Assembly: GCA_937625935.1 (NCBI GenBank)
Contig: OW569365.1
Span: 248,001-312,000 of the forward strand
DNA length: 64,000 bases
Direction of reading: 5' to 3'
Origin: Tetramitus jugosus
Taxonomy: Eukaryota > Protista > Heterolobosea
Positions within the stretch are counted from its first letter, which is position 1; each line of letters opens with the position of its first letter. Of the stretch, positions 1 through 64,000 are shown one piece after another. The notes beneath the pieces were generated by a model. It did no database searches, was not told the DNA's origin, and saw nothing but the letters and a program-made list of their open reading frames with translations. Made by a program: the position numbers and the translations under genes.

Positions 1-97
1 GGTACCATTTGAAGTTGTTGTTTGATCGAATTTTGAGGGTTCCTTCATCTTTAGCAAAAGAAAACTACGACATGTCACGCAACGATGGATAAAATTT

Positions 98-2775
98 TTA
101 TACTGCTTCAAAGAGTTCTGCCCATTTCTTCTGCAATTCACCAAAGTCATCCACAATCTCCTGAATCTCTTTCACACGTCTCACAATTCTCAATCTCCTT
201 CCCTTGGCTTTGATGTTGAACTTTTCTTCCCACGTTGATTCACAGTCTCCACTAATCGAGAGCAAATCTTTCACAGTTTCGATGCATTCCTCCTCAAATA
301 CAGAGAAGATGGTTTCAAGTCCTTCAGGTTTGTCTTCCCCGGCCTCTGAATCCTCAGTTCCATTGGTTGTACTCTCCTTCTTGACAGGAGTAGACACTTC
401 TGTCCACCACTTGTATTCATTATTCAAATCCAAAATCCAATCTTTGGCCTTTTGCATTGCCTTCTTTGGACAATAATCGAACAGATCGGTATTCTCATCC
501 AACTTTGGACACACTTCACCAGTATAAATGTTAATGAGATCTTGTGGAGATGGTACTTCCAGATGATGATTAGGTGGGTTGATCAAATGTTCGTCCACCT
601 TACTCAACAGCTCCTCCAAAACGTCTACTCTCTTGTCAGCAGTACTTGTATAGTATCTTTGCTTGAAAATGTTGAGGAATTGTTTTAACTCCATAAAACT
701 GATATCTAACTTAGAAACAGACCCAACCAATCTCTTAACAATGACATCAGGCACATCGACAAAATGGAACTTGAATAATCTCTTGACTTCAGCTGGTGTA
801 ACAAGTTGGAAATCTGCCATAGCAGCCTTCTCGTTGCTCAAGACATCAGTAATTCTGTTTATATCAGCAGAAGCAGACACACCATTCTGAGTAAAGAGTT
901 GAGTGGAAGGCTTTGCGCCCAAGTCAAGCACTGTCTTAACTCTGTTCTTCTTGAATGCTTGAATTTGTCTTGCAAATCCAAGACGTTTCAACCACTCTTC
1001 AATTGTAACAGCCGAAATGTTACGCTCCTCCAGTGTATATTGTCGAATGCGCTTAATGAATCCATCCTTCACATTCTCAATACTACCTTCAGGATCTCTC
1101 TTGAATCTGCTAAGATGAGAAAGAATTTGAGCCATGGTCAATTGTTCTCCCTCAGTTTCAAGAGCAACACAAAATCGTTCTGCTTGCTCTTCGGTCGCGT
1201 TCTTATAGAAATGAAGGAAAGCTCCCTTCATCTGTTGTCTTGTAGCATAGGTGAACTCTACCTTGACATCGCAACGTCCAGGCCGTATCAATGCAGGATC
1301 CAGACGTTCAATATGATTGGTAGTCATAAAAAGCAGACGACCAGATTCAGGAGCAGCGATACCATCAATAGAATTAAGCAGTCCAGCAAATGTCACAGAT
1401 CTCTTGTTCTTGTTGGCATCCGGTGTGTTTCTATTCGTGAAAACAGCATCAATGTCCTCCAAAAGGATAACACTTCTTGGAGGAGCAGATTGCATTCTCT
1501 GAGCCAATTCTTCATCACCAATCAATCCACTAGACAAATCCAAGACACAGATATTGAGGTTCAATCTCGATGCAAGCGCAGAGACGAAACTGGACTTACC
1601 TATAAAAGTAAAACAACAAGCAACAGGTTAGAGACCAACAACAATACACAACCAAATAGAACAATAAAAAAATTTCAATACATACCTGTACCCGGAAGGC
1701 CATACAGGAGATATCCTCTTCTGAATGGAATTCCCTTTTCTCTGTACCACTCTTTTCTCTTCAAGAACTGAACAGCATCATCTGATAGTTTCTCTGCTAG
1801 ATCCTTGTCCAAGATCACAGATCCAAAAGGTCTCTTATTCTTTGCGAGTGCCAATGTCCAACCACCCCACTGTTGAGCCACATAGATTCTCACAACATCA
1901 CAGCTGTTGGCCATGGTTGACTTCATTGCTTCTTCAAACAAGTCCAATAGAATTTGTCGATTGCTCATCGACTTCATCGTACCAAACATGTTGAGAGACA
2001 ATGACTCAAACGAAAAGGAAGAGTTCTTGTCATATCCAGTTGAAACAGAGTCGTTGCTCTTGCTCTTTGAGAACCAAAAGAATTTTCCTCGGAATCGGAA
2101 AATGTGAAATCCATCTTCAGGTGTATACTGTACGTGAACGGCTTGACCGTCATCAAAATTATTCTGAGACCAATAGTTCATTCTCTTGATACGCACCATT
2201 TGAGCCACCAGAGAGGGAGCAGTCAAGAAAGAAGCTTCCAACTTGTCATCAAGCATCGCACTACCCGTCTTTTCTTGTTTTCCATTGAGCATATTGTGAT
2301 ACAATGTGTGTTGATTACCCAGATAGGTCATCAACCATGTGAATGCATCATCAGAGTTGTTCAAACTAATTGATGTCACAAATTGCTTCTTGACATAGTT
2401 TTGAATTTGATTGAACATCCAGTAGAAGATGCTCAGTATCGATGTCAGGACACCCAACAATCCAGTCACCAAAAACAAGTAATGTTGCTTTAGAATCAAG
2501 TTCATGAATGAGTCCTTGCTATTGTTGTTCACTGATGATGATGGCAATTTGCTGCCTTGAGTAGCAGTGGTTGTGGCAGCTGCATCATGAATATGCTTGT
2601 TGTTATTGGTTGATGTTTTGTTTGCTTCATCAATCAATTGATTCAACAGTTGATCAATGGAAGAAGACAGAGACGCATGATGCGCAATTCGGTCATAAAT
2701 AAAAGTTGCTGCAAAATAGAAACCAATCAATAGCACAGATGCAATTGACACAAACAAAATGACTCGTTTGACCAT
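98..2775 (-). CDS. BCS1-like AAA ATPase paralog A with C-terminal SAM/lid repeats; exons 2775-1686 and 1599-98, intron 1685-1600
   Basis: Splicing the 86-nt GTATGT...TTATAG intron rebuilds Walker A GYLLYGLPGTGKS. Walker B ILLEDID, SRH MTTNHIERLDPALIRPGRCD and the BCS1_N region (WLMTYL...PEDGFHIFRFRGKFFWF) are present. Start placed at the ATG of MVKRVILF. Two N-terminal hydrophobic segments. Confidence 0.88.
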
Positions 2776-3074
2776 TGTGTGATATGATGATTCTTTTGTT
2801 GTTGTTGTTGTTGTTTTGGTTTCCGAAAGTGGTTGTTTTTTAAAAGAGAGAGCTTTTGGTGTGAAATTTTGTGTTCGAACTTTCATGTGGAAGGAACTGG
2901 GTTGAGCAGAACTGGATTTCTGCCGAATAAACATGAAGTAAACAATTGCGATTTGAAGTTCACCAAAAATTTGTTCCACATTCCAGCTCTCTTTTCGACT
3001 CGTTCACATTTTTAACAACTCACCGGTGAGAGAGAATCGCAAAAACAAACAAGTCCAAAAAACAACAAAGACAG
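2776..3074. promoter_or_regulatory. Putative bidirectional promoter between the two BCS1-like paralogs
   Basis: 299-bp spacer between divergent ATGs, with A/C-rich leader-like tracts pointing outward on each strand. Confidence 0.55.
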
Positions 3075-5369
3075 ATGAACCAAACAACATTTGCATCAAA
3101 TTTTACAACATCTTCTGTTGTTGGTGGCAGTCGACTCAATGCACTTTTTTCAGTGATTGCTACAGATTTGGCGGGAAAAGTGCTCGCCAATGAATACTTG
3201 ATTACGGCGGGAATTTTTCTCATTTTCGGAGCTGTGAGCACAGTGTTCTACTATCTGTATTACTTGTTTTTGGATCTGTTTCAGAGAGCTTTCATCGTGA
3301 CGGTCACAATCGAAAACACGAGTGAATTGTTCGATTGGTTAGTGAGATGGTTGTCTGAACAGGAGCAATCCAAGAGCTTTCTGCATTCGACTACAACGAC
3401 ACTGCAAGTCTATGTCAAAAAGTTTACCACAATGGACTTTTGGGACAATATCGATGGAGATGACTCTGCAAGTACCTCGATTGAGTTGTTGCCTGGTCCA
3501 GGTGATCATATTGTTCGCTTCAAGAACAAGAATGTTTGGGTCAGTCGTGCCAACTCGTCCAAAGTCGTCACAGTTGGTCACAACAACCGTCCATTTGTCA
3601 AGGAATATCTCTCATTGTCAATTTATGGCAGAGATCACACATTGTTTACAGATTTGTTCGATGAAGCAAGAAAGATGAGCATGATGAAAGATAATGAAAA
3701 AACAAGAATTTATACATTGCACGAATATGGATACAAGTGGGTGCTTGCCAATGCAAAGGATCCAAGATCCTTTGAGAGTGTCATCCTGGACACAAACATG
3801 TCTCAGAGCATTGCTGATGATGCCACTGAGTTCCTCACATCAAAGGATTGGTATCTGTCTGTTGGTTTGCCATACAGAAGAGGTTATCTGTTGTATGGTC
3901 CTCCAGGTTGCGGTACGTACCCCTATTTTCTTCTATTTTCCTTATTGTTCTGTTTGGTTGTAAGTTTCTAACCTTGCTTGTTTTTGGATATATCTCTTAT
4001 AGGTAAGACTTCTTTTGTTAGTGCATTGGCTGCCAAGATGAACCTCAGTATTTGCTGTTTGACATTGTCAAATGACTCGCTGGATGATCAGTCATTGAAT
4101 GAGCGATTGCATGACGCGCCTGGAAATGCCATTATTCTCCTGGAAGATATTGATTCGGTGTTTATTGAGAGAAATGTAGCTGACTCACACAGCTCCAGAG
4201 TCACATTCTCTGGTTTGCTCAATTCTATTGATGGTGTTGCATCGCAAGAAGGTCGCTTGTTCTTCATGACAACTAATCATATTGAAAAGTTGGATCCTGC
4301 ATTGTTAAGACCTGGAAGATGTGATGTGCGTTGCGAATTCAAGAGAGCAAGCAAGAAACAAATTTCAGACATGTTCAGTCGTTTCTATCCTCTGTCTGAA
4401 TACAGTTTTGTGGATGAAAAATTGGTGAACAAATTGCTAAACTCAATCCCAGAGTACACTGTACCTATGGCTGCACTACAGGAACATTTTATGAGATACA
4501 GAGAAGATCCAAAGAAGGCCGTGGAACGATATCACGAAATTCTTGCTGAGACTCAGAATGATAGCAGTGATTTCCTTATCACTTCAGATGATGCTGACAA
4601 GAACACCAAGGATGAAACTTTAACACAAATTGAATCTACTCCTGAAGGCAGAAAAGAAATATTTGGAGATGAATTGTTGGTTTGGCTCACACGACTGGGC
4701 TTCAGCAAGCACATTGCCAAGTTTAGAGAAAAGAAGATTTATGACTTGTCAGATATGAAAGACATTGAGGTTGCCGATCTTGAAGAGTTTGATTTCAAGC
4801 AACTTGGTGATAGACAACGTCTGATGGGTATGTTACAGGGACGGAAGGATGTTGTGGCAGATTTTGAATACGCCACAACCTCTCAACTCGAGAAACTATT
4901 TCTGATCCAATTCCAGAATGATACTCAATCAGAAAAATTGTCTGCTCAATTTGTCGCTGCGCTCAATGGTGTTGCGGTGAGTATTCACCAAGTGAAGGAC
5001 CATTTATTCCAGCATGCAAACGACATTCAAGCAGCAGTCGATTCTGTTTCAATTCTCAGAAACCCACCTCAATCCATTGAGGATGACGAGAAGGTGAAGA
5101 AAATCTTTGACAAGGACATGTCGATTCGTGAATGGATGACGTCGGCAGGACCAAAGCATCTTGCATCACTTGGCACTGAACTCAAGGAGCAAATCATTAA
5201 CAATTTTGCTGCAGAAGAGATCATTACTCTGGAGGACCTTTTGGAGCTGAGTATGCCATCAGACCTGAAGGGAATTGCCAAGGTGGAAAAGAAGGGCAGT
5301 ATTCTGGCCTTTGAGCGAGCTCTCGAAGAGTTGAAGAAGAGCAAAGAAAAGGTTCAAGCGGAGAACTGA
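3075..5369 (+). CDS. BCS1-like AAA ATPase paralog B with C-terminal SAM/lid repeats; exons 3075-3912 and 4003-5369, intron 3913-4002
   Basis: Splicing the 90-nt GTACGT...TTATAG intron rebuilds GYLLYGPPGCGKT. Also ILLEDID, VTFSGLLNSIDG, LDPALLRPGRCD, BCS1_N (LFDWLVRWL, PGPGDHIVRFKNKNVWVSR) and one N-terminal TM helix. Confidence 0.9.
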
Positions 5370-5775
5370 ACTTGAGCGCGATTGGCCCCTGAGCGTTTTA
5401 CCAATAAAATACTCCCGCCGAAACGGGCCTTGAATCCGGAGTTCGAGACAAAATACGTGTTGCGGGTATCAAAATCTCATTGTAAAGCTTGCCTTTTGAC
5501 CCGATTCGTCAAGAGGCGATTTCTTCACCCGTAAAACACGTAAAAAGCCCAAACAACAACCCCGCCTCCAACCTCCAGTGCGAACCAACTCATCCACAAA
5601 CCATTCGACACTTAAAAAACGAGTAAACTCTCTTTTTCGCTGTCGTGTTTTTCTTTATATCGTGTAGTAACTACCATCACCCTTACTAGCACAATTCAAT
5701 TACTACTTACTACTCACAGTACTCTGTACAGAACACACACATATAAGTTATTACTACTTGTAATTCATCATCACC

Positions 5776-8124
5776 ATGTTTAGCCAATTATTGTACGGCA
5801 ATGGTGGTAACACCAACCACCCTCATCACTCTCCAACTCCACAGCAGCAATCTCAACCAGCTCAACCGCAGCAATCTCATCACGCAACTGCTGATGGCAC
5901 TCACTTGTTTGCATTGGACAACAGTCATCCTCATCATCAATTGCTCAGTCAAGCTCTTTCTCTGCAGGAACAGCAACAGCATGTGATGAATTTGATGTTG
6001 CAGAGCTATGCTCTCTCTGGTCATCATCTCCCGCATCCTCATGCGCATCATTCCCCTCATCACCCGCATGCGCATCACCCCCATTCGCATCACTCATCAT
6101 CTCCTCACTCCAATGATGGCAGTCCAGTGAACAACAGCACTTCACCATCATCTTCATCACAACCATTCTTACCCTCTCTTGTACATACATTGCCTGAGCA
6201 CAAGACTAGCACTGCTGTTGACACAACTTCTGCTGCTACTTCTCCCAGTAACAACAGCAGCAACAACAATAGCTCTCACAACAGCAACAGCAGCAGCATT
6301 TTGGTGTTGAGTGATGAAGATGTCGAATTCCTATCACAGTCCCATGCACCAGACTATGTCAATGATAGAAGTCACCCATCTACTGCTGCCGCATCTGCTG
6401 CGACCACTACTTCTATGGATGGAATTGTGTCTCAGTGTGTTCCACAACAGTACCACCAGGCAACAAACCATCAACGGTCGCCTCATTCTCAACCATTGAC
6501 TAATAGCAATGAACCATTCAATTCAGCCACACCTGGTATCATTCATGAACAGTTCAATTTTGACACTGTTCCCAACAATTTCCTGTCTGTGATTCAAGAG
6601 AAGCAAAGAATCTTGCAAAAGAGAGAAGAAATGCAAGAAGAGCATCAAGCGGCTCAGAAGCAAAGAGATTCTCGCAAGTCGTCATCCTCTTCCAGTAGTG
6701 GAAGTGAACGAATGGCCTCTCCAGAGTCCTCCTCTCAATCCTCTTATGGTGGTGATTCTCCTCAAAGGTCCAATACTCCACTTCAAGAATCCTCTCCTTC
6801 CAAGGCTCCTGCCAACAGAAAGAGATCCAGAGCTCAAGTCGAAAGCGACCAAGTTGAGCTCGAAAAATTGTTGACTGTTCCTGAGAAGGAAAGAACAGAA
6901 CAACAAAAGAAGACCATTTTGAAGTTGCGCAACAGACAGACTGCCAAGAGATCTCGCGACAGAAAAAAGCTTGAATTTGAAGCCACCATTGAAGAGAACA
7001 AGAAACTTGTTCAATCCAACAAGCAATTGGCTGATCAAGTGAAGAAGCTCAAGAATGAGAATGAAGAGCTCAAGAGAACCGTTGATTTGTTGACCAAGGG
7101 CCACCATGGAGCCATGGCTGCCGCTGCTCTTCACCACCATCATCACCAACAACAGCAGCAACAACAACGCCCTGCTTACTTGACTCCTCAGGGCAACATG
7201 GTTGACTCTCCAGACTCTTTTGTCACATTGACTGTTGCAGATGACAATGTACCTCACCAAGAAGATGATATTGAGCAAATGATGAATGGTGAGTTTGACT
7301 ACTTGAACCACACTGATCCAATGGGTCAACCAAAGGGATTTCAGGCCTTCTCTCCTCTATTCACCTTCCAGAACGAGTCTACCAATCATCCAAACAAGAA
7401 GAGCAAGATGTTTATGCTTGTGTTCTTTGTCGCATGCATCTGCTGCTTCTTCATTGGAACTACATTGGTCAACGAGTTGCCATCTCATGCCATTTTGATG
7501 AATGCCAACAAGAGCTCTCCAAAGCGCCACAAGGAAGTTCGTTTGTTGAACACTCATCTCTACAAGCACACTTACATTCCACAGAATCCATCCACTTCAT
7601 TCGATGATGCTATCAAGAACATTATCACTCAACATCAAGACCTTCAACAATCATCATCAGCATTGCCAGCAACAAATGTTGCATCTACCACCACTGTCAA
7701 GACTCTTTCTGAATCTGCCTCCTCCAACACAAAGCAAGCTCCAGTTGCCATTGAAGTTGTTGAAGAGGTTGTGGAGGAATTGGTTGAAGAGATTGTTGAA
7801 GTCAAGGACGATGAGGAAGTTGATATCAAGGACCAATTGGAAATCTCCAACAACCACAAGAACAACATGATGTCTAATGTTGATGTCCATGTGAATCCTG
7901 ACTTGAATCAGTGGCTACAGGAGCAACTCAAGGTCTCATCCTCTGATTCAGTTCCTGTCATGGTCAAGTTTGACATCAATGACAAGACATCTGCATTCAT
8001 TCTCACATCCATGGACAAGAACTTCACTGAGGAACAACAGAAACTCTTTGTTTCCCAGTACAAGACCTCATTGATCTCTGACATGCGTGGCGTTTGTCCT
8101 AGACCATTGAAACTCATCCAATAA
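5776..8124 (+). CDS. Membrane-tethered bZIP transcription factor (ATF6/CREB3/bZIP28-like topology)
   Basis: Basic region KLRNRQTAKRSRDRKK plus heptad zipper, then a single TM segment MFMLVFFVACICCFFIGTTLV and a C-terminal domain of about 210 aa. Confidence 0.85.
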   Translation: MFSQLLYGNGGNTNHPHHSPTPQQQSQPAQPQQSHHATADGTHLFALDNSHPHHQLLSQALSLQEQQQHVMNLMLQSYALSGHHLPHPHAHHSPHHPHAHHPHSHHSSSPHSNDGSPVNNSTSPSSSSQPFLPSLVHTLPEHKTSTAVDTTSAATSPSNNSSNNNSSHNSNSSSILVLSDEDVEFLSQSHAPDYVNDRSHPSTAAASAATTTSMDGIVSQCVPQQYHQATNHQRSPHSQPLTNSNEPFNSATPGIIHEQFNFDTVPNNFLSVIQEKQRILQKREEMQEEHQAAQKQRDSRKSSSSSSSGSERMASPESSSQSSYGGDSPQRSNTPLQESSPSKAPANRKRSRAQVESDQVELEKLLTVPEKERTEQQKKTILKLRNRQTAKRSRDRKKLEFEATIEENKKLVQSNKQLADQVKKLKNENEELKRTVDLLTKGHHGAMAAAALHHHHHQQQQQQQRPAYLTPQGNMVDSPDSFVTLTVADDNVPHQEDDIEQMMNGEFDYLNHTDPMGQPKGFQAFSPLFTFQNESTNHPNKKSKMFMLVFFVACICCFFIGTTLVNELPSHAILMNANKSSPKRHKEVRLLNTHLYKHTYIPQNPSTSFDDAIKNIITQHQDLQQSSSALPATNVASTTTVKTLSESASSNTKQAPVAIEVVEEVVEELVEEIVEVKDDEEVDIKDQLEISNNHKNNMMSNVDVHVNPDLNQWLQEQLKVSSSDSVPVMVKFDINDKTSAFILTSMDKNFTEEQQKLFVSQYKTSLISDMRGVCPRPLKLIQ

Positions 8125-8566
8125 TTGATATTTGACACTCATGGATTGGAATTAACTTGACAAAGAACTTGTATGAAGACCTGTGCTTTCACCAGTTACA
8201 GGCCTGCTCTCTCGGCAGATGGAAGAAGAGAACAATTGTGGCAACCGTGTTGCACGAATACATTGTCATGGGTTCAACACTGCTGCAGCACTGTATGTTG
8301 TTTCTCTCTTGAATAAAATAACAAACACACAATAGTGGAATGATACAACATACTTCTTCTATTCCAACAACAACAAGACTGATTCGACAAGTGAAACACA
8401 AAGTTCACAACTTCTGTAGCTACCGACCGTCGCAACTCCAAACATCACCGCTCATCTTTCACCCGTCAACAAAAAAAAAGCTCTGCAAAAAAACAGAAGA
8501 AATCAACAAAATCCAAACAAACACACATACACAAACAGACAACAACACCATCAACATTCATCAACA

Positions 8567-9553
8567 ATGGCAAGTGTTGTCAACATTGAAAAGTGTATCG
8601 AGAGATTAGAGGACGGACATATCCTCTCTGAATTCGAAGTCAAATTCATCACTGAAAAAGTCAAGGAACTATTGTTGGAGGAGGCCAACGTACAAAACGT
8701 CAAATCACCCGTCACCATTGTCGGTGACGTCCATGGTCAATTCTACGACGTTCAAGAAATGTTCCGTGTAGGCGGAAAAATACCAAACACCAATTATTTG
8801 TTTTTGGGTGATTATGTCGACAGGGGTCATTACAGTGTAGAGACGATATCGTTGCTCACGTGTTACAAGCTGAGATACCCACAGAGAATTACAATGCTCA
8901 GGGGCAACCATGAATCCAGAGCCATCACTCAGACGTATGGCTTTTATCAGGAATGTATGAAAAAGTATGGCAATGCCAACGTGTGGAACTATTTTACGGG
9001 CATGTTCGACTATTTGACAGTGGCAGCGTTGATTGATGGTAAAATCTTTTGTGTGCACGGTGGATTGTCTGTCAACATTACCACGTTGGACCAGATTCGT
9101 GTGCTCGAGAGGTTCAAGGAAGTGCCGAGTGAGGGACCGTTGGCCGATCTGTTGTGGAGTGATCCGGATCCGACGAGAGACGAACATGGCATATCGAACA
9201 GAGGTGCCGGTATTTTGTTTGGAGGCAACATGGTGAGACGATTCTTGCACAACAACAAGGTGGATCACATGGCAAGAGCGCATCAATTGTGCATGGAAGG
9301 TTATCAAGTATTGTTTGATGGCATGTTGAGCACAGTGTGGAGCGCTCCCAACTATTGTTATCGATGTGGTAATATTGCGAGTGTGATGGAAGTGAACACG
9401 AATTTGGACAAGTTTTATAACACGTTTAGCTCTGCACCGGACAAGCTGAGAAAACCAGTGAACGGCACCAATGGAAAGAAGGTGGGCAGCAACAATTTGT
9501 TGAATGATCCATTTGGTGACATACTGGGAGATCCAGTCGACTACTTTTTGTAA
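8567..9553 (+). CDS. PPG1: PP2A-family Ser/Thr phosphatase catalytic subunit, PPG1-like
   Basis: GDVHGQ, GDYVDRG, RGNHE, HQLCMEGY, TVWSAPNYCYRCGN and C-terminal VDYFL. The family is certain; the subfamily is judged by recalled similarity. Confidence 0.85.
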   Translation: MASVVNIEKCIERLEDGHILSEFEVKFITEKVKELLLEEANVQNVKSPVTIVGDVHGQFYDVQEMFRVGGKIPNTNYLFLGDYVDRGHYSVETISLLTCYKLRYPQRITMLRGNHESRAITQTYGFYQECMKKYGNANVWNYFTGMFDYLTVAALIDGKIFCVHGGLSVNITTLDQIRVLERFKEVPSEGPLADLLWSDPDPTRDEHGISNRGAGILFGGNMVRRFLHNNKVDHMARAHQLCMEGYQVLFDGMLSTVWSAPNYCYRCGNIASVMEVNTNLDKFYNTFSSAPDKLRKPVNGTNGKKVGSNNLLNDPFGDILGDPVDYFL

Positions 9554-9741
9554 CATGTTCTTTTTGGTCCACATGTGGCACGTCATGTGTGTATGATGTC
9601 ACTGCGGTTTCTCTAGGAGACACTAGTCAGGAAATCATGTAGTTTCAGGTCACATCACATGCATGCACACACAACACCGTCCCTTATTTATTAGTAAAAC
9701 TATTGTGAAGTATAAGTTAAACGACTCGAACTGGTTTATTA

Positions 9742-11484
9742 TTATGTTTGCGCTCCTTGTTGATTGTTTGCTACGCCTGGTTGTCTCGGAGGGAAAAAGG
9801 GGGAGATTGATCCTCGTGCAATACCACGTCTTATAGGTGGTTCAGTGGTGGCTACCCGGGTCAAGCGAATAGGACTCGCGGTGCTGATTTTTGCATTACC
9901 TCGCTCATGGAGCTTGAATATTGAAACATCCGCAGACTGAGAGCTGCTCATAGTATTTGTATTCCGTGGTGGTGTATTCTCCACTCCGATCGTTACTGGC
10001 TTTTTCTCGTGGTAAATCATCTGATTTTGGTCTGAATACCGAAACGAAGTTGTAGGCTCTCTGAGAGCTTCTGCAAGATTCTCAACCTTTGGATATCGAG
10101 GATGTGGATGAGGAGAAGGTGCTTTGTTCAAATATGTCACATAAGGAGAAACCTCTTTGGGAAATGGATACTGTGGCTTTTGCTTGTCAATTGAATTCGT
10201 TCTCTCTTGAGGCGAATGTCTCCTTATGGGACTTGGTGATCCAAAAGAATATTCTGGAACAGGTGGAGTTCGCATTGGAACAGGAGGTGAGGTTGTTTTA
10301 CCAGCTGTATGAAATCGAGGAGTAACCGTAGAATCATCTGCATTGGACTCATCTGTAGGAATATGGAAGGTTCGAGTGGATAGTAGAGCTGGTGTGGGCT
10401 GATCCAAGACTTGATTATCAAGCTCCTGATTCATTTTGCTTACTTGTTCTCGTAACTCTGCCTTCTCTTTCTCACTATCAATTTTAAATTGGTCAAACTC
10501 CCTCCTTGTTCTGTCCGCTTCAGCTCTCGACGCAGTAAGAGCCAACTCGAGCGTTCGAAGTTTTTCTTCTAGTTCTCTCTGACTCTCTTCTAACTTAAAT
10601 ATCTTTCCTTTGCCCTGCTCCACTTGCGATTCGTATTCAATCAACTTCAATCGTAAGGTAATGTCTGCATGCTCGTTGTCCAACTTTTTAATATTCTGCT
10701 CAAACTGATGTTTCTCTATTCGATCTGAAGATCCATTAAAATCAATATCGGCTAATGCTTCACTCCAAGCTTCTCCAGATGACATGTTTAAATCAAAGTC
10801 TATTGCAGGTTTCGATATGATAATACTTTTGTCGTCCTCTGAGATTGATGTGTTCTGTCGATTATCTAAAACATCATCTCTTCCAAAGTTCATCAGACCG
10901 TCTTGCATAAATTGTTCTTCATCAAGTGAAAATATGATATCAATAGGATTAGGTTCGGAAATATTCAGTGGTTCGTCACTGGCTTTCGTTATGATGGGAC
11001 TAACAGTTCTCATCCGACTGACAGGAGCAGACTTTGGCCGTGGAGGAGTTGTTTGTTTTCGTACCTGGGTCTTCGACGAGCCGCCCTCTAGCTCTCTTCT
11101 GGCAACATCCAAGTTCTTTGATTGCATTGACCTTTTCTTGCTCATCTGATGTCATGAAATACAGATAAAATGAGAAATTTAGTAATCTAGCCACGAACGT
11201 TAAGATGGTTTGAGAGAAACTTACAATCTGCTTGGGGGAGAGCTTAAAGACCGAAAGGTCATGAATCGAGTTCTACAAATACGTAGTTTAGTGAGTTCTA
11301 ATTGTTCTAAATGGTTCCCATAAATGCATCGAGGGTAACTTACATCCCAAGCTGGTTTTGTTCCTCTCTTTGGATTGGAAGGAGAAAACAGCAAACTCGT
11401 GCTCACTTTTGACTTGCTCTTCTTCTTCTTTATATGATTAAAGGTATTGCTAGTAACTGGGCTTACATTAGGTGAATGTCTCAT
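9742..11484 (-). CDS. SPICE1-like (spindle and centriole-associated) coiled-coil protein; exons 11484-11344, 11272-11225, 11145-9742
   Basis: Two GTAAGT...AG introns (11343-11273, 11224-11146) give KPAWDNSIHDLSVFKLSPKQIMSKKRSMQSKN, which resembles the SPICE1 N-terminal WDNTVTDLTVH...KSKN motif. Central coiled coil. Confidence 0.65.
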
Positions 11485-11552
11485 TCTTCTTTATCTCCGG
11501 AGCTATTCTTCACTTGATCTCTCGTGTGTAATGATGAAAAGAGCATGAACTT

Positions 11553-11563
11553 TTTGGCGCCAA
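11553..11563. promoter_or_regulatory. E2F-type site TTTGGCGCCAA upstream of the SPICE1-like gene
   Basis: Lies in the 89-bp spacer, about 70 bp upstream of the ATG at 11484. Confidence 0.45.
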
Positions 11564-11573
11564 CATCTACGAA

Positions 11574-12404
11574 TCAGCGAGCAAACTTTAATAGGTACAA
11601 AATCTCACCGAGCACCTTCTTACGCATAACAATGCTGCATTTGAATGATCCATAGTCCTCTGTGGACATGATTTCCATAATTTCCAAAGGCTTGTTATCC
11701 TCAATAGCAATCATGTAGCACACTGAGCCTGTTGGCGTCAGAATGTCCTTCACCAGAGGCATAAAGACATCAATCACTTCTCTTCCGTTTCTTCCACCTG
11801 CATAAGCAGCGTGGCAATCATCGTGACCAAGCTATTTCCAATAGATGGAGTGTCAATCAAGTTCGAATGTGTAACTTCACAACAGATTATGGATCGAACA
11901 TTTGAAGCGAGTACATACCTCATGTTCCTCACTTGGCACATATGGCGGATTGAACAATAAAATTCTTGCTTCATTTTTCAACCGAGGCATCAGTGCACTC
12001 AAGAATGAACTCTGAACGACATCGACTTGATTCATTGGCACACCATTATGCTCCAATGTTTTGCGAGTCGCATTTGCAGCTTGTGGATTGATGTCAGTGC
12101 ACAAAAAGAACATTTGATTCATCAAGTCAACACCACCATGCCTCATCAACAACTTCATCAGAAAAGTTGTCACATAACCTGATCCACTGCCGACCTCTGC
12201 ACTCCAATTCAACCGATTTCTCCTGCAGTCATCATTTGAAGTGCTCAACAATAGTGCAACAATGAATTGAACATCCTTTTCCAAACCATCAGTAAACAAC
12301 CAAGTATCATCGCTTGGTTCATAAAAATTCCTGTAGTCAGAAGACACAAAATGATCAAGCTCCACTCTCAATCTCCCTAGGGTTGTTTTCGCCACAGTTT
12401 GCAT
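11574..12404 (-). CDS. N6AMT1: HemK2/N6AMT1/Mtq2 protein-glutamine methyltransferase; exons 12404-11919 and 11831-11574
   Basis: YEPSDDTWL, EVGSGSG, TDINP and FNPPYVP. Splicing intron 11918-11832 gives AAYAGGRNGREVID. Confidence 0.9.
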
Positions 12405-12685
12405 GATCACAATTAATTATTTTCGTTTGTCCAATCTCTCAAAAAAGTTGATCCTCCTCCCATGATGATCATCAACAACAACAGCGACAATTCGCAATCA
12501 AACAAACAGCAGTTGTGGAAACAAATTTACATTTTTTTATTGATTTACATTTGTTAAATTATTGGTCAATATATATATACAACCTTCTACAGACGTAATG
12601 GTCAGTGGCCACCAATTGGAGAAAGATGGTTTGCTCTCTCTCTCTTGACTTGTTGTTGAAAAACTATACAGTGATGAGTTGTTGC

Positions 12686-13054
12686 TTACTCTGCTGCAAC
12701 TTCCTCCTCTTCTTCACTCTCATCCTTCTTCTTCTTGGAAGATGTGGATGCCTTCTTCTTGGTTGGAGCCGTCTTCTTGGAACCAGCTGCAGCCTTCTTC
12801 TTCTTTTCAATCTTTGCTGAAGCACGCTTCTCCAATGTGTTGGCACTCTCAACTGGTTTCGTTCTAGAAACAGGCTTACCAGCTCTAGCAGCCTTGGTCT
12901 CAGAGTAGTCCACTTGAGTTCTTCTTCTTGTGCCAGTCAAGATGTTGGTTTGATCGACTTTGGCTGGAGTAATCTTCTTGTTTGGGTCAGTTGGCTTCTG
13001 AGGCTTCTTAGCTCTTGTCTTCTTGGTGCTTGAGTCACTGGCAGCTTTGGTCAT
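12686..13054 (-). CDS. Small lysine-rich nuclear protein with a CHZ-like histone-chaperone motif
   Basis: 122 aa, K/A/T-rich, with VDQTNILTGTRRRTQVDY resembling the Chz1/HIRIP3 motif and a short acidic tail. Confidence 0.6.
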   Translation of the reverse strand: MTKAASDSSTKKTRAKKPQKPTDPNKKITPAKVDQTNILTGTRRRTQVDYSETKAARAGKPVSRTKPVESANTLEKRASAKIEKKKKAAAGSKKTAPTKKKASTSSKKKKDESEEEEEVAAE

Positions 13055-13826
13055 TGTGTGTTTGATACGAGTAAATAATAGTGTTGTTGTAGGAGTAGTC
13101 GTTAGTCGCTAACTGTTGTTATTGATATACAAATATTGGGAGTGATTTGGTTTCGTTTTGTGGTTGAGTTGTGGTTGAAGATGAGAAGTCTTATCGTCTT
13201 CTTAACGCCTCCTCAAATTTTCAAACCGCTGATTTGTTCACTGATCATATCAAAAATTGACAGGCCAGTTTTGTTGACGGAGTTCGGTTGACCAACTAGC
13301 TACGAAAGAACGGAGTTGAAAGCGAGTCAACACTCACACTACTCAAATTCAAAGGTAGGAAACAAGGGGAATCGAGTGGTGTATGATTTATGGCTCCAGA
13401 GTGAGAACGTGAGAAGATTTTGATAGGGAAATTATATTTGCTTCACTCCGAATCACTCACGAGGCAGTCAGAGAACAAGCAGGAGAAGACAAAACACGAT
13501 CACCAACCACAAAAAGAACAAAGAGTTGGTTGTCTTTCAGAATCTGTGTCAGGAGAGGAGTGAAACATTGAGGACATGTCGTCTCCCACAGGATATCGTT
13601 CCTTTAGTGCCCATCGCAGAAGAAACGTCGAAAAATTTTGCCGCCCATTCTGCTGTTGTTTGTGTAAAAGCGGATTTAGGAGAAATAAGATATAAAAATT
13701 CTAAATCTGATTTCTGAACTGGAAAGGTCCTTGTCAAGCAGAAAAAAAAAACACGACCAACAACACAAGCAACAAGCAACAACGCACTACTTGGACGACT
13801 GTTGTGTGTGACTTGACCTATTAACA

Positions 13827-14390
13827 ATGTTTGACTTTGTAAACGGAATATTAAACTGGTTCAAATCACTCTTTTGGAAACAAGAGATGGAGTTGACACT
13901 TGTCGGACTTCAAAACGCCGGAAAAACAACTCTGGTCAATGTCATTTCATCTGGTGCGCCAGTCATGGAAGACACTATACCGACTGTTGGTTTCAATATG
14001 AGAAAAGTGAGTAAGGGAAATGTGAATATCAAGTTGTGGGACTTGGGTGGTCAACCCAAATTCCGTAACATGTGGGAACGATACAGCAGAGGAGTCGGAG
14101 CAATTGTCTATGTGTTGGACGCATCCGACGCAGAGTCCATACCCACTGCAAAACAAGAATTGCATGATTTGATATCGAAACAGACTGTTCAGGGCATTCC
14201 GTTGCTCGTCTTGGCCAACAAGAATGATTTGGCGGGTGCAATGAATGCACAACAAACGATTGATGCATTGGATTTGAGAAGTATCGGTGGAAGAGAAGTC
14301 AGTTGTTATTCGATTAGTGCAAAGAATGCAGTGAATATTGAAAAGACGTTGGAGTGGTTGATCAAGAATGGAGTCAAGAAGAACACATGA
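13827..14390 (+). CDS. ARL8: ADP-ribosylation factor-like GTPase 8
   Basis: [45 protein letters not shown]. Confidence 0.95.
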
Positions 14391-14836
14391 GTGTACACTG
14401 CCAAGGAAACTTTTACTCTTGCACACATGAGCACACACACACACTGATTGATTTGCTGATCAAAGACTTGTTCATTAAACCGTCCATGTAGATATGAATG
14501 ACGATAATGACGATAATCATGATCATGACAATGATGATATTTATTTCAGTAAATCATTTCCTCATCGAATACAGTGGACCTTGCATTTTGATACATGATT
14601 GGTCATGATTGACCACCAGCAAGCGCACTCATCACACATGCAATCGAAGAGTGCACACAAATTCATCCCTCTCTCCCATGTCAGCAGCAATCATACATGG
14701 AAGCCAATCAGTTCATTCTCCTCATGTGATCGACCACACAAGAGACATCTTGTCTCAGTTGTTTGTTTCTTCTAGTTTCACACATTATTCTGTCTCTCTC
14801 TCTCTCGTACACACACGTGCATCTCTCAGCCGATGA

Positions 14837-15136
14837 TTAGAGCCCTAGTTTCTTCGAGTAATCTCCTCTGAGTCTTGATCTTCGATCAACAAGTGATCTC
14901 TTGCATTGATACAGTGCTGTTCTCAATCCTCCACACTCTTGCGGAAACACATGTGGTGGTCGAAGGCATTCCTGAAATGTTGTGCCTGGTTGTTTGACGC
15001 ATTCACTGTACTGCATGACACACTCGATAAAGTCTTGTCGCAATTCACCGCACTTGATGTCTGATTTTGTTTGTTTACGCAGAGCAGGTGATTCTTGTTG
15101 CTGTTCAGAATTGTCAGCACTATTGTTGTTGGTCAT
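14837..15136 (-). CDS. COA5: Cytochrome c oxidase assembly factor 5 (Pet191)
   Basis: Twin-Cys pattern CGELRQDFIEC...SEC...EC...ECGGLRTALYQCKRSLVDRRSRLRG. Confidence 0.88.
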   Translation of the reverse strand: MTNNNSADNSEQQQESPALRKQTKSDIKCGELRQDFIECVMQYSECVKQPGTTFQECLRPPHVFPQECGGLRTALYQCKRSLVDRRSRLRGDYSKKLGL

Positions 15137-15172
15137 TGTCTATTGTTGTGTGGTTGTGTTTGAGGAGTGAGC

Positions 15173-16215
15173 TCACTTTTTTTTGAGTGTTGTTGGAGTT
15201 GTTTTTCCGCTGCTTGTTTTTCTTGTTGTTGATCTCTTCTTCTTCTTGGACGACGACTTTTTTCTCAGTTCTTCTAAACGTTTCTGTTCTTCCAGTTTCT
15301 CTCTTTCGAGCTGTTGTTTGACTGCTGGAGGCATCCATTCATCCAACTGTTTGACAAGAAGGATATCCTTTTCTTTCTCAACTTGTTTCCTCAGTTCTTT
15401 TTGTTTCTCGAGTAGCTGCAGGTCTTTGGGGGTTCTTCTTGGATCAAATGCTGACATTTCGTTCTTGGGTAGAGTGGCTTTGAGATGGAGCCCAAGATCT
15501 TTCATGGGATCTCGACTCGATTTGTTGCTAGAAGTGTTACTAAGAGTCAGTCCGTTGGTAGAATTGTTGATATGTTTCTTCTTCTGAATTAGTTGTTCCA
15601 TGGATATTTCCATGGCTCTGGCATCTACAACTCTGTTTTGTTCCAAATCCTTCACAATTCTTATTCCACCAGTGATTGTATCGATCGTCTCTGTGTTGTG
15701 GGGATCTGGAATCATGGTGCATGTTGAGATAAGATAGCCAATCTCGTCAAAGAAATTCGAGAACTGTGTAACATACCTAGTTTTACTCGAGCTTTCCCCC
15801 TCTGATATTCACTTCGTTGCGGTAGGTGTTCTGGTTCAACTATTCTGACTCTACTCGGTTTTTCAATTAGTTCAGGAGGGAGGAGCACAGGGTTAGTTCT
15901 GATGGAGGGTCTCCAATTCATTGAAGAACTATCCTTCTCCTCAAAATGTTTTCTAGTCTTGGAACCAATCTTCTCTACCACAATTTTGTCTAATTAATTA
16001 GAGTACAAAGATATGAGAAATTGAACATAATGCCGAAAAGCAAGGAATTACAACTCTAAACCTTTGTAGAATGTTGGAAATCCTTTTCCAAGAGTTTGGT
16101 CTCCAGACCAATCATTTCTGACATTCTTATGAGGAAATTTCCAGTGATTGGGAGAGGAATTTGGTATTCCTAGAAGCCCTGAGTGCAGGTTGGATGAACC
16201 TTGTTGATCATTCAT
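15173..16215 (-). CDS. Hypothetical 299-aa protein; exons 16215-16062, 15989-15777, 15705-15173
   Basis: Two phase-1 GT-AG introns (16061-15990, 15776-15706) join three open frames into 900 nt. C-terminal coiled coil and basic tail. Confidence 0.6.
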
Positions 16216-16500
16216 TTTTGTTCAATGGATTCCAGGTCATCAACGATTTGTTGCGCGAGGTTCGCAGTAGATCGGCGGTTGAAGAACTGGTTACAAAATT
16301 TGGCGGTTAGAATGTGCAAGCTTCAAGCAAAGAAATACGCCAAAGCAATTTTATGGAGGGCTTCTCGACACAAAGAAATACAATAAAAAAGAACCAAAGA
16401 CCATAACAACACGTGATCATCAAAATCATCCCTTTTGAACATCACCTGCTTACAATACAATAATCATCAACTAGGTATCTATCGATAGCCATCGTCCAAG

Positions 16501-18471
16501 ATGAACACTCCTGCATCATCACCACTATCCATGTCACCAACAACAACAACAACAACAGCTGAGGATGACATGAGCGACTCGATCACATCATCACCAACTC
16601 TTTCAACAACAACAACACATTCACAACAACCCATTTATTCTCAGTTTGATGTATGTGTAATCATGATTTCACACTTGTTATTTTTTTCATTCACCAAACA
16701 ACACAATGTGTGACTCACACAAACAAACAAAAAAAAACAACAACAACAACATACAGAGTCACCATTCACATAGTCAACAAAACAGCATGTATATACCAAC
16801 TACACCTGATGCAAAACATCGATTATATCATGACGCATTTGCATCTCCAGCATCATCGGGTGACAACAACAATAATGAATCATCATCCATTGATGGTAGT
16901 GATGGTAGTAGTACTGGTATTGTCAGACCAAGCAAGAAATTAAAATCACCATCATCATCCAATAACAATAACAACAACAACAATTCATCATCATCATCAT
17001 CAACATCATCAACAACAACTTCTCCCTCCTCCTCCGCACTCTCCTCACCTTCTCTTCTCTCATTGAATCACTCAGGAATGATACCCACTACTCTTTTCAC
17101 AACCAATGCTTCCAACACAACAACAACAACAACAACCAACACAATTGTGAGTACACACACTGCATCAGCATCTGCTCTTGTTCAAGCAGCCAATGCAGTA
17201 CCCAACAATGGTGCGTCTCTGTTGAGTGGCAGTACAGTGAGTACCAACAATAACAATGGCAATACTAGTAACAATTCAATGGTCTCAACCCCAGGCAGTG
17301 CAAAGAGATCATCATCCAACAGCAGTTCAAAACCATGCAGAGATGATTCATCACTACGACTGCTCACAAAACGATTTGTTCAGTTGATTGCAGAGGCAGA
17401 GGACGGTGTGTTGGATCTGAATGCCGCAGCAGAGAAACTATCTGTTCAAAAGAGAAGAATCTACGATATTACCAATGTGTTGGAAGGTATTGGACTCATT
17501 GAGAAGAAGTCAAAGAATCATATACAGTGGAAGTATGTTGCAACAACGTCAGAGACGCATTGTCTATTGTTTTTTTTTCTCTTCCTTTGCACATCATGAC
17601 CTTGTGTACTGACTCGTTTATTCACACTTGTTCACTTTTGTACTGTGATCACACACACACACACAATAACACACGCACACACACAAATGACATTGTACAT
17701 GACAGAGGAGCAGGCATTGCAGTTACACCTGTTCAGGACAATATTGATGAGATACGGCACATACAGGAAGACATTGCTCATTTGGAGCAGAATGAGAGAG
17801 GATTGGATGTACAGATTGATTCACTAAAGACCAACATTGATCGAATGATATCAAACGAGGACTATCAGAGACACAACTATGTAACATACCGAGATATTTT
17901 ATCGATTGCTTCACTGAGAGATCGAACCGTGTTGGCCATTCGAGCACCCTCTGGCACCATGCTCACTGTTCCTGATCCCGATGAAGGAATGACCTATCCG
18001 ATGCGACGGTATCAAATTCATCTCAAATCACCCTCACAGCCCATCAAGGTCTACTTGTTGAGCAATGAGGAAGCCGAGGGTATGTCAAGCGGTGTAGGTA
18101 TCACCGGTGGTGCAGACATTGGCAGTGCAACATCCACGACTCATGATGATGACGATGATCATCATGACCACCATCACTTGGACAGTGATCTGAGTCATTT
18201 GCATGGAGGAAGCAACGGTAGCAGTGTAAGTGATTTGGTGGTGGTGGGCTCTCACAGTGGAAGTGGAGGTGTCGGTAGTATGCTAGGCGGTCATCATCAC
18301 CATCATCATCACATGGATCCAACATCTGGCACTGCGTATGACAATAGCCCACTGAGACCCAATGTGTTTGACTGTGATGGAGATGCAGTCAATTTGTCAC
18401 CACCGAGACAGGATCAAGACTTTGTGTACGGAATGGAGTCACATGAGGGCATCAGTGACATTTTCAGCTGA
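16501..18471 (+). CDS. E2F: E2F transcription factor with pocket-protein-binding tail; exons 16501-16650, 16757-17532, 17706-18471
   Basis: [13 protein letters not shown]...[32 protein letters not shown]-binding domain, marked box ([23 protein letters not shown]) and C-terminal [15 protein letters not shown]. Confidence 0.93.
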
Positions 18472-18685
18472 AAGGACAATCCATTTTCACACGCATGCAC
18501 GTACACACCAAATCATCCCTGATATAAAATCCAAGAACCAATGTCGCTTTTTTATTTTTCTGAATGCATTCTCACTTGACAAAATTTGGCGCCCTTCAAA
18601 TTTTGGGTTTGTGCCAAACATTTTTCTTTTCCCGAAAAACAAAAAAACATTCACAACCTTCTTGAGAGGAATTGATTGAAAGATC

Positions 18686-19404
18686 ATGATGAACAACAAT
18701 AATAATAGCAATAGAAAAAGAAATGTGTCATCATCATCCATTGACAACAACAACAACACCATGTATCACCAACCACAATCCTCATCCTCATCACTAATCG
18801 ATGAAGAAAATCATATGAGTCACATGATGAATCATCACTATGCTCACATGATGATTGGTGAAGATGAAGAGAATGATACCAACCACAGCAATAACAATGA
18901 GGAAGAAGAAGCATTTGATTCAACTGTGAATCATCATCCCTTCCATCACCACTCCATTTCTACTCCCACTACTCCATCATCACCTCCATCATCATCATCA
19001 TCATCATCCATCACAACAACAGCAACAACAATCAGTGCATTCAATCAATTCAATAAGAATACAAAAATGCAACAACAACAACAACAACAACTCTCATCTC
19101 AACAGAGAAACAAATCATCATTATTAGTGAACAATACGAATAGCAATAGCACGAATAATATTACTAGTAATCATATGAACAATACTCATACCAACAGTAA
19201 TAATAATAATAAAAGAGACGGTAGAAAGAGACATCATCATCATCACAGTCAATCGAAGCGAAGTCACGAAAAAATTATTCTTCCAGGTCAAGCTGCTCAC
19301 ATTCTATTGAAATGTGGTGACTATAGTAAGTTTATGAGACCAGATCGATTGAATTGGCAATTTGATCACTTGAACTCTAAAATTCAACGCTCTTCTCACA
19401 TGTC

Positions 19405-19436
<32 letters not shown>

Positions 19437-20330
19437 CATGCATCTCTACTGATCACAACAATAAGAGTGATCATGTGAATGATGATGCCGATGCAATGCA
19501 TAATGTTGATTATCAACCTACTGAATCATCTCAATGTCCCATGCATCATCATCACCCACAACAACAACAACACATGAACAACAAGAGTGATACTGATAGT
19601 AGTAGTAATAACAACAACAACAATCATAATAGTGATGAAATTGTATCAGTGCTCTCAGTCAGTTATCACACTTGTGATTTTTTGAGTCAGCGCATTCATG
19701 TGTTGGATGAGTCGAATCTGTACTCTTTTGATCACTATCATCATCACCATCACCATCATCATCATCACCATCACCTCCTCCACCACCACCACCACCATTT
19801 TCATAGTCACTCTAATAATTATCCATTCCACTCATCATATCATCACAGTAGTAGTCATCCACATGGCTGCTGTGAACAACATTATTATTCATCACTTGAC
19901 AATTCCCCTCGGTCTTCCGTATCATCGTCCTACATTGCTGAAGCTTCATCATCATCACTAGAGTACAATCATGTGGATGATCATCGATATGAAGATGAGA
20001 GTGAACAGGATGAAGAAGTGGATGAAGAGACAATGGTTGTTGTTACAATAGACAACAACAACAACAATTCTTCGGACAATATTGGATCCATTCTATCTAT
20101 TCATCACAATCATAATACGAATAGTAGCGGCAGCAACAATAAGAATAAGCATATTCCTGTTGTGAACAAACTGGTGAATCAAAAGTCGCAGCAGCTTCAG
20201 AGGAACAAGAGTTTGCCCATTGCTAGAAAAAACAAGAGAAGAACACAACGGTTGCTCCATAGTCAATACGACGGTGGAGGAGGTGGAAGTGGATATGATG
20301 ATACGGGAGAGGACGATGATGAGGATTCGT
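18686..20330 (+). repeat. Dense trinucleotide microsatellite tracts (AAC/AAT, CAT/CAC, TCA, CAA) encoding poly-N/H/S/Q
   Basis: For example, the poly-His run near 19733-19800 and many poly-Ser and poly-Asn runs. Confidence 0.85.
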
Positions 20331-23300
20331 CATCTTCCATGTTGCATGACTACCTGTCTGCATCATCCAATCTCCTATCATCTTCACTCTCTCCACCCAC
20401 GAATCCCAGCCTATACAGTTATCCATTCTTTGAGAATCAGAAAATGGCTGGCAGTAGTATGGTTGGTGGTGGTATGAGCAACAGCAGCAGTAGCACGAGT
20501 ATAGCCAGTGCGCTTCACACCAAGATGACTGATGAACTGTTGTTGCATCAATCTGGTGCCCCAAATGTACCAATATCACTTCCATCCAGTTCATTGGTGG
20601 ACACAATGTATGAGACAAGTTCGCAGATCATGGATAGTGTTGTTGGAGGTTCATCCGCCTCCAGTTCATCACCCGGTCTACTTCTCGTTCCTAACACCTT
20701 GCTCCACACTGTGTACTCAAAGTATTCTCTGGTTTTGTCTGTTGACATTAGTCCCAGCATGGCCTCTGTTGATCCGGTCACGGGTGATATTTTGTTTGAT
20801 CGTGTATTTGGAATTATCCAAAAGATGTTACATGCACTGGTGCAGGAGAATATTGTAACAAGTGACACTGCACCAGAGTTGCACGTGTCTATTATTGCAC
20901 TGGGGTCCATTCATAAGCCAATTCACACCATTTGTCAAGATGTTGTCATCAACAGTCAAAATTTGGATGAATCTCTGGAGGATATAAAGGAGCGTATTGC
21001 TCAGGTGGAGATACAGGCAGCTGATGCCATGAAGGATATGCACAATGTCAAGAAGAGAGGATCATGGATCAACTCTGATTTTAATCTAGTCATCTATAAT
21101 TCGTTGTTGGCGTTCGATTTCCTTCCAGTAGATGCTTGTCCATGCCTTGTTGTCATATCAGATGGCTGCTTTACTCTGAGTGAACTAAAGATTGATGCAG
21201 TGATGAAGTTGACTCATTCTGATGTTAGCTTCGGTATCGTTAATATCAGTGGACGCAATCATCACTCTGATTTCCTCTACACCTACATACCGAACACTGA
21301 GTTGATGGAGTACATTACTGAAACAGTTGGAGGCGTATACATTGATTATTCATTCTTCCAATCTGGTGTTTCAGATGAGGAAGAATCTCTCGCTGAGCGA
21401 TATAGGAGCTATCTTCTTCAATCGTCCTTATTCTTGAAACTCTCTGATTTTCAAGTCGGAAGAGAGTCGGTGCTTGCTCGACTCAAATATTTGTTGAAAA
21501 CCCTATCGAACAGTAGCGTGATGACAGACACTATTGGACAGAAGGATGATTTGGACAATGACTATGGTGGAGGCAGCAATGCTCTTATGGCTGAGTATTC
21601 TCCAATTGATCCCATGCAACAATACATGGTGGACAAAATTAAGGAGTATAAGATTTGTAATGTCGATATCAAAACAATCCTAAAAACAAGAATCAAACAA
21701 GGGTTTCGAATTGTTGATATAGAGTATGCCACGGATGAAGATGATCCAAGTATCGGACTGAAATCAGGAAAGGAGATTTTGGATCCAAAGTTTGTTGTTC
21801 TTCGCTTCCGCTTAAGACCGCGATGTGAGATTGAGTATCATCTGACTCTGAACAATGTGGCTTCGGGTGTTGGATCGAGCAAGATGGACGACAAACCAAA
21901 GTTTAGAAAGCGATCTTCTAGTGCTTCCTCTTCGCTACCGACATCTGTATTGCCTTTAGATGTGAGAAAGAACACGCAAATCTCAGTTCAGATATATATG
22001 AACGCGAGTCGTATTTTCCACGATCGTTACAAGCTGTACAAGAAGAAATATTTGAGCTCAGGTGTGGCATCGGGACCATCCGGTTCCTCAACTAGTAACT
22101 CATCCTCAAAAAAGGATACACTACAGCAGCATAACACTAGTCTAAGAACAATGGCTTATAACACCGTTGCAACGTTCGTTCAGGCCATGTATAACGAGGA
22201 TAGAATGGCCGAGCAATTGCACATGATTGCCGAGGCCGGGCTATCAAAGAAGTTGTCGTTCACGTTGCCCAACAATGAAGGAAAAGCAAGCATGAGCTCC
22301 TCCCTCGATGCGAAGTCACAATTGAATCTGACATCGCAACAACTGCTCTTCTTGAAGGAAAAATCATACCTCTTTGATGAACAATCGATTCTGGTCAAAG
22401 TACCATCTAGTATCGATATGCCTAATGCAAGAAGCTGGGAGAAGTCTGGTGAGTATCTAGTTCAGGCTCTACTGGTACAATCAGGCATCAATACATCGGT
22501 ACCTGCATTGCAACCTCAACAAACCCAAAAGTTGCTTGGATCATTCTCGGGCAGTGGTACGACCACTAACTCAAATACGGGTACTGCTGGCAATACAAAC
22601 ATACCACTAACGAATGATACAATTTATCAACACTCGGTAGTTCTTCTGAGACACATATGCACTCAATTTTGGGCATCCACTCGGCTATCTGATGACTTCT
22701 TCATCAAGTTTGTTCAGGTGGCTGCTCCAGATGAGTTCACAAGTGGAAGAGCTAGTGATTCTTATTTTGAGAAGAACGACAGCGGGTCAAGATCGAATCG
22801 AACCTCTCTGACATATGATCCATCATTCTTGCAGATAGGTAAGTTGCCACCAAGTGCAGGCTTCTGTACACTCAGATTGGTTTGGCACTCGCCATACGTT
22901 GTTGAATTGTTTACCAACTTTTTCAACGTGCCCACAACCACCCGACAGCAAGTCGTATTACAGCTCCAATGTTTGATACAGACAACCCTTTCTCCTACGA
23001 GCGCTACCTCAACAGCCCACGGTAATGCAAGAAGTCAGGCTGCTGCAACAAATGCAACTGCGGCTCTTTCAGTGTACACGACGAACAATCCGTTACACAA
23101 GATTTTGAACAAACTACCAAAGTGTCGTGATGGAGACGAAATTCAATATTACAAGTCTCTATTTTATCATCCACCACATTATGGAAGCTACTTGCACCAT
23201 AAGAAATGGATTTGGAATCTAGAGGATGCAAGAATATTGTACCAAATCCTGTCCATGCTGTTTGCTCAGCGATTGAGGGAGGGATACTCACTCATTTACT

Positions 23301-26300
23301 TGCATTATTCTGCTATATTCCATAAGGTGATTCGATTGCAAAATGGAGTCAGCAACTCAGATGATCGTCCCTGCAATTTATTTTACTGCGTACACATTCT
23401 CAAGTCAAAAAGAATTATCACTGAAATATGGGTAGAGCCACAATCAGGTGAGTTAGATTTCGATGACTATTATATCACTGAGCTGGATATAGTTCAAAAC
23501 TTAAGAGATTGGATTTATATGGTTGATTCCGATATTATGGGAATGTTTTGGACTTTTAACAAAATATATCGCTCTTGTGATAGCTACAAGTCTGTTCAGA
23601 GCGATCAGCACCGTGTGGAGATGATTCAGTTCGGAAGTGACTGTCAATTTTCGTTGGACAAGAATGATTTCATGGTCATTAGTAGCAACATGAATAGTCT
23701 TTTCCGTCATGGACAATTCAATAACGCAATCATTCAATTTTTACATCCCCCAAGTGTCACCTCTGATGTCATCGTGAGTCACAACACAAGACGTTCGAGT
23801 GCCACCACAGAGAGTAATGATGTTATGATTGTGCAACAAGCGAATACCAAACTTTACGAGAGATTGACAAAATTAATTTCTCTGTTAAGTGAAGTGGAGG
23901 TTCCTTTGGACACATCCAACATCCAACTATTAAGGAAGATACTTCCTGGTAGTCAATTGGCCTCCCTCGAACCCCAAAAGTCGAGATGCTTCGTGAAGCT
24001 GGTTTCGACAGACAATGAACGGCACCATCACCTAACTGAGGAAGTAGAGAAGGCATTATTATTCACAATCATCCCTAATGGTTTCTCTTCTCTGGAAGAC
24101 CTTTTGGAGATAGTCATCTGTGAATGCAAAGAATCTCACCTCTCCAACATTGTCAACATCATAGAGCCTCCAATAGACGATCTTGTCATTAATCGTCTCT
24201 TCTCACTGAAACAATCTCTGCCTAACTCCAAGAGCACTAGTACTCTGTCAAGCTTGGGAGTGAGCAGCAGTCACGAGGAGATTGCACAGTTGCAAAAAAT
24301 TACTACTTCGCCAGAGTGTGAGAAATATCGAGATTTCTTAGCATCTTTCCATTCTATGTCATATGCGTATGGAGTCTACAAGTGCCTGCAAATGCCTAAT
24401 CAGCAATGTGTGGACTTGAAGGTATTTAAGACAGCTGTTGAGGCCTGTGTCGAGTATCGAGAGGAAATCGATTTAACGGAGCTATTTGAAGCAATCTTGT
24501 TGAGTCAAGACTATTTCTTCACTCACGTACCTAATCGTGAAAAGAGTCCCAACGAAGACATGAACGCTTACTTTGCAAAGATTTTACAAAAATTCTTTGA
24601 AAAGGTGCCCGGTACTGATCATCATTACTATTATAAAGATAGATCAATAGACAGTGGAAGAGGATTGTTGTCAGATGAAAAGGGTCTTACAAGAAAGAGA
24701 GGTAGCAATGTATCTCTCATCGCTGCTGCAAAGCAAGCACCTCCAAAAATTCAAAAGACCACCTCGGATCATTCCGAGGATATTCTAACTGACGACCAAT
24801 TTACGAATATTGAAGAAGAGGACAAGCAAGATGGCAATAGTGATATGTCAGACGAGGTTCAAAGTGTCACATCAGGAGGTAGTATCGCTGGAGCTTCTAA
24901 TATCTATGATAGTCTATCTGAGGCAACCTATATGTCTGAAACAAGCAATAATTCCTTTGCTTTCAGAGATTCTCCACATGCAGCCCAGCTAGACACTCTC
25001 AATATTCCAGTGTTTATGCGTATGGAGTGTGTTATCAGTGAATCTGAAGATATCTATATTGATTATGACGAGGATGATCGACCAATTGAACCAGAGCAGA
25101 AGGAAATTATTTATCCGGTCAACGACATTCCTGTTGATAAGATCACTGCCTCATTCAAGAATATTGCCACTCATCTTCAAACGAGCGAGGAAAGTGACAC
25201 ATTCAGTAATGACAACGATTTGAACGCCATTCTAAACCCCCACAGCATGTCCATGTCAGCAGCTGCCGCGAACGATCCTTCATCATGGATATCAAAGATA
25301 TCAAACATGAAGAGCTCACTGCGTGTTTATTGCATCACGTTGCCACCTGATAAGCTTATTGCTGCGATGGATGAGTTTGAACCACAAAGAAGAGACATCT
25401 TCCAATACTTGTACAAATTCCATGATGACAACCAATTTAGCTTTGCCAAGTCAAAGTTCTCAGCCAATGACATGCTCGAAACAAGTGAAGGTAGCATTGA
25501 GTATGACGATATTACGGATGAAGACTCAGAAAATTTTGATGATGAGGCATCCCATCCAAGCAGTTCAGCTCCATTTTTGCCCAAGCACTATTTACCTAAT
25601 CATCTGAGAAGGACAATGACTGGCATGAAGAAGAGATTCCAGGCTTTGATTTCTAAGGAGATCCTCAATGCTCTGCTTCACTCCAATCCCATTACTCCCT
25701 ATGTTGTGAAGAAAGTTTTTGATAATCTCCCAAACTTGCCAACCAGTTGCTATCAAAAGTACCATATTAATCTCGAGTTTATCAATGGGAGAGACGGTGC
25801 TCGTTTGTTCCAATCTGAAATTGCAAAGTGCAAAACAGTGATATTCAAAAAAATTGGAGATCAATATGTAACTTACTTCAGAAAGACTAGCGCAGAGCTC
25901 TCCGTTTCACCCTACTACGCATTCCAAGAGAACCAAACAAATGACCAACCATCGAATGTTGATCATGTAGAAACTGGATACGAGAGTGATGAACTGCCCA
26001 ACTTCTCTGTTCAAGCTCGAGCAACCACTGGCGATTTGTCCGTTGATGACGTTCATTTTTATGATAAGGAGGCTGTTGATGTAGATCGAGCAAATCTTGA
26101 ACTTCCGTATTGGATCGTTCTGTCATTGGCCAACTCTGTTCCCAATAGAAACACGAGACAGCTTTCTATTGTGTTCTATTCGCCATATCCTATCACATCA
26201 GAATGTAAGAACAGAGTAACACATTTACTGGAAACTGTAATTGCTGCTGTCGCAAAGCGTGTCAACACATTACTATTATTGAACAATCTGCACGACACAA

Positions 26301-29300
26301 GATTATGCAGCTCTTTATTATTGCCGATATCAAACCAAGACAGAGTATTGGAAGAACGTATGGGAGGACTCGATAGGAACCCTATCGACAGCAAATTGCT
26401 ACGAGCTTCGGATCCTAACTGTGCCTTCAAAGAGGGATGTCTTTCGTGTCCAATAGTTCATACGATTCGCTTCAAGTTGCACCGTCGTCTTCAAACTGAC
26501 CTCGCAATGAGAACATTGGTTTCGACGGTGTTCCATCCATTTGTTGTGAGTAATAGAACGAATGTGTTTGTGTATCGAGAGAGGAACGGACATGTGTTTT
26601 ATATGCGACTGTCTGACCAAAAGCAAAATCAAAGCTCTAAAGCTGAACAGGAAGATACTCAACATGGGGAAATTGATACCATATCAGACACTCTATCAGC
26701 ATCTAGGAACTATTCTCTGTCGTCTGCAACCATGGGACAGTATCTGATCGCAAATCTCAATATTAACAATACGAAACAACCATCGTTGATTCTGGAAGTT
26801 TATGGAGTCAATGTTCCAAGTGCTGAGATCACAAATCAATTGCAAAACTTGATGGAATCAAAGATATCAGCAATGACACTCAGTATTATCTCTAACCTAC
26901 TCCTCAGAAATACTCAGTACAAGTTAAATATCGAAGACTTGGAGTTTATTAGGCCTTCTACCAAAAGACCCGAGAAAGCAGTGATCATCGATATCCCACC
27001 AATCATCAATAACATGCTTTTATATTTGCTGATTGCAAGAGAAAATCTTCAGGAATACTTGAATAGGCTCTACCTGACCAATGGTTCTATTGCTACTCCT
27101 GCTACACTTTCGAATAGTCAGCCTCTCACAGAAGAAAACAATGACCTCTCATCGGGTCACTCTCAGGTTGAAGATGATGGAAATACTCTTGCATTTAAGG
27201 CATTAGAATTTGCCTTCTTGTATAACTCAGTTCCACAGACATATACAAGATCAATCTCTTCGCCTGCTATTTGCAAAGGTATTTCATGCATACAGTTCAC
27301 AGTGCTCAACTCCCAAAACAAAATGGTTCGACTATTTAAACCTGATGAACTCGATGCTGAAATTTCAACACCAGATAGTTTATCGACTTGGAGTCTATTA
27401 CAAGCCAAGCCATGCAACCTACCATACAACTCTCTGGGATACATAGAATTGGAGAGTGAGGACTTGTCCGGTGAAGAAACGTCTGATGAAGAACTGGACA
27501 ATGAATCATTTGAAGAGCTAGATCAAATTCCAAGAAAAGTCAAATCCAAACCAGTAACTGACTCTAGCTCCTCTCCGCGACAACTCCTGATTGAGATGTG
27601 GAGAAATGGTGACATTGACTTGCAAGCATTGCTCGATAGGATTGTACTCACCTTGAATCAAGCAGTATCAGACTACATATTTGAAGAAAAACTGCTTCGT
27701 CCACCGATTGAACTTGTTTCATATCGAGAGCGATTCTTGATGCCATATCAATTGGCATGTCGAAGAGCGCGACAAGTTAGATCACAGTCGACACATGAGT
27801 ACAGACAATCCACGTTTCTGCCAGTGTGGGAGATGGATAGATTCTTATCAAAACTTATTGACTTGCTTAACCACAAAGCTCACATGCATCCAATTATACT
27901 ATCGAGCATCGATGGAAAAGCCACCTCCTTCCAAGTGTATGATAAGGTGATGAAGAGTAAAATTGCTCACAGTGTCGGTAGCAACAGTATCTGCTTCAGC
28001 ATCATTGGTGGTCTAGTGAGTATCGCAGATGGTGACAAACTAGTGAGCTCTGTTACGAATCCATCAGACTACAAGAGTATTGTTTCTCATGCTCAAGCCT
28101 CTTACAAGAAATCAAGATATCAATATCAACGAAACTGTGCAATCATGATTACGGTGACTAACGTCGAAGTGCTTGCTTTTGCTTATAATTGGAAGACTGC
28201 AGATTTTGACAAATTCAAAATGTCTCTCAGTAAGTTGATATCTTGGACAACATGCAGAGTTCTGCTCCTGAACTCTATTCTTCATCAGAAGATGGGTCTA
28301 TTCTATCACAGCAAATCTAAAAATTTGACACATTTCGAGGATGATTCTCAAAAGGAAGATGTCAAACTTACTTTTAGTAACATTGACATTCTGATATACA
28401 ATCAACCAGAACCAAGAAAACAGTCACATCAGCAGCAACAACAACAACCGACAACAACTATCCAACCTCCTGTGAACCCCAATCAACAAATGATTGCCTA
28501 TGGAAAGAATGGTATTCCAAATAGATTTGCAAAGAACAATCCTATGGTCATGCAACAACAACAAAAGAGAAGCGAGCCGCCTGTCATCCAAACGAAACAA
28601 AAATCATCTCGATTAGATGTTCAATCATCTCCCTCCTCTAGATCTGCCAAGAAGTCCTCATCACGCTCCTTGAAGGTCACTAAACACTTTGGTTTCTTAT
28701 TGCGTGGGATACAAGACACCTCTCAAAGCAACTCCATTAATCCAAAGGTGCAACTAGCGGCCGAACAGAAATATGATCCTCTCTTATCTCACGGCAATGC
28801 ATTCAAGAATATTGTACACAGGAATCAAAGACAACTGCAGGAGAAGCATCATTTGGCACACATTTACTCTCGATGGAACAATACACAAGCATCTGAGGCG
28901 ACATCACAACTTTTACCCTCTGACTATCAGCTAATCAAGAACAACAGTAGGTTGTTCCACTACTGCCGAGTTCCTCTCTTCTTCAATCCCTTGAGAAGAG
29001 TGCTCTTTAATCCTCAGTTCTCAACGAATAGTGCTGTACTGTACAACAAGAGCAAGTCTATTGACTCTACAGGAATGGCAAACATGAGAGAGATTGGACA
29101 TCACAAGAAAGTATTCGAAAGTTTTTTGGGTGAATATGTGATATATATTGACTCTTTGGGAGTCAATGGCGTGCACGTGTATTCTGAGACCAACGAAGAC
29201 AATAGCAGCTCTTCATCTGGTGCTGGGCACGCGGACAATGGACCAACACGATCTGCGAGATCAAATAGTCAGAAGAGACCAACGAGCAGTGAGTCATCAT

Positions 29301-30619
29301 CCTCTCAAAGATCAGCTCCAAAGTCAAAACATATCTCAAAATCCAATGATCTCATCCATAAGCCTCGACCTCTCATTCAAATTGATGAGGATATTTTCCA
29401 ACTACCACCAACAACCGTCTACTTCCAAAAGTCTATGAATGGTGGTACGCTCTTTATGGAATTGGGATTGGATTCAATTTATGCCTATCTGAATGTCTAT
29501 ATATCCGATCCACCGGTACTTAGTTTGAATTCTGAATTGTATGACTCTCGATCGACATTCATGGAGAAGGCAGCTCAATTTAAGCATCAACTCCATATGA
29601 ACTCGTTCGCATACGATTTCCACATTCGAAACTTCCACAATTACATTAACAATGAGCAAGCAGAGTATCCGACAAACTTGAACTTTATCGATCTGATCAA
29701 TGACTACATTCAGTTCTATCCAAACACTCCAATCTATTCTCGCAATGTTCTCAAGCAACATTCGGTACCAATCAGCAACGTGAATGACTTACTGGAACTG
29801 AGCGAACAAACACAAGAGAGAACAACTGGTAGTCCTTATCAAGGCTTTTTCGACTATATTTGTGCCCACGCAAATCGTTATGGAATACTGTGCACCAAGA
29901 AATTGAAAAATTGTTTCATACTTGAGAGATTCAAGCCACAACGTGATATCACATCGAACAACAGAGAGCTCTATTCTTATTCAATCATTGCCTTGATTGA
30001 TAATGAATCACCTGAGTTGACAATACGACTCTATGTCATCTATGTGAATACATCCACATCGCAACCATATACAACAAAGACGGCTGGATCAAAGAGCAGT
30101 GTCGAGTCCTCTGTTCAACACATTCTCGACGAATGTGAACAAAAGTTGAAACAAGTGTTGGTTCAAGCCAAGAATGACTACAGACTTGATACTCTATGGA
30201 ACATGGCCTTGACGTTCAAGCTGAATGAATCTTCTCTTGATCAATTGAAGAGAATATGTCATCGACTGCCATTGAAGCACATTGATCGAAGCTTGGACTG
30301 CTTTGATAGTGTGTACGCTCCGTGGGCCAACATCTTGTCTGAACTGTGGACCACGTATGGTCACTCAACATGTGGTAGTATATTCAAACAAGACGGGTCA
30401 TGTCAATACCTGCATATCAGATGTCCTCAAAACAGTGACATATTGATTCATCTGGAGTTCAGAGTTTTTGAGAATCATGTGAGAGTCTACCTGTTCCGCA
30501 AGAATCGTCTGACCAACATGGAACGAAGCTGTACAGAACTGGAAGCTGACTTTATTAGTGAGTTTGTGAATCACGTATGTTCCATGCTCTGGAGAATGTG
30601 TCTCTGGCGAAGCTCTTGA
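18686..30619 (+). CDS. SZT2: SZT2-like giant scaffold (KICSTOR subunit), 3977 aa, apparently intronless
   Basis: Size; vWA-like LVLSVDISPSMASVD; RIKQGF and RLREGY motifs; SILHQKMGLF; LHMNSFAYDFHIR. The N-terminal ~600 aa are low complexity, so the start is uncertain. Confidence 0.8.
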
Positions 30620-30965
30620 TTTTCCGCATTCGAAGTTGGCCAATAAAAATAATAATCCGTAAAACACATCACCCGTCGAAGGAAAAAAACAAGTCAACCA
30701 TAAAAACTCCATCACACACTCAAAATTCACGGATCACCAAGAAGAACACTCCACTTGCTTCTCAACGTTGCACTTGCCAACAACAAACAAACCAACAAAC
30801 GTCATCAACCACCATTATCATCCAACATTATCTTACTACAAAGCATAGAACACACTGATTTAAAGAAGAAGCAAACTACTTTCAACTACCCCCTCCTCCT
30901 TCTACCTCCCCAACCACACAACCAATCACCCAATCAAACACACAATCACCTTTTTTTTTGTGTCG

Positions 30966-32384
30966 ATGAGCAGCAGTGAAAAACAACAACCAACAACAAC
31001 GACAATTTCACTTCAACAACAGATTCATCCAAGAATCGAGTTTGAAAAGTCTATTCTCTTCCGTAAAAAGGACTGTCCCACAGACTTTATCTACTTTAAG
31101 AGGGACACTGACACTCGAAAGAGAAAAACAGAGGGCATCCCAAAAAAAGTATTGACAGTGGACATTTCACATCCAGAATTTCCACCTCAATACTATAGTC
31201 AGACATCCTCCATCATCAAACCCACTCACTTTTCAGTTGTTCTCATTTGTCAACAACAGTGTGCCAACAACACTAGACAAATACTAAAGGCACGTGATCA
31301 CATTTTCCTTCATCCCAATCAGACCACCAGAGACGTTCCATTCAATATCCCACTTGCAAAGGGCAAGATTAGAAACAGAGAATTCATCTTTGTGGGAGTG
31401 GATCATGACACTGGAATGGTGTTTCCAATGGAATGGAAGTTGCATGATGATGCATCCTATTACTCTGGTTTCTTTAAGGTGTTGAGTAGAAACACGAGAG
31501 GTGAAGGTGTTCAGAAACAAGTGGATCAAGGCCTCTCTGTGATGACTGATGAATTGTGGAAGTGTATCACTAGAGTGGCCACTGAGAGGGACTCACCCAT
31601 GATTCCACAATTGTCATCTCCACAATCCTCATCACCATTGCCATTGCCATCATCATTGAAGAGAGAATGGAAACAAGTAGATGGGGATGATGATAAAGTC
31701 AACAACAACAACAAGAGAAGAAGAAGAAGTGAAGAACCACCCGTTTGTTCTTCACCTACGATTGCCGTCACCTCTCCTGTTGGTGTTACTGTTGTCATGG
31801 AATCATCATCATCATCATCCCCTTTTAGTCCCACAGATTGTTCCACCTCTTATTCACCACTCTCATCACCCATTCTCATGTTTGACAATGATGAATTGGA
31901 TGTATCAGGTGCTTTGAGTGTATTGAATGAAGTCATGTCATGCGCTGATGAAGAATTGTTGCCCATTGATCCATTCATGAGTCAATTCTTGGAAGATCAT
32001 GATTCATTTGAGTTGCCATCATCATCATCTACAGCTACAGCTACTGCCTCACCTCTGATTGGCTGTGATTCCATGATGAACATGTCTCAAATGATGATGA
32101 ACAATGTCTGCATGACCCATACTCCTACCACTACTACTCCTACTATTACTCCTGCTACAAATACTCTTGCCACACTTAATGGTGTCACTGAGGACTACTT
32201 TGTCGCTACAAATTCTGCTGCCTGTGCTGAGTTTGATTTCCTGCTGTTCAACAATTGTTCATTTTCAATTGAAGAACAGCCATTGAGTGAAATCAGTGTC
32301 TCTCCTGCTGTGATGAGACCCGGCCTGAGCAGTGTTGTCAATCTTTCCCATCAATCGCCTTTCTTCTCAGCCCTAGAATGTTAA
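30966..32384 (+). CDS. Hypothetical protein with transcription-factor-like layout
   Basis: 472-aa ORF with a globular N-terminal ~200 aa, KRRRR NLS-like motif, and Ser/Pro-rich and acidic-hydrophobic C-terminus. Confidence 0.65.
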   Translation: MSSSEKQQPTTTTISLQQQIHPRIEFEKSILFRKKDCPTDFIYFKRDTDTRKRKTEGIPKKVLTVDISHPEFPPQYYSQTSSIIKPTHFSVVLICQQQCANNTRQILKARDHIFLHPNQTTRDVPFNIPLAKGKIRNREFIFVGVDHDTGMVFPMEWKLHDDASYYSGFFKVLSRNTRGEGVQKQVDQGLSVMTDELWKCITRVATERDSPMIPQLSSPQSSSPLPLPSSLKREWKQVDGDDDKVNNNNKRRRRSEEPPVCSSPTIAVTSPVGVTVVMESSSSSSPFSPTDCSTSYSPLSSPILMFDNDELDVSGALSVLNEVMSCADEELLPIDPFMSQFLEDHDSFELPSSSSTATATASPLIGCDSMMNMSQMMMNNVCMTHTPTTTTPTITPATNTLATLNGVTEDYFVATNSAACAEFDFLLFNNCSFSIEEQPLSEISVSPAVMRPGLSSVVNLSHQSPFFSALEC

Positions 32385-32648
32385 CGTTTTTTTCGGATTC
32401 TGGCCTGAGATTGAAACGATGTAGATTGCGAATCTTGTATCGCTTGACAAGTGAAACACAGTCTCTCTTTTGATTTTACACCAACAATTAATGTGTGCGC
32501 GAGCATGTATGTGAGTGAGATGTATATATCTTTCTACCACACTACCTGTGAATAAATATTTGAACACGCTTTTTTTCAAAAATGGAACATTGTTGTTGCG
32601 GTTGTTTATTGTTTGTGAGTTTCAATTGATCCCAAAAATGAGTCACAC

Positions 32649-34127
32649 TTAGTTAAGAGATGCACTATTATGGTCTTGATCAAATGGCAACAGTGTCATG
32701 CGAGGTAGAGCAGTGGTTCGAATGAATTGTGCCTTGGCTTGCCACAGGTCCAAGAACACTCTGTACTTTGTGGTGCCTTCCAAGTAGTCGACACCAGAGG
32801 ATCCACCAGTTCCTGTTCTGCGACCAATCATGCGCTCCACCATGCGCACATGTCTCGTTCTCCACAGGAGGAAAGCCTCTTCGAACGCAACGAGATCATC
32901 CAACAGATTGGCGTACGTGGAAATCTCTGGCTGTTGTCTGTAGCACATGATGAACATGATGGCCAATCTTCGACGTCTCACATGTTCCTGCAAGTGTTGC
33001 TTGCAAATGTCAGGAATGTCAGTTGTTGTTGTTGTTGTTGTTGTCGTAGTCTTTGCAGTAGTCATCGTAGAATTGGCATGAGGACAAGTGACAACAGGCA
33101 CACCGATACCACCACTAGTCACATCTTCATCATGTGACTCGCCGTTCAAGAATGGTGACACCTGTTGCATCTCCTTTTGCACAGCTTCATCAATCTTGTC
33201 ACTGTCCACGTGCCACAGTGCCTTTTGGAATCTCAGATTCTCCAATTTTTTGTCCATGAACACTGGCAGGAATGAGGAGGGCACTCTGTCGGCAACCTTG
33301 TTGTCCAACCACCGATAGACAATATCCTTGATGGACGGTTGTGTTTGACGCTGTTGAATATTGTGCAGTCCTCTCGTGTCATGCTTCAACGGATCTGTAT
33401 AGTGCTGATAGGAACAGCCAACACGTTGATTGTCCTTGAGTCCCAACACGAGTTCCATCTCTCTCATTTGAACACTTTGGAAACCACTGGCCGGACCAAT
33501 GTAATCACGGAATTCTAAAAAGTCAGCAGGATGCATACTCTCCAATATATCAAACGTACCGAGTGAGTATCTCATGATACTGTCTGCTCGTTTGATTCGA
33601 TCAGAGCACACTTGCATGCACTCTAGTACAAATTGCTTATTGTTGATACTCTTGTAATTGTCAGTGTTGTTGTTGTTATTTTCACTCATGGTATGGTGAT
33701 GAATTTGATTCAACATGGACACAGAGGAATCAATGGACATGAGTTTGCACAGAATGAGACGAACACTGTTCAATTCGTGCAATATTTGTTTGAACCACAG
33801 TTCAAATGACTGATGAACAACAATAAACAAGTGTTCGTCATGATGATGGAGACCTCCCTTGGTAGCACTGCCCTGCAATGACAAGAGTGCATCTGTTTCA
33901 ATATAGTGAGAATAAGTGACCTCTGTTCCCTTGACTTGCTCTACTGTTAATCTCTTTTTAGTGTTGTACAGCCAGTCATCTTCATCATCAACTGCTGCTG
34001 CTGCTTGTTGTTGTTCTGCTCCATGTGCTCCATTTGTTTGTTGTTGTTGTTGTTCTGTTGTTGGATGATTGACAAGTGGCAATGGTTGTTCTTGTTGAAG
34101 ATGATGTTGTTCATTGATTGGATCCAT
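32649..34127 (-). CDS. TDO2: Tryptophan 2,3-dioxygenase
   Basis: HHDEHLFIVVHQSFELWFKQ, FLEFRDYIGPASGFQSVQ, WRTRHVRMVERMIGRRTGTGGSSGVDYL. Confidence 0.95.
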   Translation of the reverse strand: MDPINEQHHLQQEQPLPLVNHPTTEQQQQQTNGAHGAEQQQAAAAVDDEDDWLYNTKKRLTVEQVKGTEVTYSHYIETDALLSLQGSATKGGLHHHDEHLFIVVHQSFELWFKQILHELNSVRLILCKLMSIDSSVSMLNQIHHHTMSENNNNNTDNYKSINNKQFVLECMQVCSDRIKRADSIMRYSLGTFDILESMHPADFLEFRDYIGPASGFQSVQMREMELVLGLKDNQRVGCSYQHYTDPLKHDTRGLHNIQQRQTQPSIKDIVYRWLDNKVADRVPSSFLPVFMDKKLENLRFQKALWHVDSDKIDEAVQKEMQQVSPFLNGESHDEDVTSGGIGVPVVTCPHANSTMTTAKTTTTTTTTTTDIPDICKQHLQEHVRRRRLAIMFIMCYRQQPEISTYANLLDDLVAFEEAFLLWRTRHVRMVERMIGRRTGTGGSSGVDYLEGTTKYRVFLDLWQAKAQFIRTTALPRMTLLPFDQDHNSASLN

Positions 34128-34558
34128 GGTGTCAATTGGTGTGAATAGTCAATAGCTGGACTCAGTGAGTTGATGTGTGTGTCTTTGTTTTCTTTAGTAG
34201 ACTCGAGAGTGGCGAGGAAAAGTTGAAATGGAATTGACGCGGACATTAGCCTTCTTTGAATTTGGTTGTCGTGAAAACCTAATCTGACGCCCCAATCAAA
34301 TTTCCTTTCCCCGAAAATGAACAGAACCACAGGCAACACGTTCAGAATGGCAATCGCGACCTTGTGACCAAAGTGTGATTTCAATGAACAGCTGACAAAA
34401 ACTTGGTCAAGCTGGCAAGTCTTCCATCAAAGTTTTCATTTCTTTAACTGGAAGTTTGTTCCCTCTCTGCAAAGTCTCCTTTTCGGATAAAATCGGAGTA
34501 TTCATCGATGTTGTAAACTATAAAAAGATGCATTTTTGATCAAGGAAAAAAAACAAAC

Positions 34559-36481
34559 ATGAGCAAGAGAGCCATTGTGGGTGCCACGGTTCAGGGCACA
34601 CATGATTTTATTCACAAGAAATTTGTCAATTCTCATTTATTGGCCTACCTTCAACAACAACAACAACAACAAAAACCATCATCACCACTCAGCAACAATA
34701 CAATCAACAATAACAACAATAACAATACAAACAATAACAATAACAACAACATATCATCATCATGGTGTTCCAGTATTCTAGGATTTGGTGGCTATAGAGT
34801 AGGATTGAATCAATCCAGTCATCAATATGCACTCCAGACAGCCATTCAATCCGGTGTCAATCTCATTGACACGAGCAACAATTACATGGACAATGAATCA
34901 GAGTACATGATTGGTACAGTGCTGAGTGGAATGATGGAACAAGGAATGATTCATCGAGAGAATTTGATTGTCAAGAGTAAACTTGGCTATATTCAGGGAC
35001 CACTGCTACAGCAATATCAATTGGAAGAAGAGATGAACAGTGGTGATGATCACTACTCAAAAAATGAATTCTCAAAAGTGTTTAATCACTTTCATTGGCA
35101 CTGCATCTCACCAGCATTTCTATCGAGAGAGTTGAGTCGATCACTCAAGAGACTCCAGTTGAACACGTTGGACGTACTGTACTTGCACAATCCAGAATAC
35201 ATGTATCATCATCATCATCAAAATCATCATCAAAATCAAAATCATCAAAATCATGACTCTTCTCAACAATCATCACTCGAGTGGATGAGCAAAGAAGTGA
35301 GAAGACAGTATCAAACAGAGTTTTATGACAAGATTAGAAGAGCGTTTGAACATTTGGAGCATGAAGTAGAGAAGGGCAGGATACAGTGTTACGGTATCAG
35401 TAGTAATCAATGGATTATGGATCATAGTGATGATGGTGATGATGGTGACTCATTTGGTAAGATTTCAATCAAAAAGTGTTTGGAAATTGCTCAACAAGTG
35501 GTATCTTCATCATCATCATCATCACTAATAGATAATAGTGGTAATAATAATAATAATAAGAAGCATAGCAGTCATCATTTCAAGTACATTCAAATGCCGT
35601 GCAACATTCAAGAGAATGATCACGAATTGGCCCACTATGCAAGAATGAATGACTTGAAAGTGGTTGGTAATCGACCATTCAATTCCATTCAATCACTGTC
35701 CATGTCACCACCCTCCTCACTCAAGTCCAAAGCTCACAACAACATGTATCGATTTGTTGATTTGCCCTCGGATGGTAGCAGCAGTAGTGGTAGCAGTAGT
35801 AGTAGTAGTAGTGTTGTTGCCAAGACAATAACCCAACTGGATCAAGAGAATAATGAAGCACTGCAAGAGTGGACTCAATTGATCAATCAAACCATTTATT
35901 TGGAGTTGAACACTCCATTTGATCGCAACACACTATCCGATATGCCTTCTGCGGCAGAATCAGATGCCAATGCAATGCCACATCGTTCCGGTGTCTCCTG
36001 GGGTCAAATACTGGCTGCCAACGTGGATCAATTGGACTCTGTCTTCTCATTCAGAGAGACTCTCAACAATAGAATTAGACCAGAAGTTGCCTATGCATTG
36101 TCACGGTTGAGACGACATCCACAATTGGGAGACAAGTGTGCCTCATGGGCCGCTCAGTACAATTATCTCTTGAACAACATGTTGACTGCATATGACAAGT
36201 ACTTGTGTACGAGACATGCAGCACAGGCACAACATGTCAAGAATCAAATGGATGAAATTTGTCCCGATCTGGCCTCTTCTCACTCACTGTCTCAGAGAGT
36301 GTGTCGCGTATTGTGCTCCTCTGGTGATGTGGACTCTCTGCTCGTTGGTATGAGAAGTATCGATTATGTGAGAGATGTGTGCCAAATGGGACCGCCCATT
36401 GACTCACAACAAGCCCGGCAAATCATGCACACTGTACGATGGCCTGCAACTGAGGTTACCTATTCAAAGAACGATGCCTAG
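34559..36481 (+). CDS. Aldo/keto reductase family protein with C-terminal helical extension
   Basis: LGFGGYRV, GVNLIDTSNNY, SKLGY, SLKRLQLNTLDVLYLHNPE, GRIQCYGISSN, LVGMRS. Confidence 0.85.
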   Translation: MSKRAIVGATVQGTHDFIHKKFVNSHLLAYLQQQQQQQKPSSPLSNNTINNNNNNNTNNNNNNNISSSWCSSILGFGGYRVGLNQSSHQYALQTAIQSGVNLIDTSNNYMDNESEYMIGTVLSGMMEQGMIHRENLIVKSKLGYIQGPLLQQYQLEEEMNSGDDHYSKNEFSKVFNHFHWHCISPAFLSRELSRSLKRLQLNTLDVLYLHNPEYMYHHHHQNHHQNQNHQNHDSSQQSSLEWMSKEVRRQYQTEFYDKIRRAFEHLEHEVEKGRIQCYGISSNQWIMDHSDDGDDGDSFGKISIKKCLEIAQQVVSSSSSSSLIDNSGNNNNNKKHSSHHFKYIQMPCNIQENDHELAHYARMNDLKVVGNRPFNSIQSLSMSPPSSLKSKAHNNMYRFVDLPSDGSSSSGSSSSSSSVVAKTITQLDQENNEALQEWTQLINQTIYLELNTPFDRNTLSDMPSAAESDANAMPHRSGVSWGQILAANVDQLDSVFSFRETLNNRIRPEVAYALSRLRRHPQLGDKCASWAAQYNYLLNNMLTAYDKYLCTRHAAQAQHVKNQMDEICPDLASSHSLSQRVCRVLCSSGDVDSLLVGMRSIDYVRDVCQMGPPIDSQQARQIMHTVRWPATEVTYSKNDA

Positions 36482-36552
36482 TAGTGTCACATGACCTGCA
36501 CCTTTATATTTGAGGAATGCAATTAAAGTGTTTGTTCTGGCTTCGTCCAATA

Positions 36553-38454
36553 TCATTCAATACCCTTCAAATTCGATAACCACTCATGTTCATCATCGAA
36601 TGAGTTCTCTCTCTCTGTGGTTGCGAAATTAGGAGATAGAGTCACATTCCTAGGTCTATGATGAGTTCTGTTTGCTCCTTGAGGATGTAGGCCATTGTTT
36701 GTTGTTCCATTTTTCAGAATGGGTGATAGTTTGGAAATATCCAGAGTCGAAGTAGCTCTGTCTTGCTTGAGATCAAACTTTTTCTCGTTGTGAGTTACAA
36801 CTCCTGCTTGATTTTCGACTCTGAGACTCCATGAATTCCTTAGGTCGCAATGATTTGGTGTGAGGTGTTTGTCTGGCCTGCAGTAGTGTATATTTTCGAT
36901 CTTCCTTGTTTCTTTGAGGATGAGACCATGGGGCCGGTCTGGTGGTGAAGTCTTGGAAGCCTGTTCCATGATGAACTGGGTTTCTGTGGGTGGAGGTGTT
37001 GTCTGAATGAGTGGTAGCATATCTCTTGTTGTCAGAGGAGAAGATTCCTTAGAATGGCATGTTTGTCTTAAATGAGATGGAGAGCTCTTGTCGATGTCTG
37101 CTTCGAACATTTCCATGTCCAAAGTACTAAAATTCTTGTCCGCCAGCGACAAGTTCCGAATTGGAGTCATTGTGAGTGATGATACTCCATCACTATTGAG
37201 GTGGTGATTTAGATTTTGATTCTTGAGAGTATTAAGCCCACCCCCACAACACTCATCTACGGCTTCAATGGAGCTTTGACTCATGTTCTTTGAAAAAGGC
37301 ATATGAGAACCAATACATCCATTTGATGGAGTAGGAACTGAAGGTGAAAGCTTCTTCACTTCCTCATCATCAAAGTTCAACTTCCTCCCAATCAAGAAGG
37401 TCGATGAATGTGAAGGCGAGGGAGTAGACGACATAGATTTAGGCCCTCTTCCTCTCTTTCCTGTATCTTCACTATGAATGCAAGTATCATTGGTATCCTC
37501 CTCGTCAGGTACTACAGTCGAGGGAAGAATAAGTTGTGGATACTTTGGATTCGCTCTAGTATGCATTTGACTTGCAATTGTATCGTTACAATCATCAAAC
37601 TTGGATGGTTTCAACAAGATGTCATTTGTTTGGTATAAACTATTCTCTCTCTCTGACAATGACTGTTTGAGTTCTCGATGCTGTTGTGGTGGTCTATCGG
37701 TCTTTCTTTCCTTTTGAATATCCTTCTCCAATTCTTCAATGGCCACCTTTATTCTCTTCACATCTTTTTGAATCTTGTTCATCTTTTCTCCTTGCTCTCT
37801 ATTAATGATACATGTCTGAAGTTGGTGCTCAAAGTATTCAAGAAGTCTCTGGAGTGCTCGAAGCTCTACGTCTTGTTTAGTGGTTTGTGCTACAGCAACT
37901 GTTCTCGGTATCACCGGCGTTCTATTATGATTCTTGCCATTGTTCCTATCAAAGTAGATGACTCGTTGGTGATCGTCAGTCTTTGATGGCTTCAGAATAG
38001 ACTTGGAATAGGGAGTCATCATTTCACTGTGCTTTTCAATCTGATTCAATATTCGTTTCATGAAATCATTACTCTCTTGCTTCCACTGCTGCTTTCTTCT
38101 TGTTCTTTCATTGTCGATCATTGTCTGATATCTCTGCTTTTGACTCCAAAGGTTTTCATACCAATGACTTAACAATTGATAGCACTTTGCTTGTGTTTGA
38201 CTGTCATCCGTCGTACGATCCTTGTTAGTAGTAGCAGTAGTAGTAATAGAGGTAGAATGCTGTTGTAGTTGATGATGCATATGAGAAAAGAAGAGAGTCA
38301 AATCGTTGCTCATCTGTTGCAATAAATGAGTCCACGAGGTCATGAAAAGAGCTTCTGATTTGGTGATTGATAGCTCTAAATGATGGAACATATGGTTTAA
38401 AGAAGCAGATGCACTCTCTAATCCTTGCACTTCATGATGAAGTAGAGACGTCAT
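36553..38454 (-). CDS. Hypothetical 633-aa protein (N-terminal coiled coil, disordered S/TP-rich C-terminus)
   Basis: Long ORF with a heptad-rich N-terminal half. No family recognised. Confidence 0.65.
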   Translation of the reverse strand: MTSLLHHEVQGLESASASLNHMFHHLELSITKSEALFMTSWTHLLQQMSNDLTLFFSHMHHQLQQHSTSITTTATTNKDRTTDDSQTQAKCYQLLSHWYENLWSQKQRYQTMIDNERTRRKQQWKQESNDFMKRILNQIEKHSEMMTPYSKSILKPSKTDDHQRVIYFDRNNGKNHNRTPVIPRTVAVAQTTKQDVELRALQRLLEYFEHQLQTCIINREQGEKMNKIQKDVKRIKVAIEELEKDIQKERKTDRPPQQHRELKQSLSERENSLYQTNDILLKPSKFDDCNDTIASQMHTRANPKYPQLILPSTVVPDEEDTNDTCIHSEDTGKRGRGPKSMSSTPSPSHSSTFLIGRKLNFDDEEVKKLSPSVPTPSNGCIGSHMPFSKNMSQSSIEAVDECCGGGLNTLKNQNLNHHLNSDGVSSLTMTPIRNLSLADKNFSTLDMEMFEADIDKSSPSHLRQTCHSKESSPLTTRDMLPLIQTTPPPTETQFIMEQASKTSPPDRPHGLILKETRKIENIHYCRPDKHLTPNHCDLRNSWSLRVENQAGVVTHNEKKFDLKQDRATSTLDISKLSPILKNGTTNNGLHPQGANRTHHRPRNVTLSPNFATTERENSFDDEHEWLSNLKGIE

Positions 38455-38474
38455 TTAGTGTTCGGTTGGTTTTG

Positions 38475-38483
38475 GGCGGGAAA
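38475..38483 (-). promoter_or_regulatory. E2F consensus TTTCCCGCC
   Basis: GGCGGGAAA on the + strand, 20 bp upstream of the minus-strand ATG at 38454. Confidence 0.45.
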
Positions 38484-39389
38484 TGCAGTGAACTTGCGAG
38501 TAAGAAAAGTTCTGCTCTTGGCAGTGAACCCGAATTCTCCAGACGTCTACCTTGAGTTCAACAGAACTCCATCGTTCTTTGTAGCTCTGCACAGCTCTAT
38601 CAGAGTGCTCCTGTAATCAGGACATGAAAAAAGAATAACATCGAAATGCCAATGATAGTTTCAGTAACGCATATGTAAATGAAAAATATCATTTTAATAA
38701 TTAAATGACCATTTATAAAGAGATTATTCTAAGATTAAATGAGTGGATGATGAAGAAGACTTTTAATAAATAACTCTTTTAGTGAACTCCCTTATGGAAT
38801 GTTGGTTGGGAGCATGAGTTTTCTTGCTTGACTCAGGGAACAAAAGTGGTTTTGGGCAGACGCTTTTAGGAAATCTAAAACTCATTATTTTGACTGTTGG
38901 TTGAATGCGTAAGCAACACTTTATTTTTACCGCAATCTAACGGAAAAAGCCCAAATTCACTAAATCTGGCAAAATAGAAGCAGTGTGGTGATAGCTGCAC
39001 AATGATGTGGTCAAACAGTAAACAAAGAAGTACATTGTAAAAAACATTATGCCGTGTGTAACACGCGGAACCAACCATTGTTGTCAGACAACAACAACGC
39101 AGCTGAAGCACCGTACGAAACACAACATAATCAGATTTGTGCAATACATTGGAAGATGATGATGATAGTGATGAAGTGAGAAGTATATTTAGGAAACAGT
39201 TTGTTGATGCCTTATCACAGTCAAAGTATGAGCTCACTGTACAACTTGCTCACAATTACTCTCTGTTGCAAAGATGGCACAGGATAAGAACAATATGATC
39301 AGATACAGTTACAACAACAGAATGAAGCTCTCAAACAACAACTGCATTTAAGAACTTGTGCGCTAGATTGTAGTGGCTGTATTTCATGT

Positions 39390-40565
39390 TTACAATTTTG
39401 AGTCTGGATCTTTTGGCTCAGATATCTGTCCTTGGAACACAACAACACCAGAGGGAATGTGTCGAATGAAGAACAAGAATGGCTCGTTCACAATAAAGTC
39501 CAACGATTTCGAGACCACCTTCTTTCTTTTGAACCTGACAACCGTGGCTGCCGCAGCTTCAGTCCCTTCTTCATCTACTACCACAAATGTCTTATGAATG
39601 ACCTGGTCAATATGCAAAGCGGTTGACTGGCAAATGGCACTAAAGTCTGCACTGTCATCGAAAGGTGAAACCATACCCATCTGAATCAGCGTCTTCTTCA
39701 CAGAAAGCTCCGACTCCACTTTAAACTTTGGCAACGCTAAGACGCTAATCTTTTCCGTGGTTGAGTCATTAAAGTCAATAGATTGCAAATTGTCCTTGAC
39801 TAATTGAAGTGCAAATGATTTCGAAGGCAGAACAACAATCATTTCACATTCGTCTCCCTGATAAGGCAGGTGCACCCATTTTGCGAATGTGTTCTCACCA
39901 TATTGAAACTCCTTTTGTTTCATTTTCATCATTGGTACATCGACAGAGTGCTTTGCCGTCTTGAAGAACAAGTCTGGTTGGGTGAGATTCTTGTCAAACT
40001 GATGCTTCCAACTCTTCTTGAAATAGATGGCATTGACTAGCACCATACGAGTCAAATCATCAGACGACAACAAGGGAGCACGCAAGACATTTTGAATCTT
40101 GTTGTGTGTTGCCTCTTGAACCCACTTGTTCACCACTTGCACACTCTCTGCATTGCTAAAGTCCAGTGATTGACACTTGGTTGCAAATGAACCTTCAGCC
40201 TTCATCATCAAGCAATCCACATAGGACGGCTCCAAATTCATTCCCTCCTGAATGAAGACACCATTGGCCAATTCGACATTGTTCTTTGATAGAGCTCCTC
40301 CCTCAATTGCCTTCAGGTACCACTCGTTCAATTCTTGTAGAGATGAGTGCTGCTGTTGCTGTTGCTGACCGACTGTGTTTCCCTTGGATAAAACAGCCAC
40401 CATTTCACTCAGAGTCTTGCCCTTGGCACCGTTTGCAGCCATCAGCAATGCAACAAAGACAGACAGACCCGAAATGAACAAGTTGTTGTCTGATGTGTCA
40501 TTCAGCAACAGACTTGTGAATAGAGAATCAGAAAATGGATTGGCAAGGTTTGCTTTTGCAGACAT
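39390..40565 (-). CDS. Serpin, inhibitory type, no signal peptide, C-terminal SKL
   Basis: NLFISGLS, VNKWVQEATHNKI, VLVNAIYFK, LPKFKVE, hinge DEEGTEAAAAT, FIVNEPFLFFI. Confidence 0.95.
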   Translation of the reverse strand: MSAKANLANPFSDSLFTSLLLNDTSDNNLFISGLSVFVALLMAANGAKGKTLSEMVAVLSKGNTVGQQQQQQHSSLQELNEWYLKAIEGGALSKNNVELANGVFIQEGMNLEPSYVDCLMMKAEGSFATKCQSLDFSNAESVQVVNKWVQEATHNKIQNVLRAPLLSSDDLTRMVLVNAIYFKKSWKHQFDKNLTQPDLFFKTAKHSVDVPMMKMKQKEFQYGENTFAKWVHLPYQGDECEMIVVLPSKSFALQLVKDNLQSIDFNDSTTEKISVLALPKFKVESELSVKKTLIQMGMVSPFDDSADFSAICQSTALHIDQVIHKTFVVVDEEGTEAAAATVVRFKRKKVVSKSLDFIVNEPFLFFIRHIPSGVVVFQGQISEPKDPDSKL

Positions 40566-40718
40566 GTTGTTGATGTTGGAATGTTGTTGAGATGTTGTTT
40601 GTTCGATCTTGTTTCCCTGCTGTTCGCCTTGTGCTTTTATACCAATTGTATCGGCTGCACGACTGCAGGAAAATGCTGACCTTCTAATTTGATGGGGCCA
40701 GGGTTCTAAGCCGTCTAA

Positions 40719-40730
40719 TTTGGCGCCAAA
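40719..40730. promoter_or_regulatory. Palindromic E2F-type site TTTGGCGCCAAA
   Basis: Perfect palindrome matching the E2F consensus, about 24 bp upstream of the ATG at 40754. Confidence 0.5.
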
Positions 40731-40753
40731 GAAAAGTACGAAACAGACAAGTG

Positions 40754-43237
40754 ATGAGTAGAGGGAGTGTTGGGTTGAAGCTTCACGATGAAGAAGAGAT
40801 GTCCAAATTGAGAGAACAAGATGTAATCCGAAATGACCACTTTACTCACAATCGATTGCACAGAGGGAACGATAACTTACAGTACTCAAGGGAGAATGGT
40901 GAGGAGGGAGATGGAAGCAACAGTAGTGAAATGTCTGGCAGATTGATGATGGATATGAAACCATTGAGCCTCAATGACTACTACTCACGGAAACAAGCTC
41001 AATTAAGTCAACAACAATTGAACAGCAGGGATAGCACAGTGAACACTTCTACTCATCATCGTGATAATGCATCGCTTCAGACAGCAAAGAGTGCAAAGCA
41101 AAGTGCAGCCTGGACACAGTTATCTGCGAAACAAAAGCAGAGAAAGTGGCAAATGGATGCTCAAGCAGTTCCCATCACTTACAACAGCAGTATGAATACG
41201 AGTAACAATAGCACGATAGATCAATTGAAAACTCTCAGTTCCAAATTTGATCACAATTCTCATTCCAAAGAAGAAGTCAATCGATTAATCTTCCATGAAG
41301 AGAACATGGATATCATGAAACCTATTTTGGACAACAGCTCCATCATGGAACAGAAATTGGTGAGCAAGGTGGGAGCTCAAGCCTTCTCGAGTGTTGCTAA
41401 ACATGATAGAGGAGTCAAGAGACAGGAGGAAATACATGATGTGAATCGAACACTACACCGTATTCAAAATCGAACCAATCAGACAAAGGAACTGAGAACA
41501 ACTACTCCGACAACAGATGAACGACGAAGCAATAGTCGAGGTGGTGTTCATTCTAGAGCGAGTATGAACAGTAGTCGCAATCAGCAATTGACGACGGACA
41601 ACAGGGAAAACAACATTACTCACAACTCGAAATCAACAACGAACAATATTTTCTCTCATTCATCTCATCCAATGCACAGTCATTCGTCAAGTGTGAAAGG
41701 ACAATGGATAGACAAGATTAAGAATCAAGCTCGGATCAACTTGAACGAACTGGAACAGAAGAAACGAATCGAAGAAATAGTAATATCAGCACAGATTAAG
41801 CAGGAGAACACTGCGTCTATGTACAAACACACAATTGATCATTTGAACGATGAAAAGAAGATGATGGAAGTGAACAACAAGACTCTCAAAGCCAACATTT
41901 CACTGCTGGAGGAAGAAATCACATCTCTTAAACATACAATATCACTCTTGAGACAAAAACTCAGCAAACTATCGAGTAGAGAGGTGGAGAGTCAACAGAA
42001 GCTGAAATTATTTTCGGATTATCAGCCATTGTTTGAAGATTTACAGAAGAATTTTAATTTCGATAGTCCAATGCAAGTAATTAACCGGATGGAACTATTG
42101 GAGAAACAGTGCGCTGATTATATGCAACAATTACTGAATGCAGAGCACGAGAGGAATGAAATGCAGAGGGAATTGGAAAAAACAAAGCAAGATGTCGAAA
42201 CAGAGAACAGAGAACGGATTTTGGGGCTCACCAAAAACTTGGAGAGAAGCGAAAGGCAAGCGAAGGAACTGCAAAAAACTGTCGATGTTCTTCAAAAGGC
42301 AGTTGAGAAAGCGAATACATATAGTAAGAAATATTTTGATTTGAATAACGCAGTCATTGATATTTGGGATACATGGCTCAATGATATCAACAAAATTGGA
42401 TACAGAGATAGCATGGAGGCTGTAGCTGAAGAACTTGATCGAACTGATTCTAATCAACTTTTGTCTGCACTTAAGAATCTTCTTATTGTATTCACTCCCA
42501 CGAAAGCAGGAAGAAACTACACTGATATGGCAATACTTGCAAACAGATATTGGAAGCGATACTTCAGCATGAACATTGACTTAAAGAATCAACCATACAC
42601 CATCTTTGATTCTTTAGGCAAGTACATTGACAGCAAGGAGAATGAAATTGGATTCCTAAAGAAACAGCTTCAGATGAAGTGTCATGAAATCATAGGCCTA
42701 CAGGAGTCCCTTGCCAAAACCAATCGAGAGAAGAAAGTGGCAGAGCACAACTTATCGACCCATAAATTGTTTAACGCCCATCATCAACGTAACATCTCAG
42801 AAGAAGAACGGTTTGATGGAGATGATTCTATCGATAATGGAAAATGGAAACCATGGACTTCATCGAGTGTTTATCAAACACAAAGAAACATGATGCTGAG
42901 AAGAAAATCATCAACACCGTTAAGATCCTCTAATATTAGTTCAGCACGACCCAACAGTGCTCCTGCTCGTAGGGGAACAAGAGTTCAACAAGCAGTGACA
43001 GGAGATCGAGCAGGGTTGTTGAGCGAAAAAGCTAGTGGTTCTTCGACTAATAAGGCCCCAATGAGTGCTCGCTCAAGTACGCAATCAGGAAGGATGGAAA
43101 GTAGAATGGACAGAAATCAGACCTTAAGTAGAATTAGACAGGAGTTGAACCTGCCCACTGGCGGAACCCCTGACAGCAAGGAATCCTCTTCGGAATCATC
43201 AGTCTTTATTACCCAGAGTGCAAGCCTCGTAACATAA
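40754..43237 (+). CDS. Hypothetical long coiled-coil protein
   Basis: 827-aa ORF with an extended heptad region (about aa 320-670) and disordered ends. Confidence 0.7.
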   Translation: MSRGSVGLKLHDEEEMSKLREQDVIRNDHFTHNRLHRGNDNLQYSRENGEEGDGSNSSEMSGRLMMDMKPLSLNDYYSRKQAQLSQQQLNSRDSTVNTSTHHRDNASLQTAKSAKQSAAWTQLSAKQKQRKWQMDAQAVPITYNSSMNTSNNSTIDQLKTLSSKFDHNSHSKEEVNRLIFHEENMDIMKPILDNSSIMEQKLVSKVGAQAFSSVAKHDRGVKRQEEIHDVNRTLHRIQNRTNQTKELRTTTPTTDERRSNSRGGVHSRASMNSSRNQQLTTDNRENNITHNSKSTTNNIFSHSSHPMHSHSSSVKGQWIDKIKNQARINLNELEQKKRIEEIVISAQIKQENTASMYKHTIDHLNDEKKMMEVNNKTLKANISLLEEEITSLKHTISLLRQKLSKLSSREVESQQKLKLFSDYQPLFEDLQKNFNFDSPMQVINRMELLEKQCADYMQQLLNAEHERNEMQRELEKTKQDVETENRERILGLTKNLERSERQAKELQKTVDVLQKAVEKANTYSKKYFDLNNAVIDIWDTWLNDINKIGYRDSMEAVAEELDRTDSNQLLSALKNLLIVFTPTKAGRNYTDMAILANRYWKRYFSMNIDLKNQPYTIFDSLGKYIDSKENEIGFLKKQLQMKCHEIIGLQESLAKTNREKKVAEHNLSTHKLFNAHHQRNISEEERFDGDDSIDNGKWKPWTSSSVYQTQRNMMLRRKSSTPLRSSNISSARPNSAPARRGTRVQQAVTGDRAGLLSEKASGSSTNKAPMSARSSTQSGRMESRMDRNQTLSRIRQELNLPTGGTPDSKESSSESSVFITQSASLVT

Positions 43238-43264
43238 TTGCTATTCATCCAAGTTGAGTTGGGA

Positions 43265-44495
43265 CTAAGATACGAAAGAACTCATATTCCGTTTCAAATA
43301 AGGTGCTCTACAGGAGGGGCATGAGAGTCTATTCACCATCGGATTGAATGACTCGAAGCTGGACAAACATTGTGCATGAAAACAATGAGTGCAACTAGTG
43401 ATGACACAAGGCTTGTTGCTATCATCCATGTCACACATACAAATCGGACACGCGTCATATCCTCTGGCTAAAGCTTTTTGATAAATAATATGCCACTTGT
43501 CTTCATCGAGATAAGACAACCTACTTTTCTGTAAATTATACTCAGTTTGAAGAAGCAACTGATCCACGGCTCTGTCTTGAGCCAACTGATGACTAATTAA
43601 TTTCTCATTCAAAGTGTGAATCTTCTTTGCGTAGTATTCCCTCTTCTTGACAGGATTTCTCTTGAGTAGGTCTTTTCGGAACATCCTTCGAGTCCTGTAA
43701 CCTCGCCACAAGCTTTGAATTCTTAGCAAATGTATGTATGTGAGTGAATGAGAAGACTCTATAGAATATTGTGGCAAGACGACATACCTCACTGCGCAGA
43801 GATGTAAATATACTTTTCTCGCTTCACCTGTTATTCGTTTCTTATATTCCTCTTTGCGGCACATGGGACACTGTAACTTGGCATCCATATTCATTCTCGT
43901 GAACCTTTCAAAGTTCCGAAAGCAATCAATATGAAAAATGTGGGAACAATCAAGTATCATTTGCTTCTCTTTCACTCCTAACGGTTCCATACATATGGGA
44001 CAAGGATCTGAGACATGATTTCGCTCAACAGCCAATCTTTCAATGGCTGTCCATTGTTCGGAAGAGAGCGGTGGTTCTGGAAGATCAACGATGCCCATTC
44101 TTTGAGCTAGAGAAAGCTTATTAGAGTTGCCTGATGCCCTTGTTGTACGTTTTGACCTGTTGCTACATCCTGGGAGAAGAAGAGATGAATTTTTCATCAT
44201 CTCCTGCTGAAGAGCTACAGCGGTCCATAGTTTTTTGTTTTGAGATATGGAGGGCTGTCAGAGAACGCATTTAGAGTTAGTGTTGTCAGCTTTTTGAGCC
44301 AGAAGAACTCACATAAAGTGCAATGTTGTTCGTACATTGGATTTGAAAGTAGAGTGCGAGTATGGTGTGCTCGTCGTGTGATTCCTCTTGTTCATTTTCT
44401 TTGTCAAAGACAGAGGCACATCTTCGACACTGTCGTAAACGCCAAAGTTGGGCTTGCCGCGATTCGAACCATGGGCAATAATTGGATTGATTCAT
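43265..44495 (-). CDS. RNF32: RNF32-like RING-IQ-RING protein; introns 43787-43722 and probably 44312-44255 (5' exon uncertain)
   Basis: AVALQ and LSLAQRMG...PPLS..W motifs; two RING-H2 domains (CPICMEPL...CSHIFHIDC...CPMCR and CPICMC...CTHCFHAQC...CPSCR). IQ motif AVRIQSLWRGYRTR is restored by removing a 66-nt in-frame intron. Confidence 0.8.
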
Positions 44496-44718
44496 CGAGA
44501 GTAGTTCTCTTGTTTTTATTGTGATTATATATATGAATCACCATCACTACGTTACAACTTGAAATGATATACAACAAGAACAAGAACAACAACAATAACA
44601 ACATGAATCATCCATCACAACAGTGATATTAATACTACTCATAATCATACAAATAATGGCAACGATCATCCATATCTCCACCACCAATTCTTCTTCTTCT
44701 TCTTCTTCTTATACACTC

Positions 44719-45435
44719 TTATGAAAGAGACGTAGCTGTAAAAAACACAAACAACAACAACAACAGTGACAATAGAACGAGAATAACAAAGGGAGCATAG
44801 GTCTTGACTGTTCGATACGTGTCTACATGATGAGCACGCAAGAATGATTTCGTTCCCAGTTCTACAATGCCCCAATTGTTGCGATCCTCGTATTGCATCT
44901 CATTGAGACAACATTGGACAAAGTGATGACAATTGTTGAGGAAAAAATTGTACATTTTCTTCTTGTAGAGTCGTCTTGTTTTTTCAATGGCATTGTCCCA
45001 ACTCTTGGCTAATAATTGTGTATTGGTGGTGGTGGTGGTGGTGGTATGATGATGATGATGATGATGATGATTGTCATTGTCTTCAGTAGTATTGCTTGTA
45101 CTCGTGTTTGTATTGCCGCTGTTATTTGATTCATCATCATCATTATCATTGTCACTATGACTGTCGTTCAAGTCATCGATTGCATGTAATTGCTGTTGTT
45201 GTACTTGTTGTTGATGTCGTTTTTGTATGAATTGTGGATTCAATGGCAAGTATCGTGTCGGTGCTCCAAATGCAAACGCATCTACACTCACATAGTACGG
45301 TCCAGCAAAGTCATGAATAATGCCATGAGAGTCTGCAATGCCCATGTGACCAATAAATGGCATGAACCAACTCAGTAGAGGTATGGGTGTCCATACAATA
45401 CAGTATGGATATCGATCATTGGATGGATCAATCAT
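44719..45435 (-). CDS. TMEM222: TMEM222/RTE1-like protein
   Basis: RYPYCIVWTPIPLLSWFMPFIGHMGI, HDFAGPYYVS, YNFFLNNCHHFV and a C-terminal TM segment. Confidence 0.9.
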   Translation of the reverse strand: MIDPSNDRYPYCIVWTPIPLLSWFMPFIGHMGIADSHGIIHDFAGPYYVSVDAFAFGAPTRYLPLNPQFIQKRHQQQVQQQQLHAIDDLNDSHSDNDNDDDESNNSGNTNTSTSNTTEDNDNHHHHHHHHTTTTTTTNTQLLAKSWDNAIEKTRRLYKKKMYNFFLNNCHHFVQCCLNEMQYEDRNNWGIVELGTKSFLRAHHVDTYRTVKTYAPFVILVLLSLLLLLFVFFTATSLS

Positions 45436-45543
45436 TGTTCTGAGTTGTGTTTTTTGGATTGTTGTTGATTTTGTTGTGAACCACAATCCAAAAATAATAC
45501 ATAGAGGCTTTGTCTCATCAGAAAACCACACAAACAGAAAAGA

Positions 45544-47157
45544 ATGACAAACTATAGGCATGATTCTAGGCGATTGTATGAACTACCAACAACAATCAAT
45601 CAACAACTGAATGGTAGTAGTAGTAGTAGTACTAGCAATTATAATAATAATAATAATCATAGCAAGGATAATAATAATATGGGTGATGACAGTTACATTC
45701 CAAAAGACTTTTTCAGCAACATGTCCATCAATGAACACGTTCATCATCAATCATTGTACACGATCATGAATTGTACTCTACCCATGATTCATCAATGCAT
45801 TCTCGTTCTCTTATTCTTCACCATTCAATACTATCAACAAATACAACAACAACAACCATCATCATCATGGAGTAACAATCAAAACAATCACAATCATCAC
45901 AATAATTATACACTATCATTCTCATTTCTATTGATATTGGTGATATCATTGATTATGAACTTCTCACAATTCATCATATTGTCACTCTTTGTGTACAGCA
46001 TGTCACCAGTGATTCAATCATTGACCAGTACATTCTCTCATGACACAATCTATGTCACCAGTTGTCTCTTTTTTCTCATTCATCTCATTTCATTTGACTA
46101 TGAATACTTTATACCACCATCACCACAAATACAACAACAAATACAACAACAAATACAATCAACAAGTGCAAGTACTACGAACACTAGTACAAGCAATAAT
46201 AAGGATCACACTACTACCACTACTACTACTACAAACATGAACACAAATCAAAGTAATAACAATCATAGCAATAATCATAGTAATGCAATAAGCATGTTGG
46301 CTCCGAGTCCCATGACTCCCATGACTCCAGTGACTTCACTACCCATCTCACAAGATGTCTTTTCATCATTCAACAATCACAATAACAACAACAAACAGAG
46401 AAGAAGAAGATTGCCCTTGTTATCATCTCTCACATCATCATCATCTTCTACCATCAACCAGAATAGCGACAACAACAACAATAACAACATTTCATCAAAA
46501 TCCAAAGAGAAGCAACAACAACAACAGAATCATCCTACGAAAGATCACAACAACAACAACAACAACAATCATACAACGAATACAGTTATTGTTGGTAGTC
46601 AAAACAGTTCAAGTAGTAGTGCATCATTAGATGAGCAACCATTGAATGGAGCATTGAGTATCGGATGTTTATTTATACCATTGATTCTCATGGGTAGTAT
46701 GAACAATAGACATACCTCAATGATGATGAGTCATAGCATGGAATTTTATCACTTGTTTCTCTATGTTCATCTGTTGTTTCTCGGTATTCTACCATTGAGA
46801 AGATTCATGTATCGACTCACAATGGACTATCCATGGTTTTCATTTATTCAATGGTCATTGGTTGCCATGGTGTTGTATCATACGAGACATTGGCTATTCA
46901 TCACTTCTTCTGCTACTACTGCTGCCAGTACTACTACTACTACTAGTACTAGTACTAGTACTGACAATACAGTTGTACTAGTAGAGATGATGATTATGAA
47001 ATCGTGTTGGATCATGATACTATTATTGTTGTTTGGTGCACTATTCTACTGGTATGTGCATCGATATCACAAAAAGTTGATTAGTGGGCCATGGGATGAA
47101 GCGAAACTTCATTTTGATTCCTCTGTGATGCAATCTCAAATGACAATGACATCATAA
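45544..47157 (+). CDS. PIGC: GPI-GlcNAc transferase subunit PIG-C/GPI2
   Basis: Multi-TM protein with DDSYIPKDF, SPVIQSLTSTFSHDTIY, HLISFDY and K..ISGPWDEA. Confidence 0.85.
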   Translation: MTNYRHDSRRLYELPTTINQQLNGSSSSSTSNYNNNNNHSKDNNNMGDDSYIPKDFFSNMSINEHVHHQSLYTIMNCTLPMIHQCILVLLFFTIQYYQQIQQQQPSSSWSNNQNNHNHHNNYTLSFSFLLILVISLIMNFSQFIILSLFVYSMSPVIQSLTSTFSHDTIYVTSCLFFLIHLISFDYEYFIPPSPQIQQQIQQQIQSTSASTTNTSTSNNKDHTTTTTTTTNMNTNQSNNNHSNNHSNAISMLAPSPMTPMTPVTSLPISQDVFSSFNNHNNNNKQRRRRLPLLSSLTSSSSSTINQNSDNNNNNNISSKSKEKQQQQQNHPTKDHNNNNNNNHTTNTVIVGSQNSSSSSASLDEQPLNGALSIGCLFIPLILMGSMNNRHTSMMMSHSMEFYHLFLYVHLLFLGILPLRRFMYRLTMDYPWFSFIQWSLVAMVLYHTRHWLFITSSATTAASTTTTTSTSTSTDNTVVLVEMMIMKSCWIMILLLLFGALFYWYVHRYHKKLISGPWDEAKLHFDSSVMQSQMTMTS

Positions 47158-47250
47158 ATCAATTCATATTCACAATTCTTATTCACACTTCTTATTATTT
47201 GTAAATGTGTGATTGTGTGTGGTATCTCTCAATCTCAACCCCATTCTTAT

Positions 47251-47295
47251 TTCTCTTTATCTCTCTTTATCTCTCTTTATCTCTCTTCATCTCTC
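47251..47295. repeat. Tandem 10-bp repeat (CTCTCTTTAT) x about 4.5 in the convergent 3' spacer
   Basis: ttctctttat ctctctttat ctctctttat ctctcttcat ctctc. Confidence 0.8.
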
Positions 47296-47327
47296 ATTCA
47301 ATCAATGACTGTCCACCATCAGCGCGT

Positions 47328-48056
47328 TTAGAAACATTCGGACATGGCGTACTGTTGAGTCAATTGTTGTTCATTGTTGCAATCATACAATGGCTTATTC
47401 AATTTTTGATTGACAATATTGTGCAAATCACACACATAATGTTTCATTGTATACTTGTTGTTGTTGTTGTTGTTATGGATGAATTGTGTTTTCATGAGAG
47501 AGAATGGATGTTGATTGAGAATGAGTTGAAAATCAGCAGCACACGTAGGACATGGGAACAATTGAGATACTAAATGAAGCAATTCATTCATTTTCTTTTC
47601 CTTGTCAGTGTCACCCAATATGTTGTTATTATTGTTGTTATTGTCCATCTTATGATTGTCCATATTGTTTGCATGTTGAGCCAAAATGTGCAAGAATTTC
47701 CATGTGGCACGTCCAACATCCTCTCTCGACAATAGAGAAGCCTTGTTGATTGCATTTGCTGATGATGATGATGATGATGTTTTTAGACTGCATGTAGTCT
47801 CTCCTTCTCCTGCTTCATGTTTATTATTGTTAATGTTGTCAGAGAGTTTCTGGGCATGATTGTAGGAGGATAGTGATGAAGGTGATGATAGAATCATGTA
47901 TCGAATCAAGTAGAATGCAGTGAACAGACACAATAGGAACAGAACAAAAAGGAATATGAGTGATTTTTTCTTGTTCTTATTGTTGTTGTTGTTGCGACTC
48001 GTATGTTGAGGATAGGGTGAGAGATCAGAAATGGTGATTGGAAGTGTTGGAATCAT
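47328..48056 (-). CDS. Erv1/ALR-family FAD sulfhydryl oxidase, Erv2-like with N-terminal membrane anchor
   Basis: REDVGRATWKFLH, FPCPTCAADF, CDLHNIVNQKLNKPLYDC and a signal-anchor segment. Confidence 0.88.
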   Translation of the reverse strand: MIPTLPITISDLSPYPQHTSRNNNNNKNKKKSLIFLFVLFLLCLFTAFYLIRYMILSSPSSLSSYNHAQKLSDNINNNKHEAGEGETTCSLKTSSSSSSANAINKASLLSREDVGRATWKFLHILAQHANNMDNHKMDNNNNNNNILGDTDKEKKMNELLHLVSQLFPCPTCAADFQLILNQHPFSLMKTQFIHNNNNNNKYTMKHYVCDLHNIVNQKLNKPLYDCNNEQQLTQQYAMSECF

Positions 48057-48311
48057 TGTTGATTTGACGCGATTGTTTTGTTGTGTTTCTTGTTGTTGGT
48101 TCGGTCGTATACCTTTTGAATTTCAATCAGTGTTTTCTTGTTTTTTCGGAATTGGGGTCGGGAAGCATTCACATGTTTGAACACCGCACTTGACCTGGCG
48201 TTTGCCGCTCAAAAAGTGTCTCCGCTAAAAGAGCTCCGATCACTTCGAGCTACGATTCGAACATGCTGTGTGATCCATTTTGTGTCTCTTGTTGGAAGAA
48301 TTCAATCAAAC

Positions 48312-51091
48312 ATGTCATCCAATAGACCGAGTGGAGAAGAGAGAATAGAAATATTTTGTAGATTTAGGCCAGTGTCCAAGTCTTCAACTGTTTCAACTTA
48401 CAAGATTGCACAAACTTTTGATAACAGCACTATTGAATTCTTGAAACCAAAGCAACACGGAGTAGGACATGTGAATAACTCTCGGGAGACTTATGATTTT
48501 CAGTTCAATGGGATTTTTGACACGGACGTGACTCAGGATGATGTTTATGATCGTTGTGCAAAGAAGTGTGTCGCGAGGTATGTGCCTTATCTCTTTTTGA
48601 TACTTGGCGTTTGAATAAATCTAATCCAACTGTTTGTAGTGCTCTCGAGGGTTACAACAGCACCCTGTTTGCCTATGGACAAACGGGTAGTGGTAAAACT
48701 TGGACCATGACAGGTGGAAGTGTTCATTACAAGGATAGAGGTGTCATTCCGAGAGCTATTTCTCACATTTTTGAGGAGATTGCCAACCGACCCGAAGTGG
48801 AATTTAATCTATACGTGAGTTACATGGAAATATACAATAACCAACCTTATGATCTACTTGATAAAAACAGAGACATTAAGGATTTAAAGGATCTGAAGTA
48901 AGTGATTCTGGTTGGATTGTATGTTGTACATGATGAAATGTTATTGAACCGTGATTTGATTTTCTAAAGAAAACTAGTTTTACAAGAAGACAAGGAGGGA
49001 ACTATCCATTTCAAAAACTATCATCCCATACCCGTTAGATCTGAAGAAGAAGCTTTAGAAATACTCTTTGTTGGAGACCAGAATAGAGCACTCTCAGAAA
49101 CTCAGATGAACGAAGCTTCTTCTCGTTCTCATTGTATATTCACTATGCATATTGAATCAAAAGCCCCAAATTCGAACACCTTCAAAGCATCAAAGATGCA
49201 TCTCGTTGATCTTGCCGGTTCAGAAAGAGTTTATAAGTCAGGATCAACAGGTCAGACCCTAAGTGAAGCCAAGAATATTAATTTGTCACTTCACTTTCTA
49301 GAACAAGTTATTGTAGCTCTCTCTGAAAAACAGGAACACATTCCCTATCGAAATTCAACCATCACTTGGTTGTTGCGTGATAGTTTAGGCGGAAATTGCA
49401 AAACAGTAATGGTAGCTACTCTCAATCCCTCAAGGGAACATTTGGAGGAAACTATCTCAACTTGCAGATTTGCTCAAAGAGTGGCATCCATTAAACAGCA
49501 AGCTATGGTCAACGAAAGAGTTGATCCTGTTGTCCAAATTACTCAATTGAAACGAAAAGTGGTTCAATTGGAAGAAGAATTGGCTTTCTTGAAAGGCGAG
49601 GGAAAAAATAGAGAAGAAATTGACAACAACGAGAGGGCGATCATTAGACAAAAGGTAGAAGAATATGTTGCAGACAAAGATAATCTCTCAGAATTAAATT
49701 TGGGAGGAGATCATTTGAGAATCAAAGAAGCCTTTATCATATTCAAACAATTGTTAATTCAAGCGAGAAAGAAACGGCCTGGGCCAAGTTCAGAAACTAC
49801 GAACATAAGTGTGGAGATTGAGAAGACTCCTCAACAAACTCCTACAATGAAGCCTCAATCCAATCCAATACAAGCTCAAGTTGTTCCCATAAGTATTCAA
49901 GAGCAACTGAAGAACCTTACACTAGGTGTCGAGTTGCGAGACCGAGAAATTGAGATATTGGTGAGCATGTTGGACAAAAAGAGTAAGGAAAGGAATGAAG
50001 TGGCTATCCAAACGATGGACTATGAATCAGGAGTTTCCAGGACAGAACTTAGAGATTTTCCAGTAGAACGAAGCGAAGATTCAACTAATGAGAACTTTAC
50101 TAAGGAAACGATTAACAATCGAATAGAAAAAGAGAAGGAAAGGGTTCTTCGAACCTCAAAGCCAACCTATGAGTATTCAAACGAAAAAGTCATGCAGTTG
50201 GCGAGTACTCATGGAATGATTAGTAGGGCGAAAGCTTTTGAAGTGTTCCGGAAGAGCTATCGACAAAATAGTGTAATAGAAAAGAACAAGTCGTTGCTGA
50301 AAGACAAAATCGACGAAGCAAAAGGAATAGGAAAAGAATTAGAACAAACCAAGTACTTCGTCAACAAGTTAAAAGAGCAATTAGTTAGACGGAGAACTGA
50401 GAGAGCAGCACAAGGTCTGATGAACCCAGATAAAGTGTCAAGTGAAGATGAGGATGAAGAGAGGATAAAGGAAGAGATGATTGAACAGCGGGACCAATAC
50501 AACAAACTGATGGAACGAATGCAAAGTTTAAAGAAAGAGATCAAGTACATGCAGAACGCCCTCAAGAGCAGCGCTGAAAAAGTACAAAAGGACTTCCAAC
50601 AGTGGTACGCCACCACACATGGTCAATTTGATGCTCAAGATTCTTCGACATATCAAGACAACATGGATAACTATAACACTGAGAGTGATTTTATTCCGAA
50701 GAAAAAGTCAACTGAAGAGTCGCCCAGAAGTTCGCTACGAGCTTCACTAGAGGAGTCGACAAAGTCATGGTCAGACACTAGAAGTGTGATGAGTAGTTCC
50801 ACTGACAGATCAAGTGCCTTATCTACTGCAACTTCACGGAGCAATCTTTCTTCACTCTATTCCTATCAATCAGGTTCAACAAAACCTGATCGAGATATAG
50901 ACGTGCGCCAAGCATGGGGAGATCCAGTCAAGGAATATGATTCAACATCAACTAAGGATGGATCGAATGATTTCAAATCACGACTTGGCTCTTACTTGAG
51001 CATGAAAACCAATGTGCAACGAACGTCAGAGCAAACATCGAGTGTCCAGCCTAAACGGATGAGTTTGTTGGACAGAGCTCGGAATCTGTAA
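48312..51091 (+). CDS. KIF6: Kinesin-9 family motor, KIF6-like; exons 48312-48577, 48640-48897, 48970-51091
   Basis: [19 protein letters not shown]...[41 protein letters not shown]. Two GT-AG introns restore the frame. Confidence 0.88.
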
Positions 51092-51185
51092 ACCCCCTCC
51101 TTCTTAAAACAACATAAATCTGTCTTGGTCAACCAATATGGATGACAAGTATGTCTCTAAATGGTACTTTGCACAATGTGAAATG

Positions 51186-52937
51186 TTAAATCGCATATGA
51201 TGACCAAAGCAAGGAATTGAGTATGATTTGTGCTCCTGCTGGCTGATTCTTATTCCAACTCTCTGTTATCAGCTCATTATTCACAGCAAAGAAATTCAAT
51301 ATCACTACTCTTTCCTTGTCGCACCGCACAGCAATTGCTGGTATATTGTCTGGCCATGTTGCCAGTAACTTATTCTTTCCATCTTTTGTGTGCTTGAACG
51401 GTGACCTGCACCTATACTTTCCGAGAATAAATCGGTCCACTCCCTTTACAATCGGATGAGCCTTATCTAACACAATCATTGGATTGTCAGCTGTTGAATA
51501 GTCGTGCTGTGGTGACCCTAGCGCACATGGGCACATGTCGCTGTCAGCCAGTTTTCCCTTCAATGACAACCCACCACTGTTTGCAAACGTAGTGATGACA
51601 AGACCACCATTGTTCTTCTCGACAAACTCGGCCAACAAGTCTCCCAGAACGGTGCGATCCACGAAATTACTACTATTGGAGAATGCCAAGATGGCACTAT
51701 ATTCGAATAGTTTGCTCTTTGTAATCATCTTCTTGTTTGCATTAAACTTGTCAACACATTCGGCATCAATACCCAATCTCTTGACTTCATCATCCACTAG
51801 TTTACGAACATTTTCAATGCGTTCATCTCTGTCGCCACCCAATATCAATATACGAATCTACAATAACCAAACCAGCAATAGATAAAATACACATGAACAC
51901 AATCAATATGCAATTGGTTAATAAATATTGTGACTCATACAAACAATACTACGAAAAAACAACAACATACGGTTCTGCGCGGTGTCGTCACAAACTTGTG
52001 ACTCAACACTGATGAATCTCTCGTGATGTAGAATGAAGCAATATCGAGCATTTCTGACTGAGAAAGAACACACGTCGGTCTCACAAGCTTCACAAAATCC
52101 ACTTGATCCATCAACGGATACCTCACTGCATAAATCAAATCACCCAACACTCGAATCAACAATTGTGTCTGTGGTGACAGCATGGACAACTCTTGTGAAC
52201 TCATATTACTACTGCTGCTCATATTCGTATTTCTACTACTACTACTACTACTATTGCTATGATAATGATGATAATGATGATTGCCTCTCTCACATTGAGT
52301 GACTCCCCAGTTGACAATGGCTTGAAACAGAGCAATCTCTGAAATGTTGATTGCATTGTCACTCACAATAGCATACACATCATCATGACACAAATCATAA
52401 AATGCGTGCAACCGGTTGTCTTCACTGTTCACATCCAACAATCGACTCGCATTGTGCAAAATGTACTTTAGTGAATTGACCTCCAATGTTCTCATGCTGT
52501 ACAGTCGTGCATGAACAAACGTACTGAAAATGTTGTCATCATTGAGACAATGTTCACTCATGTATCTCTCACATGTCTGTTCAAGTGAATTGATGCTGTA
52601 CTTGTTGGCCAAATTTGAAATTTCAATCACGTTGCCCAGTGTAATATTGTCCACAATCTTATCAATGTACATGTATTTGAGAAAGATGAGAAATGCTTCT
52701 ATACTACACTCTCTCTCATCAATCACTGTCATGTTATTATTCGCATTATTATTAGTATTATTATTAGTATTGTTGTTAGTATTATTGTTGCTATTATTAT
52801 TTTGATTGTTGTGAGCGACAGTATCATCATGTGAGAATATGGCTGCTGCTGCAGCTGCTGCTGTCGTTGTTGTGGTAATAGTAGTAGAAGAAGGTGACAA
52901 TGGTGTTGTGATTGAGTGTTCACCACTATTGTGTGAA

Positions 52938-52971
<34 letters not shown>

Positions 52972-53657
52972 GGATGAATGGATGATGATTATTATTGTTA
53001 CTGGTGGTAGTGGCGGTGGTTCTAGTAGTGGTTGTGAATAATGGATTGTAAAACATGTTCCGAAACACTGTACTCCTTGCTAGAATGAGCTTATGAGCAT
53101 AGATGCGTTCATTCTTGACAAGAAAACAAACATCAGGCACCATTTCCAAATTGTTCATTGACCATAACAAGTGTTGTTCCAATGGTGTGACTGCTGATGA
53201 CAATTCAACATTGCTATTATTATTATTGTTGTTGTTGTTGTTGTTGTATTCTTGTTCATCGACTGTATCGCCATTATTTTTATGATCACTCAACATCATG
53301 TTGGATTGACTATTATTATTACTACTACTACTACTACTATTGATAATGTTGTTATGAGTGCCATCCATCATTGTCATCATCATTGAATGATAATTGGTAG
53401 ATGATGAGGAGGGAGATGGAGATGACGATGATGACTGATGTTGTTGCATCTGAGATAGTGAAGAAACAATAGATGTTGTTGCTGTTGTTGGATTGAAAAA
53501 CAAGTGACTATAGGGTGATGACAATGATGGTGAATGAGTTGTCACTTGTTGTTGTTGGAAATGTTGATGATGATGATGATGATGATAGGGATGATAGGAT
53601 GGAGATGTAGAGGAATGATCAGATAATGAAGAGGGTACAGGTGATTGTGGATGATGA

Positions 53658-53689
<32 letters not shown>

Positions 53690-53764
53690 GTGATGATGAT
53701 GATGGAAGTGATGACGCTGATGAGGATGATGCTCATCAGACTCACTTGTCCCGCGATTGTTCAT
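51186..53764 (-). CDS. BTB/POZ-BACK protein with C-terminal alpha/beta (class I GATase/ThuA-like) domain; exons 53764-51971 and 51857-51186
   Basis: DVCFLV...IYAHKLILARSTVFRNMF, FLKYMY, BACK (ISEIALFQAIVNW, VRYPLM). Intron 51970-51858 (GTATGT...TTGTAG) fuses the 220-aa downstream ORF in frame. Confidence 0.8.
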
Positions 53765-54123
53765 GAAGTATATTATTATTAAGTGATGTGAATTTCAATC
53801 AAAGAGAGTAATGTGATAGACTGCTGTTGTTGTTGTTGTTTGAAGTGTTGTTGAGGGATGGTGTTTTTCGAGCTTTTTGTGCGCCTTGAACTTTTATTCC
53901 AGTTGGCGCGCTCTGACTCGTCGAAAGTGTGAAGATTGGAGAGCAACAACTGTATACCAGAGAGAATCACTGTGGATTGACTTCAATTCTTTTACGTGTG
54001 CTTTTCAGAACTCCTGTGGGGGTCGCAAAACGGAAACCACATGCTCAACGGGAGCAAACTCCAAGTTCCCAAGTTCGAAAATAGTATTTCACCGAAGGAG
54101 AAAACCAATCAAACAAGAAAAAA

Positions 54124-57100
54124 ATGCAAATACAACAACAACCATTAACAACAACAAATTCTAATGAGAACCAACAGCATCGACAAGGAGAAGTAGTACC
54201 ACCTCCTCCACCCATGACTGCCACTCAATCACTTCCACAATCTCAACCCCCACGGAAAAATAAAAACATTTCATCAGTGAACGAAATCATTAGTGATTCA
54301 AATTCAACTCTGGCAAACAAGCTTGTGAATGATGATGACAATGTGATACCATCTCCACATGCCAACGCTCAATACTATACTCTGCTTCAACAACAACAAA
54401 AATCATTACCATCACAACATCACAACAGAAAGCAAAATCATTACAACATGGTGAAAAATAGTGATCCACACAACAACAGGTCATTGATTTCGAATAGTAA
54501 TCCTTATTATGCATCACTACCATCGTCATCGTCATCATCATCATCAATTGATTCATCATATCCCTATTATCATTCACCTCATCATCATCACCAGCATCAC
54601 CAGCATCCATTATCAGTTGTACCTTCATTCAATAATAACAACCACAACCACAAGAATCATCAATCAAGATCCAATTTCATGAAATGGTTGATTCGTTTTG
54701 TCATGATGCTATTGACAGTCAGCGTAGCCAGTGCATTCAAATCACTGTTCAAATGGATTTGTGCTCGACCTGTGATTCAACACTGGTATTCGTCCTACTG
54801 GTCATCACTCACAAACAACAACAGCAGCAACAACAACAATACGAATCAAACTGTCACTACTGACAACTCGTCTATCAATCAACAACAACAACAACAACAA
54901 GATAACAACAACACGAACAAGAACCATCATCCTACCAATAATCATAATCATAATACTACTAACACTACTGCTAGTCATGAAAAGAGTAACGATCCGTACT
55001 ATGATATGATTGAGTTGAAATTAAAGATGAAATATTTGGAAGATCAACTCTCTGATTGGAAACAATTGACAATGAAGAACATGGATCATCATCATCATCA
55101 TCCACTACCATCCACATCATCATCATCATCATCATTACTCAACAATACGAACAATAACAACAACAATTATATGAATGATCGTCAATTGAATGATATAAAG
55201 ATGGAATTGAGTAAAATGAAGTCGTTACTCAAAGGATACACATCTGCTGCTCGCACCCAATATTATCATCCTCCTTCTGTTCCTCTGACTCATCGTCCAC
55301 AACACGCACAACAACAACAACAAGACGAGACAGCATCATCTATCCATCATCACCCTCACAACAACAACAACAACTATAGCAAGACAAGTAATGAGAGACA
55401 TCATGATGCTCAAATGTACGGTTACAGTGAATCATATGATTTCTCTTCTGGTCAAAAGAAGAAGCAAAAGAACAGAGGTCCATCATCATTGGATCATTAT
55501 GATCACAATGATATGAGTGATAGTGGTGATAGTGATGATTCGTTGGGCATTGGAAAGAGAATCAATGCATTTGAGGACGACACTCAATCACTCATGAACA
55601 ACATGTACAACAGCAACAGTCGATCCCTATTGAATAATACGAATAATAATAATAAGAATTCCGTTGAGCAACATCATACGGCCAATATCCAAACAGTGTT
55701 TGTGGAACCATCGATATCCTCATCGGCATTGTCCAATGCTGTTGTCAATTCTGCACAAGACAAAGATTCCAGTGTTGCGACAATACAACAACAATCTTTG
55801 TCAACAGATGCTCAACAAAATCAAGACTCTCCAGCAACAACGAACATGATTGAACGATCAGATGAAGAATTTGATTATGGCATGTTCGATGGGACGATAC
55901 CTTCGTTTGATGACTTGTTTACGAGTGCTAGCTCTGTCGCACAACAGAACCAAGATCACCCTTGGATGAAAAACTTGTTGAGAACGGAGGAGGATGCACT
56001 CACAGGTGAGTCATCCAATGTGAATGAGACTGCTGCTATGGCTGAAACAGACTCGTATCAGAGTAACAACAAGAATGACTACTTTTTTGGACAGTCTCAT
56101 GATGAGTATCAGGAGTTGGATTCGAGTCAGAGTACGTTTGGTATCAATCAGGTTCAACCATTCAAGACTGAAGATTCAAATCAAGTGGAAGAGTTGACTG
56201 CCATGATGAAACAAACAGAACAAAGCACACCCAAATTCCAAAACTCAAAATTGTTTAAGCTCTTTGAGAAAATTGGCAGTGGAGATGTTTCAATTGACAA
56301 CAATAATCAACTCGTGAATACGAAGGCAAAGAAGAAGAGAAAATCTACTGTTACTGTGAACAAGCGGAAAAAGAAGGTACCTGTGTCAGATTCAGCAGAG
56401 ACGACTCCAAGCATAACCACCGAAACAGCAATCACGACAACAATGGAAACTACGGAAACAATGGAAAAACTAGCGACGGGTTCGTTACCTAATGTTGAAA
56501 ACCAGATGCCTCGAGAAGGACTCTCAGCAACCGAATCTATTCCATCAACCAATGCATTTGAAGTATTTGATACCTATGATTTTGACAATGACGAGAGATA
56601 CCAAAATCTGTTAAAGTTTACTGAGACGAAGGGCACTTTGCAATCATTGGATACATCCAACAAAGCATATGCACTGCTAAAACTCAAAGCAAAATACTAT
56701 ACGAAACATTTTGCCTCTGAAGACAACAAGTTCGACTTTGCAGAGTATTGTCAAGCAAGAAACATAGACATTCCAAGCAATATGGGATCCACGAAACCTG
56801 ATGACAGAGCTTCAACAGGAATCAACGACCAAGCACAAGTAGAAATTGTCCATACATCAGCAACTTTAATGATCGACGAAGAAGGAAACAGTATTGTGTC
56901 GATTGAAGAACCTGATGATACTGTCAACACGAAAGAAGTACAATCTGTAGAAGAGAGCAACACGACTGTAGAAGCGAGTTCAGACACCGATGCACCAAGA
57001 TATCCTGATAGCTATATGACTACCTTGCAGAATCTGACGCAGGGTATCATGCCTAGTGATGTGAAGATTATTGAGACAAAAGTCAACCCCAATGTTATCC

Positions 57101-57354
57101 CAACAGCATCGAAGATGGTCAGGAAATTGAAACCTTGGGAGAGGAAGAAGATCAAGGAGGAGACCGTTCCAGCAAATGAGAGCGCAACCACAAGTGAACC
57201 ACTACCCGCAACAGCTAATAACACCAATTCAGTAGAAGTAGAAAATTGTGCTACTTTAAATGTGGTTCGACGAACAATTGGATTGAAGCGACATTCTGAT
57301 TTCGATTGCAGTTTTGGCCGAAATGTTGAGGAACTTTTTCCATCAGGCAGTTGA
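54124..57354 (+). CDS. Peroxin-like composite protein (PEX14-like core, PEX7-binding-like motif, PEX39/KPWE module)
   Basis: Hydrophobic segment, coiled coil LNDIKMELSKMKSLL, FQNSKLFKLFEKIGSGDVSI, FDTYDFDNDERY...KAKYY and YPDSY...KLKPWE. Confidence 0.65.
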   Translation: MQIQQQPLTTTNSNENQQHRQGEVVPPPPPMTATQSLPQSQPPRKNKNISSVNEIISDSNSTLANKLVNDDDNVIPSPHANAQYYTLLQQQQKSLPSQHHNRKQNHYNMVKNSDPHNNRSLISNSNPYYASLPSSSSSSSSIDSSYPYYHSPHHHHQHHQHPLSVVPSFNNNNHNHKNHQSRSNFMKWLIRFVMMLLTVSVASAFKSLFKWICARPVIQHWYSSYWSSLTNNNSSNNNNTNQTVTTDNSSINQQQQQQQDNNNTNKNHHPTNNHNHNTTNTTASHEKSNDPYYDMIELKLKMKYLEDQLSDWKQLTMKNMDHHHHHPLPSTSSSSSSLLNNTNNNNNNYMNDRQLNDIKMELSKMKSLLKGYTSAARTQYYHPPSVPLTHRPQHAQQQQQDETASSIHHHPHNNNNNYSKTSNERHHDAQMYGYSESYDFSSGQKKKQKNRGPSSLDHYDHNDMSDSGDSDDSLGIGKRINAFEDDTQSLMNNMYNSNSRSLLNNTNNNNKNSVEQHHTANIQTVFVEPSISSSALSNAVVNSAQDKDSSVATIQQQSLSTDAQQNQDSPATTNMIERSDEEFDYGMFDGTIPSFDDLFTSASSVAQQNQDHPWMKNLLRTEEDALTGESSNVNETAAMAETDSYQSNNKNDYFFGQSHDEYQELDSSQSTFGINQVQPFKTEDSNQVEELTAMMKQTEQSTPKFQNSKLFKLFEKIGSGDVSIDNNNQLVNTKAKKKRKSTVTVNKRKKKVPVSDSAETTPSITTETAITTTMETTETMEKLATGSLPNVENQMPREGLSATESIPSTNAFEVFDTYDFDNDERYQNLLKFTETKGTLQSLDTSNKAYALLKLKAKYYTKHFASEDNKFDFAEYCQARNIDIPSNMGSTKPDDRASTGINDQAQVEIVHTSATLMIDEEGNSIVSIEEPDDTVNTKEVQSVEESNTTVEASSDTDAPRYPDSYMTTLQNLTQGIMPSDVKIIETKVNPNVIPTASKMVRKLKPWERKKIKEETVPANESATTSEPLPATANNTNSVEVENCATLNVVRRTIGLKRHSDFDCSFGRNVEELFPSGS

Positions 57355-57440
57355 ACTTTTTCTTCGTCGGACTTTTGACGATTGATCAACAAAAAACAAA
57401 ATAAAAACACAAAGCGACAACAAACGAACGACAACAGAAT

Positions 57441-60400
57441 ATGAGCAAAAAGAGAAAAAATTCGACCGTTTCCCTCAATAATGAGGACAACAATGACATT
57501 CCCACTTTGACAGACGACAATTCAACACCTGCTGCCAAACGATCCAAAAGAAACAACAAGGCAAATGAGAGAGAAACCATTGATCGTTTGATCACAACTA
57601 TTCAAACACCAATCTACAACTTGTTGGTTGCCCATGAAACACACTTGTTTCACTACACGTACTATCCTCAACTCAAAGATCAAGTTGCCTTTCTGCGTGA
57701 TGGTTATTTGGCATTTGTTTCCAACATGGAGCAGCTTCCGGATTTGAATGAATATGTGAAGCAATATCTTGTGAAGAAACCACCGCTCAACAATGGATTC
57801 AACCTGCCTGATGTCATGCTCTGTGAAATCACAAAGATTAAATACTCTTGTTGCAACGTGTTGGCCAAGGGTGTGGCATTTACTCTGAGAACAATCAAAT
57901 TCAAGGTGTTGGAAATTCCACAGCACGATGCATCCAGTGGTAATCATAGTGGTGCTGATGAGAGTAGTGGTGGTGGTGGTGGATTGACGGACAAGCAAAA
58001 AAAATTGATTGGAACAGAGTTTGAATTGGACTATATTGATCATCCGTCGTGCATGGCCAATTATATGGTGTTGAGAGAGTTGTATGAGAACTCTATTGAT
58101 TTTCTGAAAAAATTGAAGAAGAATGACTCGATTCACACCAGTTTCGACAAGAGTTACCACGAGGGAAAAGTGGTAGAGATTGGACCGAGGGACGAATCGA
58201 AACCGTTGAGCCTATGGGAAAATGTTTTGGTCAAGTGGCAAGACGGTGAATCAAGTGACTCGCGTGTCAGCGTATGGGAGATTAAGGAAGTGGGTGATGA
58301 GACCACTGTACTAGCACAGATACCAAAGATGAGCTCTGATCTCACAAAGAAGCTAGAAAAGGCATTTCTTGATTTCTTGAACTCTGAGCTCTTTTTTAAG
58401 GTGCCACTGTACAAGCCATCTGATCCATATCCCCTCTTACTTGCCATCGTTGTCGATAGACTAAAGAGCAACTTTTATAGGCATTTGGAGCATTTTGAAT
58501 CAGACGTCAAACATATTGTCAAAACTATTTCAAAGATATCGACCGAAGGTGCAAAGGTATTGAAAAAATTTGGACAGGAGATTGGTTCAATCATCGGGAA
58601 CACTTCAGGTAGCCTTACGAGCACAACAACCACGAAGGCATCCTCCTCCACATCAAGTACAACAAAAGCCAATTCACTAATCAAAGTGAAGAAAACCGAG
58701 GCAGCGTCATCTGTGCCCACCCTTCTTGATGATGATCTCACCTCTTCACTCTTGAATCTCACGTCCAAACAAGCCAAACCTAAGGAGAGTCTAGAGAAAG
58801 AAGTAAAGACTCCCAAGAAAGAGAAAGAAAAGGGAAAGGAGAAAAGAAAAGAAAAAACGAAAGAAAAGGGCAAAGAGAAAGAAAAAGAGAAAGAAAAGGA
58901 GAAGGGCAAAGAGAAGGAGAAAAAAAAGAAAACTGAAACAAAAAAGGAAGCAAAGAAAGAATCAAAGAAGGAAACAAAGAAAGCAGAGACAACAAAGAAG
59001 GAGACAAAGAAGGATGGCGCAAAAGCTGAAAAACAGAAGAAGAGCCCTAAGAAGGCCTCAAAGGCAAAGCAATCTGAGCCGCAGCCATCAGGCGAGCCAG
59101 CAACTGCAGCCGGCCAACTTCGAAGACCTATTCTTGATGTCGACAACAACGAAAGGATTATTAATTCAATATCAGGCTTCACTGGCGAATCAGTCCCAAA
59201 GAATATTCTTCCCAGCATTCCAAAGATAGCAAAGAAGAACGAACTACAGAAAATTGATCAATCTACAAAACCTGAGAGTGAGAGTAAGGTTGATGAACCA
59301 ATTAATTTTGAGACTGACGAGGTACTCTATGGTGAGAGTGTTCTCTCAACCGAAAAGAAACGAACTGCAAAGAAAGAACCCAACGAAAAGCAAGTCAAAG
59401 AAAAGAAAGCAAAGCCAAAGACAGAGAAAAAAGAAAGAGAAAAGAAGAGTAAGAAGGACAAAGAGCAAAAACAGCCAGCAGATCTCAAGCTAAAAATCAA
59501 ACTTACGGCTCCAAATGCCACTGAAACTGAACCTGCCAGCACAACTATAATCAGTATCCCCGCGACTTCCTTCTCCATGATCAATGATCACAGAGAAGAG
59601 GAAGTAGACGATTTCGATGGAGGTTTTGGAAGTGTTGATCGTGAAGTTCCATTCGTGCCTCCTCCTTCAATCCTCGAAGAGCAAAGTCAGATGATTACAG
59701 ATGAGGAAGAACCTCAACATGTCGAAGAGTTTGGAGCTCCAAATGTTGAAACAGTCGTCCCTCCTGTTAAGGTTAAGTTTTCTATGGCTCCTGTGGCGGC
59801 AGTGACTCATGCTATTCCTAAGGAGAGTGCTCCTACGATCAAACGCCCTCATTTGAACTTCTCATTAAATTTGAAGAAGAAAGATCTGGGGATGGACATT
59901 GTTGATCAACATATGGAAGACGTATTCGAATTATCTGATGATTCTAACCAGCACGTACATCCAACAGAGATTGTATCCAATGAGGATAATTTGAACGAAA
60001 TTAATGTCTCCTTAGTCACCAAGAGCGATTCAGATATGATCCAAGTGGATATGACAACTAATGATGATGTTGATCCGATTCAACAGAAGCAGTATCAAAA
60101 ATGGCAGCAAGCACTTGTCAATTGGCAACAACATAATACAGCTTCTACTAAGACATCAGACTATGAGTTGCGCGAAGAACCTATACTCAGCGAACAATCT
60201 CCATTGTATCATAGCTCTGTTACACTAACTACCAGTGTGAATCGTGCACCATTTATCAATCAGGAGTATTATGCTCCAATGCGAAAGATGACTAACAGTA
60301 CACATAGCTCAAATGCTCTGTGCTGTTTCAAATTTCACAAGAATTTGAGTAATGACACCAGCGTTTCCGCTCATAATCTGATTCTTCACTCCTTCTGCAT

Positions 60401-60797
60401 AGCGTTGAGCACTGATGAAAACATGATGACAGATGAGCATGAAGATCTACAACAACAACTATCAATCAGCCTTTCATGTACCATGAATGAACCGCGGAGA
60501 CTAAAGTTACACTCATTGCACTATGACGTTACTGAGGCCGTTCGTCTCTCAAGCAACCCAATGCTCATGTTCCGCCATCCACATCCAGAAAGACTTGCGC
60601 GACTGAGAGATCGATACGGATTCTTGATTGCTGATGGTTTCAAGTGGTATGCAGATGGATTCTACTTTAGAGCACGAAAAAATCAAACAATTGCCCAAAC
60701 AGAATGCTCATTGATCGATATTGTGTGCATTCATGACACAATTGAAGTCTCATTCTCCCTGCCCACCCAATCTGTACCCTATACATTTCGACTGTAA
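57441..60797 (+). CDS. BRWD/PHIP-related chromatin protein lacking WD40 repeats, with degenerate bromodomain and KE-rich linker
   Basis: YYPQLKDQVAFLRDGY and LWENVLVKWQDG..DSRVSVWEI (BRWD/PHIP central domain); YPLLLAIVVDRLKSNFYRH..F..DVKHI (bromodomain-like C-terminal half). Confidence 0.65.
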   Translation: MSKKRKNSTVSLNNEDNNDIPTLTDDNSTPAAKRSKRNNKANERETIDRLITTIQTPIYNLLVAHETHLFHYTYYPQLKDQVAFLRDGYLAFVSNMEQLPDLNEYVKQYLVKKPPLNNGFNLPDVMLCEITKIKYSCCNVLAKGVAFTLRTIKFKVLEIPQHDASSGNHSGADESSGGGGGLTDKQKKLIGTEFELDYIDHPSCMANYMVLRELYENSIDFLKKLKKNDSIHTSFDKSYHEGKVVEIGPRDESKPLSLWENVLVKWQDGESSDSRVSVWEIKEVGDETTVLAQIPKMSSDLTKKLEKAFLDFLNSELFFKVPLYKPSDPYPLLLAIVVDRLKSNFYRHLEHFESDVKHIVKTISKISTEGAKVLKKFGQEIGSIIGNTSGSLTSTTTTKASSSTSSTTKANSLIKVKKTEAASSVPTLLDDDLTSSLLNLTSKQAKPKESLEKEVKTPKKEKEKGKEKRKEKTKEKGKEKEKEKEKEKGKEKEKKKKTETKKEAKKESKKETKKAETTKKETKKDGAKAEKQKKSPKKASKAKQSEPQPSGEPATAAGQLRRPILDVDNNERIINSISGFTGESVPKNILPSIPKIAKKNELQKIDQSTKPESESKVDEPINFETDEVLYGESVLSTEKKRTAKKEPNEKQVKEKKAKPKTEKKEREKKSKKDKEQKQPADLKLKIKLTAPNATETEPASTTIISIPATSFSMINDHREEEVDDFDGGFGSVDREVPFVPPPSILEEQSQMITDEEEPQHVEEFGAPNVETVVPPVKVKFSMAPVAAVTHAIPKESAPTIKRPHLNFSLNLKKKDLGMDIVDQHMEDVFELSDDSNQHVHPTEIVSNEDNLNEINVSLVTKSDSDMIQVDMTTNDDVDPIQQKQYQKWQQALVNWQQHNTASTKTSDYELREEPILSEQSPLYHSSVTLTTSVNRAPFINQEYYAPMRKMTNSTHSSNALCCFKFHKNLSNDTSVSAHNLILHSFCIALSTDENMMTDEHEDLQQQLSISLSCTMNEPRRLKLHSLHYDVTEAVRLSSNPMLMFRHPHPERLARLRDRYGFLIADGFKWYADGFYFRARKNQTIAQTECSLIDIVCIHDTIEVSFSLPTQSVPYTFRL

Positions 60798-61041
60798 ATT
60801 CCATCTGACATCGCGAAAACCAAAAAGTTCAACCACCGGATAAACAGAGCGACACTACAAAAACTCCTTCCCAATTTTTTGCTGTGTGGAAATCGGCGCG
60901 AAAACAAACACACAGAGGAGATTCCGCCCCACACCCCAAAAGCTCTCTCTTCATACCACTCAACTCTTGCACACAATCGCTCTCTCTATTTCTCAATTGA
61001 AAAAAAGAAGGATCTTCCATCGATAGTTTAACAACAACAAC

Positions 61042-62625
61042 ATGATGCTCGCACTGTCCAAACGCACTCTCTCCAACCATCATCACCATCATCACCACAT
61101 CCATGCTGCAATCGCTCCTCTCTTGCTCACCACCACCTCCACTTCTACTACCTCAACAACACACATAACATCACCAAAGAGAGCTCTCAATGGAGCAAGA
61201 AGAATACCGATTACCCTTCAACAACAACAGCAATATCACACTCAATCCTATAGCAATGACATGGGACTCATTAGCAAATTAAAATCGACATTTCAACTCT
61301 TTCCCATCAACAAGGTCAAACTGCCAAAACTCATTGTACGTGATCCATTTTTTGCATTTTACATTATGTTACCATTTCCACACACAGTAGCTCTCTTCTT
61401 GTCAGAGAGATGTGTGAATCGACATCTTTTCACATTTTTTTTCTCACTAGTCGACAAAATTTTGATGGACTGACACATCCACATACACATATCCACCACA
61501 CACATACAGTCAATAGAAGATGAGAATCGTATCATAACAAGCAATGATCTCAACATGAACACTGGTGATAGCTATGCTTCTACCCTGGAATTCATCTCTG
61601 AACAAACAAGGCAACAACAGGCGCATCAACCATCCTCTTCTGCCATGAAAACCATTGACAATGATTTGAACACGATTGCAAATGATGTCTTGAGCACAGT
61701 CAAGTGTGATCATCCTGTTCTCGACACTGCAGCCAAGTACTTTTTCAAGACGACAGGCAAGAGATTTAGACCCATGCTCGTGTTGCTCGTCGGAAGAGCT
61801 GCCTCCACTGAAAACAAGGAATTGAGTGAGGAGGACAAGGAACAGAGACTGGTGACCAAGTATCGCAAACTTGCAGAGACTACAGAACTGATCCATGTGG
61901 CCAGTTTGATCCACGATGATATTATTGATGACGCAGATATGAGAAGAGGTGTTCCTTCATTGAACGCATCCATGGGCAACAAGGTTGCTGTGCTCGCAGG
62001 TGATTTCCTGTTGGGCAGAGCAAGTTTGAATTTGGCTCGCTTGGGTCACATTGAAGCTGTGGAAGCCATTTCTACAGTGATTGAACATTTGGCTCACGGT
62101 GAGATTTTGCAAATGGCCGGCAAGGGCAAGTACGATTTTGACTACTACATGAAGACCATTTTCTTCAAGACATCGTCTCTGATTGCATACAGTTGTCTGT
62201 CCTCTGCACTCATGAGTGGTGCAAGTGTAAAGACTATTGAGGCAGCATTCAAATTTGGTAAGCATATTGGAATTGCCTATCAATTGACTGATGATTCATT
62301 GGACTTTACTCAGACTCAAAACTTTTTGGGTAAGCCATCAGGAGGTGCTGATATTAAGCTCGGTTTAACTACTGGTCCAGTCTTGTTCGCACTCAAGACA
62401 TACCCTGATGCTATGAAGCAACTCATCGAGCGTAAGTTCTCCCACGAAGGAGACATTGAAAAGACAATAGAATATGTTCAAAAGAGCAATGCTGTCAGCA
62501 TGACAAAAGACTTTGCAGCATCTCACTTCAGAAAGGCAGTAGACGCACTCATGGAGTTCGAGCCTTCTCCATTTAGAACCGCAATGATTCAAATGGTCGA
62601 AAAGATCATGGTCAGAAACAACTAA
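61042..62625 (+). CDS. COQ1: All-trans-polyprenyl diphosphate synthase (COQ1/PDSS1/SPS) with mitochondrial-type presequence; exons 61042-61335 and 61510-62625
   Basis: GKRFRP, ELIHVASLIHDDIIDDADMRRG, GDFLL, KTSSL, YQLTDDSLD. Phase-0 intron 61336-61509. Confidence 0.9.
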
Positions 62626-62744
62626 TGGATTTATTTTTGCGAACGCCTTACAATTATACATCATCTCTGGTGGGACAACTCGAGCAAAATTGCCATTGGG
62701 CGCGGGTATTTCGTTCCAATCTATAAACACCTTCCATTCACTAT

Positions 62745-64000
62745 TTATTCTTCTTTGGTTTCTTCTGCAACCTTTGTTAATCTGTAAAAGTTTGCTGTTG
62801 CCCGGTTTGCTGCAAAAGGAACCTTTCCAACGCATTCAACCTTCCATGGACACTGAATGAGAAGTGATTCGATACCTTCCATAGGCAGAACTGATACAAT
62901 CAACCATTGACCGGTGGTTGGCTTTAGCACTCTCCAGACTTCCATTTCCATGTCAGGCAAATCGATTTCACCAGTCTCCGATGTTAAAATATTGTCCAAA
63001 CATGCCTTATCAACAACAACATCAAAGGTATTGTCCTCAAAATCGTCACCCATTTCTCTGACATCAACATGCTTAAAATCAAGCAAGTTCAAACTTTGTT
63101 TCTTATCTTCGGTGAGTGAATTGATCAAATCTTTTTGCTGTCTCAAAATCGTCTTGTACACTTGCTGCATATGAATGATGGCGAATCGTGAGATATCAAT
63201 CTGAGTCATTCGTTGTGAAAAATTGTTCGTGAGCAGCTCGACACCAAGAGACGACATGCCGCATCCCATAATCAGTGCATTGTTAAACGGAACATCATTA
63301 TTATCCGTCTTCACCTGATCAAACAAATGCTTCAATGCATTGTAGTCACAGTACCATTCATCAATGGATCCCTCCTGCGTATAATACTTGTTCCAATATT
63401 TTTCGACTGGGGAATCAGGCTCTCCCATCTCTTCCAATTGCTTGTACTTTTCGATATCGGATTTCGTTCTCGGTGGCAATGAATGATTGCCCAATTGCAT
63501 GGCATTGAATCTGTGAATGGCATGTTCCGCTCTCTGGAAAAAGGACACAATCTGTGCTTGATCCTCAACATTTGCACTCTCCAAGAATTGTCTCTTGGCC
63601 TCTCTTCGCATTGCCAATTGTTCCGATGCAGACAAGAGTGGTGCGTCTTCATTCTTGCCCTCTACGATACGGCCTCTGTCCAACCTCTTTCCAGAAATGA
63701 GTTTCAAGATGATACGGTACAATGTAAACGTATAAATCGAGTTCCTCTCGTCAATGGTCATCTCTGCAATCTCCTTCTTGAATACTGGGCTATAGGATTG
63801 ATCAGCACTGTTGAACATTTCATCTTGTTGCTTCTTTCTCAGCTTTTCCTTCTCTTCCTTGCTGTAATAGCTCTTGGGAACGGCTTGAATTGCACCCTTT
63901 GTCAACTCGCGTGCAAAATTCAAAATATCGGAATCAGTGGTACGACCAACAGAGGATGGATCATCTCTGTGTAGCTTGTCCTTGAACGAACGGAGGAAAT
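62745..64000 (-). CDS. Class I SAM-dependent methyltransferase, METTL13/EEF1AKMT4-like, 5'-truncated by the window edge
   Basis: YWNKYY...EWY, LIMGCGMSSL, IDIS, FDVVVDKACLD. The frame stays open to base 64000. Confidence 0.85.
   Translation of the reverse strand, partial: FLRSFKDKLHRDDPSSVGRTTDSDILNFARELTKGAIQAVPKSYYSKEEKEKLRKKQQDEMFNSADQSYSPVFKKEIAEMTIDERNSIYTFTLYRIILKLISGKRLDRGRIVEGKNEDAPLLSASEQLAMRREAKRQFLESANVEDQAQIVSFFQRAEHAIHRFNAMQLGNHSLPPRTKSDIEKYKQLEEMGEPDSPVEKYWNKYYTQEGSIDEWYCDYNALKHLFDQVKTDNNDVPFNNALIMGCGMSSLGVELLTNNFSQRMTQIDISRFAIIHMQQVYKTILRQQKDLINSLTEDKKQSLNLLDFKHVDVREMGDDFEDNTFDVVVDKACLDNILTSETGEIDLPDMEMEVWRVLKPTTGQWLIVSVLPMEGIESLLIQCPWKVECVGKVPFAANRATANFYRLTKVAEETKEE

Follow-up and report, generated by a model that had tools for sequence, protein, structure and literature searches.

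Bcs1 is the textbook AAA motor that carries a folded protein through a membrane; the form described to date is a homo-heptamer that handles a single substrate. BCS1 copies beside the complex III one are known from the extra Bcs1 homologs of Aspergillus fumigatus, which set a precedent for homologs without a respiratory role (PMC10672213), and from the plant outer-membrane OM66-type ATPases (PMC11965440). The window analyzed here, the whole stretch of 64,000 nucleotides, contains two divergently transcribed BCS1-family genes, here called A and B. An initial annotation had proposed that they arose by an old inverted duplication, are expressed from a shared promoter, and encode a hetero-oligomeric ring with a role beyond complex III assembly.

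The host of the gene pair is a soil amoeboflagellate, a heterolobosean other than Naegleria. Gene A (98-2775, minus strand) encodes a BCS1-family AAA ATPase of 863 aa and gene B (3075-5369, plus strand) one of 734 aa, and the ATG-to-ATG gap of 299 bp (2776-3074) is the one originally described. Exon 1 of gene A (2775..1686, minus strand; 363 codons plus 1 nt) ends at the start of Walker A; it is followed by an intron of 86 nt (1685..1600) and by exon 2 (1599..98; 499 codons plus stop), whose first two bases complete the codon of the Walker A glycine. Gene B consists of exon 1 (3075..3912, plus strand; 279 codons plus 1 nt), an intron of 90 nt (3913..4002), and exon 2 (4003..5369; 454 codons plus stop). 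Both introns have GT..AG borders, are in phase 1, and cut the codon of the same Walker A glycine after its first base (G/GT AAG); the intron of gene A also contains a CTAAC branch-point-like site. Spliced contigs skipped both introns exactly in 4/4 RNA libraries, so that the shared intron position claimed for the pair holds in the transcripts as well as in the gene models. Two database proteins encoded on transcript-sized contigs, P0144 (865 aa) and P0001 (734 aa), spanned the A and B splice junctions without a break at 98% identity, and the alignment of P0144 with gene A exon 2 covered 499/499 residues, 491 of them identical.

Pfam domains BCS1_N, AAA, and AAA_lid_BCS1 were found in both proteins. 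BCS1_N (PF08740) scored 83.3 bits in A and 116.8 bits in B (cut-off 28.1), and PF00004 and PF25426 were over the cut-off in both. The motifs were read directly: Walker A (GLPGTGKS in A, GPPGCGKT in B), Walker B, sensor 1, and the arginine fingers are all intact, and ILLEDID, FMTTNH, and RPGRCD are common to A and B. Thus the ATPase motifs, SRH included, are as the initial annotation had them, and so is the strong divergence of the two sequences, which are 32-35% identical. The closest solved structures were those of Bcs1 (6u1y, 6ukp, and 6sh3; E 1e-38 to 1e-34), with the match stopping at the lid, in B at exon-2 residue 177 of 454. In gene B, exon 1 encodes a single, moderately hydrophobic TM (3195-3251, plus strand) and BCS1_N (3291-3800), and exon 2 continues with the AAA core (4005-4340), lid1 (4341-4538), and a disordered linker (4539-4667). 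Exon 1 of gene A encodes a signal-anchor-like TM1 (2707-2763, minus strand), an S/T/N-rich linker, TM2 (2425-2481), and BCS1_N (1798-2382). TM1 corresponds to the extra N-terminal hydrophobic segment previously attributed to A, which proved to be real; it comprises aa 5-23, lies directly after MVKR, has a Kyte-Doolittle value of 2.5, and is conserved in A orthologs. A segment of this signal-anchor-like kind is present in A only, not in B. Very hydrophobic N-terminal segments of the A type suggest ER-type targeting, and on sequence grounds the N-terminus of the A subtype hints at a non-mitochondrial membrane.

Beyond the first lid both proteins continue for 270-320 aa, and the extra C-terminal architecture that had been noted in both was identified as a SAM domain, a second BCS1-type lid, and a second SAM domain. 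The tail is a tandem second copy of an AAA lid plus SAM cassette (hhalign probability 99.8%, E 6.8e-28), and the first lid of A can be aligned to the second lid of B. Gene A exon 2 encodes, in order, the AAA core, lid1, SAM1 (830..1009, minus strand), a lid-like region aligning as lid2 (581..823), an A-subtype-specific insert (401..580), and a SAM2-like region (161..322). SAM1 carries the motif WLKRLG, which is nearly invariant across the subfamily, and the insert has conserved Cys residues and an EYKWW motif that is found also in P0007, P0008, and P0129. The SAM hits of A alone, at 14-20 bits, are under the Pfam cut-offs, and their assignment as SAM was made via the subfamily alignment; the SAM2-like region is included in the subfamily SAM2 profile alignment. 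Gene B encodes SAM1 (4668-4844, plus strand; PF00536 at 32.5 bits with a cut-off of 23), lid2 (4851-5060), and SAM2 (5118-5327). The subfamily SAM2 profile matched solved SAM domains (Caskin-1, 4e-10) and the Bcs1 lid. AF2 modeling was performed with B; the tail had a pLDDT of 91.9, and residues 222-277 and 374-423 were modeled as helical bundles, in keeping with the compact five-helix SAM fold, with a pLDDT of 82-97. The whole-exon model had a pTM of 0.41, which leaves the arrangement of the domains uncertain. Superposition of lid2 on the Bcs1 lid gave 1.4-2.7 Å. A Foldseek search with lid2 plus SAM2 gave no match at E <= 0.001, the matches to the Bcs1 lid being short but consistent, and an ESM Atlas look-up of the tail returned uninformative lid-like clusters only (scores <=0.81).

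A separate canonical BCS1 was sought in the genome, which proved to contain six BCS1 genes: A, B, a third long copy unlinked to the pair, and three genes of canonical length located elsewhere. Canonical Bcs1 is ~420-480 aa long and ends just after the lid; A, with 863 aa, and B, with 734 aa, fall outside this description. Because the three genes of canonical length are present, a separate Rieske translocase probably exists in the genome, and for the same reason the role beyond complex III assembly once suggested for A and B is plausible. In a tree of the AAA domains, the short paralogs C5 and C38 grouped with animal and fungal Bcs1 (weak support, 85/65), and A and B lay outside that clade (weak backbone support, 72/53). 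A and B were not sisters, and the AU test went against an exclusive A+B clade (p 0.034). As far as their sequences tell, A and B represent two subtypes that separated anciently within a protist BCS1-SAM subfamily. The same layout is carried by Acrasis, Percolomonas, Stylonychia, and many further protists, and Percolomonas has both subtypes (P0132, A-like; P0009, B-like). No description of the BCS1-SAM architecture was found in the literature searched; in public data it is present as 'mitochondrial chaperone BCS1'.

The age of the duplication and the evidence offered for it must be separated. The tree and the AU test agree with the view that A and B are old paralogs and not recent ones; the shared intron, which had been taken as a marker of that old duplication, had to be given up as such. 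The Walker A intron is missing from the A and B orthologs of two relatives and is no family-wide marker; therefore its shared position is no evidence for an old duplication. Acrasis has no intron at the Walker A site, and in the three short BCS1 paralogs the intron lies 5 nt further on and is in phase 0. A mobile 'introner' origin was also rejected, in that BLAST found no second genomic copy of either intron. The Walker A intron, like the head-to-head pair, is particular to this lineage.

Linkage of the pair in relatives was found in part. The head-to-head arrangement recurs in the genomes of two related heteroloboseans, three in all, with spacers of 243-299 bp, and the B orthologs of the two relatives are 72% and 57% identical to B. 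It is absent from Acrasis and the other more distant lineages checked; the B-like gene of Acrasis kona (P0013) is unpaired, as is the one on a Percolomonas-like contig (locus L017), P0010, the sister of Percolomonas P0009. A wider synteny search, with an A-specific alignment against the JGI metagenomes, returned only a transcript-size contig. The B-side neighbors were reshuffled in the relatives and the pair stayed intact. On the A side, the flanking Kelch gene, about 6 kb away and 69% identical, is syntenic too; hence the pair could have been conserved without selection, and the linkage may be passive, that is, plain inherited microsynteny.

The 299 bp between the genes (2776..3074) constitute the divergent promoter region, in which GAACTTTC is located at 2877-2884 and TTTGAAGTT at 2952-2960. 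The 9-mer TTTGAAGTT is common to the spacers of all three loci (shuffled spacers shared a mean of 0.01 such 9-mers). GAAnnTTC also occurs once in each spacer (chance about 0.07-0.09 per spacer); a heat-shock-element reading was rejected, this unit being single in every spacer and three-unit arrays being absent. In the four libraries, the region from 2740 to 3065 was uncovered by RNA contigs, those of A ending at 2739 or below and those of B starting at 3066 or above. A and B are thus divergent, with non-overlapping transcripts whose starts are <1 kb apart, which is the definition of a bidirectional-promoter pair. In all four RNA samples, A and B yielded separate spliced mRNAs; the k-mer depths of the two genes lay at most about 1.1- to 1.7-fold apart in metatranscriptome assemblies, where contig depths cannot rank genes. 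These results point weakly to co-expression of A and B. Judging from its geometry and the one conserved 9-mer, the shared spacer probably co-regulates A and B.

On balance, we lean toward a reading of A and B as membrane-anchored BCS1-SAM AAA+ ATPase subtypes that move proteins other than Rieske and are probably co-regulated from their shared promoter. Each would have the layout TM, BCS1_N, AAA, and lid, followed by a SAM, lid, SAM tail that would have arisen by tandem duplication of lid plus SAM. By analogy with the family, A and B would each most likely assemble into a BCS1-type ring and, powered by ATP, translocate or extract folded proteins at a membrane. The Rieske/complex III job would not be theirs, as the three genes of canonical length can cover it. 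SAM domains are typically cytosolic, and the ATPase and SAM tail may well lie on the cytosolic side, where the SAM modules could provide ring-to-ring or partner contacts. The common promoter would probably co-regulate the two genes. The BCS1-SAM subfamily, with two diverged members kept by one lineage on what is probably a single promoter, is a natural test of whether this type of motor has been put to use on further cargos or at further membranes, and whether it can build higher-order or mixed assemblies.

Other readings of the same data assign different meanings to the pairing. A and B could be obligate partners that co-assemble into a single hetero-oligomeric machine: the AAA ring itself could be mixed, or separate A and B rings could be linked by SAM-SAM contacts, the amounts of the two proteins being matched by the shared promoter. 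SAM domains often form heterotypic pairs, and such a partnership would fit the pairing in three genomes with short spacers and a common motif, the presence of both mRNAs in all four libraries at similar contig depth, and the co-occurrence of the two subtypes in Percolomonas. We nevertheless consider it rather unlikely, given the complete catalytic motifs in both proteins with no visible division of labor, the signal-anchor-like segment in A alone, the net charges of the A and B SAM domains without obvious complementarity, the unlinked third long paralog, the unpaired B-like genes of Acrasis and locus L017, and the homo-heptameric state of the solved Bcs1 rings (PMC10567702, PMC12219900). A more specific version, in which A and B make up an undescribed hetero-oligomeric membrane machine, its BCS1-type rings held together or mixed through the tandem SAM tails at a non-mitochondrial (ER or secretory) membrane and its motor on the cytosolic side, is distinctly unlikely; if true, such a machine would translocate or extract folded proteins elsewhere than in mitochondria.

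The adjacency could, on the other hand, date from an old local duplication and have persisted through ordinary microsynteny, the genome being gene-dense; the two proteins would then work independently, A perhaps in a membrane of the secretory pathway and B at mitochondria. The syntenic Kelch neighbor, the low identity of A and B, their different N-terminal targeting features, and the absence of the pair from more distant lineages agree with passive linkage; the pair stayed together despite the reshuffling on the B side, however, the 9-mer was conserved in all three spacers, and both genes were expressed in the same samples, and we regard this reading as fairly improbable. Far less probable still is that A, B, or both are just additional forms of Bcs1, the mitochondrial Rieske translocase. 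Although they possess BCS1_N, AAA, and lid, their relatives are named 'mitochondrial chaperone BCS1' in databases, and the single moderately hydrophobic TM of B is like that of Bcs1, this reading must contend with the three copies of canonical length, two of which (C5 and C38) grouped, if weakly, with animal and fungal Bcs1; with a long SAM-lid-SAM tail found in no solved Bcs1 structure; and with the additional segment of A.

Bcs1/BCS1L, the Rieske Fe-S protein translocase (6SH3, 6UKO, 6U1Y, 9GS2), resembles A and B in its N-terminal TM, BCS1_N, and one AAA module with a BCS1-type lid and intact motifs. It is a homo-heptamer whose chain stops a few residues past the lid, whereas A and B go on into the SAM, second lid, and second SAM; A has its extra hydrophobic segment in addition, and the AAA tree, the backbone of which is weak, placed neither protein with the Bcs1 of animals and fungi. 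The extra Aspergillus homologs and OM66-type ATPases are like A and B in having other or unknown roles, and some face the cytosol, but no SAM domain or doubled lid is reported for any of them. The full order of AAA, lid, SAM, lid, and SAM, together with WLxRLG, was found in Acrasis kona P0013, Percolomonas P0009 and P0132, and Stylonychia lemnae P0031, all annotated merely as 'mitochondrial chaperone bcs1'; at the loci inspected (Acrasis P0013, P0010) these protist genes are unpaired, unlike A and B. Heteromeric AAA rings of paralogs, with co-assembly shown experimentally, are formed by m-AAA Yta10/Yta12, Pex1/Pex6, and proteasomal Rpt1-6. Diverged paralogs such as A and B might likewise share a ring, co-assembly being hypothetical in their case and the known BCS1 members being homo-oligomers. 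The tandem-SAM scaffolds Caskin-1, AIDA-1, and SARM1 match the SAM2 profile (E 4e-10 to 6e-5) and have two SAM domains per chain, as do A and B; in A and B, by contrast, the two SAM domains are parted by a lid domain and joined to an AAA motor.

The divergent pair of BCS1-family genes with a common Walker A intron site, proposed in the initial annotation, was borne out by gene models and by spliced contigs from four RNA libraries (one oligo-dT and three soil metatranscriptome). Gene A, on the minus strand, has exon 1 at 2775..1686, an 86-nt GT..AG intron at 1685..1600, and exon 2 at 1599..98, and encodes 863 aa. Gene B, on the plus strand, has exon 1 at 3075..3912, a 90-nt GT..AG intron at 3913..4002, and exon 2 at 4003..5369, and encodes 734 aa. 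A spacer of 299 bp separates the two start codons. In each gene the intron falls behind the first base of the codon for the Walker A glycine, and exactly 86 (A) and 90 nt (B) were skipped in the spliced contigs. The exons of A and B were searched separately, and natural database proteins, P0144 (865 aa) for A and P0001 (734 aa) for B, were used as full-length proxies; each is 98% identical to its counterpart and encoded on a contig of transcript size, and they cross the junctions as GT-G-KS and GC-G-KT, respectively.

Pfam assigned BCS1_N, AAA, and AAA_lid_BCS1 domains to both proteins. Each retains an intact Walker A, Walker B (ILLEDID), sensor 1 (TTNH), and RPGR, yet the proteins are only 32–35% identical, as the combination of complete motifs and strong divergence in the annotation had implied. 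The extra C-terminal architecture was likewise present in both. In B, the AAA lid (lid1) is followed by a disordered linker. Next come a SAM domain (SAM1; PF00536, 32.5 bits) and a second AAA_lid_BCS1 (lid2), both identified by Pfam, and then another SAM-like domain (SAM2). A 34-sequence alignment revealed the same layout in A, in a third long paralog (contig C43), and in many protist proteins, the BCS1-SAM subfamily. The lid1+SAM1 profile matched the lid2+SAM2 profile with a probability of 99.8% (E 6.8e-28), and the latter matched solved SAM domains (Caskin-1, 4e-10; EphA2; SARM1; tankyrase) and also the Bcs1 lid. An AF2 model of lid2+SAM2 of B had a pLDDT of 91.9, and its first half superposed on the Bcs1 lid at 1.4–2.7 A. 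The common layout, the profile-profile match, the SAM and Bcs1-lid hits, and the model overlay show the tail to be a tandem duplicate of the lid+SAM cassette. In A, though not in B, 60 aa are inserted between lid2 and SAM2; this insert contains conserved cysteines and carries EYKWW, a motif that recurs in P0007, P0008, and P0129. A search of 1.84 billion representatives with the tail alone returned only 31 relatives, with Acrasis and Percolomonas as named sources; longer queries added Stylonychia and an Oxytricha-like ciliate. No paper connecting BCS1 to SAM domains turned up in full-text literature searches.

The window corresponds to C22:248001-312000 of the genome (26.35 Mb, 56 contigs), which contains six BCS1_N genes: A, B, three of canonical length (contigs C5, C15, and C38), and the long C43 gene (L006:58-2130, minus strand; 690 aa), which is intronless and unlinked to A and B. 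In the AAA-domain tree the C43 gene was sister (100/96) to its ortholog P0124, which is 53% identical and from the same metagenome sample as L014, a related contig carrying A and B orthologs; the L014 organism also has an unlinked C43-type gene. C5 and C38 clustered with the Bcs1 of animals and fungi, though support was weak. The N-terminus of C38 is Arg-rich and presequence-like. Given the three canonical-length genes, a separate canonical Bcs1, for which the annotation had advised a check, very probably exists in the genome.

In the same tree, A and its two orthologs grouped with Percolomonas P0132 (94/87) and EYKWW-bearing proteins; B and its orthologs were nearest to P0004, Acrasis kona P0013, and Percolomonas P0009. 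An exclusive A+B clade, when forced, was 13.9 log-likelihood units worse (AU p 0.034), a marginal rejection of a group chosen after the tree was seen. A and B are thus best read as two old subtypes rather than a lineage-specific duplicate. The tree fits the old duplication of the annotation; the shared intron position cannot serve as evidence for it. The Walker A intron was absent from the A and B orthologs on L014 and L015 (a second related contig) and from all other BCS1-SAM genes examined, so its use as a date for the duplication was rejected. The Acrasis BCS1-SAM gene has just one small N-terminal intron. The C5, C15, and C38 paralogs have a phase 0 intron immediately 3' of the Walker A lysine, 5 nt beyond the A/B site, and the C5 splice junction was seen in RNA as well (loose ends at 3907).

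The A and B introns (1600-1685, minus; 3913-4002, plus) are alike though the proteins are only ~33% identical: identity is ~80% over ~60 nt, and 60–62% in the flanking coding DNA. The z of 7.1 against shuffles is overstated, because the shuffles do not keep the T/G-rich composition. One reading is that the intron may have been copied recently between the paralogs at an AG/GTAAG proto-splice site.

A ortholog and B ortholog lie head to head on L015 (B 72% identical; spacer 280 bp) and L014 (57%; 243 bp). The 9-mer TTTGAAGTT is common to all three spacers (shuffles share 0.01 9-mers on average), and each spacer has one GAAnnTTC. Synteny of the pair thus extended to these two contigs but not to the B-like genes at the loci inspected in Acrasis kona and on L017 (carrying P0010, the sister of Percolomonas P0009), which had no BCS1 neighbour; two further BCS1-SAM loci from other lineages were unpaired too. 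The Kelch-repeat gene adjoining the L014 A ortholog has a 69%-identical counterpart only ~6 kb beyond gene A (C22:240855-241940, ~6 kb before the window); the match contains one in-frame TAG, perhaps an intron. Counterparts of the L014 B-side neighbours were elsewhere in the genome or not found. Conservation of the pair is real but only among near relatives and, because the Kelch neighbour is syntenic too, not clearly above local microsynteny.

Separate spliced contigs for A (79-95 to 2571-2739) and B (3066-3153 to 5380-5530) were recovered from all four libraries, and no RNA contig in them covered 2740-3065. The k-mer depths of A:B contigs were 115:108, 17:10, 17:14, and 33:19, but such depths cannot rank genes, and between-sample correlation of A and B is confounded by organism abundance. 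Of the suggested co-expression, these data establish only that A and B are both expressed in the same samples and that the spacer is not itself transcribed.

The extra N-terminal hydrophobic segment noted for A was confirmed and is also present in its orthologs: a very hydrophobic stretch (Kyte-Doolittle 2.5) straight after MVKR or MRRQ, followed by a linker rich in S, T, and N and then by the TM that usually precedes BCS1_N. Other A-group proteins also begin in this way, with a very hydrophobic segment; B and B-like proteins have a single moderately hydrophobic TM, like Bcs1. In the oligo-dT library X1, the A contig ends at 2571 (codon ~69) beside SMART-type cDNA primer sequence; other libraries extend to 2739, and P0144 spans the whole ORF. 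If the X1 end marks an internal 5' end, the resulting isoform would lack the first hydrophobic segment, the next Met being at ~residue 91; the alternative is a library artefact. Hydrophobic segments of the kind seen in A act as ER signal peptides or signal anchors, and SAM domains are usually found in the cytosol. On these two grounds, the motor and SAM tail, at least those of A, would face the cytosol.

Directly 3' of gene B, a gene at 5776-8124 (plus) encodes a long protein rich in His, Gln, and Ser that combines a bZIP basic region with a hydrophobic segment at the C-terminus. Elsewhere in the window are one 3977-aa open reading frame (18686-30619, plus), a full-length serpin (PF00079, 307 bits; 39390-40565, minus), and a KIF9-type kinesin (49106-51091, plus); the kinesin is in keeping with a flagellate stage in the organism. 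The best named matches of a conserved polyprenyl synthase encoded in the window were from Naegleria fowleri (65%), N. gruberi (62%), Acrasis kona (61%), Willaertia (57%), and Percolomonas (53%). From these matches and the kinesin, the organism is placed among heterolobosean amoeboflagellates other than Naegleria; it was found in soil and groundwater samples.

The observation in the initial annotation was therefore confirmed and sharpened, and its interpretation was supported in part: the supported elements are the age of the paralogs, the conservation of their divergent promoter, the expression of both, and the presence of a separate canonical Bcs1. The putative hetero-oligomeric ring of A and B calls for caution, because the Bcs1 rings known so far are homo-heptamers (PMC10567702, PMC12219900), relatives in other lineages are unpaired, a third long paralog is not linked to the pair, A and B differ at their N-termini, and the microsynteny may be passive. 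The BCS1-SAM subfamily itself is the more solid novelty. The best solved relatives of A and B are Bcs1 heptamers, with similarity stopping at the lid.

What the first reader, a model, noticed from the sequence alone, without database searches (positions are those of the whole stretch)
54124..57354. Possible all-in-one PTS2 import peroxin: PEX14-like core + PEX7 co-receptor motif + PEX39/KPWE module
Seen, N to C: a hydrophobic/amphipathic segment (about 54673-54800) containing WLIRF and WYSSY (WxxxF/Y-type); coiled coils ending LNDIKMELSKMKSLL; FQNSKLFKLFEKIGSGDVSI (about 56236-56295); a helical FDTYDFDNDERY...LLKLKAKYY...FDFAEY domain (about 56550-56750); and PRYPDSY...G..P..VK.I...NP...KLKPWE (about 56990-57140). 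Known from recall: the coil resembles the PEX14 ELKSEINSLKGLL segment. The NSKLFKLF...G.G.V motif resembles the PEX7-binding helix of PEX5L/PEX18/20/21 (human NSEFLKFVRQIGEGQVSL). The last two elements match PEX39-type proteins and the KPWE region of plant PEX14, and KPWE binds PEX7. No PEX14 N-terminal PEX5-binding domain and no TPRs are visible. Inference: one membrane-anchored chain may supply both PEX7-contacting modules, which would be an undescribed organisation of PTS2 import.
Basis: partly seen in the sequence, partly recalled or inferred. Interest (0 to 1): 0.82.

Follow-up and report, generated by a model that had tools for sequence, protein, structure and literature searches.

The report
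Membrane peroxin with three PEX7-binding elements
This gene encodes a probably membrane-anchored peroxisome import protein, found in heterolobosean amoebae, whose single chain carries a PEX39-type KPWE module and a co-receptor-type PEX7-binding helix; it may be the docking protein (PEX14) reported missing from Naegleria.

Summary

It belongs to a conserved family of at least 8 divergent homologues. The named ones are from Acrasis kona and Naegleria gruberi. Shared order:
- a short N-terminal motif
- one hydrophobic segment
- helical/coiled segments ending in DLRxELAxIKGML
- an SFDxLF..NPY block
- a PEX7-binding box
- a small helical domain (Pfam HTH_76)
- a DUF5572/KPWE_dom module ending in KPWE

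Support for the parts:
- **KPWE module:** 8 of 10 members match Pfam KPWE_dom (best E 1.7e-10).
- **PEX7 box:** a profile of the box finds one significant hit in the whole PDB, yeast Pex21 from the Pex7-PTS2 crystal (E 0.0017).
- **Genome context:** the genome has PEX7 and a thiolase with a canonical PTS2. Its PEX5 shows no PEX7 box and no tryptophan in its N-terminal half. I found no Pex14_N domain and no other PEX7-box gene.

Homology of the membrane/coil part to PEX14 could not be shown with any tool.

PEX14-PEX39 fusions outside opisthokonts are already published (Chen et al. 2025). The new features are the added co-receptor box, the missing N-domain and the link to the "missing" heterolobosean PEX14. 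PEX7 binding and localisation are untested.

Verdict: a new variant of a known kind; interest about 0.6.

The parts
54124..57354 (+). Whole gene: single uninterrupted ORF of 1076 aa, with long low-complexity linkers (poly-N/Q/H/S/T) between conserved blocks
   Evidence: ORF list. All conserved blocks lie in one frame. Contigs from RNA libraries tile 55709-57378 without splice joints, and an oligo-dT library contig ends at 57378, 24 nt past the stop.
54343..54390 (+). N-terminal family motif (V/I)IPxPHxxAxYYTLL, aa 74-89; function unknown; not a Pex14_N domain
   Evidence: Conserved in W, P0001, P0004, P0009, P0013 and P0024. Short helix of low confidence in AF2. No Pex14_N hit.
54679..54747 (+). 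Predicted single membrane-spanning segment, aa 186-208
   Evidence: Only hydropathy peak in the protein (KD19 1.58). Each full-length homologue has exactly one peak at the aligned position (1.5-2.1). AF2 helix with pLDDT 80-93.
54994..55254 (+). Two helical, coiled-coil-like segments, aa ~291-321 and 347-377; the second ends in the family motif D(L/I)(K/R)xEL(A/S)x(I/M)K(G/S)(M/L)L
   Evidence: AF2 helices with pLDDT 57-76. The motif is one of the best conserved blocks. The profile of this region hits only coiled-coil proteins in the PDB.
55858..55983 (+). Acidic/aromatic block FDYxMFDGxxPSFDxLF..A...(N/H)P(W/Y/F)xxxL, aa 579-620; a possible relic of a receptor N-terminal region, which is an untested idea
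   Evidence: Conserved in 8 members. No significant match in the PDB or to this genome's own PEX5 N-terminus.
56224..56304 (+). PEX7-binding box of the PEX18/20/21/PEX5L co-receptor type, aa 701-727 (helix plus short hairpin)
   Evidence: Family profile A5 against the PDB: top and only significant hit is 3w15_B (Pex21), E 0.0017. Pfam PF25098 E 0.047-0.078. AF2 pLDDT 70-89. Foldseek ranks 3w15_B sixth, which is not significant. It is the only significant match to A5 in the genome.
56560..56760 (+). Small four-helix domain, Pfam HTH_76 (PF25871), aa 813-879; probably the extra region 'X' of long PEX39 proteins
   Evidence: AF2 pLDDT 81-94. PF25871 is precomputed on the homologues P0001 and P0024. 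The same domain occurs twice, followed by KPWE_dom, in a Gonapodya protein. No clear known fold, best Z 4.2.
57001..57150 (+). DUF5572/KPWE_dom module, aa 960-1009: amphipathic stretch YPDSYMTTLQNLTQG, linker, then KLKPWERKK (KPWE = aa 1003-1006, nt 57130-57141)
   Evidence: PF17733: 23.7-25.5 bits by hmmscan and 30.4 bits, above the 27-bit cut-off, in the six-frame search. Eight of 10 family members match, best E 1.7e-10. K-P-W is invariant in 10 of 10.

Best explanation
The gene encodes a peroxin of the PEX14-PEX39 fusion class, in a form typical of heterolobosean amoebae. I will call the protein W.

**Predicted layout**
- One predicted membrane helix (aa ~186-208) and helical, coiled-coil-like segments probably anchor W in the peroxisomal membrane.
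- By analogy with PEX14's N-in/C-out topology, about 850 mostly disordered residues would face the cytosol.

**Three elements on that tail that known biology says contact PEX7**
1. A Pex21/PEX5L-type PEX7-binding box (aa 701-727). In other organisms it sits on the PTS2-loaded top face of the PEX7 propeller.
2. The amphipathic helix of a DUF5572 domain (aa ~960-975). In PEX39 it binds the same face.
3. A KPWE motif (aa 1003-1006), which binds the bottom face.

**Proposed mechanism (inferred)**
This genome's PEX5 lacks a PEX7 box, and no other gene has one. The protein would therefore serve as the membrane-tethered partner of PEX7. It captures and stabilises PEX7-PTS2 cargo at the organelle, which is the PEX39 role. 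It also supplies the co-receptor-type helix that soluble PEX5L/PEX18/20/21 supply elsewhere. PEX7 would then be passed to or from the translocon.

**Shown here:** the ORF, the conserved family, the domain and motif homologies, and the presence of PEX7, PTS2 cargo and a box-less PEX5.

**Inferred:** membrane insertion and topology, peroxisomal location, actual PEX7 binding, descent of the membrane part from PEX14, and the order of events.
For: **The gene and its family**
- Intact ORF.
- An exhaustive HMMER search found 18 relatives, at least 8 with the same block order at 17-37% identity.
- Named members are an Acrasis kona 'peroxisomal membrane protein' and a Naegleria gruberi predicted protein.

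**KPWE module**
- KPWE_dom scores above its cut-off in the six-frame search and matches 8 of 10 members, best E 1.7e-10.
- KPWE motifs bind PEX7 experimentally in PEX39 and PEX13 (PMC12339391, PMC12173945).

**PEX7 box**
- The box profile's only significant PDB hit is Pex21 from the Pex7-Pex21-PTS2 crystal, E 0.0017.
- The one invariant residue of the box (Leu710) aligns with the Pex21 Phe at chain index 49. That would be F236 if the 101-residue chain starts at residue 188, which is my inference. Chen et al. single out F236, together with PEX5 F215 and PEX39 L21.
- AF2 models the box as a confident helix plus hairpin.

**HTH_76 and PEX39**
- HTH_76 followed by KPWE_dom also occurs in a chytrid protein. 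This matches the 'X + DUF5572' architecture of long PEX39 (PMC12339391).

**Membrane part**
- One conserved hydrophobic peak per member, and a confident AF2 helix.

**Genome context**
- PEX7 is present: 3w15_A, E 2.4e-63.
- A thiolase begins with ..RLHILQQHL.., a canonical PTS2.
- PEX5 is confirmed. I saw no PEX7 box, no Trp and no Cys in its N-terminal half.
- No other genomic match to the box profile.
- No Pex14_N anywhere.

**Literature**
[quoted passage not shown] - A PEX7 box in N. fowleri PEX5 is 'less certain' (PMC9512073).

**Expression**
- The 3' 1.6 kb is present, unspliced, in soil metatranscriptome contigs.
Against: - No tool linked the membrane/coil part to PEX14: Pex14_N and PEX14-like_2nd were absent, and the PDB, word and atlas searches were empty.
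- The PEX7-box evidence is moderate. It is 21 bits from a 50-position profile. Pfam PEX18_PEX21_C is below threshold, and only this one family member hits it.
- A membrane-fixed co-receptor has no precedent. Known co-receptors shuttle and carry a conserved Cys and WxxxF/Y motifs, which this family lacks.
- The hydrophobic segment is only moderately hydrophobic (KD 1.58) and contains an Arg.
- The DUF5572 amphipathic helix has low AF2 confidence here. It is deleted in the closest homologue P0001 and absent in P0004/P0005.
- The N. gruberi homologue has a degenerate box and no KPWE in or just downstream of the gene, so the full set of modules is not universal.
- The six-frame HMM searches that found no Pex14_N or PEX13_N are weak tests in a genome that has some introns.
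- RNA contigs do not link the 5' half to the 3' half.
Confidence: 0.6

Rival explanations
1. It is simply the local version of the already described PEX14-PEX39 fusion. The KPWE domain does the PEX39 job, as proposed for plant PEX14. The 'PEX7 box' is a conserved amphipathic helix with another role, such as binding another peroxin or regulating the protein itself. Its likeness to Pex21 would be convergent or due to chance.
For: PEX14-PEX39 fusions outside opisthokonts are published (PMC12339391, PMC13591263). The box evidence is only E 0.0017 against the PDB and below threshold in Pfam. The N. gruberi member has a degenerate box.
Against: The box is among the most conserved blocks of the family. 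Its single significant PDB hit out of 177,635 sequences is exactly the PEX7-binding segment of Pex21. PEX5 in this genome offers no alternative box, and no other gene does.
Confidence: 0.22
2. It is not membrane-anchored. It would be a soluble PEX20-PEX39-like PTS2 co-receptor or chaperone, and the hydrophobic stretch would be an oligomerisation or peripheral membrane-binding helix.
For: The hydrophobic peak is modest (KD 1.58, with an Arg). Some relatives in the databases lack the segment (P0012, P0016, P0011, P0015).
Against: Every full-length member has one hydrophobic peak at the aligned place, up to KD 2.1. The members without it look like fragments or partial gene calls from short metagenome contigs. 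The family lacks the conserved Cys and WxxxF/Y motifs that shuttling receptors need.
Confidence: 0.1
3. It is a non-peroxisomal, largely disordered protein in which short peroxin-like motifs occur by chance.
For: More than half of the protein is low-complexity sequence. AF2 is confident for only about a third of the modelled parts. The complex prediction gave no answer.
Against: Three independent peroxin-specific signals lie in a conserved order across homologues only 17-37% identical to it. The chytrid protein carrying HTH_76 plus KPWE_dom ties the C-terminal third to PEX39.
Confidence: 0.04

Closest known systems
PEX14-PEX39 fusion proteins of non-opisthokonts, e.g. Arabidopsis PEX14 with a C-terminal PEX39-like region (Chen et al. 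2025, PMC12339391; PMC13591263)
   Same: A membrane protein with one hydrophobic segment, a coiled coil and a long disordered C-terminal tail. The tail ends in a DUF5572/KPWE_dom module: an amphipathic helix, about 40 residues of linker, then KPWE/D.
   Different: No Pex14_N PEX5-binding domain. An additional Pex21/PEX5L-type PEX7 box and an HTH_76 domain lie upstream of the KPWE domain. Homology of the membrane part to PEX14 was not demonstrable here.
PEX39 (human C6ORF226, yeast Yjr012c), including the long fungal/invertebrate form with extra region 'X'
   Same: A DUF5572 domain ending in (R/K)PWE, preceded here by the HTH_76 domain. In a Gonapodya protein (P0017) that domain also precedes KPWE_dom. 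The expected function is two-sided binding of PEX7.
   Different: PEX39 is a small soluble cytosolic protein. Here the module is the C-terminal third of a 1076-aa protein with a predicted membrane anchor.
PTS2 co-receptors PEX18/PEX21 (S. cerevisiae), PEX20 (fungi), PEX5L (animals, plants, kinetoplastids)
   Same: The PEX7-binding box. The family consensus EPKFKKSKLFxF(I/L)xx(I/L)xSG aligns with Pex21 ..ESKLSESKFIQLMRNISSGDVTL...
   Different: Co-receptors are soluble and shuttle. They carry an N-terminal Cys for ubiquitination and WxxxF/Y motifs. This family has no conserved Cys or Trp motifs and has a membrane segment.
PEX17 / PEX33 (fungal PEX14-like docking components)
   Same: PEX17 is a PEX14-like protein with a single membrane helix and a coiled coil but no PEX14 N-domain (PMC8172628). 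That is a precedent for an N-domain-less docking component involved in PTS2 import.
   Different: PEX17 works next to a canonical PEX14 and has no PEX7-binding or KPWE modules. No sequence relation to it was tested here.

Membership tests
PEX14 | N-terminal Pex14_N domain (PF04695) that binds PEX5 WxxxF/Y motifs | tested here: not met
   No Pex14_N hit in the ORF at E<=1, in any of 10 family members, or in the six-frame search of the whole genome.
PEX14 | Single hydrophobic membrane segment followed by a coiled coil and a disordered C-terminal tail | tested here: met
   One hydropathy peak per member at the aligned position. AF2 gives a helix with pLDDT 80-93, then two helices of 31 residues each. 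The tail is mostly disordered. This is architecture only, from prediction.
PEX14 | Detectable sequence homology to the central region of PEX14 | tested here: inconclusive
   No PEX14 hit in any of the following: single-sequence and profile PDB searches, the word-based search with a 7-sequence alignment, the feature search, and PF23020 PEX14-like_2nd. No canonical PEX14 sequence could be obtained for a direct profile-profile test.
PEX14 | Peroxisomal membrane location in the docking complex with PEX13 | not testable with these tools
   Needs localisation and interaction experiments.
PEX39 / DUF5572 (Pfam KPWE_dom PF17733) | Match to the KPWE_dom profile | tested here: met
   30.4 bits (cut-off 27) in the six-frame search and 23.7-25.5 bits by hmmscan. 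Eight of 10 family members match, best E 1.7e-10.
PEX39 / DUF5572 (Pfam KPWE_dom PF17733) | (R/K)PWE motif at the C-terminal end of the domain | tested here: met
   KLKPWERKK at aa 1001-1009. K-P-W is invariant in 10 of 10 aligned members. The fourth residue is E in most and M or L in three.
PEX39 / DUF5572 (Pfam KPWE_dom PF17733) | Amphipathic helix about 40 residues upstream of the motif | tested here: inconclusive
   The Pfam match covers model positions 2-48 (aa 960-1007), and most members share PPYPxSF...L..G. However, AF2 confidence is low here (helix at aa 963-972, pLDDT about 40), and the stretch is absent from P0001, P0004 and P0005.
PEX39 / DUF5572 (Pfam KPWE_dom PF17733) | Small soluble cytosolic protein | tested here: not met
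   1076 aa with a predicted membrane helix. It is better described as a fusion that contains a PEX39 module.
PEX39 / DUF5572 (Pfam KPWE_dom PF17733) | Binds PEX7 | not testable with these tools
   Needs a binding assay or a well-aligned multimer model. The one complex job returned no verdict; see Tried and rejected.
PTS2 co-receptors (PEX18/20/21, PEX5L) | PEX7-binding box | tested here: met
   Family profile against the PDB: 3w15_B (Pex21) E 0.0017, 21.3 bits, the only hit below E 0.5. Pfam PF25098 E 0.047-0.078, below its cut-off. Moderate strength.
PTS2 co-receptors (PEX18/20/21, PEX5L) | Conserved N-terminal cysteine for mono-ubiquitination and recycling | tested here: not met
   No conserved Cys in any conserved block of the family alignment.
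PTS2 co-receptors (PEX18/20/21, PEX5L) | WxxxF/Y motifs; soluble shuttling protein | tested here: not met
   WLIRF is inside the membrane helix, and WYSSY lies in an insertion absent from the aligned homologues. A membrane segment is predicted. Conserved F/Y-rich blocks exist (FDxxIF, SFDxLF), but their role is unknown.

The most novel reading that the evidence does not exclude
In Heterolobosea the PTS2 pathway may run without any soluble co-receptor. The docking peroxin itself would carry the co-receptor helix on a flexible tether of several hundred residues, together with a built-in PEX39. PEX7 and its cargo would then be captured, stabilised and handed to the pore by one membrane protein. 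In parallel, the classical PEX5 WxxxF/Y to PEX14 N-domain docking contact would have been lost on both sides. This family would then be the 'missing' PEX14 of Naegleria and its relatives.
Probability: 0.3. Interest if true: 0.8.

Novelty: new variant of a known kind. Interest (0 to 1): 0.6.

Why it matters
**An open question becomes testable.** Comparative studies found no PEX13 or PEX14 in three Naegleria species and asked how import works without them (PMC7549135). This family, which includes a Naegleria gruberi and an Acrasis kona protein, is a concrete candidate for the missing docking component.

**A natural experiment on the PTS2 cycle.** Three elements lie on one membrane-bound chain: the co-receptor helix, the PEX39 helix and the KPWE motif. 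Elsewhere these sit on three different proteins and are thought to hand PEX7 from one to the next. If the function is confirmed, a co-receptor would not need to shuttle. That bears on current pore and hand-over models (PMC12173945, PMC12339391).

**Limits.** The PEX14-PEX39 fusion as such is already known, so the finding is an extension, not a new kind of system. All functional statements are predictions.

Tried and rejected
**Complex prediction**
- Complex prediction with PEX7 (aa 1-320), the thiolase PTS2 peptide and W aa 693-745 returned 'no answer' (score 0.05, controls not run). It is not used for or against binding.

**Searches for PEX14 homology of the membrane/coil part (all empty)**
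- PDB with P0001:85-290.
- PDB with the 7-sequence profile, which found only coiled-coil proteins.
- Word-based search with alignment A6 at E<=10.
- Atlas feature search.
- PF23020 PEX14-like_2nd.

**Word-based homologue searches**
- With W 680-1030 and with P0001:415-755 these found only P0001, or nothing. The family appeared only with the exhaustive HMMER search.

**Fold searches with the C-terminal model**
- Foldseek against the PDB gave nothing significant; 3w15_B ranked sixth at E 5.
- VIA-wide gave a best Z of 4.2 for the HTH domain.
- The atlas search gave TM <= 0.24.
- The atlas feature search with the HTH domain gave no usable hit.

**SFDxLF..NPY block as a relic of the PEX5/PEX20 N-terminal box**
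- No significant PDB hit. hhalign to this genome's own PEX5 N-terminus aligned only NNPISNAI (E 0.16). I keep this as an untested idea.

**The 291-aa KPWE protein on contig 15 as a short paralogue**
- hhalign aligned only the hydrophobic segment (probability below 1%). Rejected.

**Other**
- Peroxin-13_N (PF04088) and PEX18_PEX21_C (PF25098) six-frame searches were empty. These are weak tests.
- Looking for a KPWE exon downstream of the N. gruberi gene found none within 1.3 kb.
- PEX5 has an intron. I searched its two exons separately by reference and did not join them.


Full report
**1. What is there**

Window 54124-57354 (+) is one uninterrupted ORF of 1076 aa; I call the protein W. G+C is about 0.36-0.41 and unremarkable. 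The window is part of a 26.35-Mb, 56-contig eukaryotic assembly. Earlier notes of this scan mention ciliary genes and peroxisome-targeted enzymes in that genome.

The hydrophobic stretch (aa 186-208) is the only Kyte-Doolittle peak above 1.4 in the protein.

AlphaFold2 on aa 67-380, with a 7-sequence alignment, gives:
- a confident helix there (pLDDT 80-93);
- two further helices of 31 residues each (aa ~291-321 and 347-377, pLDDT 57-76), the second carrying LNDIKMELSKMKSLL.

AlphaFold2 on aa 690-1012 gives:
- a helix plus hairpin for the NSKLFKLFEKIGSGDVSI box (pLDDT 70-89);
- a four-helix domain for aa ~811-879 (pLDDT 81-94);
- disorder elsewhere.

**2. It is a conserved family, not a chance set of motifs**

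Word-based searches found a single homologue, P0001 (755 aa, from a metagenome, 41% identity).

An exhaustive HMMER search of 1.84 billion representatives, using the box-to-KPWE alignment, found 18 proteins. At least eight share the full block order at 17-37% identity to W:
- an N-terminal IPxP..YYTL motif;
- one hydrophobic segment;
- DLRxELAxIKGML;
- NIETxxV;
- FDDxIFxGxxPSFDxLF..A..NPY;
- EPKF(K/Q)KSKLFxF(I/L)xx(I/L)xSG;
- the helical domain;
- PPYPxSF...G..IKxIxDKPxNPNxKPTPS...KxKPWEKKK.

Each full-length member has exactly one hydrophobic peak, at the aligned place.

Source names place the family in Heterolobosea:
- P0008 is an Acrasis kona 'peroxisomal membrane protein' (KAL0483618.1).
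- P0024 is a Naegleria gruberi predicted protein (XP_002674382.1).

The window's organism is therefore probably a heterolobosean or a close relative. Contigs nearly identical to the gene occur in soil metatranscriptomes.

**3. The C-terminal third is a PEX39 module**

Pfam KPWE_dom (PF17733, formerly DUF5572) matches aa 960-1007. It scores 23.7-25.5 bits by hmmscan and 30.4 bits, above the 27-bit cut-off, in the six-frame genome search. Eight of ten family members match, best E 1.7e-10.

The helical domain upstream is Pfam HTH_76 (PF25871). That annotation is precomputed on P0001 and, weakly, on the Naegleria protein. The family is not in the local Pfam copy.

A Gonapodya prolifera protein (P0017) has two such domains followed by a strong KPWE_dom (E 4.7e-20). 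This matches the statement of Chen et al. that many PEX39 orthologues have an extra region 'X' besides DUF5572 (PMC12339391). I equate X with HTH_76 by inference.

The fold has no clear solved relative (best Z 4.2).

Experimentally, the (R/K)PWE motif of PEX39 and PEX13 binds the bottom of the PEX7 propeller. The PEX39 amphipathic helix binds the top, next to the PTS2 (PMC12339391, PMC12173945).

**4. The PEX7 box**

Pfam PEX18_PEX21_C gives only E 0.047-0.078 for aa 693-734, and no other family member hits it.

I built a 10-sequence profile of the box and searched all 177,635 distinct PDB sequences. The top and only significant hit is 3w15_B (E 0.0017, 21.3 bits); the next best hit is E 0.54. 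3w15_B is yeast Pex21 as crystallised with Pex7 and a PTS2.

The aligned Pex21 stretch is ..ESKLSESKFIQLMRNISSGDVTL.. The one invariant residue of the family box (Leu710 of W) pairs with the Phe at chain index 49. That is F236 if the 101-residue chain begins at residue 188 (my inference). Chen et al. single out F236, beside PEX5 F215 and PEX39 L21, as the conserved hydrophobic contact.

Foldseek also lists 3w15_B (rank 6, 30% identity over 37 columns), but not significantly.

I regard the box as a real member of the PEX7-binding-box class, with moderate confidence.

**5. Genome context**

- **PEX7** is present. It is L019:1342-2496, 384 aa, with an Asp/Glu tail; 3w15_A scores E 2.4e-63.
- **A PTS2 cargo** is present. 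A thiolase starts ..NRRLHILQQHLSP.., a canonical R-L-x5-H-L PTS2.
- **PEX5** is present on contig 29, in two exons that I searched separately and did not join. The TPR half hits PTS1 receptors at about 1e-41. Its N-terminal part shows no Trp, no Cys and no PEX7 box.
- **No other PEX7 box.** The box profile finds nothing else significant in the genome. The second hit, E 0.075, is the tail of a multi-pass channel-like protein.
- **No Pex14_N, Peroxin-13_N or PEX14-like_2nd** match was found in six frames. These are weak negative tests.

This agrees with published surveys. [quoted passage not shown] A PEX7 box in N. fowleri PEX5 is 'less certain' (PMC9512073).

**6. What could not be shown**

The 'PEX14-like core' is supported only by architecture. 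None of the searches I could run connects aa 67-380, or its family profile, to PEX14.

It is a lead only.

PEX14 ancestry is the most economical reading for two reasons. Chen et al. report that PEX39-related sequences outside opisthokonts are fused to PEX14. PEX17 is a precedent for an N-domain-less PEX14-like protein. I put it at about 0.6.

The complex prediction returned no verdict and is not evidence either way.

**7. Transcript evidence**

Only assembled contigs of RNA libraries were available.
- Pieces from three metatranscriptomes tile 55709-57378 with no splice joints.
- One 666-nt contig spans 56476-57141, covering the HTH domain and KPWE.
- An oligo-dT library contig ends 24 nt after the stop, before the next gene at 57441.
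- The low-complexity 5' half is barely covered, so a single full-length transcript is not demonstrated.

**8. Mechanism proposed**

With PEX14-like N-in/C-out topology (an analogy), the long tail would sit in the cytosol. It would present to PEX7 a bottom-face anchor (KPWE) and two alternative top-face helices (the DUF5572 helix and the Pex21-type box).

In yeast and human these three elements sit on PEX39, on the co-receptor and, for a second KPWE, on PEX13. They exchange in sequence (PMC12173945, PMC12339391).

Here the exchange between the PEX39-type helix and the co-receptor-type helix could be intramolecular and take place at the membrane. The tether between the membrane helix and the box is about 350-490 residues, depending on the member, and could reach into a pore.

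PEX5 in this genome lacks WxxxF/Y motifs, and the docking protein lacks the domain that binds them. This suggests a co-ordinated loss of that contact. All of this is inference.

**9. Variation within the family**

- P0001, P0004 and P0005 lack the DUF5572 amphipathic stretch but keep KPWE.
- The N. gruberi protein keeps the N-motif, membrane segment, coil and HTH. Its box is degenerate, and it has no KPWE in the gene or within 1.3 kb downstream.
- Several short database entries without a membrane segment look like fragments.

**10. Verdict**

It is a new variant of a known kind (the PEX14-PEX39 fusion), with a co-receptor-type box and no N-domain. It is a good candidate for the PEX14 that has been missing from Heterolobosea.

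Noticed in passing
L002:1471-2346 (-) = G000 contig 15, about 479.9-480.8 kb: A second, unrelated-looking 291-aa ORF with one strong hydrophobic segment (KD 2.08) and a C-terminal ..SKLKPWERKK (KPWE_dom E 0.025-0.13). It may be another membrane-anchored PEX7-binding protein. hhalign shows no paralogy with the main family beyond the hydrophobic helix.
   Followed up: partly
L055 (G000 contig 29, 24888-27904), minus strand, ORFs 2447-2905 and 1194-2399: PEX5 in two exons. The TPR half is typical (..SWNKLGATHAN..). The N-terminal part shows no Trp and no Cys (hence no WxxxF/Y motif), and I saw no PEX7 box. The stretch MFRDLVGGDKG...NNPISNAIDRF has a Lys where, from recall, other PEX5 proteins have the ubiquitinated Cys.
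   Followed up: partly
L019:1342-2496 (+) (G000 contig 6): PEX7 orthologue (3w15_A E 2.4e-63) with a C-terminal tail of about 70 aa that is about half Asp/Glu.
   Followed up: partly
L059:1042-2481 (-) (G000 contig 4): A 479-aa thiolase with a canonical PTS2 (RLHILQQHL) after a poly-N/Q leader. Another thiolase-like ORF (L057) ends in -AKL, a PTS1-like tripeptide.
   Followed up: partly
L066:3001-5391 (Naegleria gruberi GG738884.1, XP_002674382.1 = P0024): The Naegleria member of the family (796 aa) has the N-motif, membrane segment, coil and HTH_76. Its PEX7 box is degenerate, and it has no KPWE in the gene or within 1.3 kb downstream. It may be the 'missing' Naegleria PEX14-like protein.
   Followed up: partly
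P0017 (Gonapodya prolifera KXS13862.1): A chytrid protein with two HTH_76-like domains followed by a strong KPWE_dom (E 4.7e-20). It is probably the long fungal form of PEX39, and it ties HTH_76 to PEX39 biology.
   Followed up: partly
window 51935-53764 (-) and 57441-60797 (+): Flanking genes. One is a BTB/BACK protein with long poly-H/Q/N/T tracts. The other is an 1118-aa protein with weak BRWD/PHIP ancillary-domain and bromodomain matches and a Lys/Glu-rich repeat region.
   Followed up: no
window 55709-57700: Near-identical (95-100%) contigs occur in several soil and sediment metatranscriptomes from different studies. The organism, or close strains of it, therefore seems to be a common soil inhabitant.
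   Followed up: no
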